Shown piece by piece: positions 1-64,000 of a stretch of DNA of 64,000 nt (position 1 is its first letter; each line of letters starts with the position of its first letter). The stretch is from Longimicrobiales bacterium (GTDB lineage: Bacteria > Gemmatimonadota > Gemmatimonadetes > Longimicrobiales > Gaopeijiaceae): NCBI GenBank assembly GCA_965202985.1, contig CBDBCF010000001.1, positions 256,001 to 320,000 on the forward strand, in the 5' to 3' direction. Under the pieces are notes generated by a model that saw nothing but the letters and a program-made list of their open reading frames with translations, made no database searches and was not told where the DNA came from. The translations under genes were made by a program, and so were the position numbers.

Positions 1-11
1 CCGACGCGCTC

Positions 12-413
12 TTATCCCTCGGGCGCGGCTGCCCCTCCGGCGCCCAGCACCTTCGCCACGACCACGCCGGCAACCCCGTACATCAAGGTGCCGATCACCG
101 CGTCGCGAATGACCGCAGTCAAGTCGGGTCCCATCTCCGGCTCCATCGTGCCCATGAGCGAGAACCCGATCGCGAGCCCGAGCAGGACCCCGAACCCGGC
201 GCTCGCCATGAAGGCGTCTCCGGCGCCCGTGGTGCCCCGCCAGCTCAGCACGAGGGCGAGGACCGCGCCGATGAACACCGACCCCAGCCCGATCGCCCAA
301 ATGACGGGTTCCGCCGCCGCGCCCGAGTCCTGAATGAGGAACCCGTAGATGATCCATCCGAGGACGAAGTAGACCGCCCCGCCCACCACGCTCGCCGCCA
401 CGCACTTGCCCAT
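12..413 (-). CDS. Small integral membrane protein (about 4 TM helices), function unknown
   Basis: 133-aa ORF with four hydrophobic segments; purine-rich RBS-like sequence upstream on the minus strand. Confidence 0.75.
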   Translation of the reverse strand: MGKCVAASVVGGAVYFVLGWIIYGFLIQDSGAAAEPVIWAIGLGSVFIGAVLALVLSWRGTTGAGDAFMASAGFGVLLGLAIGFSLMGTMEPEMGPDLTAVIRDAVIGTLMYGVAGVVVAKVLGAGGAAAPEG

Positions 414-577
414 CTTCTCGATCTCCCTTGCCGGTGTGAAGTCGTCGTGCGAACAAGGGCTAACGTGGGACTGGCAAGGCGGCGCGGCAAGTGGAATGGT
501 TCCGGGCGCTCGCCGGAGGTGCCGAATGGTCGCGTTCGGTTGGATTTGGGAGGTTCTCGGGCCGTCGTGACAGATTC

Positions 578-607
578 TTTGACAAATTCCCCGGTCAATT
601 TGTCAAA
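578..607. promoter_or_regulatory. Perfect 11-bp inverted repeat TTTGACAAATT-N8-AATTTGTCAAA, putative operator
   Basis: Read directly; AT-rich dyad in a GC-rich intergenic region upstream of 12..413. Confidence 0.55.
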
Positions 608-699
608 TCGCTCGGTCCCGGCAGCAAATCGCGCCGGCACGCAGACGGCGATGCGCCCCACGCCCCGCCCCTCTGTCGCGCCTCTGGACGCACCCGGGC

Positions 700-1791
<1,092 letters not shown>

Positions 1792-2083
1792 CGCGTGCCC
1801 TCTGCGCTGGGCCGCATGTCCACGACCTCCTTCGAGGGATGTCGGGGGCCGATGTCGATCAAGATGTGCACTGTCGTCTCCTTCGCCGTGGGGGCACTCG
1901 CGGGGCTGTTCACTTAAGTCGCCGGAGGCGCTCGGTCAACTGTCCGGTGAGAGGGCGGCACACGGACCAGTCGAATGCTGGCCGCACGCAGGTCTTTCAC
2001 TGACGGTCCGATTCAACCATCCACCCGATTGCGGTGTCGTGCTATCTTCCCGCCCACCTCTCGAGCCTCGGACGACACGACCA

Positions 2084-2788
2084 ATGCGCGCCTACTGCCT
2101 TGCCGACCTCTTCAACCTCCAGCTCTGGCCTAGCGGTCGGCATCCAAACCGCGCGGACATTCGCGACGGGATTGGGCAACTCGTGAACCGTGTCCTCACG
2201 GCCGTCCCTCGCGCCAACGAAGTGACCGCGCGACTCTACGGTGGATGGGACGGAGACGTTCCGGCGGCGCAACGCGACCTTCGATCCATGGTTGCTCGGT
2301 CGATTGACCACATGCCTCGACGACGGGGACGGCAGTCGTTTCGGATCGAGCTCGCCGAATCGCCGGTCTGGGATCCAACCGCCCGAATACGCAGGTCGGT
2401 CAGGCTATCCCATCCGAAACGGCTCAGGGTGGCCGTCGAATCGTCTGGCAACTGCCTCCTCGGCAGCGCACGCTGCACGCTCCATCCCTTCGCATCGTGG
2501 TGCAAGGGCCGGTGCCCAGCGACAGGATGTCCGGTCCGGCTGTCGGATGTTGCATCTCGACATACCCAGAAGATGGTCGACACCCTGCTGACTGCGGACG
2601 CCATGGCCATCCGCTACGAGAAGCTGGCGGACACCGTGGTGCTGGCCAGCGACGACGACGACATGGTTCCCGCGCTATTGGCCCTTGTGGCGTCGGAGGT
2701 TGAGCTGGTATACTTGACCAAGCGGGAATCGAAGGGCCCATACACCACCTTGCTGGAACGAAAGGGGGCGCGAGTCTGCGCATGGTAG
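2084..2788 (+). CDS. NYN (LabA/PIN-like) nuclease with Cys-rich insert
   Basis: ATG 2084 in frame with ORF 1772..2788; early Asp (LADLFN), RLYGGW, QKMVDTLL and VLASDDDDMVPAL match NYN acidic motifs; Cys cluster CLLGSARC...WCKGRCPATGC. Confidence 0.75.
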   Translation: MRAYCLADLFNLQLWPSGRHPNRADIRDGIGQLVNRVLTAVPRANEVTARLYGGWDGDVPAAQRDLRSMVARSIDHMPRRRGRQSFRIELAESPVWDPTARIRRSVRLSHPKRLRVAVESSGNCLLGSARCTLHPFASWCKGRCPATGCPVRLSDVASRHTQKMVDTLLTADAMAIRYEKLADTVVLASDDDDMVPALLALVASEVELVYLTKRESKGPYTTLLERKGARVCAW

Positions 2789-2791
2789 ACA

Positions 2792-5101
2792 ATGGACACG
2801 ACTGAAATCAAGAAGGACATTAGGCGATTCGCCGACCCCGGGTCGGACGTCCTGACGGACGGGAGTACGTTGATCTGGGAGCGAGACGGGCGTACTCGCG
2901 AAGCGAATCTGAGGCAGTCGGACGATGGCAGCCTTCCGGATGTGTGCGTTGGCGGTGCCTGGATGAAGTATAGGGATTTTCTGGCGGGTCCGGAGATGGC
3001 CGATTTGTATCGCCTTGCGCAGTTTGTTGTCAAGACGGCCCATGATCGGCCTGAGTATGTCCGAACTCTAGCACGAGCCGGCGACACCGACGACCAGGCC
3101 GAGAATCAAGAGCATGGCGACGCCGACGCTGTGGAAGTGGTCGAATCCCGAAGCACCAGGAATCTGCCATATTTGGCTACTCGCGTCGTGTTGGTCCAGG
3201 GCGAGGCGGGATCGGGCAAGACGATGGTCCTTCGGCACATGACGCTGCAACGAGCCAAGCAATTTATGGACGGTAGCGTGAAGTCGCTGTTCTTCTACGT
3301 GGACGTCCAGGGTCGCTCGTTGTCGCGACTCGACGATGCAATGGCCAGAGAACTGCAGGATCTTCGGGCTAGGTTCACATACAGTGCGGTTACACCGCTC
3401 GTACGGTCGGGGCTCTTGGTGCCGGTCATTGATGGCTTTGATGAGCTTCTTGGTAGCGGAGGATACGATGAAGCCTTTTCGTCATTGGCCGCATTCGTGG
3501 CAACACTGGAGCAGCGAGGCGCAGTCGTCGCCTCCGCACGCTCATCGTTCTTTGATTACAACAATTTTAGGGAGTACGCTACGCGGTTTGGATGGGACGG
3601 CCGACTTGGTTACCGTGTGGATCCCGTACGTGTACAGCCCTGGCGCGACACGCAAGCCGACGAATACGTTGAAACGGTCGCTGCAGAAGTAGGTACCCGG
3701 AAGTGCAAGACAGTACTTTCGGAGTTTCAACGATTGCGAGGCAGTCTGGACGATTCCAACCGCCGTGTCCTATCAAAACCGTTTTACGTTTCGCGGGTCG
3801 CCGAACTACTATTGATAGAGGGTGTTGATCTGTTCTCCGACACGAGTTTGCTGGACCGGCTTGTGGAGGCTCTTGTAAGTCGTGAGCACAAGAAGCTCTT
3901 GAACAAAGACGGCACACCCCTGATGAGCCAAGATCAGCATCGCTTGTTTCTAGCGGAGCTGGCCATGGAAATGTGGTGGCAAGAAAGTCGAATCCTGGAT
4001 TTTGAGACCGTACAGGAGCTAGCCGCACTCTTGGCCGAAGACTACGACTTGCCACCGGACGCAGCCAAGGCAATTAGGAGTCGCGTATCTAGCTACGCCT
4101 TTCTCACTACAGCCGACACGGACCGAAAGACTCTTCGTTTCGAGCACGAAGTCTTCTACAGCTACTTCCTGGCAAGCAAGATCGGCCAGTGCCTAGAACA
4201 GGAGCCGGACGACCTTCGGCGCTTTCTCAACCGATCGGTTCTTGACGACATAGTGACAGAGGAGGTTGCGAGAAACGCGGCAACCAACGGTAGAGGTTAC
4301 GCCGCTACGATCGAGTCGGTATGCGCAGCTGTCCGACAGGGTTTCATGGACGTCGTCGGCAGAGAGAACGGTGGCCGTCTGGTCGCGAGACTCATCGCGG
4401 ACAGCGGTAAGCTGCGACCTGTCGGTACGTTGCGCGATCTTGTCTTCCGTCACGAACGGTTGGGACCCGCCAACCTGGACAAACCACACTTCTTCCGCTG
4501 CGAGTTTCACGAGGTGGACTTCACTAGGATTCGGATGCAGTCCCCTAGATTTGAAGGCTGTACACTGCGGTTGCCTGTCGTAAGTATCGGGCAGACGAAA
4601 TTCCATGGCGCGCGGGCTAGCTTGGGAGAGCAAGTTCAAGGGATTCGAGTTGGGACTGGCGATGAAGAATTCCCAAAAGGGGATTACTTTGCGCCAGGAG
4701 ACGTACATGGCATCTTGAGCAAGCTAGGGATGGAATCCACCTCGGAGTCGAAGCCGACCCGATATACGTCTGCCCAGCAGCACAGAATTCGTCTTCTAAA
4801 TCGCTTTCTTCACAAGATGGATCGGCGGTTCTACGTTTCAGAAGCTGACCTAGGCAGATTCTCAACCACGCGTGATCTGGATTGGCAGAACATTCACGAG
4901 CTGTTGAAGGAACACCGTCTACTGATCGAACAATCCGTGCAGAAGGCCGGTCACAACGACAAGTTGCTTCGGCTGTCTCATCCGCCTGACGTTATTCGCG
5001 CGGGCGAGGACACTCGAGACAAAAGTCGACCGGAACTATCGGCGTTTTGGCACAACCTTTTGAACTTGGATTCAGCCAGAGAGAATGCGCCCCAACAGTG
5101 A
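2792..5101 (+). CDS. NACHT/STAND-like NTPase with C-terminal pentapeptide-like repeats
   Basis: Walker A GEAGSGKT, Walker B VIDGFDEL, SARSS, KPFY, FEHEVFYSYF (NACHT wHTH-like); F..C.F..VDF.....PRFEGC repeats; starts 3 nt after the NYN stop. Confidence 0.85.
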   Translation: MDTTEIKKDIRRFADPGSDVLTDGSTLIWERDGRTREANLRQSDDGSLPDVCVGGAWMKYRDFLAGPEMADLYRLAQFVVKTAHDRPEYVRTLARAGDTDDQAENQEHGDADAVEVVESRSTRNLPYLATRVVLVQGEAGSGKTMVLRHMTLQRAKQFMDGSVKSLFFYVDVQGRSLSRLDDAMARELQDLRARFTYSAVTPLVRSGLLVPVIDGFDELLGSGGYDEAFSSLAAFVATLEQRGAVVASARSSFFDYNNFREYATRFGWDGRLGYRVDPVRVQPWRDTQADEYVETVAAEVGTRKCKTVLSEFQRLRGSLDDSNRRVLSKPFYVSRVAELLLIEGVDLFSDTSLLDRLVEALVSREHKKLLNKDGTPLMSQDQHRLFLAELAMEMWWQESRILDFETVQELAALLAEDYDLPPDAAKAIRSRVSSYAFLTTADTDRKTLRFEHEVFYSYFLASKIGQCLEQEPDDLRRFLNRSVLDDIVTEEVARNAATNGRGYAATIESVCAAVRQGFMDVVGRENGGRLVARLIADSGKLRPVGTLRDLVFRHERLGPANLDKPHFFRCEFHEVDFTRIRMQSPRFEGCTLRLPVVSIGQTKFHGARASLGEQVQGIRVGTGDEEFPKGDYFAPGDVHGILSKLGMESTSESKPTRYTSAQQHRIRLLNRFLHKMDRRFYVSEADLGRFSTTRDLDWQNIHELLKEHRLLIEQSVQKAGHNDKLLRLSHPPDVIRAGEDTRDKSRPELSAFWHNLLNLDSARENAPQQ

Positions 5102-5315
5102 AGCCTACTGCCTGCTTTACCCTACCTACCTGCCGGGCGCTGTTGGCCAACGTCCTTGTATCCTGCTAGGAGACGTGACGGACGCTACGGCATCACCTGG
5201 GGCGCCGAACGGGACGCTTACGATAGGCAGGTCGAGCATCCGCGCGTGCATCGGTTGCGACGGGGCTCGAAGCACCGGCAGGCTCCGCGCCGGCGGCGTC
5301 TCCGTCCCCCGGGCG

Positions 5316-5324
5316 TGATATACT
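5316..5324 (+). promoter_or_regulatory. Extended -10 promoter (TG-A-TATACT) for brxF, possibly leaderless
   Basis: TGATATACT ends 7 nt before the brxF ATG at 5332; no obvious RBS. Confidence 0.45.
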
Positions 5325-5331
5325 GTACGGA

Positions 5332-5874
5332 ATGGAATCCCTTGCCGACCGGATCGAGCGCAGCGCCCAGAAAGCCGCGTCGCTCCGCCATCGACTCGTG
5401 CTCGTCGCGGGTCCGCCCGGCTCGGGCAAGACGACGGCCCTGCGGACGCTCCGCGACCGCACCGGCGCGCCCCTCGTGAACGTCGGCCTGGAGTTGTCCC
5501 GCCGAATGCTGGAGCTCACGGAACGACAGCGCGCGCTCCGCTTGGCCGGGCTGCTGGGCGAGATCGTGGACGAAGCCCACACGAAGTGCGTTGAAGCGGC
5601 GTCGGTGTCGGCATCCAGCCGCATGGTACTGCTGGACAACATCGAGATCGCCTTCGACCCGGCGTTCCAGCAGGACCCACTCAAACTGCTCCAAGGGCCG
5701 GCGCGCCACCAGGTGGTCGTGGCGGCGTGGCCGGGGCCGGTGGCCGAGGGGCGGCTGGCGTATGCGGCTTCCGGTCATCCGGAGCACCGCAGCTACCCGA
5801 TGGCGGACTTGGCCGACGATGCGATCGTAGTGGACGCCCAAGGACGCGACGCCCGCCAGGAGCGCCCCCGATGA
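5332..5874 (+). CDS. brxF: BREX-3 P-loop protein BrxF
   Basis: [45 protein letters not shown] overlap with the next gene. Confidence 0.9.
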
Positions 5875-8800
5875 AGTACCGCGACCTGATCCGCTTCGAT
5901 CCCATCGAATCCGTCGTGCAGCTTCGCAACGCGGCGAAGGCGGACGAGGCGCGGAAGCTGGTGGAGTCCTACGTCGTGTCCGACGAGATGGCGGAGAAGC
6001 TGTCGGCGGTGGTGATCCCCCAGCTTCAGTACGACGCTGCCGCCGACAACCGGGGCGTTCTGGTAGTGGGCAACTACGGCACGGGCAAGTCCCACCTGAT
6101 GTCGGTGCTGGCCGGGGTCGCCGAGCACGCGGAGTTGGCCGAGCGCCTTACGCATCCGAAGCTGGCCTTGGCCGCCAAGGCCGTCGCGGGCCGCTTCAAG
6201 GTGATCCGGGTGGAGATCGGGGCGTCGCAGATGCCCCTGCGCGACATCCTGGCGAACGCGCTGGAGGAAGAAACGGCCGCCATGGGCATCCACTACGCCT
6301 TCCCCCCCGCCGACGAAGTGCGCAGCAACAAGCACTGCTTCGAGGAGATGATGGCGGCGTTCCACGGCGTCTTCCCCGATCACGGCCTCTTGCTGGTGGT
6401 GGACGAGCTTCTGGACTACCTGCGGTCGCGGAAGGACCAGGAGCTGGTGTACGACCTGAACTTCATGCGCGAAGTGGGCGAAGTGTGCCGCGACCTGCGC
6501 TTCCGCTTCATGGCCGGCGTGCAGGAAACGATCTTCGGCGCTCCCTCGCTTGCATTCGCGGCCCAGGCGCTTCGGCGGGTCAAGGACCGCTTCGAACAAG
6601 TGCTCATCGCCAAGAGCGACGTGAAGTTCGTGGTGGCGGAGCGCCTGCTGAAGAAGACGGCCGACCAGAAGGCCAAGATACGCGAACACTTGGCACCCTT
6701 CGCCAAGTTCTACGAGCGCATGAACGAGGGCATGGACGAGTACGTCCACCTCTTCCCGGTGCACCCCGCCTACATCGACGCCTTCGACCAAGTGGCGCAG
6801 GCCGAGAAGCGGGAGATCATCAAGACGCTCTCCCGAGCAATGCACAAGATGCTCGACGAAGAGCTGCCGGCGGACCACCCGGGACTCGTCACCTACGACA
6901 GCTATTGGAACACGCTGCGCGACAACCCCGCGTTCCGCGCCGTGCCAGACATCCGCGCCGTCGTTCAGTGCAGCGAAGTGCTGGAGGCGCGGATCCGGCA
7001 GGCGTACACGCGGCCCCAGTACATGGAGATGGCGCTGCGGATCATCTACGCGCTCTCGGTCCACAGGCTCACGACCGGCGACATACACTCGAACCTGGGC
7101 GCCACGGCAAAGGAGTTGCGGGACGCCCTGTGCCTCCACCAACCCGGCGTCGAGGATTTGGGGGGCGACCCGGCCGACGACCTCCTGACCCAGGTCGAAG
7201 CCGTCATGCACGAGATATACAAGACGGTGAGCGGCCAGTTCGTGTCCTCGAACCCCGACAACGGCCAGTACTACCTGGACCTGAAGAAGACCGACGACTA
7301 CGACGCCTTGATCGAGGCGCGCGCCGAGACGTTGGACGACTCCAAGCTGGACCGCTACTACTACGACGCGCTCCGCCGGATCATGGAGTGCACCGACCAA
7401 ACCTACGTCACCGGCTACCAGATTTGGGAACACGAACTGGTCTGGCCGGACCGGAAGGCGTCCAGGCGGGGCTACTTGTTCTTCGGGGCGCCCAACGAGC
7501 GTTCCACCGCCGTGCCTCCGAGGGACTTCTACCTGTACTTCATCCAGCCCTACGAGCCGCCCAGGTTCAAGGACGAGCAGAAGCCCGACGAGGTGTTCGT
7601 GCGACTGAACCGCCGCGACCAGACCTTCGACGAGGCGTTGACAAGCTACGCCGCAGCGGCGGACTTGGCGCTGACGTCGTCGGGACACGCCAAGAAGACC
7701 TACCAAGAGAAGGCGGACGGCTTCCTGCGCGAGATCGTGAATTGGCTTCGCGAGAACATGATCGACGCCTTCCAGGGCACGTACAGGGGCCGCGCTCGAA
7801 GGCTCGTCGAGTGGAGCAAGGAGAAGTCGGTGCGCGAGGTCGCGGGCCTTCGCCCCGACGAAGTGGTCGACTTTCGCGGGTTCGTCAACGCGGTGGCGGG
7901 CCTGTGCCTTTCGCCTCACTTTGCGGACCAAGCGCCTGGGTATCCCCGCTTCTCGGTGGTGGTGACGGACCAGAGCCGGGAGCAGGCGGCCCGAGACGCC
8001 CTGCAGGTCGTGGCCGGCAAGCGCCCGACCGCCCAGGCCACCGCCGTGCTGGACGCGCTGGGGCTTTTGGACGGCGACCGCATCGACCCCTCCGGCTCGC
8101 CCTACGCCGGACACGTGCTGGAGCTGCTGGAGCGGAAGGGGCACGGGCAGGTCGTGAACCGGGGCGAGATCGTCGAGGTCGATCGCGGCGTGGAGTACAT
8201 GGACAAGAACGGCCAGCGGCTGGAGCCCGAGTGGGTGGTGGTCGTGCTGGCGGCGCTTGTGCACTCCGGTCACGTGGTGCTGGCAGTGCCGGGGGCGGTG
8301 TTCGACGCGGTCGGCCTTCCCGAGATGGCGAAGCGCCCTATCAGGGAGCTGGTCGACTTCAAGCACTACAAGGCGCCAAAGGAGTGGAACCTGCCGGCGC
8401 TGACCGCCTTGTGCGAGCTGGTCGGCTTGCAGCCCGGCGCGGCCCGGCTGGCGACCCAGGGCCAGCAGGCGGCGGTCCAGCAGCTGCAGGAGAAGCTGAC
8501 GGAGGTGGTGCAGCGGCTGGCCAAGGGCGGGCACTTGGTTCAGGAGGGGCTTCCGTTCTGGGGCGCTCCCCTGCTGACGGACGACGAATCCCAGCGGCTC
8601 CGCGAAGGCATGAAGAGGACCAAGGCGTTCCTGGAATCCCTTCAAGCCTACACGACGCCCGGCAAGCTGAAGAACTTCCGCCACTCCGTCGACGAGGTGG
8701 AGTCCCACGGCGCGGGCATGGCGTGCTTGGAGGAGGTAGACGCGCTGAACGCGCTACGGACCAGCTTGGACCCGCTGGCGTCCTACTTGACGGCCGCGCT

Positions 8801-9605
8801 GGCGGGACTGCCGTCGGAGCACGAGTGGGCCGTTCGGACGGGGATCGTCCGGCGGGACGTGCTGGCCCGGTTCGCCGACCCCAAGATGCGTCGTTCCGCC
8901 GAGTTTCGTCGCAAAGCCGACCGAGACCTGCGCGACCTCAAGGGCGAGTACGTGCGCATCTACTTGGCGGCCCACGCCAAGCACCGCCTGGGAGGGGCCG
9001 GCGAGGAGCAGAGGCGGCGCCTTCTGGCGAGCGCCCGGCTGAAGGGGTTGGCCAAGTTGTGCGCAATCGACATCCTGCCCAAGCGGCAGCTGGACGACTA
9101 CCGGGAGCGGCTGAAGGGGCTGGCCTCGTGCACGGCTCTCATGGAGTCCGAACTGCGCGTCGCGCCGGTGTGCGGCCACTGCGGCTTCCGCCTGGGCGTC
9201 GAGGACTCGGAACCGTCGGCGCAGTCCGCGCTGGACGCTCTCGACCAGGAGGCGGACCGGATGCTGGCGCGTTGGGCCGACACCCTGTTGGAGAACCTGG
9301 CCGACCCCACCGCCCAGGAGAGCTTGAAGCTGCTGGAGCCGGCGGCCAAGGCGCTCGTGGACCGGTTCGTGGCGAGCGGTCGGCTGGCGCAGGACCCGAA
9401 GCAGGAGCTGATCGACGCCCTGGCCGAGGCGCTCGCGGGGCTCGAGAAGGTGTCGGTGAGGCCGGCCGAGCTTTGCGCCGCTCTGGCTCCCGACGGTGCG
9501 CCCTCGACGCCGTCCGACATGGTGAAGCGGCTGGCCGGCTGGTTGGAGGAGCAGGTCGGGGGGAGGGACCCGGGCAAGGTCAGGATCGTGCTGGAGGACG
9601 AATGA
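5871..9605 (+). CDS. brxC: BREX-3 ATPase BrxC (DUF6079 family)
   Basis: Start [18 protein letters not shown]; Walker [20 protein letters not shown]-terminal CGHC; lies between brxF and the methyltransferase. Confidence 0.9.
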
Positions 9606-9742
9606 CGCGGGACGGGGTGGACGGCGGGTCGTACCCCCGCGGAATGGGGTTGGTCACTGACCAAGCTGCCGTGCCCAAAGGGGGGTTGGTCACTGCTGGA
9701 GTGACCAACTTGACGGGACGCCGCAATTTGATTATACATTAA
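9602..9742 (+). pseudogene. 46-aa remnant of the AlbA/ATP-binding gene, carrying the 71-bp repeat
   Basis: ATGA-coupled to brxC; encodes GLVTDQAAVPKGGLVTAGVTNLT, nearly identical to a segment of 15328..16878. Confidence 0.55.
9646..9716 (+). repeat. 71-bp direct repeat, copy 1 (palindromic operator plus -35 box)
   Basis: 69/71 identical to 16581..16651; contains TTGGTCA-C-TGACCAA and GTTGGTCACT-N5-AGTGACCAAC; followed by TTGACG-N17-TATACA. Confidence 0.85.
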
Positions 9743-9767
9743 GAATGGTTTGCCCCGTACCCACCCC

Positions 9768-12570
9768 ATGACCAACTCGCCGAGCAAGCTCTTTGAGCGG
9801 AAGGCGACCCCGACGACCGACCAGGTCGAATGCTTGGGCCTGACCTTCGAGTCCGACGACGCCCGGCGCGAGCACTTCCTGCAGCGGCTGCGCGAGAAGC
9901 TCCCCGAGCTGCGCAAGCGTCCCGACTTCCCCAAGGGGGAGGACGAGAACATCCTGCGCATGTCGGACCCGCCCTACTACACGGCCTGTCCGAACCCGTT
10001 CCTGGCCGAGTTCGTCGAGCACTGCGGCACGCCCTACGACCGCGCCGAGGAGTACCATCGCGAGCCGTTCGCCGTGGACGTGAGCGTGGGCAAGACCGAT
10101 CCCCTCTACCGGGCGCACGGCTATCACACCAAGGTCCCCCACCTGGCGATCGTCCCGTCGATCCTGCACTACACCGAGCCCGGCGACATCGTGCTGGACG
10201 GCTTCTGCGGCTCGGGAATGACCGGCGTGGCCGCCCAGTGGTGCGGCGCGGCCCCGGAGGAGTACCGTCGGACACTCGAGAAGGAATGGAAGGACCAAGG
10301 CCGGGAGCCGCCCAAGTGGGGTGCGCGGCGGGCCGTTCTGGGCGACCTGTCGCCCGCGGCCACCTTCATCGCCGCCAACTACAACATCCCCTTCGACGTG
10401 GACGAGTTCGCCGAAGCAGCCAAACAACTGCTGGACGATGTGGAGAAGGACATCGGCTGGATGTACGAGACGCTCCACGCCGACGGGCAGACCAAGGGCC
10501 GGATCAACTACACGGTGTGGAGCGAGGTGTTCTCGTGCCCGGACTGCGGCGGGGAGGTGGTGTTCGGCAAGGAGGCCGTGGACGCCCGGACCAAGAAGGT
10601 GAAGAAGGAATTTCCGTGCCCGGGTTGTGGAGCGGTGCTGACGAAGATACGGCTCGTGCGAAGCTCTTCCGCCCGGTGGGATCAAGCCCTTGAACGGAGC
10701 GTCGACGAACCCAAGCGAGTGCCCGTCCTGATCAACTATCAAATCGGCAACGACAGGCACGAAAAGGATCCAGACAGCGCCGACCTTCAACTTCTCGAGC
10801 GAATCGCAACCATGGAGCCCCTCGAAGGCGTGCCGTTGGACCGCATGATGCACGTCTCCGACGGCGTGACGAAGTGGGGCGACAAGTGGCGAGCCCGATC
10901 TGCCTCGTTTCAGCACGTGCACCACCTGTTCTTGCCCCGAGCCGCGCGTACTTCTGGCTGCTTGTGGGGCTTGGTTCGCCAACAGGACGACCGGCGGTCG
11001 CGCAACATGCTCATGTTCTTGGCCGAGCAGGCGATCCTCGGCATGTCCATCTTGAATCGGTACCAGCCGATCCAGCACGGACGCCCCGGCGGCTCCCAGG
11101 TGAACCGCGCGATGTCCGGGGTGTACTACGTCAGCTCCCAGATCTCGGAATGCTCTCTACGCTACAACCTAGCGGGACGCACTGGTCGATTGCCCAAGGC
11201 GTTCACGCCCATGCCTTCGCGTCCCGGCTATGCCGCCGTATCGGCCGTGGACTGCGGACGCATCCCAATCCCAACCGATTCCGTCGACTACGTCTTCACT
11301 GACCCACCCTTTGGCGACAGCTTGGCCTACGGCGAACTCAACTTCGTCGTCGAGGCGTTCCACGGCGTTTTCACGAACCAAGCCCCGGAAGCGATCGTCA
11401 GCCCGACGCAGCGCAAGCAGCTGGACGAATACCAAGTGCTCATGCGACGCTGCTTCGGCGAATACGCCCGGGTCCTCAAGCCGGGGCGGTGGATGACCGT
11501 CGTGTTCCACAACTCCCAGAACTCGGTGTGGAACGCTATTCAGGAGGGCCTGTCCGCCGCCGGCTTGGTCGTGGCCGACGTGCGCACGCTGGACAAGAAG
11601 GTCGGCTCATACAACCAAGCCGTTGCCAGCGGCGCCGTGAAGCAGGACCTGGTCATCTCGTGCTACAAGCCGTCCCGCGACCTGGAGGCACGCTTCAAGC
11701 TGACGGCCGGAAGCGAGGACGGCGTCTGGGATTTCGTCCACAATCACCTCAGGAACCTGCCGGTGTTCGTGGCCAAGGGGGACGTGGCGGAGATCGTGGC
11801 CGAGCGCCTCGACTACCTCCTCTTCGACCGAATGGTGGCGTTCCATGTCCAGCGAGGCGTGATAATCCCCTTATCGGCCGCCGAGTTCTACGAAGGCCTG
11901 AAGCAGCGTTTCGCGGCCCGCAACGGCATGTACTTCCTCCCGGAGCAAGCCGTCGAGCACGACCGCAAGCGCCTCACGGTCCGGCGCATCGAGCAGCTGG
12001 CCCTCCTCGTGACCGACGAGAAGTCCGGCCATCGAGTGGCTGCGCCTCCAACTGAAGGCCCGTCCCCGGAGCTTCCAGGCGATCCATCCCGCCTTCGTCC
12101 GCGAACTCGGCGGCTGGCAGAGGCACGAGCAGCTTCTGGAGCTGTCCACCCTCCTGGAGCAGAACTTCCTCTGCTACGACGGCGAGGGCGAGGTCCCCTG
12201 CCAGATTCACGGCTACCTGTCCAGCAACTACAAGGACACCCGGAACCTGCCCAAGGACGACTCCACCCTGCGGAAGCGCGCCCGCGACCGCTGGTACGTG
12301 CCGGACGTCAACAAGGCCACCGACCTGGAGCGCCTCCGGGAGCGCACGCTCCTCCGGGAGTTCCAGACCTACCGGGAACCGTCGCGACGGCGCCTGACGA
12401 AGTTCCGTCTGGAGGCCGTCCGCGCCGGCTTCCGTCGCGCCTGGGGAAAGGGCGACTACGACACGATCCTCGACATCGCCCGCAAGGTCCCCGATAAGGT
12501 GCTGCGGGAGGACCTCCAGCTGCTGATGTGGTACGACCAGGCGAAGAGGCGGAAGGAGGCGGAGGGGTGA
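9768..12570 (+). pseudogene. pglXI: BREX-3 DNA methyltransferase PglXI, copy 1, +1 frameshift at about 12027
   Basis: AHGYHTKVP, DGFCGSGMTG, CPDC/CPGC, TDPPF; reads AAGTCCGGCCATC versus AAGTCCGCCATC in copy 2 (extra G); C-terminus continues in the 12298..12570 frame. May be an assembly error. Confidence 0.85.
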
Positions 12571-12609
12571 GAGAGGAGGTCCATCTAAGGTCAGGCAGGC
12601 CGCTAGCCG

Positions 12610-13250
12610 GAACGCGTGCCGAAACGGAACTCGCCGCCCGCCCGTCCTGCTACGGCACTCCTACCGCGACGGTGGCAAGGTGCGCAAGCCAGCGTTGGCG
12701 AACCTTCGCGCTGGCCCGACGAACTGGTCGAGGGGTTGCGCGTCCTGCTCAAGGGCGGGGCCGCGGTTCCGGCACTCAAGGACGCCTTCCGCATCGAACG
12801 CTGGCGGCCGCATGGCCACGTCGCGGCCGTCGTGGGCACGGCACAGAAGCTGGGCTTCAAGCGGCGCGCCAAGCGTCACGAGCTACTGGCCGACACGGCG
12901 GCGCAACTGGAGCAGGTCGCCCGAGAGCCGTGCGCCGCAAGCGGCGACCGCTACGGAGCGAGGCTCGGATCGCCGTGCGGGTCGACCGAGTACTACGCTT
13001 GCCCAAGGTGGGCAAGCACTTCGACGTGCGTGCGACGGCTGACTCGTTCTCGTATGCCCGCAACGAAGCCCGGATCGCCCGGGAAGCAGCACTGGACGGC
13101 GTGTATGTGCTGGGCACCAGCGTGGCGAAGCAGAAGCTCGGCGCCGACCACGCGGTGCGCGCCACAAGGGCCTGGAACGGATTAAGCGAGCATTCCGCGC
13201 TTCAAGACGGTGGACCCCAACTTCCATCGGCGACTGACGCCAAGGCCTTC
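12610..13250 (+). mobile_element. Degraded IS1634-family transposase remnant
   Basis: Fragments RNSPPA, LANL.RWPDELVEGLRVLLKGG, PHGHVAAV.GT, KVGKHF, IAREAALDGVYV..TSV spread over several frames with an internal deletion. Confidence 0.75.
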
Positions 13251-13501
13251 GAAAGGGTGACGGACGACTCCTTCCACACATTTCCACGCCGCCGAACTCG
13301 CCCCGGGCCGGGGCCACCACGGTTGCGGCCTTTGATGTGGGCCGTGTCGAGTTCAAGCCGACCTGCACAAACGCCCTGGCCGAGTTGCCGCGAGGACGCC
13401 CGATGAGCCACGTCGTGATCGACGACCGCCTGATCGAACAAATCTGCGGCCCAACGCCGCCAACTGCTCCCCGGGGAGCACAACCGCGAGGAGAATGAAG
13501 G

Positions 13502-14467
13502 ATGAAGCGTACCCGTGAACTCAGACCCCTCGCAGTCCGCCGCCGCCTCGAACGACAAATCAGACTTGCCAACAATGAAGAGGTTCCGTTGGATCAAACA
13601 TTAGAGGTGGCAGGACCAGTGGCTCTCGCTACCTTGGAGGCGCTTCATGTGACAAGGTATTGGCGGAACAGAACCATTCCCCGCCTGGCAGAAGGCAAGG
13701 GTCGTGTGGCAACTATCATTCAGGGTACAGCGATAGGCTCAAAAGGTTTTATTATGGAAAATCTCCCAACGATGACTCCCCTTGACACACCACTAGCAAC
13801 TGAGCCATTTGGTCCAGGCCTGACGCTCTGCTTGGATAGTCGCTCGCTCATCAGACCAAGGGTTGGCGAACGCACAACCCTAAAACGTTGGCGTAAAACC
13901 AAGGTATGCGACATCTTGTTCGTCTCTGAGGAGATGAATGCATATTCTCTAAAAATGTCAACCGATAATCGCGTGACGCTCACCATACAAAATTTGCAAC
14001 ATGCCATGAAGCTACCCGGATTGGTGACAATTGCAAGAGCCGTCACCTACGAAGACGTTCTAAGAGGGGTGCGCAATGCTCACGCCCACTTCATCCCAAC
14101 TAGAACATCAATCAAAAAAGCAACACCTTCAGAGATAGTCGGCTTCTTGGTCCAACACGGCCCCTGGCCAGTCCGAATCTGGATCAGCAACCTTGCATGG
14201 AGCTTAGGAGTGGCGATCGGCAATGGGATGGATATGCCGCAACTCAAGTTCAACAGTGGACGCCTGACACCCTGTGGAGGTGATGTTGAAAACGAGATAC
14301 CCGCTGGCCTGTATCTTGTTGGTGGTTGTTTAGAAAACATCGCCGTCACCGTCGCGTTGCCAGATGGTCGCGCTTTTGCTGGCCACTTGCCGACTTCCAA
14401 ACTAAGAACTGGCCGCTATTGCATCAACATCAATCAACCCGATGCAAATCCGGGAAGGCTGTCATAA
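13502..14467 (+). CDS. Hypothetical protein with HEPN-like RxxxxH motif
   Basis: 321 aa, lower GC than host; VTYEDVLRGVRNAHAH; GAAGG upstream of the ATG. Confidence 0.6.
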   Translation: MKRTRELRPLAVRRRLERQIRLANNEEVPLDQTLEVAGPVALATLEALHVTRYWRNRTIPRLAEGKGRVATIIQGTAIGSKGFIMENLPTMTPLDTPLATEPFGPGLTLCLDSRSLIRPRVGERTTLKRWRKTKVCDILFVSEEMNAYSLKMSTDNRVTLTIQNLQHAMKLPGLVTIARAVTYEDVLRGVRNAHAHFIPTRTSIKKATPSEIVGFLVQHGPWPVRIWISNLAWSLGVAIGNGMDMPQLKFNSGRLTPCGGDVENEIPAGLYLVGGCLENIAVTVALPDGRAFAGHLPTSKLRTGRYCININQPDANPGRLS

Positions 14468-14549
14468 GTCGGCCCGAGGCGGCACCGTTGCTCAAGCGCA
14501 ACCCGGAGTTGCGAGCGGTGGCGGTGTTCAAGGAGTTGTGGAGGCTACA

Positions 14550-15295
14550 TCTGGAGTGCGAACCTCGGGTGCCGACGCGCAGGCGAAACGCCTGGGACGC
14601 TCTGCTCGGCGCGGCACCCAACGCCCTGCCAGACCCGGACGCGCGCTGCGGCAACTGGCTACGCTTCGCCCGCACATGGGCGGGGTGCTCGCCCCATCCC
14701 CGGAACGCGAGACCGCCGATGCGACCGAGCCGAATCTTGCCGCACTCCGCGACCGCGTCGACGCCGCCTTCGCCGAGTGGCTGGGGCGTCGCTATGCGGG
14801 CTTGGCGAGCCTGCCGCCGCCCCCGCCGGTCATGTTGCACCATGTGCCGCACGTACTTGCGCACCATTTGGACCGGGCGGGGCCTGAGTGCCGCCCCCGC
14901 CGTCTACCAGAAGAATCTGGGCACGGGTTCGTTCGACCTGATCTCTCGTCCGCGAGTGCGGGCTGCCCGGCTGGTCGTGGCCGTGCTCCTCGACATGCTC
15001 CTGGCTCGCCTCCAACCACGGGCAATGTCGAAGCGACAGGTTGTGGCCGTCCAGCCGCCAGAGGAGTCGTCGGCCTTCGAGACAAGTGCGTCCACGTCTG
15101 CCCCAACGCGACGCTACGCCTGCGAGCGGCCGCCGAGTTTGCAGACACCCGTCCGTGGCCACCGTCGGGCCTGCCCCAGGACTACCTGCCCCTGCTGGCC
15201 CCCGAACGTTCCGCGTTCGTTCGCAAGGGGAAGCGCGTGGTCGCCCATGGCGGCGCTGCGTGGAGGAGGTCGTCGTGCCGCTGGTCGGCATCCCC
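14550..15295 (+). pseudogene. pglZ: Decayed copy of the 3' part of pglZ
   Basis: Nucleotide similarity to about 30780..31910 (EPNLAALRDRVDAAFAEWL, PPVMLHHVP, GLPQDYLPLLAP.RSAFVRKGKRVVAHGG) with indels and deletions. Confidence 0.85.
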
Positions 15296-15327
15296 GTAGG
15301 CTTGACTTGGCCCAATAGCTGAACACG

Positions 15328-16878
15328 TTGCGGCAACCTCGAAAGTTCAGCGTCGGCGTGGAGGTGCAGGAGGAGCTGCACCGGCTGGGCGACTTGGACT
15401 TGCTGGTCTTCTACATCCCGGAGGTGTCCCGCTCGCAGAAGCCCGTCTATCTCAACAACGACATCCGTCGCGCGTTCGTGAGGAGCGGAGGCAGCGACGT
15501 TCGGTGCTCCGCCAGCGAGCGCAACCGCTTTCTTGTCGATGCCGCTTCCGAGCGCTACGACAGCCAGTTGGTGGAGATCGACCCGGCCAAGGCGTTCGAC
15601 GAAGAAAGCCTGCGCTGGTACCGAGCCGTCTACGAGGCGAGGCTGGGGAACCGATCCCACAAAGAAGCGTCCGACCTGGACTTCTTGGCCGAGATGGGGC
15701 TGCTCGTGGAACGGGGCGAACGCCGATTGCCGACGCGCGCGGTGGTGCTCCTCTTTGGAACGAACCCGGCGCTCCGGCAGCATCTGCCGCGTCCGGTGGT
15801 GGATTGTCAGCGCTACTCGACAGACCGCGCCGCCGCCTATACGGGCAAACGCTGGTTCGACCGCTTGGTGCTGGAAGACAACTTGGTGCGCACTTGGCGC
15901 ACGTTGATCGAGGAATGGTACGAGAAGTTCGCCGAGCATCCGTTCCGCTTGGACCCGCAGACCATGCAACGGGACGACACGCCGCCCGACTACCTGGCGT
16001 TCCGGGAGTCGATGGTCAACCTGATCGTCCACCAGGACTACGCCGACCCCTCCCGCAAGGCGCTGATCCGCCGCTACGCCGACCAGACCGTGTTCTGGAA
16101 CCCGGGCGACGCCTTCGCTCAGGACGCCGACCTGTTCGAGCCCGGCGAGAAGGAGGTCCGCAACCCCCGAATCGTGTTCGCGTTCCGTCACATCGGGCTT
16201 GGCGAGAACGCCGGTTGGGGCCTGCGCGACGTCTTCCGAAACTGGCAGCAGCTGGGCAACGTCCCGCCCCGCATCGACAACGACAAGCGCCGCAAGAGCT
16301 TCGAGATCGTCCTAGAGAAGGAGAAGCTGATGTCCGGGCCGCGGCAGGCGTTGCGGCAGGCGCTCGGGGCGACCTTGACGGAGCCGCAGGCTCGCGTGTT
16401 CGCCTTCGCGTCGCGGGAGGCCGAGGTCACGCTGTCCCAGATCGGGCTCGTGGCGGGGGTGTCGAGCGAAGAGGCCGTGCGGCTGGCGCGGCACTTGGTC
16501 ACGCAGGTGCTCTTTCGCCGGATAGGACAGGGCCGGTACACGCTGGCCCGGCATGTCCGAGACCGACCGCCCAGCGAAGCGGGGTTGGTCACTGACCAAG
16601 CTGCCGCGCCCAAAGGGGGGTTGGTCACTGCCGGAGTGACCAACTTGACGGAACATCAGAAAACGATTATGATTAACTGTGATGCGCCTCGTACCAGAGC
16701 GGAGCTGATGGAGCGCACCGGCTTGAACCACCGCGCGTTCTTCCGGCGCAAGCACCTGGACCCGCTGGTTCGCGCCGGCCTGATTCGCATGACCCGGCCC
16801 GAAGAACCCACACACCCCGACCAAGCCTACGTGGTGACCGAATCCGGCCTTGCCTTCTTGAGTGAATCGAAGAAGTGA
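15328..16878 (+). CDS. AlbA/Schlafen-like plus HATPase_c_4 ATP-binding protein with C-terminal Fic-type HTH; probably 5'-truncated
   Basis: KPVY...FVRSGGSD (AlbA C-terminal half), FRESMVNLIVHQDY, WNPG, RNPRI, ENAGWG, LDPLV..GLI.MT.PE.PTHP.Q.Y; AlbA N-terminal half replaced by the pglZ remnant. Confidence 0.75.
   Translation: MRQPRKFSVGVEVQEELHRLGDLDLLVFYIPEVSRSQKPVYLNNDIRRAFVRSGGSDVRCSASERNRFLVDAASERYDSQLVEIDPAKAFDEESLRWYRAVYEARLGNRSHKEASDLDFLAEMGLLVERGERRLPTRAVVLLFGTNPALRQHLPRPVVDCQRYSTDRAAAYTGKRWFDRLVLEDNLVRTWRTLIEEWYEKFAEHPFRLDPQTMQRDDTPPDYLAFRESMVNLIVHQDYADPSRKALIRRYADQTVFWNPGDAFAQDADLFEPGEKEVRNPRIVFAFRHIGLGENAGWGLRDVFRNWQQLGNVPPRIDNDKRRKSFEIVLEKEKLMSGPRQALRQALGATLTEPQARVFAFASREAEVTLSQIGLVAGVSSEEAVRLARHLVTQVLFRRIGQGRYTLARHVRDRPPSEAGLVTDQAAAPKGGLVTAGVTNLTEHQKTIMINCDAPRTRAELMERTGLNHRAFFRRKHLDPLVRAGLIRMTRPEEPTHPDQAYVVTESGLAFLSESKK
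16581..16651 (+). repeat. 71-bp direct repeat, copy 2, inside the ATP-binding gene
   Basis: Same two palindromes as 9646..9716. Confidence 0.85.
16645..16673 (+). promoter_or_regulatory. Near-consensus sigma70 promoter TTGACG-N17-TATGAT upstream of pglXI copy 2
   Basis: -35 at 16645-16650 and -10 at 16668-16673, read directly; abuts the 10-bp-arm palindrome. Confidence 0.55.
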
Positions 16879-19661
16879 CCGACTCGCCGAGCAGGCTCTT
16901 CGAGCGGAAGGCGGCCCCGACGACGGCCCAAGTCGAGTGCCTGGGCATGCCCTTCGAGTCCGACAACGCCCGGCGCGAGCACTTCCTGCAGCGACTGCGC
17001 GAGAAGCTCCCCGAGCTGCGCAAGCGTCCTGACTTCCCAAGGGGGGAGGACGAGAACATCCTGCGCATGTCCGACCCGCCGTACTACACGGCCTGCCCGA
17101 ACCCGTTCCTGGCCGAGTTCGTCGAGCACTACGGGACGCCCTACGACCCCGCCGAGGAGTACCACCGCGAGCCGTTCGCCGTGGACGTGAGCGTGGGCAA
17201 GACCGACCCGCTCTACCGGGCGCACGGCTACCACACCAAGGTCCCCCACCTGGCGATCGTCCCGTCGATCCTGCACTACACCGAGCCCGGCGACATCGTG
17301 CTGGACGGCTTCTGCGGCTCGGGGATGACCGGTGTGGCCGCCCAGTGGTGCGGCGCGGCCCCGGAGGAGTACCGCCGCAAGCTCGAGAAGGAATGGAAGG
17401 ACCAAGGCCGGGAGCCGCCCAAGTGGGGCGCGCGGCGGGCCGTCTTGGGCGATCTGTCCCCCGCGGCCACCTTCATCACCGCCAACTACAACATCCCCTT
17501 CGACGTGGACGAGTTCGCCGAGGCGGCCAAACAGCTGCTGGAAGACGTCGAGAAGGAAGTCGGCTGGATGTACGAGACGCTTCACACCGACGGAAAGACC
17601 AATGGCCGGATCAACTACACGGTGTGGAGCGAGGTGTTCTCGTGTCCGGACTGCGGCGGGGAGGTGGTGTTCGGGCGGGAGGCCGTGGACGCCCGGACCA
17701 AGAAGGTGAAAAAGCAATTTCCGTGCCCGGAGTGCGGAGCGGTGCTGACGAAGATACGGCTCGTGCGAAGCTCTTCCGCCCGGTGGGATCGAGCCCTTGA
17801 ACGGAGCGTCGACGAACCCAAGCGAGTGCCGGTCCTGATCAACTATCAGATCGGCAACGACAGGCACGAAAAGGAGCCGGACAGTGCCGATCTTCAACTT
17901 CTCGAGCGAATCGCAGCTATGGAGCCCCTCCAAGGCGTGCCCTTGGACCACATGATGCACGTCTCCGACGGCGTGACGAAGTGGGGCGACAAGTGGCGGG
18001 CCGGGTCGGCCTCGTTTCAGCACGTGCACCACCTGTTCCTGCCTCGGGCCGCGCGAACTCTGGCTTGCCTGTGGGGCTTGGTTCGCCAGCAGGACGACCT
18101 GCGGTTACGCAACATGCTCATGTTCTTGGCCGAGCAGGCGATCCTCGGCATGTCCATCTTGAATCGGTACGGTCCAACCCACTACTCCCAGGTGAACCGT
18201 GCGATGTCCGGGGTGTACTACGTCAGCTCCCAGATCTCGGAATGCTCCCTCCGCTACAACCTAACGGGACGCACCGGCCGATTGCCCAAGGCGTTCACGC
18301 CCATGCCTTCGCGTCGTGGCCATGCTGTCGTGTCGGCCGTGGACTGCGGACGCATCCCAGTTCCAAGGGACTCCGTCGACTACATCTTCACCGACCCGCC
18401 CTTCGGCGACAGCTTGGCCTACGGCGAACTCAACTTCGTCGTCGAGGCGTTCCACGGCGTTTTCACGAACCAAGCCCCGGAAGCGATCGTCAGCCCGACG
18501 CAGCGCAAGCAGCTGGACGAATACCAAGTGCTCATGCGGCGCTGCTTCGGCGAATACGCCAGGGTCCTCAAGCCGGGGCGGTGGATGACCGTCGTGTTCC
18601 ACAACTCCCAGAACTCGGTTTGGAACGCCATTCAGGAGGGCCTGTCCGCCGCCGGCTTGGTCGTGGCCGACGTGCGCACGCTGGACAAGAAGGTCGGCTC
18701 CTACAACCAAGCCGTTGCCAGCGGCGCCGTGAAGCAGGACCTGGTCATATCGTGCTACAAGCCGTCCCGCGACCTGGAGGCGCGCTTCAAGCTGACGGCC
18801 GGAAGCGAGGACGGCGTCTGGGAGTTCGTCCACAATCACCTCAGAAACCTGCCGGTGTTCGTGGCCAAAGGGGACGTGGCGGAGATCGTCGCCGAGCGCC
18901 TCGACTACCTCCTCTTCGACCGAATGGTGGCGTTCCATGTCCAGCGAGGCGTGATCATCCCCCTCTCGGCCGCCGAGTTCTACGAAGGCCTGAAGCAGCG
19001 GTTCGCGGCCCGCAACGGCATGTACTTCCTCCCCGAGCAAGCCGTCGAGCACGACCGCAAGCGGCTCACGGTCCGGCGCATCGAGCAGCTGGCCCTCCTC
19101 GTGACCGACGAGAAGTCCGCCATCGAGTGGCTGCGCCTCCAACTGAAGGCCCGTCCCCGGAGCTTCCAGGCGATCCACCCCGATTTCGTCCGCGAGCTCG
19201 GCGGCTGGCAGAGGCACGAGCAGCTTCTGGAGCTGTCCACCCTCCTGGAGCAGAACTTCCTCTGCTACGACGGCGAGGGCGAGGTCCCCTGCCAGATTCA
19301 CGGCTACCTGTCCAGCAACTACAAGGACACCCGGAACCTGCCCAAGGACGACTCCACCCTGCGGAAGCGCGCCCGCGACCGCTGGTACGTGCCGGACGTC
19401 AACAAGGCCACCGACCTGGAGCGCCTCCGGGAGCGCACGCTCCTCCGGGAGTTCCAGACCTACCGGGAACCGTCGCGACGGCGCCTGACGAAGTTCCGTC
19501 TGGAGGCCGTCCGCGCCGGCTTCCGTCGCGCCTGGGGGAAGGGCGACTACGACACGATCCTCGATATCGCCCGGAAGGTCCCCGACAAGGTGCTGCGGGA
19601 GGACCTCCAGCTGCTGATGTGGTACGACCAGGCGAAGAGGCGGAAAGAGGCGGAAGGGTGA
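16875..19661 (+). CDS. pglXI: BREX-3 DNA methyltransferase PglXI, copy 2 (intact)
   Basis: 928 aa; DGFCGSGMTG, Zn-ribbon CPDC/CPEC, TDPPF, WYVPD.NKA.DLE.LRE; GTGA overlap with the upstream gene. Confidence 0.92.
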   Translation: MTDSPSRLFERKAAPTTAQVECLGMPFESDNARREHFLQRLREKLPELRKRPDFPRGEDENILRMSDPPYYTACPNPFLAEFVEHYGTPYDPAEEYHREPFAVDVSVGKTDPLYRAHGYHTKVPHLAIVPSILHYTEPGDIVLDGFCGSGMTGVAAQWCGAAPEEYRRKLEKEWKDQGREPPKWGARRAVLGDLSPAATFITANYNIPFDVDEFAEAAKQLLEDVEKEVGWMYETLHTDGKTNGRINYTVWSEVFSCPDCGGEVVFGREAVDARTKKVKKQFPCPECGAVLTKIRLVRSSSARWDRALERSVDEPKRVPVLINYQIGNDRHEKEPDSADLQLLERIAAMEPLQGVPLDHMMHVSDGVTKWGDKWRAGSASFQHVHHLFLPRAARTLACLWGLVRQQDDLRLRNMLMFLAEQAILGMSILNRYGPTHYSQVNRAMSGVYYVSSQISECSLRYNLTGRTGRLPKAFTPMPSRRGHAVVSAVDCGRIPVPRDSVDYIFTDPPFGDSLAYGELNFVVEAFHGVFTNQAPEAIVSPTQRKQLDEYQVLMRRCFGEYARVLKPGRWMTVVFHNSQNSVWNAIQEGLSAAGLVVADVRTLDKKVGSYNQAVASGAVKQDLVISCYKPSRDLEARFKLTAGSEDGVWEFVHNHLRNLPVFVAKGDVAEIVAERLDYLLFDRMVAFHVQRGVIIPLSAAEFYEGLKQRFAARNGMYFLPEQAVEHDRKRLTVRRIEQLALLVTDEKSAIEWLRLQLKARPRSFQAIHPDFVRELGGWQRHEQLLELSTLLEQNFLCYDGEGEVPCQIHGYLSSNYKDTRNLPKDDSTLRKRARDRWYVPDVNKATDLERLRERTLLREFQTYREPSRRRLTKFRLEAVRAGFRRAWGKGDYDTILDIARKVPDKVLREDLQLLMWYDQAKRRKEAEG

Positions 19662-20042
19662 GCGAGGGGGTCGGAGGCGAAGCTGACCAGTCGGGGAGTG
19701 ACGGGCACGATTGTGGACGACGCCGAAGAGTCGGCGACCGTTTTCCATCCCAGATGCTCTGCCCTCCTTTGGCTACGAAGCCCGCCGGTACCATGACAGG
19801 TCGGACCTGCGAAACCATGGCACGGTTCAGCGGGACCTTTCGCGCCGTCGTCAGGAATGCAACGGAGGAACGGACTCCGTCCGCCCTGCTACACTGGGGA
19901 GGCCTGGGCGGGTGTCATGCCCTTGGCCGTGTCACGGTCACGTACGTGCACTCTGCTGCTTCCAATCCAAGGACAAGAGGAGGCTCCATGTCATTCACCT
20001 TCCCGCCGCTGGCGAGACCTTGGTCCGCACCTACCCCTACAG

Positions 20043-20483
20043 ATGCATATTGTGAGTAACGCATCGGACGACCTCTTGAAGTCCATTTCCGCGATGGCGT
20101 CCTCACTATCGGGACGATTCTGGGCAGCTCGCGACTGGCCTAAATTACAAGAGCTTTGTTTTCGTCTCTTCGACATCTCTGTCGACGCGTTGTTGACTGA
20201 AGCCATGCAGTTGTACGATGCATCTGCAAAGACTGCTGTGTGCGAGCACTTGGTTCAACGGGTGGTAGATGAAGTGATAGAAGCCAACTATTCTCTACAT
20301 AATTTGAGAATCAGGCTGATGGCCGCTCCAAAGGGATGGAAGATGACTTCAGATTACTACCGGCAGACCTTTGACGTATTCAACGTAGCTTCTGATTCTG
20401 TGTCTCGTCTGGTGAAGACGATGACAGTGATGAGAGTTGTTTGCAATTCCCAAAGTATGGCTGTAGAACGACAATCAGGATGA
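20043..20483 (+). CDS. Hypothetical helical protein
   Basis: Low-GC open frame (ORF 19857..20483); start uncertain. Confidence 0.45.
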   Translation: MHIVSNASDDLLKSISAMASSLSGRFWAARDWPKLQELCFRLFDISVDALLTEAMQLYDASAKTAVCEHLVQRVVDEVIEANYSLHNLRIRLMAAPKGWKMTSDYYRQTFDVFNVASDSVSRLVKTMTVMRVVCNSQSMAVERQSG

Positions 20484-20699
20484 GACCCTGGCAACAATCA
20501 AGATGAGATGCTCGGGATCGTGTGACGGGAACGATGGGAGCGGACGGGGAGCGGATCAAGGCGAGGGCCCTGGGCGGTTGCGGAGCGAGGCCGGGGAGGG
20601 GCGCTCAGTCGGCTGTGGAGGTGCGTTCAGCGGCGGACCTCGTCGTCGGGGGTCGGCGCGGGCGTGCTGTACGGGGCAACCGGGCGGCTACTTTTGGTC

Positions 20700-20862
20700 G
20701 GCGGCGGCCACGATGTCGGCGCGTTGGAAGGCAGTAATTCTCGCCTTCGAGGTTGGCGACATGGGCGTGGTGGGCGAGTCGGTCGACGGCCGCGGCGAGG
20801 ACTCGGACCAGGTGTTCGGACAGTCCGAGCAGGCGGCCGAAGTCGAAGTTGTCGATCCAGTC
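20700..20862 (-). mobile_element. istB: IS21-family istB remnant
   Basis: Minus strand encodes WIDNFDFG and AVDRLAHHAHVANLEGENY, matching IstB motifs xxDFDF and DRLxHHAxxxxxxGESYR; internal deletion. Confidence 0.65.
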
Positions 20863-20902
20863 GCGTGCGTTGGACGAATACCGTCACCGCCCGCAACGTC
20901 TG

Positions 20903-22924
20903 CTATTCCTTGTCTACATCCCTACTGACGCCATCCAGAATCCGCTCCCACGAGCCAAATTCCCGAACAAAGTACGGCCGCTTAGCGTCTGGATCCACCA
21001 GTACCCCAAACCAGCATGTCGCATTGTGTTCAGACATTCGTCTTCGGACTGCTTCGATCAGCATCAGATGTGTCGCCGCCCCATTGTACCCACTGCACAC
21101 CGTAAGACCCACTCCTAGCACCTCGGCCACGTAACTACCGCGTTGTGGCTGCAGACTCACCACCGCCCTGCGGGCCATGGCGTCTATCTTTTGGTTAACA
21201 TGATCGCATGCGTCCGGCGGAAGTGCGAGCAAGAACATCCCAAGGTCGATTCCCGCCTTACTAGGATTGATCTCCAAGTCCGCGATTATGCCGCCCAATA
21301 CGGAGTTGACGAACGGAGTTAACGCTCCCCTCGGCACTCTATCACCAGGAAGCCCCAATCTTCGCACGTACATGGCTGCGTCCACAGTCGCCGAGAAATT
21401 CTGCTCAATATAAATAATAGAGAGATTATCGTCGACCCAAAGATTGTGCGACAGATGATAGCCCAGGGTAGTCAATTCGTGATCGGATAAGATCTTGGAC
21501 CGGAAAATCAGCCTGCGGTCAATATAGCTCAAGAAACGTAGTGGAGAATCCAACAATTCCGTGACAGAATCCAGGCAAAACACGTCACACACAAAGGGGG
21601 GCTTGAGGATATCATCTGTATACATTTTCTCCAAGAGATAATCGGTTTGATGGCCGAGAGCCGGATAATCCTCCGACGTAATGCAGAACAAATATATCTT
21701 CGGATCGGCAAGTGGTATTCGTATCTTGCTTGCAAGTCGATCCTCATACAAGTAATCATCGTCTATGATCATACGGGCGGTCTGCAGACATTGATTGTAG
21801 GCAGCTTGAATACCCTTCTTGAAATCAGAAATAATCGCCGCGGCATCTCCCTTTCTTGCATCGTAGGTTAGTCGTTTCGATTTTACTTGACCAATTATGA
21901 CTCGATTGCCAAAAACTACCAGTACGTCGACTTCTCCGTGGGTGTAGCCAGCACTATCCTTCAGTTGAACATTCCGGAATACATGTTGCTCACCGAAGAC
22001 ATGTTTTAGTCGGCGATATACAATCTGTTCGGCGACTTCTCCTCTGTGTCGCGAAGCAGTTTGCTCGTAGGGTGTGTTGATCATCCAATAGTATGGACTG
22101 ACGTAGAGAGATTCCATCAAGTTGATGTAATCGAACAGAACAAAGGACTTGCCGTCTTGACGAATGATGGGGCGGGCCTTCGCCATGTTGAAGTCACCAG
22201 GCGATCTGTAGTCGGTGTTACGTTCATCTGTCGTACTGCAAAACGACTGTAGTATAGCGAGAATCGCACTGTCGTCAATATCGACTGCAGCTACGAGGTC
22301 GTCAAACGAGAACGTTAGTGCCTGACAGAAAACAGAAGGAGTACTGGCGGCCGCATCGGCCTGGGACAATGCGGAGACGATGTTCGTTACCGCTTCATCC
22401 TGATGACAGCAAATAGCTTGCGCAACGATAATAGCATCCTCAATGGAAAATCCCTTGTGTGTTCTGAGCCATTGTTCATCCTCTCGGTATCGCTCAGCCG
22501 CAAAATCACTATATTGGAATGGTTGAGCCGACTCTGCACTGTAGAAGATCGGTTCGCGCATACGCTGGCCAATAGGCTGTTGATGCAGAATAGAAGGCGA
22601 AAGCGACTTGTGAAGCATCTGTAACAGCTCGTGAGTACGAGCAATGTAGTGTGCCATCGCCTCCATAGTCGGTTCCGTATAGTCAATGGGGTGCTTCAGT
22701 AGCAGCCCTGCCAACATGGTCTGCTCCCAGCGATTTAGTCGATCTGGCCTGTGATAAGTCATCCATTGCTTTGCCGACACACCGGAGGTCACGTTCACGT
22801 AATTATTCGTAACAGCAATACTGCACAATGCATAGATGTATCCAGGAGATCCACAGAGGTTAGTGAGAGCTTCGAAAATACTCTCTGTAGACTGTGATTC
22901 AGAATGGGAACACGTGGCGCTCAT
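20903..22924 (-). CDS. Large protein with NERD/PD-(D/E)xK nuclease-like domain
   Basis: 673 aa, low GC; RGEVAEQIV...GEVDVLVVFGNRVIIGQVKSKRL; REPIFYSAESA, SPYYWM. Confidence 0.75.
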   Translation of the reverse strand: MSATCSHSESQSTESIFEALTNLCGSPGYIYALCSIAVTNNYVNVTSGVSAKQWMTYHRPDRLNRWEQTMLAGLLLKHPIDYTEPTMEAMAHYIARTHELLQMLHKSLSPSILHQQPIGQRMREPIFYSAESAQPFQYSDFAAERYREDEQWLRTHKGFSIEDAIIVAQAICCHQDEAVTNIVSALSQADAAASTPSVFCQALTFSFDDLVAAVDIDDSAILAILQSFCSTTDERNTDYRSPGDFNMAKARPIIRQDGKSFVLFDYINLMESLYVSPYYWMINTPYEQTASRHRGEVAEQIVYRRLKHVFGEQHVFRNVQLKDSAGYTHGEVDVLVVFGNRVIIGQVKSKRLTYDARKGDAAAIISDFKKGIQAAYNQCLQTARMIIDDDYLYEDRLASKIRIPLADPKIYLFCITSEDYPALGHQTDYLLEKMYTDDILKPPFVCDVFCLDSVTELLDSPLRFLSYIDRRLIFRSKILSDHELTTLGYHLSHNLWVDDNLSIIYIEQNFSATVDAAMYVRRLGLPGDRVPRGALTPFVNSVLGGIIADLEINPSKAGIDLGMFLLALPPDACDHVNQKIDAMARRAVVSLQPQRGSYVAEVLGVGLTVCSGYNGAATHLMLIEAVRRRMSEHNATCWFGVLVDPDAKRPYFVREFGSWERILDGVSRDVDKE

Positions 22925-23400
22925 CTGGCTTGTTGCTCCTTGGGTTCGTGATTAGGATGGCGGACCGCAACGAGGCCAGTGGATTCAGGGGTTCCAATCA
23001 GAACGAGTGAATCGCCAGCCGTGGGCGGAAACGTAAGATAGTGGACTTATTGTTGTGGCAAAAGATAGTCGGTTGCTTCTGTGGTCTCGGCATCGAAATT
23101 GAAGTTAGCATGCCGTCAAGGCGGCGGCCAAGTCCTAGAGGCCTCCGTTTCTGTGGGGCCGACCAGTGATCGGGAGGCCGCCGCCGGTCTTGGGGAGCCT
23201 CGGCGCTCGGACAACCGTCGGGCCGTTCCGTTTCCCGCGGCGACCGGGGACGGGCTGACAGACGTGGGCATGAACCCGCTATGCCGTACGCATTGCGCTC
23301 GAACTCGGCCGGCGCGTGCGCGACAGAACTTAGCGGGACACGGGCGTTTACCGGGGTCTCGACGGCGCGAACGCACGGAATTCGCGGAATTGGGCTTGAA

Positions 23401-25182
23401 GCGGCCTTATTCATGACTCGTGTGAAGTTGTCGTTGGGGCGAGATTGCGGACGTGCACAAGGCGAGCAGGGCAAAACGAGCGCGCGAGCGGGCCGAATTG
23501 GCGATTTCAGACGGTGGAGACGAGGCGCGCAAGGGGATTTTGGGCGTTCGGAGCGCGTTGCTGCGCGCGCTGGACACACTGGTGCGTCGGAGCGGCCGTC
23601 GAGGCCGGAACGGCGACGGGCGCAGGTGCGGCGCTAGCCGCCCGGGTCCGGCAGCAGGGCGAGCTGTCGGGTGGCCAGCGTCCAGTGGCCCGCCGAGCGG
23701 CCGACGATCGTGACGACGCGGCGTCCGGAGACGGTGAACCGGGCGGGCGCTCGCAGCACGCGTTCGAGCAGGCGACGCAAGCTCCACCCGGTCTGGGTGG
23801 CGCGTTCCAGCAGCGTGCGCAGCACGTGCATGGTCTGGTAGCCGAACAGCGCGACGAGCAGACGCACCTCGTTGCAGGCGAAGGCGTCGACGCTCGGGCC
23901 GCGCTGGCCGACCGGTCGGCCCCGGTACCAGCGCTTGGGCCGCGGCGACGACGACAGCGCCGGGTCCACCACGCTCTTCAACTCGCCCATGTGGCCCTCC
24001 GCCTTGCCGCGCTTCCGGTAGAGCGCCAGCAGCGCGTCGGCGGGCATCGCGTCCGCCGACATCGACGTGATCAGCCAGAACACCTCCGGGAACAGCTCGC
24101 CGGGCCGCTCCTTGACCACGCACACCACGCGCCTGGACCGCGACCACGAAGCCGCCCGGCAGCCCTGCTCCGGCTCCCACCACCACATCCGCGCATCGTC
24201 GCCCGCCTCCCGCAAGTCGTACCACGTCTCCTGCACCGCTTCGTCCACCGCCCGCTCGGCCAACCGGTCGAGCACAGCGTTCCGACGGAGCCTGGCCACG
24301 AACGGCGTGCCCCGGTCCTCGAGCGCCCGCATCAGCTGCTCGGCCGGGTACCCCGCGTCCATCCGCACCACCGCCCTGCGGCAGCAGTGCCGCTCGACGC
24401 GGTCGAGCACCGCCAGCACGAACTCCGTCCCGCCCGCAGCCGTGTGCGCCTTGCCCGCCCGCAGCCGAGCGTCCAGCAAGTCGCCCGTCTCCGCCGACGA
24501 CGCCACCAGCGGATGGTACACCGTCGCCTTGCAGTAGCCGTTCCAGCCGCTGCCCGGCCGCTTGCCGTGAACCTCGATCGGCAGGCTGTCCACGTCCACC
24601 ACCATCTCCGCCAGCCGACGCCCGCCGTTGCGCGCCCGCAGCCGCCAGCCCGCCAGCCGCGCCAGCCCCTCCCGCAGCACCTCCGGGTTGTCCCCCCGCG
24701 ACAGCATCGCCACCAGCCGCGACAGCGTCGGCTGCGACGCCAGCACACGCCCCGCCGCCAACGGCGTCGTGCCCGCCCGCCCGCTCGCAGCCAGCCGGAA
24801 CGCCGGATCGTCCCGCAACATCGTCGCGTCGGCGTGGTCCCGACGACACTGAGCCGCCAGCAGGCACGCCGTCCGCACCAGCTCCGCCAGCGAATGCCGT
24901 GTCCTGCGCGGGTCCCGAGCGTCGTCGATCCGCTCGCTCAGCCAGCGGTCCACGCCGCTGGCGCTCAACACCTCGCGACACAAGAGAACGCCCGCGTCGC
25001 CCGTCACCTTGTCGGGCCGAACCTCGACCCGCACCGACTTGTTGTACCGAAACGGAGCACCCATTATCTTCACCTTGGCGTTGCGTGCGGCAGGCCGCCG
25101 GTTCTCGGCCCGTGAACCTTGAACCTAATGGCCTGCCGCCGCGCGCCACACCCTTACGCCTGAACCTCGTGAATAAGGCGGG
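23401..25182 (-). mobile_element. Complete IS1380-family element
   Basis: Terminal IRs GCGGCCTTATTCATGA (23401-16) and TCGTGAATAAGGCGGG (25167-82), 13/16 match; TTGAA direct repeat at 23396-400 and 25183-87. Confidence 0.85.
23634..25073 (-). CDS. IS1380-family transposase (DDE_Tnp_1_4)
   Basis: TGDAGVLL, LRDDPAF, LASQPTLSR, DVDS, YHPL, VRMDAGY, Y.KRG.AE..MGELK, F.CNEVRL. Confidence 0.9.
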   Translation of the reverse strand: MKIMGAPFRYNKSVRVEVRPDKVTGDAGVLLCREVLSASGVDRWLSERIDDARDPRRTRHSLAELVRTACLLAAQCRRDHADATMLRDDPAFRLAASGRAGTTPLAAGRVLASQPTLSRLVAMLSRGDNPEVLREGLARLAGWRLRARNGGRRLAEMVVDVDSLPIEVHGKRPGSGWNGYCKATVYHPLVASSAETGDLLDARLRAGKAHTAAGGTEFVLAVLDRVERHCCRRAVVRMDAGYPAEQLMRALEDRGTPFVARLRRNAVLDRLAERAVDEAVQETWYDLREAGDDARMWWWEPEQGCRAASWSRSRRVVCVVKERPGELFPEVFWLITSMSADAMPADALLALYRKRGKAEGHMGELKSVVDPALSSSPRPKRWYRGRPVGQRGPSVDAFACNEVRLLVALFGYQTMHVLRTLLERATQTGWSLRRLLERVLRAPARFTVSGRRVVTIVGRSAGHWTLATRQLALLPDPGG

Positions 25183-25920
25183 TTGAAGCGGCCCCAAGAG
25201 GCGCTCGAGCGGCCTGGGAGCGGCCTGCAGGCCCCGAGGCGTGCCGACGCCGAAGCGTCTTCGCATGAGCAGCCCGAGGTTGAAGGCGGCGACGTGAATC
25301 AGCATCCGCTTGCGGACGTCCTCGTGGCCGCGCACGTGCACGCGGCGAAGCCCGCCCGTCCCCAGCAGGTGCGCGAACGAGCGCTCCAGCTTCTCGCCCC
25401 ACATCCACAGCAGCGCCTTGCCGCGCTCGCCCCGAATCCGCCGCCGGTTCGCATAGACCGGCTTCTGGGCTTCTTTGCTCTGCTTCCAACTCCGCCGACC
25501 GCGCGCGGGCTCGCTCACGTAGCCGTGCAGCCTCCGGTCCTCCAACTCCGTCATCGTCCTGTTCGAGTGATAGCCCTTGTCGCACACCATTCCGCCGCCC
25601 CAGCCCCCAGCTCCGCGAGCCGCCGCTCCGCCTCGTCCAGCGTCTTCGTCACCGACGCCGCATCGCCCCCGTCCGTCGTCTGCACCGTCACGCCCACCAC
25701 GGCGCCCGACTCCAGGTCCACCACCTGCTCCAGCTTGTGACCCAGCCGCGTGCGCCCGTCCTTCATCTTCGTGATCCGCGCCTCCGGATCCCCAGGATGC
25801 ACCCACTCCGCGTTCGACCCCTTCTTCGGACGCTTCCGGTCCAGCTTCGCCAACTCCGCGCGCGTCGGCGTCTCGATCCCCGACGACCGCGCCAACTCCC
25901 GCAGCCACGCCTCGTAGCCC
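25183..25920 (-). mobile_element. IS1182-family transposase, 5'-truncated and frameshifted; IS1380 inserted near its 3' end
   Basis: DPEARITKMKDGRT.L.HK.E..VDL.SGA, then in another frame DKGYHS, ERSFAH...TGG.RR...RG. Confidence 0.75.
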
Positions 25921-25924
25921 GCGC

Positions 25925-26056
25925 CCCCATGGTGAACACCTTACGCCGCCGCCGGCTCGCGCGCTTGATCCCTTCCTCCCGCATGAGGCAGGCGATCCGC
26001 TTGGACGCTATCTGCTCGCCCTTGACTTCAGAGCCCGGATTGCCCACCTTCTCCAC
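25925..26056 (-). mobile_element. IS3-family OrfB fragment
   Basis: KRIACLMREEGI...RRRR resembles the IS3 HTH_21 segment; very short. Confidence 0.45.
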
Positions 26057-26094
26057 ATTACACTAGACGCGGAACCCAACATGCGGGAGGAGAC

Positions 26095-26781
26095 GTGAGT
26101 ATCGATCCTGGTAGCGACACCGCGGGTCCAGCGGCCCACACCGGAGAGGACGCGAAGCTGAAGATCGTGTCGATAAGGGTCAACGGGGCACAGATTCAGG
26201 TATACGAACGCGTTACGGTCCGAGAGATTGTCGAGAAGGCAAGCGAGGCTGGCGCGATTTCAGGAGTTATCGAGGAATACGTTATCGAAAGGGTCGAGAC
26301 AGTGGGCGAGCACGGCCTTGAGGAAGAAATCGAAGTTCAGGAACTAGAAGAATTCATGGCGATCCCGTTCGGCAAGACCGAGGTCGCGACAGTGTCGAAC
26401 GTTCACGAGAGAATACGGGAAGAGCTTAGGGCCCTGGGATATCCGTCCCGTGTCGTGACAGGCGATACCTCAGGCGGACCACAGACGGTCGTAGTATTCG
26501 AATATCCAGTGCTTACCGGTCGTTTCAAGGGCACTACGTGCATGATGGGAATATCCACCCAATGCGAGGCCGTGGGGTATCCGGAGATTCCCCCGCATTG
26601 GATTTTCATTAGCCCGCCTATTACCGATACACGAGATGGAACCAACCATGGACTCAACAGGTTTGACGGGATGGATTGGGTAGCCCTGAGTCGGCCGCCG
26701 GGCGCATTTTGGGACAAGCTTGGCTCGAAGAACATGAAAGGGTACATGGAACATGTGGCCCGCGTGTGGAAGAACATATGA
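26095..26781 (+). CDS. Ubiquitin-like (beta-grasp) domain fused to a prokaryotic E2-like domain
   Basis: GGAGG RBS plus GTG; N-part IVSIRVNG..I.V..RVTVREI...I.V...EEF.AIP; C-part FEYPV..G.F.G, GYPEIPPHWI, W..LSRPP, YMEHV.RVW. Confidence 0.7.
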   Translation: MSIDPGSDTAGPAAHTGEDAKLKIVSIRVNGAQIQVYERVTVREIVEKASEAGAISGVIEEYVIERVETVGEHGLEEEIEVQELEEFMAIPFGKTEVATVSNVHERIREELRALGYPSRVVTGDTSGGPQTVVVFEYPVLTGRFKGTTCMMGISTQCEAVGYPEIPPHWIFISPPITDTRDGTNHGLNRFDGMDWVALSRPPGAFWDKLGSKNMKGYMEHVARVWKNI

Positions 26782-28247
26782 TCCAAGGGGCTTGGCACGA
26801 AGTCGTGCTTCCCGGCGATACGAATCGACGAGCCTGCGATCATCTCTTGCAACATTACCGACAAGGTGATTTCCAGGAAGACTTATGTTTTGGCTCTTGG
26901 ACGCCCAGCCGCGGAATGGACAGAGAGACGGCAATCGTAACCGACATTATCCTTCCGAAGCGCGGCGAGCGAACTCTTCATTCAACGGGCAACGTTAGCT
27001 TCGTGGGTCCCTATCTTGCTCGAGCGACGCGAGAAGCCGTCCGCAAGACGCACGGATTGGTCTTCATGCACAGCCATCCCACCAACGGGTGGCAAGAGAT
27101 GAGCGCAGCGGACGAGCGGGCGGAACGAGGTCGGATCGCAGACGTTGCAAGGACGACAGGCCAGCCACTCGTCGGCATGACCGTCGGAAGAGACGGCCAC
27201 TGGAGCGCTCGAGTGTGGAAGGGCGACGCCGGAAGGCGGAGTTCGTTGACGTGCAGGAAGGTGCGAATCGTAGAGGAAAGTCGGCTCGTCGTGTGGCAGC
27301 GGCCGCTCCGTGGCCGGGGAAGACGATCCCGACAGTACCGGACCGTCCAAAGCTGGGGAGAAGACAAGCAGGGGTGGATCGAGAGCGTTCGGATCGGCGT
27401 CGTAGGGCTCGGGAGCGTAGGAAGCGTAGTCGTGGAAGGCCTGGCACGGATTGGGGTTCGCGACTTGGTGCTCATCGATCACGACTTGGTAGAGGAGAAC
27501 AACTTGGATCGCCTGCTTAATGCCGGCACCAGGGAAATCGGCAAGCCAAAGACAGTCGTGGCGGCCAGAGCCGCACGAAGGGCAAGTTCCGCTCGGTCGA
27601 TTTCGGTGGCAACCGTTCAGAATTCGCTCCAGAGTCGAGAAGCGTACAGCTTGGCTAGAGACTGCGACATCTTGGTAAGCTGCGTGGATGGTCCGGTAGG
27701 GCGCGACCTCTTGAACAGAATCGCATTTCGGGACGGCATCCCTGTAATAGACGGGGGAGTGGAGGTTCGAACGGACATCAGGACCAACAACATGAACGCA
27801 GCACGATGGAAGGCTCATTTGGTGAACCCTTACCAGCAGTGCCTGCGGTGCAAGGAACAGTATACCTCGAGCGATGTAATGATGGAACTGGACGGGTCTC
27901 GGGGTGACCCTTCCTACATTCGCACGCCCGACGGCCGGACCGGCGGAGAGAACGTGTTCAACTTGAGCCTGGCTGTCGGAAGCGAGCTTCTGAACATCGT
28001 GGTTCGCATGCTAGTGGCTGACGGTTGGTGGCCTCAACAACGTGGACTCGAACGGAATCTGGTGACCGGACGCATAAAGACGCAGGACGGACAGTGCTGG
28101 GAGGGCTGTACGATACGTCGAGAAAGTTGGATGGGCGACATGGCGGAGGCCATACCTTATATTGACGCCGGACGACTGAGGCGAACACTCGGCGACGCAC
28201 TTCGGCGTCGTTGGAGGAACACATTCAAGAGATGGAGGATAGGCTGA
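26778..28247 (+). CDS. JAB/MPN peptidase-ThiF/E1-like adenylyltransferase fusion
   Basis: ATGA overlap; QEDLCF and HSHP....MS..D (JAB); GLGSVG, DHDLVEENNLDRL, SCVD...R, IDGG, CLRC and CWEGC (E1, Zn site); DPSYI. Confidence 0.9.
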   Translation: MIQGAWHEVVLPGDTNRRACDHLLQHYRQGDFQEDLCFGSWTPSRGMDRETAIVTDIILPKRGERTLHSTGNVSFVGPYLARATREAVRKTHGLVFMHSHPTNGWQEMSAADERAERGRIADVARTTGQPLVGMTVGRDGHWSARVWKGDAGRRSSLTCRKVRIVEESRLVVWQRPLRGRGRRSRQYRTVQSWGEDKQGWIESVRIGVVGLGSVGSVVVEGLARIGVRDLVLIDHDLVEENNLDRLLNAGTREIGKPKTVVAARAARRASSARSISVATVQNSLQSREAYSLARDCDILVSCVDGPVGRDLLNRIAFRDGIPVIDGGVEVRTDIRTNNMNAARWKAHLVNPYQQCLRCKEQYTSSDVMMELDGSRGDPSYIRTPDGRTGGENVFNLSLAVGSELLNIVVRMLVADGWWPQQRGLERNLVTGRIKTQDGQCWEGCTIRRESWMGDMAEAIPYIDAGRLRRTLGDALRRRWRNTFKRWRIG

Positions 28248-29248
28248 TGGAGCAAGAGAACACACAGAATAGTCTGCACACTTTGATCAAGTACGTTGAA
28301 GGTATTCCCGATCGTATCCAGAAGCGACTGACTACGGGAAACGGTATGGATGAGGACAAGATGCGTTCATGGATCGCCGAAGAACTGCAAAAACAGGTTC
28401 GCAGAGTTAGATTCTACAACGACAAGCGGAACCATGAGACGGAAAGCTGTTTCGCGCATTATACGTCGTGGAGTAGTTTTCTTGCGATACTGAACCAAGA
28501 ACGACCACTGATGCGGATGTACAACTACGAGACGGCCAACGATCCGCAGGAGGGTCAGATATACCCCGAGGGATGGAGGGAAGTCGGGGAGAGGGCAAGA
28601 TGCATAGGAGACGTCAACGGTGCTGATGACCGTTCGCAACCGGGTGACACTTACGGATGTTCGTTTTCTAGCGGCACCGAGGACATAGGTGACGACCTGA
28701 CTCTCTGGCGGCTTTACGGCGACAACGGAGAGGGCTGTTCTTTGATGACGAGTTCGCCCGGAATGGATATGTACCGGATTCGCTATAGAAAACACGACGG
28801 GAGTGTAAGAAACCGCAAAGAAGCTGAGGAAGACAAGGCAGTGGCTCAGCAGATGAACAAACTGCTTTGCGCAGGAGAGCGAACCATTGACAGCCTTGAT
28901 GACAGCTATATGCAACCCGTAGGATCAGCTATTGGGGACGCCGTCCAGAGAGTATTAGAAGGCTATTGCTACTTGGTCAAGGATGTAGCCTATTCGAACG
29001 AAAAGGAGTGGCGCCGGATCGTTGTCAGGCCGCCTCTTGTGGAAACCCGCTTTGACGCTGATGTGGCAGGAGTGAGACGATATGTCGAAGGGCATGCATT
29101 CAAGGACTTATTGGTGACAGGATCGGCAATCACAATTGGGCCAAAGGTGGGCAATTCCAAGGCAGTTTGCGACTATGTGAAGAGGACGGCGGGCCACAGA
29201 GGTCTTCAACGGCCTAGCATTAGAAATTCGGCCAAGTCCTATCGGTAG
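28247..29248 (+). CDS. DUF2971 domain-containing protein
   Basis: TGATG overlap; HYTS, ANDPQEG, CSFS, DDLTLWRLYGDNG.G, K...YSNEKEWR. Confidence 0.85.
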   Translation: MEQENTQNSLHTLIKYVEGIPDRIQKRLTTGNGMDEDKMRSWIAEELQKQVRRVRFYNDKRNHETESCFAHYTSWSSFLAILNQERPLMRMYNYETANDPQEGQIYPEGWREVGERARCIGDVNGADDRSQPGDTYGCSFSSGTEDIGDDLTLWRLYGDNGEGCSLMTSSPGMDMYRIRYRKHDGSVRNRKEAEEDKAVAQQMNKLLCAGERTIDSLDDSYMQPVGSAIGDAVQRVLEGYCYLVKDVAYSNEKEWRRIVVRPPLVETRFDADVAGVRRYVEGHAFKDLLVTGSAITIGPKVGNSKAVCDYVKRTAGHRGLQRPSIRNSAKSYR

Positions 29249-29260
29249 TTTGGACTGGGA

Positions 29261-29908
29261 ATGACGAGCCCAGACATCGTTTTGGCGGCTATGGTGCCCG
29301 CTCCCCGCGATGTATGGATCGACCCGGTCCGAATTCAGAAGCTGCTGTTCTTGATCGACAAGGAGGTTCCGAGCCTAGTCGGCGGCCCACACTTCAACTT
29401 CCAGCCCTACAGCTACGGTCCGGTCGACCTTGATGTCTACCTTGAACTGGAGGCACTGACGACAGATTACTGCGTACACACCGACCGGACCTTGCGTCAT
29501 CTCCGATTCCGGCTCACCAGCAAGGGGATTGGTCGGGGCGAAGCTCTATTGGCGAGCCTTCCCGACAAGGCATCCCGCTTCGTCGAACGAGCCTGTAAGT
29601 GGGTTTTGGAAGCTTCGTACCACGACTTGCTTTCCGCTATCTATCAGCGGTATCCCGAGATGGCGGTCAACGCAGTGGCAGTTCAGCTGATTCCCAGATC
29701 CACACGCCGCAAGAAGCAATCGGCGATTACAGCGGTCCTGACAGGACTGGCCAGAAGCATTGATTTCATGGGACTGCTTGACGAGCGTCCTGCTGGTATC
29801 GACAGCAACGTCTCCGACCGGGAGGCGATAGGGGACGCTTGGCAACGGACGGGCAACCACCTCAGAGCGGCCATTGGCGAGGTGGACGGCGCACGAGGTC
29901 GGAAGTAG
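29261..29908 (+). CDS. SocA/Panacea (DUF4065/YwgA)-like winged-helix protein with an extra C-terminal domain
   Basis: IQKLLFLID, F.FQPYSYGP...VY..LE.L, LT.KG, LL..IY..YPEM. Confidence 0.7.
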   Translation: MTSPDIVLAAMVPAPRDVWIDPVRIQKLLFLIDKEVPSLVGGPHFNFQPYSYGPVDLDVYLELEALTTDYCVHTDRTLRHLRFRLTSKGIGRGEALLASLPDKASRFVERACKWVLEASYHDLLSAIYQRYPEMAVNAVAVQLIPRSTRRKKQSAITAVLTGLARSIDFMGLLDERPAGIDSNVSDREAIGDAWQRTGNHLRAAIGEVDGARGRK

Positions 29909-29910
29909 AC

Positions 29911-31924
29911 TTGGGTCCGCATCGTGAGCAGTGGCGCGACCGCATCCTCCATGAGTTCCTGCCTGGAGCCTCCCGGCTGACCGTCGTATCCGACCCCGAC
30001 GGCTTGGTGCTGGACGAGACCGTGCTGGCCGAGCTTCGGCGACGGGGCTTCGAGGTGCTGGTCTTCGACGAGCCCGTGGCGTTTCGATACGCCTACGAAT
30101 CGAGATGCCGGCGCTACTGGGACGACGGCAAGCCGGTCGAGGCCGTCGTCGTGGCGAGGATGGACGCTCTTGATACCGCCAATCTGCCCTACGACGTAGT
30201 CCAAGCAGGGAGACCGCTGACGTTCGGGCTCGGCGCGCTGTTCCCCGGTCTGAGCCGGACGGTCTTGGCGACGCTCGGCCCTACGCAGCTCGATGCCCTC
30301 TGCGACGCCGTGGAAGGCAAGCCGCCGGGCGTTCTGGGCGACAACGCGACCAAGGACTTCGTTCTCCGCCATGTCGTCGGGATCGCCCCCGAACTCGTGC
30401 GGGAACCTCCGAGCCTGCTTCGCGCCCTGCTCCGCATCCATCACGGCGGCCAGTCGATTCCGTCACTGCTGGGAGAGCGCTTGGTCCGGGTTCTCTGCCA
30501 GGAGGGCCGCTTCGAGGACTGGCCACTGGAGCAGATCGTGACCGGACGCGAACGCCTTCTTCGCGTTCCTTCAAGAGCGCTGGCCTCGCTTCCTTGGCCG
30601 TGCCGCCGGATCCCAGACGACGTCGGAAGAGCGCGACCACGACTTCGCCTACGCAGGGCCGGCGGACCTGCCCTTCGACCACAGCGACGTTCACGTCTAC
30701 ATCGACAACCTCTTCCGGGAAGGGTTTCTGCGACCGGTCGATCACGCGGCCGCCGACGCCTTCGCCGACAGTTGGATTGCGTCCGGAGTGCGGACTTCGG
30801 GCGACGACGCCGACGCGCAGCGCCTGGAACGCCTGCTCGACGCGGCGGCCGGCGCCCTGCCTGACCCGGACGCGCGCTACGGTGACTGGCTGCGCTTCGC
30901 CCGGACATGGGCGGAAGCAGGGGCGCTCGCCCTGTCCCCGGAACGCGAGGCCGCCGACGCGACCGAGCCGAACCTTGCCGCGCTCCGCGACCGTGTCGAC
31001 GCGGCCTTCGCCGAGTGGCTGGGGCGTTGCTATGCGGGCTTGGCCAACCTGCCGCCTTCCCCGCCGGTCATGTTGCACCATGTGCCGCGCGTGCTTGCGC
31101 GCCACCTGGACGACGCGCCGGAGCACAAGGCCGCCCTGCTGGTCGTGGACGGCCTGTCAATGGACCAATGGGTCGTGGTGCGCGAAGAACTGGCCCGTCG
31201 TCGGCCCGCCTACCGCTTTCGGGAAGGGGCCGTCTTCGCCTGGACTCCCACGATCACGTCCGTGTCGCGCCAAGCTGCGTTCGCGGGGAAGCCGCCCTTC
31301 TACTTCCCGCCGGGCAGCATCGACTCCACGGACCGGGAGCCGGCGCTGTGGCGTCAGTACTGGACCGGGCGCGGCTTGGCCGCCGACGACGCCGTCTACC
31401 AGAAGAACCTGGGCGCTGGTTCGCTGGAGGCCGTCGCCGACCTGATCTCTCGTCCGCGAGTCCGGGCTGCCGGGCTGGTCGTGGACACCGTGGACAAGAT
31501 CATGCACGGCATGGAGCTCGGCGCCCGAGGAATGCACGGCCAAGTCCGTCAGTGGGCGCGGGAGCCCTACTTGGCCGCGCTCCTCGACCTGCTCCTGGAC
31601 AACGGATTCCGAGTCTGGCTCGCCTCCGACCACGGCAACGTCGAAGCGACGGGCTGCGGCCGCCCAGCCGCCGGAGGAGTCGCCGACCTGCGGGGCAAGC
31701 GCATCCACGTCTACCCCAGCGCGACGCTGCGCAGGCGGGCCGCCGTCGAGTTCCCGGACGCCCGGCCGTGGCCGCCGGCGGGCCTGCCCCAAGACTACCT
31801 GCCCCTGCTGGCTCCCGGACGCTCCGCGTTCGTTCGCAAGGGGAAGCGCGTGGTCGCCCACGGAGGCGCTTCGTTGGAGGAGGTCGTCGTGCCGCTGGTC
31901 GGCATCGAGCGGGCGGAGCTGTGA
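29911..31924 (+). pseudogene. pglZ: BREX-3 phosphatase/nuclease PglZ, +1 frameshift at about 30541
   Basis: WRDRILHEF.PG..RLT.V.DPDGL, LPYD; removing A30541 gives VPDANAFFAFLQERWP in the 30788..31924 frame; LLVVDGLS..QW, PTITSVSRQ, SDHGN, HGG.SLEEVVVP. Possibly an assembly error. Confidence 0.88.
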
Positions 31925-32769
31925 GCGGACCGCCGTCGCGGACGGTCGGGCTCAGCCAGCGCCTCCGACTGGAGTGGCTGGACGAGGCCGCGGAGTTGGC
32001 GCGCGCCGGACGCGACCGCGCGCAGGCTTGGTCCGCCCTGGCGGAGATGCTTCAAGAGGAGGTGTCCGTCGGCGGGTCCAGCCCGCGCAGCAACCGCGAG
32101 AAGACGGTCACGATCCTGACGCGAATCTGGTGCGGACCGCCGCCGGGACTTCTTCCGCTGCGCGACGCTGGCCTGCGTCTTCTGGACGGCGTTGGGCTGG
32201 CGGGGGCCACGAAGCCAGCGGAGGCCATGGAGTCAGCCGGGCTCACGGAACCGGCGGCGACCACCGAACCGGCGGGCGCCACGGAGCCCACCGGGCGCTT
32301 GGCCGTCCACTGGGGCATGACGCTGGCGACCTATCCCTTCTGGAACGCCGTCGCCGCCCAGGTCGGCCGGCTCCTCCGGCTGCAGGGGGTCGCCACAGCC
32401 GCCCAAGTCCACCGTCGCGTCCAGGAGCAGTACGGCGAGCGCCCCACCGTCGCTCGGGCCACGCAGCGCGTCGTGCGGTCGTTCGTGGACTGGGGAGTTC
32501 TGGCCGACACCGAGACGCCGGGCCGGTACGTCGCCGGCGATCCGTGCCCGGTCCACGCCCCGGCGCTGGTCGCTTGGCTGGCGGAGGCAACCCTTCACGT
32601 CCGAGTCGGCGAGCCCGCCGCGCCCCAGGAGTTGCTCGGGCAGCCCGGCCTCTTCCCCTTTCGCGTGTCCTACGTGACGGCCCGTAGCCTCGTCGCCGAG
32701 TCGCCCCGGCTGGACATGGCGCACCAAGGGCTGGACACGGAGGTGGTGATGCTGGGTATGCCGGGTTGA
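31921..32769 (+). CDS. brxA: BREX-3 BrxA-like protein
   Basis: GTGA overlap with pglZ; G.SQR.RLEWL, REKT.T.L..IW, HWGM.LA.YPF, YGER..V.RA..RV.RSFVDWGVL, P.LFPF. Confidence 0.8.
   Translation: MSGPPSRTVGLSQRLRLEWLDEAAELARAGRDRAQAWSALAEMLQEEVSVGGSSPRSNREKTVTILTRIWCGPPPGLLPLRDAGLRLLDGVGLAGATKPAEAMESAGLTEPAATTEPAGATEPTGRLAVHWGMTLATYPFWNAVAAQVGRLLRLQGVATAAQVHRRVQEQYGERPTVARATQRVVRSFVDWGVLADTETPGRYVAGDPCPVHAPALVAWLAEATLHVRVGEPAAPQELLGQPGLFPFRVSYVTARSLVAESPRLDMAHQGLDTEVVMLGMPG
32200..32289 (+). repeat. Five degenerate in-frame 18-bp tandem units inside brxA
   Basis: Encode AGATKP AEAMES AGLTEP AATTEP AGATEP. Confidence 0.7.
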
Positions 32770-33104
32770 TCGGGATGTCCTACCAAACGCGAACGCGGAC
32801 GATCCTGGCCCCTGAAGTCCCCGGAGCTGATCAACCAGGAGGGAGTCATCACGGAGTCGGTCAGGACGCTGATTGAGGCTAGGGACTGGGCAGATCGCCG
32901 GTGCAATAGTAGTCCGATCCAATTTTGATTGATCAAATTTTGATTTTGGAAAGATCGAAAGAGGGACCCAAAACAAACAGGTAGTGAAGTGCTACACGCC
33001 TGGCTCATGGTCCTCTATCGTAATGCATCGCAAGAGGGCCCTTCCGGCCCACAACCTACCGGACCGCGTCTCTCGGCGTCGGCTCCGAAAAGACAGGAGA
33101 AACA

Positions 33105-33551
33105 ATGAACACTTTAGTTCGAATCGTCTATGATACCAACGTGCTGGTGTCCGCGCTCGTTGTGTCGGCCGACAAATGGGCTTGGCATCGGCAGCTCTGG
33201 CAGAGCGGCCGAGTCATCCCACTCGCAAGTCAACAGACGACGGATGAGTTTGTACGGGTACTGTCATACAAGAAGTTCGCCCTGGAGCCTGCGGATAAGC
33301 GGGAACTTCTGGCGGCGTATTCGGTGTACTCGGAGGCCATTGAAGTGTCGAATGCGCCCGCTACACCCAGTGTTCGCGATGATTCTGACCGACCGTTCCT
33401 TGAGCTTGCCCTCGTCGGACGGGCCGACGCTCTAGTGACCGGCGACCGCGATCTTCTGGAAGTCGCCCCAACGTTCTCCGTGCCTATCCTTACGCCTCGA
33501 CAGTTCGCGAATGGCTTCGAGAACGAGGAGGGTAGGTCGGCTCGGCTCTAG
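33105..33551 (+). CDS. PIN-family toxin (PIN_3/TIGR00305-like)
   Basis: RIVYDTNVLVSAL, E..RVLSY.KF, RDDSDRPFLELA..GRADALVTGDRDLL; AGGAGA RBS. Confidence 0.9.
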   Translation: MNTLVRIVYDTNVLVSALVVSADKWAWHRQLWQSGRVIPLASQQTTDEFVRVLSYKKFALEPADKRELLAAYSVYSEAIEVSNAPATPSVRDDSDRPFLELALVGRADALVTGDRDLLEVAPTFSVPILTPRQFANGFENEEGRSARL

Positions 33552-33781
33552 TCTTGGGCAGCGGAACTGCGCGCCCACTCCACGGCGTCGGCGACATCCT
33601 CCTCGGTGATGCCCATTTTGGCCAGCTTGGCGCGAACCGCAGCAGCGCGAACGACCTGGACGGGCGTCAAGACGATGCGGTCGGCCTCCATGGCCACCTC
33701 GAGGTACTCCGTGCCTTCTAGTCTGCCGATCACGGCCTCGGGCAACGTGAGTTGGTTGTCGGACGATAGTCTGGCCAGCAT
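33548..33781 (-). CDS. AbrB/MazE/SpoVT-family antitoxin
   Basis: MLARLSSDNQLTLP, YLEV....RIVLTPV, VRAKL..MGITE.DV.DAV.WAR. Confidence 0.85.
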   Translation of the reverse strand: MLARLSSDNQLTLPEAVIGRLEGTEYLEVAMEADRIVLTPVQVVRAAAVRAKLAKMGITEEDVADAVEWARSSAAQD

Positions 33782-33897
33782 AAGCTCTCGCTCCGTCGTT
33801 GCCGCAAAATGGAATGGACTTGATGAAGATAACCTCCGCATCCCGCCGGACGCAAGCTTTAATCCAGCAGGGCAGGCACGACTCCGCGGACCGACAA

Positions 33898-34450
33898 AGC
33901 GGCCGTCGCCGCATTCCGGGACACGGGGCCGGGGCCACTGGCGGGCCTGCCTCAAGGCTGCCTGCCCTGCTGACCCCCGGACGCTCCGCGTTCGTTCGCT
34001 AGGAGAAGTGGTGGTCGCCCACGGTGGCGCTTCATTGGAGGAGGTCGTCGTGCTGCTGGTCGGCGTCAAGCGGGTGGAGCCATGAGCGGCCCGGCGTCGC
34101 AGTCGGTCGCCGGACGCGACCGGGCACACTTGGTCAGCCCTGGTCCAGGTCGGTAGGCTACTCCGTCCCCAGGGGGTTGCCGCGACCGTCCAGGTCCGCC
34201 GTCGCGTTCAAGAGCAGTACGGCGAACGCCCCACTGTCGCCTGGCCGTGCGTCGCATCGTGCGGTCATTCGTGGACTGGAGGAGGCCTGGCCGACACCGA
34301 GACGCGGAGCCGGTACGTCGCCGGCGATCCCGTGCCAGTTCGCCCCAGCGCTCGTCGCCTGGCTGGCGGAGGCCGCCCTTCACGTTCGGGGCGGCGAGCT
34401 CGCTGTGCCCTTCCAGGCGCTACTCGGACAGCCCGGCCTCTTTCCCTTCG
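33898..34450 (+). pseudogene. Second decayed copy of the pglZ 3' end plus brxA
   Basis: VVAHGGASLEEVVVLLVGV followed by ATGAGCGG and brxA-like pieces (RSFVDW, ALVAWLAEAALHVR, LLGQPGLFPF). Confidence 0.8.
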
Positions 34451-34592
34451 CGGGCATCCGTATGGCCGTCTGGGCTGTTCCGCTGTGGAGGGCACGCGGT
34501 CACTTGCAACCGGAAAGATGTGGGGCCATGTTCCCTTCCCCACCGTCCAACGCCCCTGCTGACGCCAGCTCGTCCGATCGAGAGGCTGACCG

Positions 34593-35006
34593 TTGATCGA
34601 CTCCACGCTGCCGCAGAACATCGAGAGTCCGGAGAAGGCCGTTGCTTCGGGTACCGGTCCTGCGAGGGTTCTGCGCAAGATACTGAGAACTTGGCGGTTG
34701 GACGGTCAGGACGAAGCGATGGCGGCCTTGCTCGGACTGGATGAATCCGACAATGCCCTCGCGCTCGACTTACTGGCCGGGCGTGGCGAGCTGCGAGGGC
34801 GTGATGTAGAAGACCGACTTGTTTGTCTGTATCAGATCAGAAAGACGTTGCACTCGCTCCTTCGGGACGAGCAAGTAGAGAACGAGTGGCTCCGGGAGCG
34901 ACATCCTGGACTGGAGGGCAAGCGCCCAATGGACCTGATGCTGAAGGGGTCCATGGAGAACCTGCTGCTCGTTCGGGACTACGTGGAAGCGATCGCGGGC
35001 CTATAG
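34593..35006 (+). CDS. Xre/MbcA/ParS-type antitoxin-like protein (DUF2384)
   Basis: IL..W.L, LLG, DR...L..I...L..L, WLR.....L.GKRP.DLM..G....LL.VRDY; TTG start uncertain. Confidence 0.75.
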   Translation: MIDSTLPQNIESPEKAVASGTGPARVLRKILRTWRLDGQDEAMAALLGLDESDNALALDLLAGRGELRGRDVEDRLVCLYQIRKTLHSLLRDEQVENEWLRERHPGLEGKRPMDLMLKGSMENLLLVRDYVEAIAGL

Positions 35007-35008
35007 TC

Positions 35009-36253
35009 ATGCACGAGCCGAATCGACCACAAGACGACGACCGACGGTTTCTCACCCGAGTCGTGCTGCGCAACTACAAGAGCATCGCGGCGGCAGACGT
35101 CTCTCCTTCCCAAGTCTCGTTCCTGGTAGGACCCAACGGCTCCGGCAAGAGCAACTTCCTTGATGCGCTGCGCTTCGTGGCGGAGTCATTGCGATCAACG
35201 ATGGATCATGCGATCCGCGAACGAGGAGGAATCAACGTAGTCCGAAGGCGATCCAGAGGACACCCCAACCACTTTGGCATTCGCATTGACTTCCGTTCAG
35301 CGCAATTTCGGGGTCGTTATGCGTTCACGGTGGGAGCCAAGGCGGGTGGCGACTATGAAATACGGGAAGAAGAATGCTACATCAAGACGACCGAAGATCC
35401 TACCTACGACTACTACAGCGTGAAGGGCGGTAACGTCCAGCAGAGCACGCTTCAAGTGCCTCCCCGCGCTCACCCTCGTCGTTTGTACCTAGTTGCAACA
35501 TCTGGAATCGAACCTTTCGGACAACTGTACGACGCGTTTCTTGAAATGGGATTCTACAACCTGGTCCCAGAGGTCATTCGGAGTCTCCAGCCGCCGGGAC
35601 CAGGCGACCTCTTGGCCAGAGACGGCAGGAACGCGGCTGGCGTCTTGGCCAATTTGGCAGCGCGCTCCCCGACGTTCAAGAAACGCATCGAAGATTACCT
35701 TGGCCGCATCGTGCCCGGCGTGGTCGGAGTGGAACGAGTGGTAGCGAGGGATAGGGAAACGCTTGAGTTCGACCAGAAAGTAAAGGGAGCGCAACACCCG
35801 TGGCGGTTCGGCGCAACCAACATGTCCGACGGCACGCTTCGAGCGTTCGGAGTCCTGCTCGCGCTCTTTCAGAGTGGGCGAGACGGGATCGGCTTGGCGC
35901 AACCCTTTATTGGGATCGAAGAACCGGAGCTGGCGGTGCATCCAGCTGCGACGGCCGTGCTTTTGGATGCGCTTCGAGAGACAGCCCGGCACTCTCAGGT
36001 GTTGGTCACCAGTCACAGCGCCGACCTTCTCGACAATGTAGGAACCTCCGACGATTCGGTGCTGGCGGTGCTGGCCGAAGATGGAGTCACACGCATAGGC
36101 CCGCTGGACGAGGCCGGACGTTCGGCGCTCAAGAAGGGGCTCTTCACCGCCGGTGAACTCCTTCGCGTGGACCAGCTGATACCGGACCCGAACAGCACGA
36201 ACCTGAAGCCGCAGCAGCTCCCATTGTTTGGATCCGGTAAAGGGGCCGGATGA
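35009..36253 (+). CDS. ABC-type ATPase (AAA_21 family)
   Basis: LRNYKSI, GPNGSGKSN, MSDGTLR, IEEPELAVHP, TSHS. Confidence 0.9.
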   Translation: MHEPNRPQDDDRRFLTRVVLRNYKSIAAADVSPSQVSFLVGPNGSGKSNFLDALRFVAESLRSTMDHAIRERGGINVVRRRSRGHPNHFGIRIDFRSAQFRGRYAFTVGAKAGGDYEIREEECYIKTTEDPTYDYYSVKGGNVQQSTLQVPPRAHPRRLYLVATSGIEPFGQLYDAFLEMGFYNLVPEVIRSLQPPGPGDLLARDGRNAAGVLANLAARSPTFKKRIEDYLGRIVPGVVGVERVVARDRETLEFDQKVKGAQHPWRFGATNMSDGTLRAFGVLLALFQSGRDGIGLAQPFIGIEEPELAVHPAATAVLLDALRETARHSQVLVTSHSADLLDNVGTSDDSVLAVLAEDGVTRIGPLDEAGRSALKKGLFTAGELLRVDQLIPDPNSTNLKPQQLPLFGSGKGAG

Positions 36254-36838
36254 TCACGATCGCCTCCATAGTCGAGGGGCACGGCGAGGTAGCGGCTCTG
36301 CCTCTGCTCCTGCGACGCATCGCCGGACAGGTGGCGGCAGGGCGCGTTGTCAACGCTTCACGCCCATTTCGGGTTCGGCGCCAGAACTTCCTCAAGCCCG
36401 ACGAGGTCGAACGCAGCGTAGAGTTCGTCGCCAACCGATCCGGGGTGGACGGAAGGATACTGATACTGCTGGACGCGAACAGCGACTGCCCAAAGACGCT
36501 TGCGGCCGAGATTGTCGAGCGTGCTCGGCAAGCTCGGGGCGACCGGGCCATACAGGTCGTATTGGCCAAGGTGGAGTACGAGGCGTGGTTTCTGGCCGCG
36601 GCCGAATCCGTGGCCGATCACAGGGGCATCAAACCCGATGTCGTCTCTCCTTCCAACCCCGAGGCCGTCCAAAGATGCGAAAGGGTGGATCAGCAAACGG
36701 ATGGAGCCTGGGCGCTCGTACAGCCCATCGACCGACCAGCCAGCGTTGACCGCCGTCTTCGACATGGATGTCGCCCGCAAGCGAGCGGCCTCGTTCGACA
36801 AGCTGTACCGCGCCGTGGAGTCCCTGCTGGTGGATTGA
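36250..36838 (+). pseudogene. DUF4276 (TOPRIM-like) protein, +1 frameshift at about 36671
   Basis: IVEGHGE..A.P.L..RI, ILLD.N.DCP, EYEAWFLA; extra A in GTCCAAAGATGCG; continues DAKGW...Y....DQPAL...SFDKL in the 36500..36838 frame. Confidence 0.8.
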
Positions 36839-36946
36839 CGGGGCCGGGTGGGCTTCACCCGCCGGAAGCTTGCGACCTATCGCGAGAAGTAGTACGATGT
36901 TTCCAGAGATCGGTCTTGTCCCAGCACTACGGAAGAGGTCCGCGAC

Positions 36947-38149
36947 ATGATCGCCGAATCAAGCCCATTTGCTCCGGGAGCGCCGGTTCCGGCCGAGCTT
37001 TTCGTCGGGCGCCGGGGCGAAATCGAGCACGTCCGCGGCTTGGTGCGAGCCGCAAGGGACGGCCGGACCAGGGTGGGCTTCGTCAGCGGGGAACGCGGCA
37101 TCGGCAAGAGTTCCTTGGCTGGATTCGTCCGGTGGCTCGCCGAACGTCACGACGGAGTCGTCGGCTGTCACGTCTACTTGGGCGGCGTGCAAACCCTGGA
37201 GGGGATGCTGCAACGGACCTTCGACCGCCTGCTGAAGGACAGCATCGAACGCCCATGGCACGAGCAGATGCGCGATTCCCTGGGCGAACGAGTTCGCAGC
37301 GTCGGCCTCTTCGGCGCCACGCTCGAGCTTCGGCTCGGTAGCGACGACCTGCAAGTCATCGAGCGCAACTTTGCTCATTCGATTCGGGATTTTCTCAAGA
37401 AGACGGGGAACAAGAAAGCCCTCTTGCTGATTCTCGACGACGTCAACGGACTGGCCGATTCGGTGCAGTTCGCCAACTGGCTCAAGAGCACCGTGGACGA
37501 GATTGCCACGTCGCGGCACCGGACCCGACTGTGCGTTCTGATGGTCGGCCTGGACGAGAGACGGCGGCAAATGATCGCCGGACAGCCTTCCCTGGCGCGC
37601 GTCTTCGAGCTGGTCAAGATCGCCCCGTGGTCTGCCGACGAGGTCGAAGAGTTCTATCGGCAGTCGTTTCGTTCCTCTGGTGCGGAGGCGTCTCCCCGAG
37701 ACTTGGACCTGCTAGTGGACTTCACGGGCGGGCTTCCCGTCTTGGCTCACGAGATCGGCGACGCCGTTTGGCGCGTCGCTCGGACCCCGGCCCTCACGCG
37801 GAGCGATATCGAGACGGGCATTGTTCTGGCCGCCGCAACCGTGGGCAGCAAGTACTTGGGACCCCAGGTCTTGGCTGCAACTCGCAGCGCGCGTTATCGA
37901 TCGATCCTTGAAGCAATCGTGCGACACTTGGATGTTCGTTTCACCCGAACCGAGATCATCCAACACCTTGCGCACGACGATCAGCCAGTGCTGGACCACT
38001 TCCTGCGCCGAATGAGACAACTGGGCGTGCTGGAGGCGGTCCCCAAGACTCGAGGCGAGTACCAGTTCCCAAACCGTCTCTCATGGCTGTACTTCCGGAT
38101 GTCGGCCAGGTCGGCACCCCTTGTCGATCGCCAGAGCCTGCGCCCATGA
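36947..38149 (+). CDS. AAA_16/STAND-like ATPase with C-terminal winged helix
   Basis: SPFAPG.PV..ELFVGR..EI, GERGIGKSS, LILDD, TGGLP. Confidence 0.85.
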   Translation: MIAESSPFAPGAPVPAELFVGRRGEIEHVRGLVRAARDGRTRVGFVSGERGIGKSSLAGFVRWLAERHDGVVGCHVYLGGVQTLEGMLQRTFDRLLKDSIERPWHEQMRDSLGERVRSVGLFGATLELRLGSDDLQVIERNFAHSIRDFLKKTGNKKALLLILDDVNGLADSVQFANWLKSTVDEIATSRHRTRLCVLMVGLDERRRQMIAGQPSLARVFELVKIAPWSADEVEEFYRQSFRSSGAEASPRDLDLLVDFTGGLPVLAHEIGDAVWRVARTPALTRSDIETGIVLAAATVGSKYLGPQVLAATRSARYRSILEAIVRHLDVRFTRTEIIQHLAHDDQPVLDHFLRRMRQLGVLEAVPKTRGEYQFPNRLSWLYFRMSARSAPLVDRQSLRP

Positions 38150-38268
38150 CCAAGAACAGCCCGTTGCACGATGATTCACTCCGCAACGCCGGACTTGAAC
38201 AACAAGAGCTATACGGTTTGCTGTGGGTAAGCGCACACTTCAACAGGCTTGCTCGAAGAGGCTGATCA

Positions 38269-38643
38269 ATGCTTGATTCCACATTCTTGCAGAACATCGA
38301 GAGCCGAGAAAAGGAAGTTACCTGGGGGATGGTTGGGTCCCGGCGCCGACTCGATGCCGCGATTCTTACCGACCCCGACGTCACGGAGCTCTTGACTGCA
38401 CTGCGTGACCATCCAGCTGCCCGGACACAGCTTGTCGTCAGGATTGGCACTTTGGCAACCCTAGGTGGCGATCCCGATTACATCCACCGCTACGACCTAG
38501 CGATCTTCGCGTACCTTCGTGCACTGGACATCTTCGACCCCGATCTCGCTGCCGTGGCGGCGTCCAGCGTAGCGACGCTAGGCAACGTGTGGTGGTCGCG
38601 ACCACTTGCTCTCCGTCTCCTCGGGCTCTCGCATACCAGCTGA
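38269..38643 (+). CDS. Hypothetical protein
   Basis: 124-aa ORF co-oriented with its neighbours; GAGG upstream. Confidence 0.55.
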   Translation: MLDSTFLQNIESREKEVTWGMVGSRRRLDAAILTDPDVTELLTALRDHPAARTQLVVRIGTLATLGGDPDYIHRYDLAIFAYLRALDIFDPDLAAVAASSVATLGNVWWSRPLALRLLGLSHTS

Positions 38644-38676
38644 GATCGCACGACAACCACCTCCACCGAACCTCCA

Positions 38677-39237
38677 ATGCCCCCGAAGACCAAGACCTAC
38701 CAACTCCGCATAGCTCTGGAAGGCGCCCGGCCTTCTATCTGGCGACGGTTTCTCGTCCCGAGTTCGATCAGCCTGCCCATGCTCCACCACGTCCTGCAGA
38801 TCGTCATGGGGTGGCAGGATTGTCACCTGCACAGATTTGTCAAGGGCGATCGGCAGTTTTATATGCCGAGTCCCTGGTCCGATCCATGGGCTCCCGACTT
38901 GCTGGACGAAAGGAAGTATCGGCTCGACCAGCTGCTGACCAAGCCGAAGGACTGGATGAGATACGTGTACGACTTCGGCGACAACTGGCGGCACAAGATC
39001 ACGTTGCAGAAGGTCCTGCCTGCCGATCCGAAGCAACGGTTGCCGATCTGCCTTTCCGGCAAGCGTCGGTGCCCTCCCGAGGACAGCGGCGGACTGTGGG
39101 GCTACTACCACATGCTGGAGGTCGTCGCCGACCCGACGCACGAAGAACATGAACTGTATTCCGAATGGCTCGACGACGACTTTGACCCGGCAGACTTCGA
39201 CGTGAGCGCCGTGAACTTCGCACTGGGGATCCGCTGA
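38677..39237 (+). CDS. Plasmid pRiA4b ORF-3 family protein
   Basis: YQLRI.L....PSIWRRFLVP, LH.VLQ.VMGW...HLH.F, YVYDFGDNW.H, G.R.CPPEDSGG.WGY. Confidence 0.92.
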   Translation: MPPKTKTYQLRIALEGARPSIWRRFLVPSSISLPMLHHVLQIVMGWQDCHLHRFVKGDRQFYMPSPWSDPWAPDLLDERKYRLDQLLTKPKDWMRYVYDFGDNWRHKITLQKVLPADPKQRLPICLSGKRRCPPEDSGGLWGYYHMLEVVADPTHEEHELYSEWLDDDFDPADFDVSAVNFALGIR

Positions 39238-39267
39238 GGACGTGGTTGCCGGCGCACCGTTGTGCCG

Positions 39268-40227
39268 CTACTCCGTCACATCCAGGCTCCACAGGCCGAA
39301 AATGTCGTTTCCTGCCGCTAGAAAGCGCCGCCGCGCCATGTCCAGGTAGTCCGGGCTGACTTCCACGCCGACGCTGTTGCGGCCCGCCAAGGCGGCGGCC
39401 AGCGACGTCGTGCCCGTTCCCAGGAACGGATCCAGAACCGTGTCGCCCACGAACGAGAACATGCGCACGAGGCGGTTGGCGAGTTCCAGCGGGTAGGGGG
39501 CGGGATGGTCGCGGGTCGATGCGCCCGGCAATGTCCAAATCTGACTGAACCACTTCCGATGATCGGCCTCGGAAATGACGCTCATGGCTCGGGCCGCGAG
39601 CGAGGGGCTGCGGTAGCCGCCGGGCTTGCGTTGCATGAGAATGAACTCGATGTCGTTCTTGACGATGGCGTTCGGTTCGTATGGCTTGCCGAGGAAGCCG
39701 CCGGGTCCCATCTCGAACTCCGCGTTGGCGATCTTGTGCCAAATGATCGGTGCCAAGTTGTCGAACCCCATCTTGCGACAGGATTCCTGAATGCTCGCAT
39801 GGAGCGGATAGACGACGTGACGACCGTGCCGTCGCCGGGAAAGACAGACGTCTCCCACAACGATAATCAACCGACCTCCAGGCACTAGCAGCCGACTGCA
39901 CTCTCGCCACACCTTGGCAACCTCGGCCACAAATGCGTCGTAGTCGGCAACGCGACCCAGCTGGTCTGCGCCGTCCTTGTACTCTTTGAGCGTCCAGTAC
40001 GGCGGCGACGTAACGACCAAGTGAACCGGTTCCGTCACTACTTGCGAAAGCCACCGCGCGTCGCCCCGTATCATCCGATGGCGCGACGGCATCTCCCGCA
40101 GTGCATCCGCAACTCGTGCCACTTGCTCGGGGTCCCTGGCCATTTGCGGCAACGCGGTCTTCAGGGAGATCTCGGAAAGATCGACGCTCGGCAAGTGTTT
40201 GTCGACCAGCGCGGCCATCGTCTCCAT
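39268..40227 (-). CDS. Beta-class amino (likely N4-cytosine) DNA methyltransferase
   Basis: VTSPPYW precedes HPAPYP and DPFLGTGTT. Confidence 0.9.
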   Translation of the reverse strand: METMAALVDKHLPSVDLSEISLKTALPQMARDPEQVARVADALREMPSRHRMIRGDARWLSQVVTEPVHLVVTSPPYWTLKEYKDGADQLGRVADYDAFVAEVAKVWRECSRLLVPGGRLIIVVGDVCLSRRRHGRHVVYPLHASIQESCRKMGFDNLAPIIWHKIANAEFEMGPGGFLGKPYEPNAIVKNDIEFILMQRKPGGYRSPSLAARAMSVISEADHRKWFSQIWTLPGASTRDHPAPYPLELANRLVRMFSFVGDTVLDPFLGTGTTSLAAALAGRNSVGVEVSPDYLDMARRRFLAAGNDIFGLWSLDVTE

Positions 40228-40826
40228 TAGCCGGTCCCAATCGACGGATTTCTCTTGCGAACCTGGTCAACTAGGCAATCGAAGAAATCTCGCCCCGCTT
40301 CTTCGCCGGACACAATTCGGGGGCCGTGCGCAAAGTCGACCTCGACGAACCACGACGCCTCGATCATGCCAGTACTCCACGACGGCGGGCGACGGCCAGA
40401 GAGCCGACGAAGTCGATTCCGCAACAGCTCCGACCACGTGCACTTGTGCCGCGAACTGAATGCGTCTTCGGCAATGTTGAACACCATTACGTATCCGGTC
40501 ACGATTTCCGGAGAATACATCTGCACATTGGTCACTTCCCCGATCAGGTCGTCGATTCGGTTGGGTACCGTTCCTCCGGGATTCCGAAGCAGTGACTTCA
40601 ACGAAACAACCAACCTCGGCTTGCGGTCTGCGTTCCAAGATACATCCCAAGACTTGCGTCTCGCACCACCGGCCACGGAAGCCTCCGTGAGTGCACCTAC
40701 AAGGCCCCGTCGCGCAAGCTCCTTGACGACTAACTGAGCCAGGGCTTGCAACCTTGCGGTTGAAGTCGGCTTCTCTTCGACGATGGCGATTCTGTGCAGG
40801 TCGGCGATCGCGTTCTGGAGGCTCAT
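40227..40826 (-). CDS. Putative type II restriction endonuclease (PD-(D/E)xK, PaeR7I/XhoI-like)
   Basis: K.WDV....K..L.VSLKS, NR.DDL.GE; TAATG overlap with the methyltransferase. Confidence 0.65.
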   Translation of the reverse strand: MSLQNAIADLHRIAIVEEKPTSTARLQALAQLVVKELARRGLVGALTEASVAGGARRKSWDVSWNADRKPRLVVSLKSLLRNPGGTVPNRIDDLIGEVTNVQMYSPEIVTGYVMVFNIAEDAFSSRHKCTWSELLRNRLRRLSGRRPPSWSTGMIEASWFVEVDFAHGPRIVSGEEAGRDFFDCLVDQVRKRNPSIGTG

Positions 40827-40980
40827 GTGTTTGAACCTAACGTGATGTCCGCCCTGCCGCGACTGCCGGCCGATCCTTCGCGGGAGGCCGACTGGTCGGC
40901 CCAAGACCCCCTGTCACACCCCCTCGCTATCCTTCGCCGTTTTCTGTCTTCCCCCCGGAACCAGAAGGAACCGCGCCACC

Positions 40981-41568
40981 GTGACAGGCCCACCCCACTT
41001 CGCCCGCACCCAGACCCGCCGTCGCCGCGCCGCCACCCAGCCCACTGCCGTCCGCGACACGCTCTTCCCCCGCCCGGCTCCGCGCCTCCCTCGCCTCGCC
41101 TTGCTGGCCGCCACGGCACTCGCCGCCGGCCTGGCCACCGGATGCGCGGGCAAGTTCATGGATCGCGGGCCGAACCCGGCGTTCTGCGACACCTCCAAGG
41201 TCTACGCGGGGATCGACGCGGGCGTGGGGGCGGCGGCGCTCTTCTGGGGGCTCCAGGTCGACATGGACCGCATGACCAACCACTTCACCTTCAAGCGGCT
41301 GGAAGACGGATCGCTGGGCGGCGCTTACGAGGCGATCCAGCTGGCCGCGGGGGTCGTCGCGGGGGCGTCGTTCTTGGTCGAGGCGGGGCGCAGCTTCAAG
41401 GCCGCCAACCGCTGCATCCGCATCAAGCGCCTGCAGGACTCGCAGCGCAGGGACGCGGAGCAGACAGACACGCTCCGAACCAGGATGGACACGGCGACGG
41501 CGCCCGACCGAGCCGCGTTGGCGCGCGCCGAGATGCGGGCCGTCCGCAACAGGCTCCGCAATCGCTGA
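40981..41568 (+). CDS. Hypothetical lipoprotein/membrane protein
   Basis: Hydrophobic leader ending LATGC; two further hydrophobic stretches; TGATG overlap with the next gene. Confidence 0.6.
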   Translation: MTGPPHFARTQTRRRRAATQPTAVRDTLFPRPAPRLPRLALLAATALAAGLATGCAGKFMDRGPNPAFCDTSKVYAGIDAGVGAAALFWGLQVDMDRMTNHFTFKRLEDGSLGGAYEAIQLAAGVVAGASFLVEAGRSFKAANRCIRIKRLQDSQRRDAEQTDTLRTRMDTATAPDRAALARAEMRAVRNRLRNR

Positions 41569-43868
41569 TGCGTCTGGGTGCGCAGCAGCCAACTCCGACA
41601 AGCCGGCTGGCCACCACCTTCGCGCTTGCGACCATCGCCCTGGCAGTCGCGGCAACCGCCTCCTGCGACACGCCCGAGTTCGTGGACCCGTCCGGCCGGA
41701 CACCTCCGCCTCCGCCGCCGGTCGAGGGCTCCGTGTCCGGCGTCGTCCGCGTCGAGGGCCAGTCCACATCCGGCGTGCGCGCGTCCCTGACCCCGGGCAG
41801 CGCCTCCGACTGGACCGACGCGACCGGCTCGTTCCGCTTTGCCGGTCTGGACTCGGGTTCGTACACGGTCGCGATCACGCCGCCGCGCCTGACCGCCTTC
41901 GACAGCGTCGCCAAGCCGGCGACCGTGTCACGCGAGTCGCCGCACGTTGTCGTGGCGTTCAACGGCGCGTGGTTCCCCACGGCGTCGATCCGGGGCTTGG
42001 TCGCCATCGAAGGACAGCCGGCGGACCGCACGGTTCTCTTGACCGGCGACGCCATCGAGGCCGACCGCGAAGCGCCGGGCCCCGAGTTCGCCTTCGACAG
42101 CTTGCCGGCGGGACGCTACGTCCTGACCGCGCGGCCGCTGTCCACCGAGCCGGACCTTCGCTTCGACACGCTGGAGATCGAGTTGGAGCGCGCCCAGGCG
42201 GTGGTGGACACGGTGAACGGAGCTTGGCTTCGGACCGCCGCCATCCGCGGCTCCGTGGTCATCGACGGGCTGGAAGACCGCACCCCCGGAAGGCGCATCG
42301 TGCTCGAATCCGGCGTCCTCCCCGACGACAGCTTGGTGTTCGTGCTCGGGGGCTCCGGCGGCTTCGCCTTCAACGACTTGCGCGCCGCGTCGTATACGGT
42401 CACGGCACGCGCCGGCTCCGAAGAGGACGTGGCCTTCGACCTGACGCGCGTGAACGTGTCGCCCGGAGACACGATCCTGCAGAACGCCCGGGGCCGCTGG
42501 ATACGCGAGTCGGCGATCGAGGGCTACCTCACGATCGACGGCAAGCTGATCGAGCCCCTGCCGCACAGGGTCATCCGCCTCACGGCGCCGTTCCTGCCTT
42601 CGCCGTTGGAGTTTCTGTCGTCCAGGAGCCCGTCCACGAGCACGGCGTGGTTCGCGCGCGAGCGCCTGCGGTCCGGGCGCTACACGGTCACGGCCGTGCC
42701 GCTGAACCACGAAGCGGGACTTGTGTTCGACCGCGTGTCCGTCACGGTGGAGAACTACCGGGTGGGCCGCGTCGCCGTCAACGGCCAGTGGCAGGGCGGC
42801 CTGGCACAGGCCAACACCACCGCCTACCTGGTGCAGTCGATCCAGCGAAGAGACGGAGCGGTCGATCTTGTGCTCGGCAAGCCGACGCTGTTGCGGGCGT
42901 TCGTCACGTCCACGCTGCCCCGTCCGTGGCCCGATTCGGTGACCGCCGACATCGTGGTCGAGGTGCCCGGCGGCACGATTGCTCGGCGCTTTCGCCTGGA
43001 GCGCGGCCGGTCGCGCACCAATACGGGGCTGCCGGACGCGGTCAAGGAATGGTACTTGGGATCGTCCTACAACGTGCTGTTGCCCGACGGCATCGTCGTG
43101 CCCGGCAACGGCCTTCACGTCACCACGCAAGCCCACTTCGGCGCCGCCGCTCGGCAGTCCTTCAACACCGAGAGCCGCTTTCGCCACGATCAGCGGCGGG
43201 CGGTCCACGCGCCGGCGAAGGACTTTCGCGTCATCGTGGTTCCTTTCCACACAGGCGACCAGGAGGCGAACGCAAGGCTGGACGCCCGCGTCGGGGGCCT
43301 GAACCGGCGGGACCCGTTCTTCGCGCTGGCGCTGGAGGCGTTGCCGCTGGGGGTCTTTTCGCTCGACGTGCGCGATCCCGTCAGGATCGACCCGACCGCC
43401 TACGGCTCGATCTGCTCGTGGCTCGGCGTGCTGGACGAACGGAGGCACGGCGACCAGACCAGCTTCTACTACGGCGTCTTCGACTACTACGCCGACGACG
43501 TGGGCGGGCCGTACGCGGGTTGCGCGTGGCTGGGCTTCCCGACCACCGTCGGCTTCATCAGCACGACCGACCCCGGCCGAGCCGCCGGCACGTTCGCCCA
43601 CGAGATCGGCCACAACCTGTCGCTTATGCACGCGCCCTGCGGCAACCCGTCCGGCGTCGATCCCAACTTCCCCTACCTGGGCGGCTCGATCGGCGTCTGG
43701 GGCTACCGGGCGTCCACCGGCGAAGTGGTGCCCCACGACATGCCCGACCTAATGAGCTATTGCGGGGGCGGCAACGAGTGGATCAGCGACTACCACTTCG
43801 AGCGGGCCTTGGATTTCGTGAACACCGCTTGGTCCAAGCGCGACGGACCCAAGATCGCGATCCCGTAG
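41568..43868 (+). CDS. Lipoprotein with beta-sandwich repeats and a metzincin (M66-like) metallopeptidase domain
   Basis: Lipobox ATASC; repeated G.I.G.V..G modules; HEIGHNLSLMH and Met-turn DLMSY. Confidence 0.85.
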   Translation: MRLGAQQPTPTSRLATTFALATIALAVAATASCDTPEFVDPSGRTPPPPPPVEGSVSGVVRVEGQSTSGVRASLTPGSASDWTDATGSFRFAGLDSGSYTVAITPPRLTAFDSVAKPATVSRESPHVVVAFNGAWFPTASIRGLVAIEGQPADRTVLLTGDAIEADREAPGPEFAFDSLPAGRYVLTARPLSTEPDLRFDTLEIELERAQAVVDTVNGAWLRTAAIRGSVVIDGLEDRTPGRRIVLESGVLPDDSLVFVLGGSGGFAFNDLRAASYTVTARAGSEEDVAFDLTRVNVSPGDTILQNARGRWIRESAIEGYLTIDGKLIEPLPHRVIRLTAPFLPSPLEFLSSRSPSTSTAWFARERLRSGRYTVTAVPLNHEAGLVFDRVSVTVENYRVGRVAVNGQWQGGLAQANTTAYLVQSIQRRDGAVDLVLGKPTLLRAFVTSTLPRPWPDSVTADIVVEVPGGTIARRFRLERGRSRTNTGLPDAVKEWYLGSSYNVLLPDGIVVPGNGLHVTTQAHFGAAARQSFNTESRFRHDQRRAVHAPAKDFRVIVVPFHTGDQEANARLDARVGGLNRRDPFFALALEALPLGVFSLDVRDPVRIDPTAYGSICSWLGVLDERRHGDQTSFYYGVFDYYADDVGGPYAGCAWLGFPTTVGFISTTDPGRAAGTFAHEIGHNLSLMHAPCGNPSGVDPNFPYLGGSIGVWGYRASTGEVVPHDMPDLMSYCGGGNEWISDYHFERALDFVNTAWSKRDGPKIAIP

Positions 43869-43879
43869 CCTCCGGAAAG

Positions 43880-44206
43880 CTATGCTTGCACGCTCTCCAG
43901 TGCCCGCTCGAAGCTGACCAGCCGGCGGATCAGGGCGTTGTAGCGCGAGTGGGCGTCCGCCGGGTGCCGGCGCTCAATGGCAAGGTACAGCGCGATCTCC
44001 GGCGACGTGTCCGGCGGCGATGTCGACGGCACGTCCAGCCCCGCGGCCCGGAGCCTCGGCGCCCCGACCAGCACCAGCAATGCCTCGACGGTAATGTCGC
44101 CCCGGCGCAACGCTTCAAGCCCGGACGCCACCAACTCCGCTCCAGGCAAGTTGCACGGAAACGGCAACGGCTCGGCCGCCGAGGTTGGGCCGCGCGCGTC
44201 GGTCAC
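43880..44206 (-). CDS. Small helical partner of the DUF6036 protein
   Basis: LPGAELV..GL..L, AHSRYNALIRRLVSFERALE; overlaps the upstream stop. Confidence 0.7.
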   Translation of the reverse strand: MTDARGPTSAAEPLPFPCNLPGAELVASGLEALRRGDITVEALLVLVGAPRLRAAGLDVPSTSPPDTSPEIALYLAIERRHPADAHSRYNALIRRLVSFERALESVQA

Positions 44207-44757
44207 TTGCTCCCGGCCTGTCCAGACGTCATTGCGGCCACTGCGCCTTCAAGCTTCGTCCGAAAGCAGTGTGCGGTAATGGCGGGGTAGCGCACAAGTT
44301 CGGGTTCGATCTCTTTGAAGAACGACGCCAGCCGGACCGGGGCGATCAGATCCAGCGCGTGCATGGCCTGGACATCGCGCAAGTCTTGTACATGTCCGCG
44401 TTCGATCTTGGCCAGCGCCTGGCCGTAGAAGTCGTAGTGAAAGAAGTCGACAAGCCCCTCCCGCGATATGAAGCGGCTCCGCTCTCGCCACCCCGGCACG
44501 GGCGGCACGAAGTCGTCGGGAGCCGACAGTTCCACGTTGATCTTCAACGCCTCCTTGGCTCGGGCGATCGCGTCCAGCGCTCCCAGCGGCTCAGGGTCCA
44601 GCTTCAGGTCCACATCGATCGTCGTGTCGCGCCAACCCAGAAGCACCGCCGAACTTCCGCCCACCAAGTAGACGCACCCGCCGCTGCGCGACTCTGCGCC
44701 GATCCGTCGCATGAGCCCCCGCACTTGAAGGGCGCCCGTCGTACCGCGCCCGTGCAC
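44203..44757 (-). CDS. DUF6036 family nucleotidyltransferase
   Basis: YLVGGSSAVL.GWR..T.DVD, INVE...P..F.P, AKIERG...D..D; start uncertain. Confidence 0.8.
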   Translation of the reverse strand: MHGRGTTGALQVRGLMRRIGAESRSGGCVYLVGGSSAVLLGWRDTTIDVDLKLDPEPLGALDAIARAKEALKINVELSAPDDFVPPVPGWRERSRFISREGLVDFFHYDFYGQALAKIERGHVQDLRDVQAMHALDLIAPVRLASFFKEIEPELVRYPAITAHCFRTKLEGAVAAMTSGQAGSK

Positions 44758-44794
44758 GCCGCCCGAGTTGCTCAGGTCGCCCGGGCCGCCCGGC

Positions 44795-45484
44795 CTAGTC
44801 ACCCGTCGCCGGCCCGCCGTCCGACAGTTGCGCGACCAGCGCATCCAGGACCCGCCGCGAGGTCCGCTCTTCGCGCCCGAACGCGTACTTCCACGGCCCC
44901 AACGCCGCCAAGACGCCGCCCGCCAACGCCGCCGGCACGACCACGACCGCCGTCGCCGCCCCCAACGCCGCGGTCAGCGCGCCCGTAGCGGCCGCGGCAA
45001 TGGGACCCACGCCGCCGCCGAGCACGAGCAACCCGTCCCGGTAGTTGCCGAGCACGCGAATGCGGGTCGCGTTCCCCTCCGGCCGTATGGAGACGTAGCG
45101 CCCTCCCATGGCGCTTCGGGCACGCCATTCGAAGCCGCCCAGCACCTCCTCCACGATCCCTTGGCGCGCGAACTCGCTCCGAATCAGGTTCAGCAACTCG
45201 GGCAGGCGCTCCCGGGTCAGCGGCACCGGCACGCGCCGTTCCAGCTGCACCGTCGTGGGCATCCCCAGCACCGCCCCGGTCACGGGCCGCGGACGCCGCA
45301 ACGCCAACGACCCCGCCGCCGTTTCTATGCGGGTCGCGTCGATCCCCGCTTCCGCCCCGATCTCCTTCAGTTCGGCAAGGGTCAGCCCCCGCCCCGGCTC
45401 GCCCTCCGAACCGTCCGCCGCGGGGTCCACCGCCCGCCGCAAGATCAAGGCCACCTCTTCGTCGCTGTAACGACGTTCCGCCAT
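44795..45484 (-). CDS. Hypothetical membrane protein
   Basis: RRYSDEEVALILRRA, GLTLAEL.EI..EAGID; two C-terminal TM segments. Confidence 0.75.
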   Translation of the reverse strand: MAERRYSDEEVALILRRAVDPAADGSEGEPGRGLTLAELKEIGAEAGIDATRIETAAGSLALRRPRPVTGAVLGMPTTVQLERRVPVPLTRERLPELLNLIRSEFARQGIVEEVLGGFEWRARSAMGGRYVSIRPEGNATRIRVLGNYRDGLLVLGGGVGPIAAAATGALTAALGAATAVVVVPAALAGGVLAALGPWKYAFGREERTSRRVLDALVAQLSDGGPATGD

Positions 45485-45511
45485 CTGGTTCCCCGCCTCC
45501 TCCCCGTCCCT

Positions 45512-47977
45512 TCAGTTGTTGATCCCGGCCAGCGCCTCCAGCCGCGCCCGGGCCTCGTCGAACACGCTCGTCAGCTTGGGAATCGCAGTGTCGCCGTAGC
45601 CCGCTTCCAGCCGCGCACGCGACGTCGCCAGCACTTCCAGAAGCTCGCGAGCAGCGGACCGACGCGCCACGGGGTCCGTGCTTCCGCGCTCGCCGATCCA
45701 CACGGGCGCGGTGTGGGCAAAGGGCGACGTGTCCATCGACGGCCAGCGGGTCTCGCCGCCCTGGGCGCGAGCGGCGATCCATCCGCCGGCGGGCAGTTCC
45801 AAGGCACCCTCGTACTCGCGGCTCCCCGGAGCGTCCAAGCCGGCTCCGCTCCAGGCGACTTGGCCATTGACAAGCACCTCCACCTGCGAAACGGGCGTGG
45901 CGCTGGCCATCTCCAGCGACCAGCGCACGCGACCCGGCCCCGCGACGCCGCCCGGCCCCGCGACGATGTCCCCGCTCTCCACGCGAAAGTCCAGGAACGG
46001 GCCGTTGGTCACGAACGAACGCCCCTCGCGAAGCCCGTCCAAGTACGCCGGCCAGTTCGTCGCGCCGCCGGTCTGCACGTACACACGGGTCGTGCCCAGC
46101 GCCATTGTGCGGTACAGGTTGAGCATGACGTCGGTTCCGGCCGAAGGCGCCACCTCCAATCCCAGGTTCAGAAGCCGATGCCACAGGGCGGCGGTGCCCT
46201 CGAAGCTGCTCCACAGGCACATGATCTCCAGGGCGTCCACATGGCCCAGCACGGCGTCCGCCACCAGCTCGACGGGGACCCGGCCCCGACCCTCTTCCGA
46301 GAACGGGTCGGCCACGGCCACCGGGTGCACGTAGTAGCCCATTCCGCCATTGCGGCGCGCAAACGACAGCACCTCGGCGTTGCTCCGGTCGTCGGCGCCG
46401 AACACTTCGTAGCCGGGACCCCAGACCCACGGCCAGTGCAGGCCCGGCACTTCCAGCAGCCCCACGTGTCCCAGGAAGTGCGAACGAACCTCCTGCCCGA
46501 AGCGGACCAGCGGCGGCCCGCTCGGCGTCTCCCACCCCCACATTTCCTGGTCCTCGTACCGGTTGTGAAGGTTTGCCAGCAAGGGCGTGGCCATGTCCAG
46601 ATCTTCCCCTCGCATCTTGAGCAGCATGTCCTCCGGCGACAGGTCGTAGGGTCCGCCGTAGTTCAGGTGGAAGTGGTGGTCCCCGGAGACCCAGCCGGTT
46701 GCGCGCGCGTCCCAAACCGGGTCCAGGTCCAGCACCACTTCGGCAACTTCTCCGGCCGTCGTCACGACGCTTGCGCTCGACTCCGGCGTAGCCAAGCCCC
46801 ACACTGCGGACACGCGCGTCCGGCCCGCCGGCACGACTACCTCCACCAGTCCGGGACTGTAGAAGAAGACTCGACCGTTGGCGCCGTCGAAGTGGGGGGC
46901 GCCGATCTCCGGAAGCGCCGGATGGCCGGATTCGTCCACGGCGCTCAGGCGGGCCGGGACCGTTCCTTCCTCCCCGGCGACCCGCGTCCGAATGCGCAAT
47001 CGGGACATTGCCGCGCCCGGCCCCCAGTCCCAAGCGCGCACGATCACGTTCTCGACCGGACCGCCCGTGCTCGGCACGCGCCTCAGGCCCACCCGCTCCT
47101 GCTCGTCGGCCTGCGCGAAGTAGACCCAGCGGCCGTCCGCGCTCCAGGCCGGCGCCAGCGGCGGCACGTCCCCGGCGAACAACCGCACGGGCGCTCCGGG
47201 CCGGGCCAGGTCGTGAAGGCGCAGCTCCCAGCCGTCGGGGCCGGGCCAGTTGAGAGCGAAGGAGCGTCCGTCGGGGTGGAGCGCTGGTCGCGCCATCGAC
47301 GCGATGCTTCCCGAGACGAGGGGCCGGGCGCTTTCCGCGGTGCGGAGCTCAACGCGATCGCCGCCGCGCTTGGCCAGCACCAGAATGCCCGCCCCGTCGG
47401 CCAGCGGCTGGGGCCGCATCTCGAGACCGGGGTCGGAGGTGAGGGGCCGGGCGTCCCCCGTGGCCATGTCGGTGACCCAGACGTCGAGGGTTCCCGCTTG
47501 CCCAGAGGTGTAGAAGAGGACGTCGCCGTCGGGCTGCCAGGCCGGGTCCAGGTCGAGCGCGGGCGTGTCGATGAAGGCCAGCTCGACGCCGGATTGGGCA
47601 TCGGCGATCACGATGCGAGTGTCGGCGCCGTCGTCACGCACGAAGGCGATTCGGTCGCCGTCGGGGCTCCACGCCGGGCGAAAGTCCATGCCGCCCCCGC
47701 TCGTCAACCGTCGGGCGATCCCCGACTCCAGGTCCATGACCCATATCCAGCCCCGCGCCGAGAACGCCAGTCGCCGCCCGTCGGGCCCCGGCGCCGGGTC
47801 CATTGGGCCAACCGTCAAGACGGGCAACTCGTATCCTTCCAGGTAGACGTGATGTCCGTACCCCTCCACCCTGGGATACCGATTCCGCCATTGCGCCGCG
47901 CCGGCCACCGGAACCGCGCCGACCAGCAGGGTCAGTAGCGCCGTTGCAGCAACCGCGCGCCAAGTCTCTTGCCTCAT
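45512..47977 (-). CDS. Secreted PD40/TolB-repeat plus PHP (CehA/McbA-like) metallohydrolase
   Basis: Signal peptide; PAWSPDG repeats; SGDHHFH, GQEVR...GH, YVHP, AGTD, GRSFVTNGP. Confidence 0.85.
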   Translation of the reverse strand: MRQETWRAVAATALLTLLVGAVPVAGAAQWRNRYPRVEGYGHHVYLEGYELPVLTVGPMDPAPGPDGRRLAFSARGWIWVMDLESGIARRLTSGGGMDFRPAWSPDGDRIAFVRDDGADTRIVIADAQSGVELAFIDTPALDLDPAWQPDGDVLFYTSGQAGTLDVWVTDMATGDARPLTSDPGLEMRPQPLADGAGILVLAKRGGDRVELRTAESARPLVSGSIASMARPALHPDGRSFALNWPGPDGWELRLHDLARPGAPVRLFAGDVPPLAPAWSADGRWVYFAQADEQERVGLRRVPSTGGPVENVIVRAWDWGPGAAMSRLRIRTRVAGEEGTVPARLSAVDESGHPALPEIGAPHFDGANGRVFFYSPGLVEVVVPAGRTRVSAVWGLATPESSASVVTTAGEVAEVVLDLDPVWDARATGWVSGDHHFHLNYGGPYDLSPEDMLLKMRGEDLDMATPLLANLHNRYEDQEMWGWETPSGPPLVRFGQEVRSHFLGHVGLLEVPGLHWPWVWGPGYEVFGADDRSNAEVLSFARRNGGMGYYVHPVAVADPFSEEGRGRVPVELVADAVLGHVDALEIMCLWSSFEGTAALWHRLLNLGLEVAPSAGTDVMLNLYRTMALGTTRVYVQTGGATNWPAYLDGLREGRSFVTNGPFLDFRVESGDIVAGPGGVAGPGRVRWSLEMASATPVSQVEVLVNGQVAWSGAGLDAPGSREYEGALELPAGGWIAARAQGGETRWPSMDTSPFAHTAPVWIGERGSTDPVARRSAARELLEVLATSRARLEAGYGDTAIPKLTSVFDEARARLEALAGINN

Positions 47978-48179
47978 GTCTCTGCCTTTCGCCCCGGGCA
48001 CTATTCGCGATCCCCCAGCATCGGCCCCGAGGACCGTCTCTGGCAAGCGCGCGCCGCCGGCCTTGACACATGCTCGCGACGAGCGCGACAGTTTGGACCA
48101 GTTCGACAGTTACCCACTTTGCGAGGCGAGCGCGACGGTCACGGCGGAGTCGCCCCGCAATGCAAAACGGAGACGAACC

Positions 48180-48794
48180 ATGAACGCATTCCCTACCCCG
48201 ATTCGCCCGACCCTCTCCCCGCTTGCGCCCGCATACCGCAGCTCGCTCGCCTTCCGAAGCCTCCCCGCGCTCGGCAGACTCCTCGCCCTCGGCAGCTTCC
48301 TCCCCTTCCGCAGCTCCCTCGCCCTCGGCGGCTTGCTCGCCCTGGGCCTGACCGCGATTCTCGCCCCAGCGACAGCTCAAGCGCCTCCGGCCCCCGACGG
48401 CCACGGCAACATCTTCCACGACGGCAGCGCCCTCGCCTGGGGCGAGCCCGACAACGGCGTCCGCTTCCTGCCCCTCTACGGCAGCTACGACCAGGAGGGC
48501 GAGTCCTTCGCCTTTCGACTGCACGTCCAGCCCGGATTCGAACTCGGACCCCACACCCATCCGGGCGTGGAGCATCTGACGATCCTCTCGGGAAGCCTCT
48601 TCGTGGGCATCGGCGAGACCATGGATCGGGCGGCAGCCATCGCCTATGGACCGGGCAGCTACCTGGCGATCGGCGCCGGCGTGGCGGCGTACATGTGGGC
48701 TGCGGAAGAAACGGTGGTGCAAGTCCACGGGATCGGCCCGTTTTCGACCGACTTCGTGGAGCCGGTCGGCAACCCATCTCGCCCACGCAGGTGA
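48180..48794 (+). CDS. Secreted cupin-domain protein (DUF4437-like)
   Basis: PHTHP..EHLT.LSG...G.G, GPGSY, VQVHGIGPF. Confidence 0.8.
   Translation: MNAFPTPIRPTLSPLAPAYRSSLAFRSLPALGRLLALGSFLPFRSSLALGGLLALGLTAILAPATAQAPPAPDGHGNIFHDGSALAWGEPDNGVRFLPLYGSYDQEGESFAFRLHVQPGFELGPHTHPGVEHLTILSGSLFVGIGETMDRAAAIAYGPGSYLAIGAGVAAYMWAAEETVVQVHGIGPFSTDFVEPVGNPSRPRR
48237..48344 (+). repeat. Six degenerate in-frame 18-bp units in the cupin leader
   Basis: Encode RSSLAF RSLPAL GRLLAL GSFLPF RSSLAL GGLLAL. Confidence 0.65.
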
Positions 48795-49351
48795 CGCTCT
48801 CCCGTCGCCGCCCCCCGACCCGCGGCCACTCGGGCGCGGGCATGGGCGCGGTCCTGGCCATTGCCCTGCCCGCCGTGTGCGCTTCGTCGTGCATCCCGTC
48901 GGAGGCGCCCACGCTGAGCCGCGGCGACCCCGCGCCCGACTTCGCCGCCGTGTCACTGAAGGGTGGATTCCCCGTGTCCTTGGGCGACTACCGCGGTCAC
49001 ACGCTGCTAGTAAACCTGTGGGCGACCTGGTGCGAGCCCTGCAAGACCGAGACGCCCTACCTTCAGTCGCTCTACGAGGAGCATCGCGACAGGGGCTTGC
49101 GCATTCTGGGCGTGTCCGTGGACCGCAAGGCCGACCTGCGCGCCGTGGCCGACTTCGCCCGGGACATGGGCGTCGAATACGACATTGCGCTGGATCCCAC
49201 GGCAACGTCGAGAGAGGCGTTCCGCGCCCGGGGCCTGCCCACGTCGGTCCTGATCGACCGCGAAGGCGTCGTCTACTTCAGCTGGATCGGCCCGGTGCCC
49301 GAAGACGACCCGACCTTCCTGGCCGGCCTGAACGACGTGCTATCGCGCTGA
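48791..49351 (+). CDS. TlpA-family disulfide reductase
   Basis: APDF, LVNLWATWCEPC..E.P, GLPT..LIDR.G. Confidence 0.9.
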   Translation: MTLSRRRPPTRGHSGAGMGAVLAIALPAVCASSCIPSEAPTLSRGDPAPDFAAVSLKGGFPVSLGDYRGHTLLVNLWATWCEPCKTETPYLQSLYEEHRDRGLRILGVSVDRKADLRAVADFARDMGVEYDIALDPTATSREAFRARGLPTSVLIDREGVVYFSWIGPVPEDDPTFLAGLNDVLSR

Positions 49352-49549
49352 ATCGCCCCGCGCCCGCTTTCTTATCCACATCACGAAGCCCCCGACCATC
49401 CCCAGCGGCAACAGCGTGAGCAAACCCGTTGTCGCCAGGAATGCGATCCGCGCCTCGTCGTCGCGGTCGAAGCAGACGGGGCACGCATAGGCAAGGTCGG
49501 GCGACAAAGCGAGCAACCCGACGGCGCACGCCAGTGCGGCCAAAGGCAT
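49340..49549 (-). CDS. Small CPxC membrane protein of the oxidase operon
   Basis: Signal-like leader, ACPVCF, one TM helix. Confidence 0.65.
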   Translation of the reverse strand: MPLAALACAVGLLALSPDLAYACPVCFDRDDEARIAFLATTGLLTLLPLGMVGGFVMWIRKRARGDSAR

Positions 49550-49562
49550 CCTCGCACGCACG

Positions 49563-50162
49563 CTACAAGTACACCTGCAGGTACAGGAAGGGCCAAACCA
49601 GCACCACGAAGTACCAGAACAGCGCCACGGTGGACAGCGTCTCCTTGGCCAAGCGGCCCGCGCGCAACCGCCCCCAGGCCCACGCCAGCGCGCAGATCGC
49701 AACGACCGCGTGCAACGCGTGGGCACCGATGATCGTGTAGAAGAGGCTGCCGTAGGTGGAAGAAGTCAGCGTGAGTCCTTCCGCGAGCAGCGCCGCCCAT
49801 TCCACGCCCTGCAAGGCCACGAAGGCGCCCCCGAGCAGCGTCGCCAGCAACAACAGAACGCCGACCCCCTTCTGCCGGTCCCGCTGGTACGCCCGGTGCG
49901 CCACCAGCAGCAGAACGCCGCTCAGAACGAGCGCGCCGGTGTTGACGGCGGTTCGCTCGAAGGGAAGGCGCGGCTGGCCCGGCGGTGGCCACACCGAACC
50001 CAGCGCCCGCGACTTCACGATCACGAACGCGGATATGAAGCCCGCAAAGAGCATCACCTCCACGAACACGATCAGGATCATCCCCATCACGCCGTTGGAG
50101 AGCAGCTTGTCCGGCTTGCGCGGGCGAGGCCGGAACGGAAGGATCGTCGCGTCCGCGGTCAC
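49563..50162 (-). CDS. Cytochrome c oxidase subunit III-like protein (second paralog)
   Basis: E.M.FAGFISA, NT..L..SG, Q..EW, YGSLFY...G.H.LH, FWYFV. Confidence 0.85.
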   Translation of the reverse strand: MTADATILPFRPRPRKPDKLLSNGVMGMILIVFVEVMLFAGFISAFVIVKSRALGSVWPPPGQPRLPFERTAVNTGALVLSGVLLLVAHRAYQRDRQKGVGVLLLLATLLGGAFVALQGVEWAALLAEGLTLTSSTYGSLFYTIIGAHALHAVVAICALAWAWGRLRAGRLAKETLSTVALFWYFVVLVWPFLYLQVYL

Positions 50163-50181
50163 GGCAGTCGGCCCTCCCTCC

Positions 50182-50949
50182 CTATGCCTCGCGCCGCCGC
50201 CCGGCCCGCCACTCCCGAAGCCCCTTCAGCGTCTCCAGGATCAGCAGTCCGGCGCCGATGCTGAGCAGGATCGCCACGGCGTTGGTCCCGACGGCCACGA
50301 GCCCCACCACCGACCAGAACGCCGCATGCGTGAAGTTGTACCCGCCCGGCAGCAGGTTGGCGTTGGACTTGGCGGTGGGCACCAGCCCGGCCTCCGAGCC
50401 GCCGGCATCGCCGTCCGAACCGTGCGTCGCTTCGCTGTCGTGCGCGTCCGTCGTCCCGGCAGCCTCGGCGTCGTGGGTCGTTCCGGCCTCGCCGGCAGCT
50501 CCCGCATCGTGCGCTTCCCCCTCGTCCCCATGGGCCTCCGGCTCCGAAATCCCGCGCGCGACCGCCGCCTGCGCGGCCACGTTCTCCCAGTTGGCGCCGG
50601 CGTGGTTCTGCACGTCGGGCGCAATGCCGCCCCAGAAGAGCGCCAAGAGCAGCACCGACGCCGCCAGGAACCACTTCGCAATCGGCCGCTCGATCGACAG
50701 ATGCATGAAGTGCTTGACGACCAGCCACGCCTTCACCACCGCGATCCCGAACGCCGTCACCAACGTCACGAACGTGGCCACGCGGATGCCCAGTCCGGGG
50801 AACTGGCCTTCGCCCAGCCTGGGCGCCACCATGGGGCCCACGATGCTGATCGCCAGGAGCCCCATTAGGATCAGGTAGATCTTGACGTAGTGGTTGGAAA
50901 GCCAGCCGCCGGAGCGGGCGTCGGAACCGGAGTTGGAGTGCGCGGCCAT
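50182..50949 (-). CDS. Cytochrome c oxidase subunit IV family protein, extended
   Basis: YVKIY..L..L, A.VKA.LV...FMHL..E; acidic/His linker and extra TM segments. Confidence 0.8.
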   Translation of the reverse strand: MAAHSNSGSDARSGGWLSNHYVKIYLILMGLLAISIVGPMVAPRLGEGQFPGLGIRVATFVTLVTAFGIAVVKAWLVVKHFMHLSIERPIAKWFLAASVLLLALFWGGIAPDVQNHAGANWENVAAQAAVARGISEPEAHGDEGEAHDAGAAGEAGTTHDAEAAGTTDAHDSEATHGSDGDAGGSEAGLVPTAKSNANLLPGGYNFTHAAFWSVVGLVAVGTNAVAILLSIGAGLLILETLKGLREWRAGRRREA

Positions 50950-50958
50950 ATCAGTCGC

Positions 50959-51524
<566 letters not shown>

Positions 51525-51528
<4 letters not shown>

Positions 51529-53261
51529 TTCGGTTCGCTTCTAGGCGGGGAGTTCTGCGGCCAGTAGTCGTCCTTCCGGTCGGGCACGCTGTATTCGTAG
51601 GGGCCTCGGTACACGACCGGCATCTCGTCGGGACGCCAGTTGCCGTGGGGCGGCGGCGACTCGGTGGTCCACTCCAGCGAGTTGGCCTTCCAGGGGTTGC
51701 GGGACGCCTTCCGGCCTCGTCGCCACGACTTCCAGCAGTTGTAGAAGAACACGAACTGGAACGCCAGCATGACCAGCAGCGCAATCGTGGCGATCTCGCG
51801 CATGTTCTGGAACTCGGGGATGCCCAGCTCGGGGAAGTTCGTGTAGTCGTAGATGCGTCGGTGCTGTCCCCCCATTCCCAGCACGAACAAGGGAATGAAG
51901 ATCAAGTTGAACGGGATGATCGTGCCCCAGAAGTGCCACTTGCCCAGGCGGTCGTCCATCATCTTGCCGAACATCTTGGGGAACCAGTAGGTGAACGCCG
52001 CGAAGGTCCCGATGATGGCGATGGGGAAGAACGTGTAGTGGAAGTGGGCCAGGACGAAGTAGGTGTCGTGGAAGTAGATGTCGGCGCCGGCCGCGCCCAG
52101 GAAGATTCCCGTCACGCCGCCGATCAGGAATTCGGCGACGAACGCCAGCGCCCAGAGCATCGGCGTGTTCAGCGTGATGGAGCCGCCGTACAAGGTGGCG
52201 ATGTAGACGAAGCACAGCTCGGCGATCGGCACCGAAATGAGCAGCGTGGTGATCGTGAACAGGTTGGCCATCCGGGGGTCGATCCCGGCAATGAACTGGT
52301 GGTGCGCCCAGACGAAGAAGCTGAGGACGCCGGTGGCCACCACCGTGAAGATGACCGTGCGGTAGGCGAACAGCTTCTTGCGCGCGAAGGTGGTCATGAT
52401 CTCGGCGACCACGCCCATCGCCGGCAGCAGCACCACGTACACCTCCGGGTGCCCGAAGAACCAGAACAGGTGCTGCCATAGGATCGGGTCGCCCCCGGTG
52501 GCCGGGTTGAAGAACCCCGTGCCCAGCGTCTGGTCGAAGAGCAGCATGACGGCGCCGGCCAGCAGCGGCCCCACCGACAGCATGAACAAGATGCTGGCGA
52601 TCACGATCATCCACACGACCACGGGCACGTCGAACGCCCGCATCCCCGGCGCGCGCGAGTTCATGAGCGTGGTGATGAAGTTGATCCCGCCCAGCAGGAA
52701 GGCCACGAACTCCAAGCCGACCCCGATCAGCCACAGCGTGCTTCCCAACGGCGTCAGGTTGTACGCTCCGTCTGCGGAGAGCGGCGGATAGGCCGTCCAA
52801 GCGCCCGCGAAGCCGCCGCCCTCCACGACCAGCGACGCCAAGATGACGATGGTGCTGACGAAGAACACCTGGAACGACAAGCGGTTGATCTTGGGGAACA
52901 CCATGTCGTCCGCCCCGACCATGAGCGGAATCAAGTAGTTCCCGAAGGCGGCCAGCAACACGGGCATCGCCACCCAGAAGATCATGATCGTGCCGTGGTT
53001 CGTGACCAGCGCGTTGTACTCGCCGGGCGACACCATGCCGAAGCCGGGCACCTCGATGCCCGGGAAGGCCAGCTGCATGCGGAAGACGTACGCCATGAAG
53101 CCGCCCACCAGCGCCATGAACATGCCCGTGAACATGTACTGCATGGCGATGACCTTGTGGTCGGTGGACCACACGTACTTCAGCCATCCCTGGGGACCGT
53201 GGTGGGCGTGTTCCTCGTCGCGGTCAGGCTCGTGGACCGGAGCGAGTGCGGGCTCGGCCAT
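51525..53261 (-). CDS. ctaD: Cytochrome c oxidase subunit I (A1 type)
   Basis: STDHK, HGTIM, GWTAYPPL-like, WFFGHPEVY, WAHH, HDTYFV.AHFHY. Confidence 0.97.
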
Positions 53262-53963
53262 CTATGCGTCTCCTAGCGTGCGGGGCGTGTTCGCCGCGAT
53301 CCAGGCCGCGTGCGCTTCCGGGTCCTCCACCGTCACCTCCGCCAGCATGACGCCGTGCCCAAAGCCGCAGATCTCCGCACACTGGACCTCGAAGGTGCCC
53401 GTTGCGGTCGGCTGGAACCAGCCCGTGATGCTGCGCCCCGGAATGGCGTCCTGCTTGATCCGCCACGCCGGAACCGAAAAGCTGTGCAGCACGTCGGTGG
53501 CCTCGAGCTTGAAGTGGTAGACCTTGCCGTTCTCGACGTGCAGGTCGTCCACCGTGAAGATGTCGTCGGGCGTGTCCAGTTCGTTGTCGGCGCCGGGGTG
53601 CTGGAACGTCCAAGCCCACTGCTGGCCGACGATCCGGATCACGGCGTCCGGGTTCTCGGGCAAGTCCAGCTTGATTGCGTGCCACACCTGGAACGAAACG
53701 ACCACGATCGCCACGTCGCACACGAGGACCAGCAGGTGAGGGATCGTGATCCACCGCTTGTGGCGCTTGTTCTTGCCGTCGATGTACTCGGCCCGCCGAC
53801 CCGGCTTGGCCCGGAACCTCATGATGAAGTACAGGAACAAGGCTTCGGCGGCCAGGAACCACACGCCCACCACCACGAGCACAAGAAGGATGAGGAAGTC
53901 GATCTGGCCCGCGTAGGACGACGCGACCCGGATCAAGCCGTCGAAGAAGTGGGTTTCGTTCAT
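53262..53963 (-). CDS. ctaC: Cytochrome c oxidase subunit II
   Basis: GQQWAW, DVLHSF, KQDAIPGR, CuA motif CAEICGFGHGVM. Confidence 0.95.
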   Translation of the reverse strand: MNETHFFDGLIRVASSYAGQIDFLILLVLVVVGVWFLAAEALFLYFIMRFRAKPGRRAEYIDGKNKRHKRWITIPHLLVLVCDVAIVVVSFQVWHAIKLDLPENPDAVIRIVGQQWAWTFQHPGADNELDTPDDIFTVDDLHVENGKVYHFKLEATDVLHSFSVPAWRIKQDAIPGRSITGWFQPTATGTFEVQCAEICGFGHGVMLAEVTVEDPEAHAAWIAANTPRTLGDA

Positions 53964-53976
53964 GGCAGGGCGTCCC

Positions 53977-54171
53977 CTACAGCAAGGCGTAGACGACCGC
54001 GGCGGCAACGAACAAGACGACGCCGACCACGGTCACGTGGAACGTCTTCTTGGCGAACTGGATCGACTCGTTCTCGTCGTCCGGCGGGGGCGGCGGGAGC
54101 TTCGCCGCCAGCTCAGCGTGGGTGGGCGGACGGCTCTCGGCGGGCGCGTTCGGCGAAGGCGTGGATTCCAT
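53977..54171 (-). CDS. Small single-TM protein in the oxidase operon
   Basis: 64 aa with a C-terminal TM helix; co-oriented with the operon. Confidence 0.6.
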   Translation of the reverse strand: MESTPSPNAPAESRPPTHAELAAKLPPPPPDDENESIQFAKKTFHVTVVGVVLFVAAAVVYALL

Positions 54172-54195
54172 GGTCGTCGGTCTGCGGCTCCGGGT

Positions 54196-55230
54196 TCAGC
54201 GGCTCAAGGCGTACACGTAGGCCGCCACTGCTCGGACTTGGTCGTCGGTGAGCGGCATGCCGGCACGGGGCTGCATCGTTCCCGGATGCTCCACGGGCTG
54301 CGGCACGCCGGTGATCACCAGCTGCACGATCGACTCGTACTCGCCGTCGACGTTCAGCCAGACGTCGTCGGTCAAGTCGGGCGCTAGAGGACCGCCGGCG
54401 CCGCCCTCCGTGTGGCAGGTGTAGCAAATCCCCACCCCGTGGAAGATCGACTGGCCCTCCTCGACCATGCCCACCGTGACGCCCTCCGGCAGGATCGCCG
54501 GGTCGACGCTGACCGGCGGCGGCCCTGTCGGCTGGGCCGCGGCCGTCTCGCGCTTCCGGGGCAGGCGCTGCATCGTCATGACGTAGGCGACCACGTCTTC
54601 GATCTGGGGGTCGGACATGCCGACCACCGGCGCCCGCATCGTGGCCCCGGCCGCGTCTCCCGGCGTGGCGCCCCGAATCCCCGCCCGGTACTTCTTGAGC
54701 GCGGAGGTCATGTACCAGTCGCTCAGATGAAGGAGCGACGGCGCGTTCAGGCTGCGCATCCCGCGTCCGTCTCGGCCGTGGCAGTTGGCGCACAGCAGCG
54801 CGTACTGCTCCTCGCCGGCCTCGGCGTCGCCGAACCCGGTGGCGGGCGGGTCGGCCAAGGGCAGGCTGGCCACGTAGGCGGCGATCGCGTCGATCTCGCC
54901 GTTGTTCGAGTCCAGCGCGCGGGACATTGGGCGCATCCGCAGCCCCTCGGCGTCCTGGTAGTGGTAGCCCCGGCGCCGCTCCTGGAACGCGGTCAGCTGG
55001 GCCTTGAGGTACCACTCCGAGGCTCCGGCGATGGCGGGCGCCGCCAAGTCGAGTCTGCCCGCGCCGTCCTTGCCGTGGCAGGGCGCGCAGGTGTCGAACA
55101 GCCCCGCGCCCCGTTCGAGCTGCGGGTCGGACTCGCCGCACGCCGTCAGGAGCAGCGGGGCGAAGGCAAGGCCGGCCAAGACGAGCGCCGACGGGGAACC
55201 GAGAGAAGGTCCTGGCAGGAACCGTGTCAT
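54196..55230 (-). CDS. Tri-heme cytochrome c lipoprotein (c4-like diheme plus monoheme domain)
   Basis: Lipobox LLTAC; CAPCH, CANCH, CYTCH. Confidence 0.9.
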   Translation of the reverse strand: MTRFLPGPSLGSPSALVLAGLAFAPLLLTACGESDPQLERGAGLFDTCAPCHGKDGAGRLDLAAPAIAGASEWYLKAQLTAFQERRRGYHYQDAEGLRMRPMSRALDSNNGEIDAIAAYVASLPLADPPATGFGDAEAGEEQYALLCANCHGRDGRGMRSLNAPSLLHLSDWYMTSALKKYRAGIRGATPGDAAGATMRAPVVGMSDPQIEDVVAYVMTMQRLPRKRETAAAQPTGPPPVSVDPAILPEGVTVGMVEEGQSIFHGVGICYTCHTEGGAGGPLAPDLTDDVWLNVDGEYESIVQLVITGVPQPVEHPGTMQPRAGMPLTDDQVRAVAAYVYALSR

Positions 55231-55250
55231 GGTCGAAAGATAAGCCCCCG

Positions 55251-56255
55251 CTAGAAGATGTCCAAGTCCGCGGCGGAGGCCAGCGAGCCGTCGTAGCCGG
55301 CGGCGCGAATTTCGCGCACCAGGTCGTCGTCGCTGGCGCCCCAGTAGAGCTGGTGGTAGAGGACAAGCAGGCCGGGGCGCGCCCGGTTCGCCAGCGCCGC
55401 CAGCTCGACCGTCGAAGTGTGGGCTCGGGCGTGGTAGGCCTGCCATTCGGGCGGCCGTCGTCGGAAGGCCTCCGCCGAATAGACCTCGTGGACCAGCACG
55501 TCGCAGCCGGCGCAGGCTTCGACCAGCGACTCGCTGGGACGCGCGTCCCCGGACACGACCACCACCCGACCCCCGCCCTCGAAGCGGTAGCCCAGCGCGT
55601 GCGTCCAAGAGCCGTGAAGAACGGGGACGGCGGCGACGCTGACGTTGGCGTCCTCGTAGACCAGCCCGCCCGTCGTTTCCCGGACCGGTGCCCGGTAGGC
55701 GTCCGGGTTCGCGTCCCGAGGCTCCAACCCGGAGAGCCGCACCTGGATGTCCTCCTGCCACGCGGCCAGCACGTGCCCGACCATCGCCTCGGCGCCCGGC
55801 GGCCCCGCAATGCGGATCGGGTCGGGCCGGTCCAGGACCCACGGCGCCAGGATCAGGTCGGGCAGCCCCGTGGTGTGGTCGGAGTGCAGATGCGTAAGGA
55901 ACAGCCGGTTCAGCCGCTCCGGCGCCAACGCGGCGATGCCGTGGTCCCTGGCGGCCCGGGCGGCGCGGCGAACCACGCCCGGACCCGCGTCGACCAAGTA
56001 CGCCTTTCCGCCCGCCACGATCGCCACCGCCGGCCCGGATCGCTCGGGGTCGGCATTGGGCGTGCCCGTCCCAAGGATCACAACGCGCATGGCGGAATCG
56101 GGCAGCTGTTCGGCGCGCCCCGGCGTCGGCAAGGCGGCCGATGCAAGCGTCAGCGCCGCGGCCAGCGGCACAAGCAGACTCAAGGCGGCTCCTTTGGACG
56201 GGATCGGTGTGGTCGAGCGAGTGCGACCATACGGGGGATGCGCGGCCGCCGGCAA
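55251..56255 (-). CDS. MBL-fold hydrolase (RNase Z/AtsA-like)
   Basis: LGTGTP, LVDAG.G, THLHSDH, SGD, LVHE, HT, LYH; start uncertain. Confidence 0.88.
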   Translation of the reverse strand: MPAAAHPPYGRTRSTTPIPSKGAALSLLVPLAAALTLASAALPTPGRAEQLPDSAMRVVILGTGTPNADPERSGPAVAIVAGGKAYLVDAGPGVVRRAARAARDHGIAALAPERLNRLFLTHLHSDHTTGLPDLILAPWVLDRPDPIRIAGPPGAEAMVGHVLAAWQEDIQVRLSGLEPRDANPDAYRAPVRETTGGLVYEDANVSVAAVPVLHGSWTHALGYRFEGGGRVVVVSGDARPSESLVEACAGCDVLVHEVYSAEAFRRRPPEWQAYHARAHTSTVELAALANRARPGLLVLYHQLYWGASDDDLVREIRAAGYDGSLASAADLDIF

Positions 56256-56373
56256 GAGTCATTCCGCCGCTCGCTTGCCCGCAACTGCGCTGCGACATAG
56301 GTTGCCCCCAATCATGCAAGTGCCCCGCCTGGGCGCTCGACACCTCGTCCCCTTTGGCACAGGAGAACGCCAC

Positions 56374-59300
56374 ATGACATCAGCACCAAGTTCGATACCT
56401 CACTCGCGGCTACGGAGGCGAACCCTGTCGGCGGCCGGGGCGGCCGGGCTCCTGGGCTTGGCGCTGGCGTTGTGGGCCGTGCCGGCGGGCGCCCAGAACA
56501 CGATCACGGGAACGGTGGTCGACGCGGCCAGCCAGCGTCCGTTGGCCGGCGCGCAGGTGGCAGTCGACGGGACCGACACCGGCACGCTGACCGACAACCG
56601 GGGCCGCTTCCTGATCCTGAACGCGCCCAGCGGGCCGGTCACGCTGCGCGTGGTCATGATCGGGTACCGGGAGGCCACGGCGACGGCCAGCGGCGACGAG
56701 GCCGTCGTCATTCAGCTGAGCGAGACGGCGATTTCGCTGGACGAGATCGTGGTCACGGGGGTGGTGGGCGAGCAGGCCGCCCGCGCCATCGGCAACACGA
56801 TCGGCCAAGTGGACGCCGCTCGGCTGGAAGAGGTGGCGCCCGCCATGGACGTGCAGCGCATGATCAGCGCCACCGTGCCCGGCGTGCGCGTGTCGATGAG
56901 CGGCGGCGAGGTCGGCACCGGCGGCACCACGCGCGTCCGGGGCATCGCCAGCCTGTCGCTGGGCGCCCAGCCGCTGGTGTACGTGGACGGCGTGCGCGTC
57001 AACGGCGACGAGACCAACGCCGCCTTCGGGAGCACCGGCTTCCGCAGCAACTCGCAGCCGTCGCGCCTGGGCGACTTCAACCCCGACGAGATCGAGAACA
57101 TCGAGATCATCAAGGGGCCGGCGGCGGCGACGCTGTACGGCACGGAGGCGTCCAACGGCGTCATCAACATCATCACGAAGCGGGGCCGGACGGGCGCGCC
57201 GCGCATCAACGTGACGATGAAGCAGGGCGCCAACTTCTACCCCGACGTGTACAACCTGTTCCCCGACGTCTGGTACCAGTGCAACGGCGTGTCCCAGACG
57301 GTGGACGTGGACGAGCGCCTGCGCTGCACGCCGGGAAGCGTCGCGTCGTTCAACGTCCTGGAGATCGACCGGGACGTGTACGGAAACGAGTGGTTCCAAA
57401 CGGGCCACGCGCACTCGTACGGCGCCGACGTGAGCGGCGGTTCCCAGCAGATCACGTACTTCGTGTCCGCCGACTGGGACCGGGACGAAGGCGTGGTCTC
57501 GTACAACTGGCGGAACCGCATGAGCGGGCGGGCCAACCTGACCTATGCGCCCAGCGACCAGCTCGAGCTCAACTTCAGCTTGGGCGCGATCCGCAGCAAG
57601 GCGCAGTCGGCCTCCGCGCAGCAGCCCTTGCCCACGGCGATCATCTGGGCCTGCCCGGCGCCGGGGTGCGAAGCCGGCGACACCAACGCCCCCAGTCGCA
57701 TCGACGGCCCCTACCGCGGGTACATCGCCTACCTGCCGGAAGCCTACGAGAACGAGATCGAAGGCTTCCAGGACGTGGACCGCACCACGTTCTCCTTGGA
57801 GGCCCGCCACGAGCCCTACGACTGGTTCAGCCACCGCGCAATCGTGGGCGGCGACTTCAGCGGCGTGAAGAACTCGGAGCTCTACCGGGCCACCGGCAAC
57901 ATCGGCCAGTTCACGCCGTGGGGTCGCAAGACCGTCATCAACCTGCAGGACAGCTACTTCTCGCTGGACTACCAGGCCAACGGCACGTGGGACGCGGGCG
58001 ACGCCTTGAGCCTGACCACGTCCGCCGGTGTCCAGTACTACAACCGGCAGCAGTCGTCCACGGAAGCGCACGGCGAGACCTTCCCCGTCGAGGCGCTGGA
58101 AACGGTTTCTTCCGGCGCCACCAAGCGCGCCGAAGAGGACTTCTTCGAGAACAAGACCTTCGGCGTGTTCGTGCAGGAGCAGCTGGCGTGGAACGACCGG
58201 CTGTTCCTGACCGGCGCCGTGCGGGGCGACGACAACAGCGCGTTCGGGAAGAACTTCGACTTCGTGGTGTACCCCAAGCTGTCGGCCGCCTACGTGATCA
58301 GCGACGAGGACTTCTTCGGCGACGGCGGCGGCTTCGTGAACACGCTGAAGCTCCGGGCCGCCTGGGGCGCCGCCGGGAAGCAGCCCGACGTGTTCGACGC
58401 GATCCAGACCTACGAGCCCACGGTCGGACCCGACGGGGCTTCGGTGCTGACGCCCGAGAACATCGGCAACCCGGACCTGAAGCCCGAGGTGGGCACCGAG
58501 ATCGAGGTCGGCTTCGACGCCGGCATCCTGGACGACGCCATGGCCATCGAGTTCACCTTGTACAGCCAGGTCACCACCGACGCCCTGGTCCGCGTGCCGG
58601 TCATTCCGTCGCTGGGCTTCCCCGGCGTGCAGTTCCGCAACATCGGCGAGGTCAGGAACCGGGGCGTGGAGCTGGCCGTCCACGGAACGGTGTACAGCTC
58701 GGACGACATCGGGGTCGATCTGGGCGGCACCTTCTCCGCCTTCAAGAACGAGGTGTCGGACTTGGGAGGCCAGCCGCCGATCACCCAGAGCTCGTCCAGC
58801 TTGAACCGGCAGTTCCACGTCGAGGGGTTCCCGCTGGGCTCCATGTTCTACAAGCGCGTGGTCAGCGCCGACCTGGACGCCTCCAGCGGCCGCAACGTGG
58901 CGGTGAACCTAATGTGCGAAGGCGGCGAGCTGGCCACTCCCGGCGAGAACTACTCGTGGGGCGGCGGCGCGCCCGTGCCCTGCGACCAAGCGCCCGAAGT
59001 GTACTGGGGTCAGCCGATCCCCAACCGCGAGGGCGGCGTGTACGCCAACGTGCGGATCGGCCAGAATCTGTCGCTGTACGCCTTGGTGGACTACGTGGGC
59101 GGGCACGCCCTCAGCCTGGGCGACGTGAGCGCCCAGCACCGCTTCTTCAACAACTCGAGGGCGATCTTGGAGCGCACGGACCCGATCCTGCTGGGCTACG
59201 AGGCTCTTGGGGCGCAGGGATTGGCCCAGTCGGGCGTGGTGGACGGCGACTTCGTCAAGCTGCGCACGGTGTCGGCCTCGTACACGCTGCCCGCTTCGCT

Positions 59301-59514
59301 GGCGACGGCGATGCGGGCCAGCCGCGTGGCGATCACGACTTCGGTGGAGAATCTGTGGACGATCTGGCAGAAGTCCACCGAGTCCTTCGGGCACCCCATC
59401 ATGGACATCGAGCGGGCGCGCCAGACCGCGGGCACGTTCGGGCTCAACGGATACGTGCAGGAAGGCTGGCCGCAGATGACCCGCTTCGTGTCCACCGTTC
59501 GGTTCACCTTCTGA
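56374..59514 (+). CDS. susC: SusC/RagA-type TonB-dependent outer membrane protein
   Basis: AGGAGA RBS; signal peptide; PLVYVDGVR, IENIEIIKGPAAATLYG.EASNGVI.I.TK.G, GNPDLKPE, terminal F. Confidence 0.93.
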   Translation: MTSAPSSIPHSRLRRRTLSAAGAAGLLGLALALWAVPAGAQNTITGTVVDAASQRPLAGAQVAVDGTDTGTLTDNRGRFLILNAPSGPVTLRVVMIGYREATATASGDEAVVIQLSETAISLDEIVVTGVVGEQAARAIGNTIGQVDAARLEEVAPAMDVQRMISATVPGVRVSMSGGEVGTGGTTRVRGIASLSLGAQPLVYVDGVRVNGDETNAAFGSTGFRSNSQPSRLGDFNPDEIENIEIIKGPAAATLYGTEASNGVINIITKRGRTGAPRINVTMKQGANFYPDVYNLFPDVWYQCNGVSQTVDVDERLRCTPGSVASFNVLEIDRDVYGNEWFQTGHAHSYGADVSGGSQQITYFVSADWDRDEGVVSYNWRNRMSGRANLTYAPSDQLELNFSLGAIRSKAQSASAQQPLPTAIIWACPAPGCEAGDTNAPSRIDGPYRGYIAYLPEAYENEIEGFQDVDRTTFSLEARHEPYDWFSHRAIVGGDFSGVKNSELYRATGNIGQFTPWGRKTVINLQDSYFSLDYQANGTWDAGDALSLTTSAGVQYYNRQQSSTEAHGETFPVEALETVSSGATKRAEEDFFENKTFGVFVQEQLAWNDRLFLTGAVRGDDNSAFGKNFDFVVYPKLSAAYVISDEDFFGDGGGFVNTLKLRAAWGAAGKQPDVFDAIQTYEPTVGPDGASVLTPENIGNPDLKPEVGTEIEVGFDAGILDDAMAIEFTLYSQVTTDALVRVPVIPSLGFPGVQFRNIGEVRNRGVELAVHGTVYSSDDIGVDLGGTFSAFKNEVSDLGGQPPITQSSSSLNRQFHVEGFPLGSMFYKRVVSADLDASSGRNVAVNLMCEGGELATPGENYSWGGGAPVPCDQAPEVYWGQPIPNREGGVYANVRIGQNLSLYALVDYVGGHALSLGDVSAQHRFFNNSRAILERTDPILLGYEALGAQGLAQSGVVDGDFVKLRTVSASYTLPASLATAMRASRVAITTSVENLWTIWQKSTESFGHPIMDIERARQTAGTFGLNGYVQEGWPQMTRFVSTVRFTF

Positions 59515-59533
59515 GCACGAGGAGAGAGAAGAC

Positions 59534-60865
59534 ATGTTGACAAGCAAGAGGCTTGTGCGTTCGGCACTGCTGGCCGTGGTTCTCGTCGTGCCGGCGGGAT
59601 GCGACCTGGACGAAATCCTGAGCGTGCGCGTGCCCGGCAAGGTTCTGGAAGAAGCGCTCGACAACGCCGGCTTGGCGGACGTGCTGGCCACGGGCGTCGT
59701 CGCCGAGGCGGAGTGCAGCTGGAACCAGTACGTGGCCGGGGCCTCGCACCACTCCGACGAATACATCCCCACTTCCGGCAACCTGACGATGAGGAACTGG
59801 GGCCAGCGCAAGATCTACGCAAGCGACGCCGGCTATTCGCAGGGCACGTGCGGCGGCTGGGGCTACCCCATGTACACGCCGCTTCACACGGCCCGTTTCC
59901 AAGCCGAAGACGTGGCCGAACGGCTTTCGGGCTTTTCCGCGGAAGACGTGCCCAACTTGGCGTCGTTGCAGGCGACCGTGGCCGTATGGGGCGCGTTTCC
60001 CTTGGTGGCCATGGGCGAAGGCTTCTGCAGGATGGCGATCAACGGCGGACCTGAAATGAGGCCCGCCGACGTGCAGGCGGAAGCCGAGAACCGGTTCACT
60101 TCGGCGATCTCCATGGCCCAGGCCGCCGGCGACGAGACGCTTGCGATGCAGGCCATCCTTGGCCGGGCGCGCGTTCGGCTGGCGAGCGGCAACCACAGCG
60201 GCGCCTTGACCGACGCGGCGCAGATCCCCGACGGCTTCAAGGTGGACGTGACCCGCGACGATTCGGAGTCCCGGCGCTACAACTACTACTTCGAGCGCCT
60301 GAACGCGCCCACCGGCTTTCGCGCCCACGGATCGGTCGCCGACGACTACCACGACCTGACGATCGCCGAAGACGGAATGCCCACCGAGGGCGACGGCGTC
60401 AAGGATGTCCGGGCCAACGTCAAGACCGACGGAACGCAGGCCGCGGACTTCGCCACCGTGCTGTACTACCACGACAAGTACAACTCGCGGACGGCCCCGT
60501 TGCCGCTGGTGCACTGGCACGAGGCACGCATCTACGAGGCGGAAGCCTTGGCGGCACAGGGCGACGTGGCCGGCGCGCTGGCCAAGATCAACGTCCTGCG
60601 CGAAGACGCGGACCTGCCCCTGGTGACGGCGGAGGTCGGGGCGGACGCAATCATGGACCTGGTCAAGGAAGAGAGGCGGCGGCAGCTGTTCGTGGTCGGC
60701 GGGCACCGGCTGCACGACATGCTGCGCTTCGGCATCCCGTTCCTGGGCGAACCGGGGTCGATTCACCCCAACGGCGTGGACCAGACGGGCGCCGAGTACG
60801 GCGATCTGACCTGCTTCCAGCTGCCCGAGGTGGAGATCAAGGGCAACGAGAACATCAGCGGCTGA
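59534..60865 (+). CDS. susD: RagB/SusD-family lipoprotein
   Basis: Lipobox PAGC; EA....AEA, IN.LR, ERRRQLF..GHRL.D..R. Confidence 0.9.
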   Translation: MLTSKRLVRSALLAVVLVVPAGCDLDEILSVRVPGKVLEEALDNAGLADVLATGVVAEAECSWNQYVAGASHHSDEYIPTSGNLTMRNWGQRKIYASDAGYSQGTCGGWGYPMYTPLHTARFQAEDVAERLSGFSAEDVPNLASLQATVAVWGAFPLVAMGEGFCRMAINGGPEMRPADVQAEAENRFTSAISMAQAAGDETLAMQAILGRARVRLASGNHSGALTDAAQIPDGFKVDVTRDDSESRRYNYYFERLNAPTGFRAHGSVADDYHDLTIAEDGMPTEGDGVKDVRANVKTDGTQAADFATVLYYHDKYNSRTAPLPLVHWHEARIYEAEALAAQGDVAGALAKINVLREDADLPLVTAEVGADAIMDLVKEERRRQLFVVGGHRLHDMLRFGIPFLGEPGSIHPNGVDQTGAEYGDLTCFQLPEVEIKGNENISG

Positions 60866-60885
60866 CCAAGCCGCCCTTACAAACA

Positions 60886-60940
60886 ACGAGCGGGGGCGGC
60901 GCTCCGCAGTAGCTGGGGCGCCGTCCCCGCTCGCTCGTCG
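60886..60940. terminator. GC-rich hairpin between convergent genes
   Basis: GAGCGGGGGCGGCGCTCC ... GGGGCGCCGTCCCCCGCTC imperfect inverted repeat. Confidence 0.6.
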
Positions 60941-60955
60941 TGCTTAGGGGGCCGC

Positions 60956-63469
60956 TTACCCTCCTACGACGTCCACCTTCACGTAGGTGATGCGGCCCGT
61001 GATCCCGTAGGGCGACTCGGTGGGGTAGTCGAACGACCAAAGCTGGCCCACGTGTCCGTCCGGCAGCTTGTTGGGCAGCTTGTCCAGCAAGTTGTTCGCG
61101 CCGACCGCCAAGCGAATCCTGTCGGCCACGTCGATCGTCACCTCCACGTCGGCGATCATGGCTGCGTCCAAGGTGACCGGCTCTTCGAACACGAACGGAG
61201 ACGTAAGCGAACCGATGTGGTTCACGCGGAACCTGGCTCCGACGCCCCGCCCCGACCGCACGTCCACGCTGGCCCCGAACCGCTGCTTGGGCTGGGCCGA
61301 CTCGATGAGCAGGGTCTGCGTGTCGCGCACGAAGTTCGGGTTGCGGTTGCTGGTGATCTCGGTATCGTTGCGATGCCAGCTGGCCGACAGGTCGGCGGCG
61401 CCCCAGGACTTGCCCCGAACGCGCCACGTCGCCACCACGTCCAAGCCCCAAGTGCGCGTGTCGACGGCGTTGGTCCAGAACGCCACGCCGTTCACGGGCC
61501 GCCCCTGGAACTGGGCGTTCTCGCGCAGGCCGTGCGACGGTCCCAGCCCCTCGGTCAGGACGATGGCGTCCGCCACGGCCACCCGGTAGTAGTCGGCGGT
61601 GAGCAGAAAGCCCCTGTCGCTCTCGTACACGAAGCCGCCGGTCAAGCTGACCGACGTCTCGTGCTTGAGCGAGCACGCCTGGAAGTCCTGGCAGGCAATG
61701 TCGTCGCCCTCGGGCAGGAAGCCCGTGCTGGTCAGCCCGCCGCCCCCGCCCTGGAAGATGACGGTGTTGAAGCCCCGCTGTGGAAGGCGCGGGGCGCGAA
61801 AGCCGGTGGAGAACCCGGCGCGCAGGGCGGAACCCGATTCGCCGAGCGCAAGTCGCCCCGCCAAGCCGCCGGTCAGGGAGTTGCCCGCGTCGCTGTAGTT
61901 CTCGAAGCGAAGCGACGCCCTCATGTCCGCGGCGTCCGACACTTCGGCGTCCATGTCCACGTAGGCGCCCATGCTGTTGCGGCTCCGCTCGCTCGCCGTC
62001 GCGCTTTGCGGACTGTAGCCGGGGTAGCCCTGAATGCCGCAGCTGGCAAAGGCCGAACCGTCGGTGTTCTGCTGGTGGGCGGCGGGAAAGCTGCCCGGCG
62101 AGTTGCTCGGTCCGCACGCGTACGAGGCCAGATCGCCTTCCTCCATCCAGAAGCTGTCGCGGCGGAACGCGGCCCCGAGCGCCAGGAACCCGGTCCGCTC
62201 GCCCATGTCGATCTCCCGAGACAGGTCGGCGTTGACGTCCATCTGGCGGATGTTGAGGCCCCCGCTGAACACGTTGGACGGTCCTGCGTTGGCGGCGATC
62301 GCCGCGCCGTCGGCGCCGGGGTTGCGCGCCAAGAACTCGGCCGCGTAGGACGGATTGATGGAGTTGGCGGCGTTGAAGGCGAACCGGCCCTGGCCGAAGC
62401 CCGCGCTCAGGTCCGCGTTCCAGTCCGACAGCGAGCCGCGCGCGCCGATCACGGCGGAGGCGTCGGTCAAGTCGGACTCCTCCATGGGGAAGAAGCCGTT
62501 GGGATGCACGTAGGACACGTTCCTGGGCACCCAGTCCGCCTTCCGATACAGCCCGTCGCTAACGGCTCGCCGGCCCGCGTACCCGCCGAAGAGGTAGAAC
62601 TCTCCCGACTCGCCCATGGGCAGCGCGGAGTTGACCATGAGCGCGGCGCCCTCGTAGTCGGGCTCGCCGATGCGCTGGAGCTGCTCCACTCGGCCGCCCC
62701 CGGCGCAGGGCGCGTAGTTGGGGTCGGGGCCGAAGCACGTGGGCGCGGTTCCGGCGCGGGTCGTAGCCCCCTGTCGGGCGACCTCCATAGTCAGGTTCAC
62801 GAAGCCGTCGCCCAGCGCAACGCCCGCGTTCCCCGACGTGAGGAAGCGCGTGCCGTCGCCCCAGGAGGTCCGGCCCAGGTACGTGGAGCCGGTCATGCCG
62901 TCGTCCGCGTCCTTGAGCACGATGTTGATGACGCCCGCGACGGCGTCGGAGCCGTACATGGCGGCCGCGCCCTCGCGCAGGACCTCGATCCGCTTGACGG
63001 CGCTGATCGGGATGGCGCGCAGGTCCGTGCCCGTGGTGCCCAGCCCCAGCGAGGCGATGACCTTGGGGAACGCCACGCCGTGCCGACGCTTGCCGTTGAC
63101 CAGCACCAGCACCTGGTCCGGGTTCATGCCGCGGAGCGTGGCCACGTGGAGCGCGGCGCCGTCTCCCACGTTGAGGCGCGTGGAGTTGAACGAAGGCGCG
63201 ATGCTGCCCAGCGCCTCGGCAAGATCGACCTCTCCCAGGCGTTCGAGCTCCTCGGCGCCGTAGATGTCCACGGGCACCGCCAGCTCCGCCGGGTTGCGTA
63301 TCTGAGCGCGGGAGCCCACGACCACCTCCAGCTCTTCGAGCGCGAAGACCGAGTCGGGAGGCGGCGTCTGGGCGGCGGTCGGGGCGGGCGCGAAGGCGGC
63401 GGGCGCCAGCGCCAGCACCGACAGTGCGACGAGGGAGTGGGCAGGACGGGGTGCGGACGAACCGAACAT
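60956..63469 (-). CDS. TonB-dependent receptor
   Basis: VVVGSR, PVD, LRG..PDQVLVLVNGKRRH, IEVLR.GAAA.YGSDA.AGVINI.LK, STGFRAP, GANNL.D. Confidence 0.93.
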   Translation of the reverse strand: MFGSSAPRPAHSLVALSVLALAPAAFAPAPTAAQTPPPDSVFALEELEVVVGSRAQIRNPAELAVPVDIYGAEELERLGEVDLAEALGSIAPSFNSTRLNVGDGAALHVATLRGMNPDQVLVLVNGKRRHGVAFPKVIASLGLGTTGTDLRAIPISAVKRIEVLREGAAAMYGSDAVAGVINIVLKDADDGMTGSTYLGRTSWGDGTRFLTSGNAGVALGDGFVNLTMEVARQGATTRAGTAPTCFGPDPNYAPCAGGGRVEQLQRIGEPDYEGAALMVNSALPMGESGEFYLFGGYAGRRAVSDGLYRKADWVPRNVSYVHPNGFFPMEESDLTDASAVIGARGSLSDWNADLSAGFGQGRFAFNAANSINPSYAAEFLARNPGADGAAIAANAGPSNVFSGGLNIRQMDVNADLSREIDMGERTGFLALGAAFRRDSFWMEEGDLASYACGPSNSPGSFPAAHQQNTDGSAFASCGIQGYPGYSPQSATASERSRNSMGAYVDMDAEVSDAADMRASLRFENYSDAGNSLTGGLAGRLALGESGSALRAGFSTGFRAPRLPQRGFNTVIFQGGGGGLTSTGFLPEGDDIACQDFQACSLKHETSVSLTGGFVYESDRGFLLTADYYRVAVADAIVLTEGLGPSHGLRENAQFQGRPVNGVAFWTNAVDTRTWGLDVVATWRVRGKSWGAADLSASWHRNDTEITSNRNPNFVRDTQTLLIESAQPKQRFGASVDVRSGRGVGARFRVNHIGSLTSPFVFEEPVTLDAAMIADVEVTIDVADRIRLAVGANNLLDKLPNKLPDGHVGQLWSFDYPTESPYGITGRITYVKVDVVGG

Positions 63470-63493
63470 GGGACAGGCTCCTGGAAGGAAAGG

Positions 63494-63529
63494 CGGGAAA
63501 CAGGACGCAACCGGGAAACAGGACGCAAC
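63494..63529. repeat. Perfect 18-bp tandem duplication (CGGGAAACAGGACGCAAC x2) in the receptor leader
   Basis: Read directly. Confidence 0.85.
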
Positions 63530-63601
63530 CTGAATTCTAGTATGAAAGAACGCCCGCGGGGCGCAAGCCCGCTCGGCCCATGGCGCACGCAGCCGCCGGG
63601 G

Positions 63602-64000
63602 TCAGTCGCCCGTCTCGAACTCCTCTTCCGACAGGCGGAAGCCCTCCGCGAGCTCCGGGTCCGTCTCGGTTCCGAGGATCCGTCCGGCCAAGTACTCGCC
63701 CACCACGGGGCCAAACTTGAACCCTTCGGCCGAACCGCCGCCGGCCAGCCACGCGTTGTCGAACTCGGGGTGGCGGTCGAGGATGAAGTTGCGGGTCGCG
63801 GACACCTCGTAGTGACAGGCGCGGGTCTCGCTCACGGGGGCGTCGGCCAAGCCGGGAAACCGCTCGCTCACGACGGCGCGGGGGCGCTCCAACTCTTCCG
63901 GCAGAAGCAGGCGGCGACTGGTGTCGGGGTCCTCGGGGCCGCGCCCGCCCGTCCTGACGCGGAAGCCGCGGTTGTCGGGGGTCAGCGCCGGCCAACCGGT
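63602..64000 (-). CDS. FAD-dependent oxidoreductase (sarcosine oxidase/DAO-like), 3' part
   Basis: RFPGL..AP....R.C.YE, NFILDRHP, GGGSAEGFKFGP..G; runs off the window end. Confidence 0.85.
   Translation of the reverse strand, partial: TGWPALTPDNRGFRVRTGGRGPEDPDTSRRLLLPEELERPRAVVSERFPGLADAPVSETRACHYEVSATRNFILDRHPEFDNAWLAGGGSAEGFKFGPVVGEYLAGRILGTETDPELAEGFRLSEEEFETGD

Follow-up and report, generated by a model that had tools for sequence, protein, structure and literature searches.

Organization of the two-gene locus

The window, a stretch of 64,000 nucleotides from a Longimicrobiales bacterium, carries a gene for a NYN/PIN-fold nuclease followed by a gene for a NACHT protein (Table 1). The two open reading frames, their sizes and the short gap between them were found at the coordinates of the original prediction, and both products matched Pfam above the curated cut-offs (NYN, PF01936, 2.5e-8; NACHT, PF05729, 1.5e-8). 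The NYN gene was assigned to the ATG at 2084, where homologues begin with MxAYCLAD, and a GTG start at 1772 was ruled out on this basis. Neither a sigma-70 promoter consensus nor a terminator consensus was found for the pair. The lower GC content predicted relative to the host was also observed, being 63.8% for NYN and 55.7% for NACHT against 68.6% for the genome, and the GC3 values (0.74 and 0.62, respectively) were below those of three neighbouring genes (0.85-0.91). Comparison of the window pair with locus L001 gave dN/dS values of 0.17 for NYN and 0.10 for NACHT, indicating purifying selection. The start of brxF, identified by both PADLOC (BrxF, 8e-51) and NCBIfam (BREX_3_BrxF, 2e-46), lies 230 nt downstream of the NACHT stop codon.

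Table 1. Positions of the two genes, their domains and the adjacent features in the window.
Feature	Position	Strand	Remarks
Mobile two-gene cassette common to same-genus genome G401	2024..5065	+	79% DNA identity there only
NYN/PIN-fold nuclease gene	2084-2788	+	234 aa, predicted ribonuclease
NYN insert, ~50 aa (residues 108-158)	2405..2557	+	Cys4 motif, clade-specific
NACHT gene	2792-5101	+	769 aa; 3 nt past NYN gene
NACHT N-terminal domain (~residues 1-62)	2792..2977	+	Helix + beta-meander
NACHT/STAND module (~residues 63-540)	2978..4411	+	NTPase, then helical + winged-helix subdomains
Pentapeptide-repeat beta-helix (~residues 541-625)	4412..4666	+	~10 repeats
C-terminal alpha/beta domain (~residues 656-758)	4757..5065	+	DSSP on model
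brxF, type 3 BREX	5332..5874	+	Neighbour outside the two-gene module

The NYN nuclease and its cysteine insert

The AF2 model of the nuclease (pLDDT 92.7) resembled the NYN domain of MARF1 most closely in VIA (5yaa, Z 13.1, rmsd 3.0, 140 aligned), followed by VPA0982 (Z 11.7), as expected for a PIN-like alpha/beta/alpha fold. FEN-like nucleases ranked next (Z 9-10), so that DNA substrates are also possible. The predicted active site consists of D8, D166, D172, D191 and D193, of which D166, D191 and D193 were present in all 59 partner NYNs, and D8 and D172 in 58 of them. RLYGGW (residues 50-55) and QK (162-163) were further conserved motifs.

The insert had been predicted to contain five cysteines. 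The insert was indeed present, but only four of them were conserved, forming the motif C124-x6-C131-x12-C144-x4-C149. C124, C144 and C149 were kept in 49 of 49 rows and C131 in 47, whereas C140 was found in 19, and the four residues of the motif were invariant across 112 diverse Zn-type sequences. Judging from this pattern, the motif probably forms a Zn site. The full Cys4 motif occurred in 31 of the 59 partner NYNs, and the other 28 have a loop of 3-13 residues instead. As the insert is missing from these 28 partners, the binding of Zn, part of the RNase in the original prediction, is not a central trait of the system. The Cys4 insert is a clade-specific accessory, whose probable role is to modulate the stability or RNA binding of the nuclease within a single clade.

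Architecture of the NACHT protein

The NACHT protein contains Walker A (GEAGSGKT, residues 137-144) and Walker B (IDGFDE, 213-218) motifs, and Walker A and DGFDE were intact in 81 of 81 NACHT rows. The top Foldseek match of the predicted structure was NLRC4 (4kxf, E 1.4e-14), and VIA aligned 370 residues of the model with NLRP3 (Z 14.8, rmsd 4.2). The nucleotide-binding domain with both Walker motifs, together with the helical and winged-helix subdomains, placed the protein among the STAND NTPases, in their NACHT clade.

The structural alignments with NLRP3 and NLRC4 start only at residues 61-67 of the model. The preceding N-terminal domain was modelled with a pLDDT of 88-96 and carries the conserved motif DLxxFADP..W..YxxFL. 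No consistent Pfam match to this domain was found among 70 members; PDB profile searches gave nothing below E 0.89, and the best Atlas match (0.84) was treated as a lead only. The domain is a candidate adaptor, located at the position of the effector or adaptor domains of NLRs.

The pentapeptide-like repeats noticed in the original prediction gave a weak Pfam match when one sequence was searched by itself (E 0.054) and became clear by profile, with matches to MfpA (2e-11, residues ~540-600), Qnr (5e-10) and HalA (1.5e-8); the region in the model resembles alr1298 (Z 9.9). This was the least conserved region of the protein, with a mean pairwise identity of 24% compared to 52% in the nucleotide-binding domain, and the helix is a candidate sensor. 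The following C-terminal domain has conserved residues W698, G720, G738 and W753, gave no convincing match in Pfam or PDB, and appears winged-helix-like in the order of its predicted secondary structure elements. Pfam, PDB profiles and Atlas assigned neither the ~60-aa N-terminal nor the ~100-aa C-terminal domain, and whole-chain fold searches barely probe either. The beta-helix and the small domain together constitute a C-terminal repeat region such as bNACHT and Avs proteins possess, and would have a sensing role.

Linkage and co-inheritance of the two genes

The linkage was counted in the best 80 of 146 confirmed NACHT loci, which carry 14 phylum labels. NYN was located directly upstream in 62 of these 80, or in 63 when a frameshifted copy (L044) was included, and among the 56 loci where NYN is separate and full length, 52 showed a gap of -11 to +15 nt. 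No third conserved gene was found across these best 80 loci. In the reverse direction, 32 metagenomic NYN loci were taken, four of which were cut by contig ends and set aside; NACHT was located downstream of NYN in 27 of the 28 with room, being full length in 17, cut by a contig end in 10 and broken in none. The neighbourhood conservation that the original prediction proposed to check was thus seen from both sides. Full-length NYN of this family was traced to seven of 401 genomes from the phylum, six adjoining a full NACHT and one corresponding to remnants of both genes. By contrast, the 22 NYN loci that matched weakly and generically all lacked this NACHT. In VapBC-type pairs, the PIN toxin is accompanied by the gene of a small antitoxin that binds DNA; the present pair does not conform to this type, the sole conserved partner being a NACHT of 750-770 aa.

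Natural NYN-NACHT fusions (L051 and L052) were considered and dropped as evidence, the former because its NACHT is broken too, and the latter because of an apparent single-base shift compared with close relatives, just before the usual overlap. The search also found no longer NYN proteins that would represent fusions, which is weak evidence. The pair had no match in plasmids, the NACHT had none in phage genomes, and the NACHT alignment had none in viral contigs.

The identities of NYN and NACHT were correlated (Spearman 0.73, 57 pairs). The trees of the two proteins matched, and both separated the Zn type from the short type even when the insert was removed; these FastTree trees carried SH-like support values and were rooted arbitrarily at the midpoint, and no order of events was deduced from them. 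A NACHT clade of 13 rows had no NYN nearby. Its members keep the Walker motifs and the N-terminal domain, and are under purifying selection (dN/dS 0.11-0.14). A search of 10 genomes with NYN-less NACHTs, eight of them from this solo clade, detected no NYN of the family, while the positive controls were detected in five of five. Genes for Schlafen AlbA_2, ThiF, GmrSD/HNH or DinB-like proteins lie near the solo NACHTs, none of them being a conserved substitute partner. A NACHT accompanied by a broken or deleted NYN was seen in L027 (a deletion remnant), L044, L056 and L066.

Genomic neighbourhood

PADLOC matches accounted for 44 of 293 neighbour genes compared to one of 63 control genes (~nine-fold, Fisher p 0.0015), where the control genes come from one genome and the related loci in the neighbour count are not independent. 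RM, DISARM, HmaC-model, HEC or Dsr1 genes were present within the nearest two genes on either side in 21 of the 60 paired loci scanned. About two-thirds of the paired loci had no neighbour matching PADLOC, and many of them lie among metabolic genes.

The position directly before brxF, noted in the original prediction, is real in the window and is not kept in relatives. One of three same-genus genomes, G401, has the pair, showing a patchy spread, and its brxF match is ~106 kb distant; in G402 and G403, brxF is present and the pair is lacking. Brx models matched none of the 293 neighbours of relatives. The pair is thus not conserved alongside brxF/brxC/pglXI of type 3 BREX. The adjacency to BREX is incidental, and a BREX role for the pair was ruled out by the separation in G401 and the absence in G402 and G403.

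Comparison with known systems

No match to PADLOC-DB 2.0 was obtained at 1e-5 for 32 diverse relatives (the window NACHT reached 4e-4 at best), and the matches to NCBIfam 20.0 were partial and far under the cut-offs (DS8, 20.5 of 790 bits; HalA, 39 of 250). A named system, which the original prediction regarded as an argument against its reading, was therefore not found in either collection. Literature searches, which covered mainly papers outside subscription, gave no description of the pair.

The bNACHT proteins (Kibby et al., bioRxiv 10.1101/2022.07.19.500537) share the NACHT module with an NLRC4/NLRP3 fold, and the sensor here resembles their "hybrid" type, composed of repeats and a distinct domain of small size at the C-terminus; pentapeptides are among the bNACHT sensors listed. 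The effectors of bNACHTs are fused, however, and most tested members are single genes rarely in operons, whereas the nuclease here is a separate, strictly coupled gene. The RNase effectors listed in the preprint are Schlafen and HEPN, and its text mentions neither NYN nor PIN. The families Avs1-21 (Lee et al., bioRxiv 10.64898/2026.01.04.697583; PMC13581612) likewise have a STAND switch, a variable C-terminal sensor and defence neighbourhoods. Their sensors are mainly TPR-like, WD40 or FGE, unlike the present one, and the clusters were built from sensors of at least 400 aa, while that of the window is ~220 aa. NYN and pentapeptide are absent from the text and seven supplementary files of that paper, three further large supplements of which may list the clade.

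The CARD-NLR gasdermin systems (Wein et al., PMC10312443) combine an NLR-like ATPase and a non-catalytic N-terminal domain with separate effectors, and LypABC (PMC13236601) is similar in that its NLR-like ATPase works with separately encoded effectors. These are three- or four-gene operons with CARD-bearing proteases, in contrast to two genes with a predicted RNase, and the present pair gave no match to a Death fold. DS-3 and DS-5 (PMC13092281) possess a PIN-fold nuclease with an acidic active site. DS-5 likewise consists of two genes, needs both of them and is not a TA pair, but its partner is a DUF5830/AcrIF4-like protein instead of a NACHT. The fold and acidic active site are also those of the NYN/LabA-DUF88 and MARF1 families in the classification of PIN domains (PMC5499597), which describes no NACHT association and names a zinc-ribbon for Mut7-C only.

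Proposed function and alternative explanations

As the two genes adjoin and are passed on jointly in many groups of bacteria, the pair is probably an unnamed anti-virus system. On balance, the folds, catalytic motifs, tight coupling, co-inheritance and defence-enriched surroundings favour a mobile NLR/STAND-type anti-phage module whose RNase effector would be encoded by a gene of its own. By analogy with NLR and Avs biology, the resting NACHT would be an inactive monomer, and its variable C-terminus of pentapeptide and winged-helix-like domains would sense a phage protein or nucleic acid. Exchange of the nucleotide would then lead to oligomerization, and the N-terminal domains brought together in this way, or a different exposed surface, may recruit or cluster the co-translated NYN and switch it on, so that cleavage of tRNA, rRNA or mRNA would abort the infection. 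Precedents are NLR-like proteins whose proteases are encoded by separate genes (PMC10312443) and the PIN-based defences DS-3 and DS-5 (PMC13092281). The intact solo clade and the limited number of paired loci with a defence match nearby (21 of 60) speak against this explanation. The split NLR-like system of the original prediction was supported in part, by linkage, matching trees, intact motifs, defence neighbourhoods and the lack of a named system; activation of the nuclease in trans would be one possible mode and its restraint another. The NACHT does not strictly need NYN, as one NACHT clade persists without it.

Characterized bacterial NACHT/Avs receptors mostly bear the effector within the same chain. 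A more specific proposal, advanced tentatively and rather doubtful as a whole, is a minimal inflammasome-like system, in which an NLR-fold sensor would read phage nucleic-acid-binding proteins through a DNA-mimic-type pentapeptide helix, a new 60-residue adaptor fold would recruit the separate MARF1-type RNase, and the solo clade would have exchanged NYN for other effectors or for those of the host. Such a system would have a parallel in animals, where antiviral pathways bring in NYN nucleases in trans, as described for ZAP-KHNYN. More generally, a two-gene version with a free NYN nuclease would contribute a further class of effector and a novel kind of sensor, made of pentapeptides and a winged-helix-like tail, to the NACHT/Avs receptors, and the simplest model of an NLR switch engaging its effector in trans.

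It is unlikely that the pair works as a guard or in a toxin-antitoxin-like manner, with a constitutively toxic NYN restrained by the resting NACHT until a phage trigger or the loss of NACHT. Such an arrangement agrees with the asymmetric dependence, as intact family NYN without NACHT was not seen while NACHTs with damaged NYNs exist, and PIN domains are classic TA toxins (PMC5499597, PMC13092281). However, the NACHT-first set is biased to intact NACHTs and the frameshifts in MAGs are possibly assembly errors; the toxin-first order and a large NLR-fold partner in which the Walker motifs are strictly retained agree more with a switch than with a simple antitoxin, and deletion of the DS-5 partner did not unleash PIN toxicity (PMC13092281).

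Rather improbable is a NACHT that is self-sufficient in defence or signalling and works by way of its N-terminal domain, its winged-helix tail or some factor of the host, with NYN as a long-standing accessory or second effector. The 13 intact solo members under purifying selection and the prevalence of single genes among tested bNACHTs (Kibby et al.) are consistent with it; the lack of a recognizable catalytic effector in NACHT by Pfam and PDB profiles, and the retention of a closely spaced NYN, its acidic residues intact, in two deep clades that span 14 phylum labels, argue against it. A role outside defence, such as stress-triggered RNA turnover, control of plasmids or gene-transfer agents, or an addiction module, seems very improbable: it would suit the many paired loci without a PADLOC-matching neighbour, the ties of bacterial NYN proteins to RNA processing and circadian regulation (PMC5499597) and the co-option of a CARD-NLR-like system for GTA release (PMC13236601), but the patchiness (6-7 of 401 phylum genomes), shifting insertion sites, low GC and enrichment beside defence genes are typical of defence cargo.

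The family occurs in three natural forms, namely Zn-insert NYN, short NYN and solo NACHT. Intact copies of the pair, ~3 kb in size, are also found in named isolates, for example Methylorubrum rhodinum DSM 2163 (L059).

Gene pair and its site in the window

The two-gene arrangement of NYN and NACHT in the original prediction was borne out, with both ORFs co-directional, a gap of 3 nt, and both Pfam assignments over the cut-off. The dN/dS values against locus L001 were 0.17 for NYN and 0.10 for NACHT, indicating that both are real, constrained genes. The low GC content relative to the host was likewise found, at 63.8% in the NYN gene and 55.7% in the NACHT gene versus 68.6% in the genome. The pair forms the left end of a stretch of approximately 2.0-41.6 kb with 63.0% GC (flanks, approximately 69%), which contains BREX, methyltransferase, PIN, AAA_21 and NERD genes. 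The start of brxF in a type 3 BREX locus is located 230 nt 3' of the NACHT gene, and the DUF3500 gene on the left of the pair has different neighbours in three genomes of the same genus.

By family, the two proteins are NYN and NACHT members. The pair matched none of the systems named in PADLOC-DB 2.0 or NCBIfam 20.0, and the literature search found no paper joining an NYN domain, a NACHT domain and an operon. The pair is a real, conserved two-gene NLR-like module, apparently with no earlier description.

Gene pair and defence-island cargo in the window
Feature	Position	Strand	Assignment
NYN protein, 234 aa	2084-2788	+	Pfam NYN 2.5e-8, over cut-off
NACHT protein, 769 aa	2792-5101	+	Pfam NACHT 1.5e-8, over cut-off
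ORF, 321 aa, no family match	13502-14467		defence-island cargo
RecG-like/Fic-C HTH protein	15328-16878		defence-island cargo
NERD protein	20903-22924		defence-island cargo
ThiF protein	27432-28247		defence-island cargo
PIN_3 gene	33105-33551		defence-island cargo
Xre/MbcA antitoxin-domain gene + AAA_21 ATPase	34593-36253		defence-island cargo
N6/N4 methyltransferase + unassigned neighbour	39268-40826		defence-island cargo

Linkage of NYN and NACHT in other genomes

Neighbourhood conservation, proposed earlier as a check, was seen from both directions. In the best 80 of 146 confirmed genome loci, a family NYN was located immediately 5' of NACHT in 62, and another locus (L044) added a frameshifted copy. 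These 62 NYNs comprised 56 separate full-length ORFs, two in frame with NACHT and four frameshifted or split, and 52 of the 56 separate ORFs were spaced -11 to +15 nt from NACHT by automated start calls. The paired loci in the NACHT tree carried 14 phylum labels (that of L032 taken from a second tree). The Saccharimonadota label is suspect because the NACHT of this MAG (L053) was identical to that of a Myxococcota MAG (L054), both on short contigs, probably reflecting mis-binning, or else a very recent transfer. Starting from NYN, 27 of 32 metagenomic loci, several of them duplicates, had NACHT directly 3'; one weak match had none, and four ended too early. Full-length family NYN was present in 7 of 401 genomes of the phylum, six adjoining a full NACHT and one with remnants of both, and NACHT was beside none of the weak, C-terminal-only NYN matches in 22 fetched loci.

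The pairwise identities of NYN and NACHT were correlated (Spearman 0.73, 57 pairs), and in 33 of the 57 both proteins had the same closest relative. Loci with a Cys4 insert in NYN (Zn-type) and those with a short loop (short-type) split in both trees, also after removal of the insert. The correlation and the matching trees show co-inheritance, not physical co-evolution. One genome (locus L035) carried two different versions of the pair, 7388-10307 (+) and 12860-15918 (-), facing each other within 9 kb.

Structural features of the two proteins

The AF2 model of NYN (pLDDT 92.7) gave the MARF1 NYN domain as the top structural match (Z 13.1, rmsd 3.0, 140 aligned), followed by VPA0982 (Z 11.7) and FEN-like nucleases, while Foldseek gave no match below E 0.001. 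Among 59 full-length partner NYNs including that of the window, D166, D191 and D193 were present in all; D8 and D172 were each found in 58, whereas just 42 had D190. Four of the five predicted insert cysteines were kept, but C140 occurred in just 19 of 49 close homologues. The Cys4 insert of approximately 50 residues, whose motif predicts Zn binding, was found in 31 of the 59, the other 28 having a loop of 3-13 residues. The family comprised 1,130 representatives (50% clustering) at E 0.001 or better, among which there may be generic NYN proteins. In P0242 (533 aa), an entry from the protein search, and other matches of 320-360 aa, the NYN domain was C-terminal in longer predicted proteins; these could be genuine fusions, or gene calls that extend too far.

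The NACHT model (pLDDT 91.5, pTM 0.90) resembled NLRC4 (Foldseek, 1.4e-14) and NLRP3 (VIA, Z 14.8), with alignments starting at residues 61-67. The preceding conserved domain of approximately 60 residues received no assignment from Pfam, PDB profile or Atlas. Walker A and DGFDE were unbroken in 81/81 rows. The pentapeptide-like repeats were confirmed as a beta-helix at residues ~541-625 (profile match to MfpA, 2e-11), which was the least conserved region of the protein (24% vs 52% for the nucleotide-binding domain). MfpA, Qnr and similar pentapeptide proteins are DNA mimics. In the model, the beta-helix is followed by a C-terminal domain whose elements are ordered much as in a winged helix, and to which family and profile searches gave no assignment.

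Proposed mechanism and comparison with known systems

The folds, motifs, coupling and context of the pair are established here. On balance, our analysis leans towards NACHT as a pattern-recognition switch and NYN as a trans-encoded RNase effector, with abortive infection as the outcome. By analogy with NLR/Avs and PIN biology, NACHT would sense a trigger, oligomerise and recruit NYN, which would cleave RNA. An unlikely variant is that the resting NACHT holds a toxic NYN in check: intact NYN without NACHT was not seen and NACHT without intact NYN does occur, although this asymmetry is weakened by sampling and MAG frameshifts.

The available part of the bNACHT survey (Kibby, bioRxiv 10.1101/2022.07.19.500537) names pentapeptide repeats among the sensors, and its RNase effectors are fused Schlafen or HEPN domains; NYN and PIN are absent from it. 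Neither NYN nor pentapeptide was found in the passages and seven supplements covered of the 2026 STAND survey (PMC13581612), of which three large supplements may include the clade. As far as the accessible portions of the reports describe them, the CARD-NLR systems (PMC10312443; LypABC, PMC13236601) have trans-encoded effectors, a precedent for a separate NYN, and DS-3 and DS-5 (PMC13092281) have PIN nucleases in defence, likewise a precedent. The pair is easily tested and occurs in three natural forms (Zn-type NYN, short-type NYN and solo NACHT).

NACHT loci without NYN

Seventeen of the best 80 NACHT loci lacked NYN: three within the Zn clade (L027, a deletion remnant; L073, with NYN and the NACHT start lost; and L033), 13 in a separate clade, starred in the tree and mostly Solirubrobacterales, and the broken locus L075, left out of the tree, from which four short rows were dropped. 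No family NYN was detected anywhere in ten genomes with NYN-less NACHTs (completeness not stated), while controls were 5/5 positive. The solo NACHTs had intact motifs and were under purifying selection (dN/dS 0.11-0.14 in three pairs, a fourth pair being saturated). They speak most strongly against a receptor that strictly depends on NYN. The solo clade agrees with a self-sufficient NACHT having NYN as an accessory, a reading that we nevertheless consider doubtful.

The neighbours of solo NACHTs were mixed, including ThiF, GmrSD/HNH and, in six loci, Schlafen AlbA_2. The AlbA_2 gene was divergent and before NACHT in five close kin (L062, L063, L064, L070 and L075); that at L071:6274-7971, on the same strand and overlapping the NACHT start, was unrelated to them (~28% identity). 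These predicted RNase genes are a possible effector swap, although defence islands often contain genes of this kind. Two divergent solo copies (L031 and L064) were ~13-20 kb apart on a single chromosome of Solirubrobacterales, with a TrwC relaxase gene nearby.

Neighbourhood and mobility

No conserved third gene was found around the pair in 80 loci. At 77 loci, the two closest gene calls to the left and to the right (293 proteins, rough gene caller) were searched with PADLOC at 1e-25, and 44 of the 293 matched, at least five of them promiscuous (kinase, sigma factor, ABC ATPase), versus 1 of 63 control genes, all taken from the genome of the window at nine regularly spaced stretches (p 0.0015). 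Matches to RM, DISARM, HmaC-model, HEC and Dsr1 alone occurred at 21 of 60 paired loci, the others lying among ordinary genes; no Brx model matched any of the 293. A defence role, all such readings combined, is quite likely, and a role other than defence improbable.

The position directly before brxF was seen in the window but not in three genomes of the genus. In G401, ~106 kb separated brxF from the cassette (corresponding to window 2024-5065, 79% identity), and G402 and G403 had brxF without the cassette; the pair is thus a mobile cassette in its own right. Searches of plasmids and, with the NACHT query, of phage genomes and viral contigs gave no match to it.

The BREX-3 pglXI methyltransferase region was duplicated at 9769-12581, with a frame change near the 3' end, and 16876-19672, intact (94.5% identity over 2.8 kb). 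A PglZ-domain ORF was located ~11 kb from pglXI, at ~31127-31642, and parts of the PglZ region were repeated between 14550-15292 and 30782-31906 (85-87% identity). The PglZ position and the repeats suggest that the BREX-3 locus was rearranged or duplicated in part.
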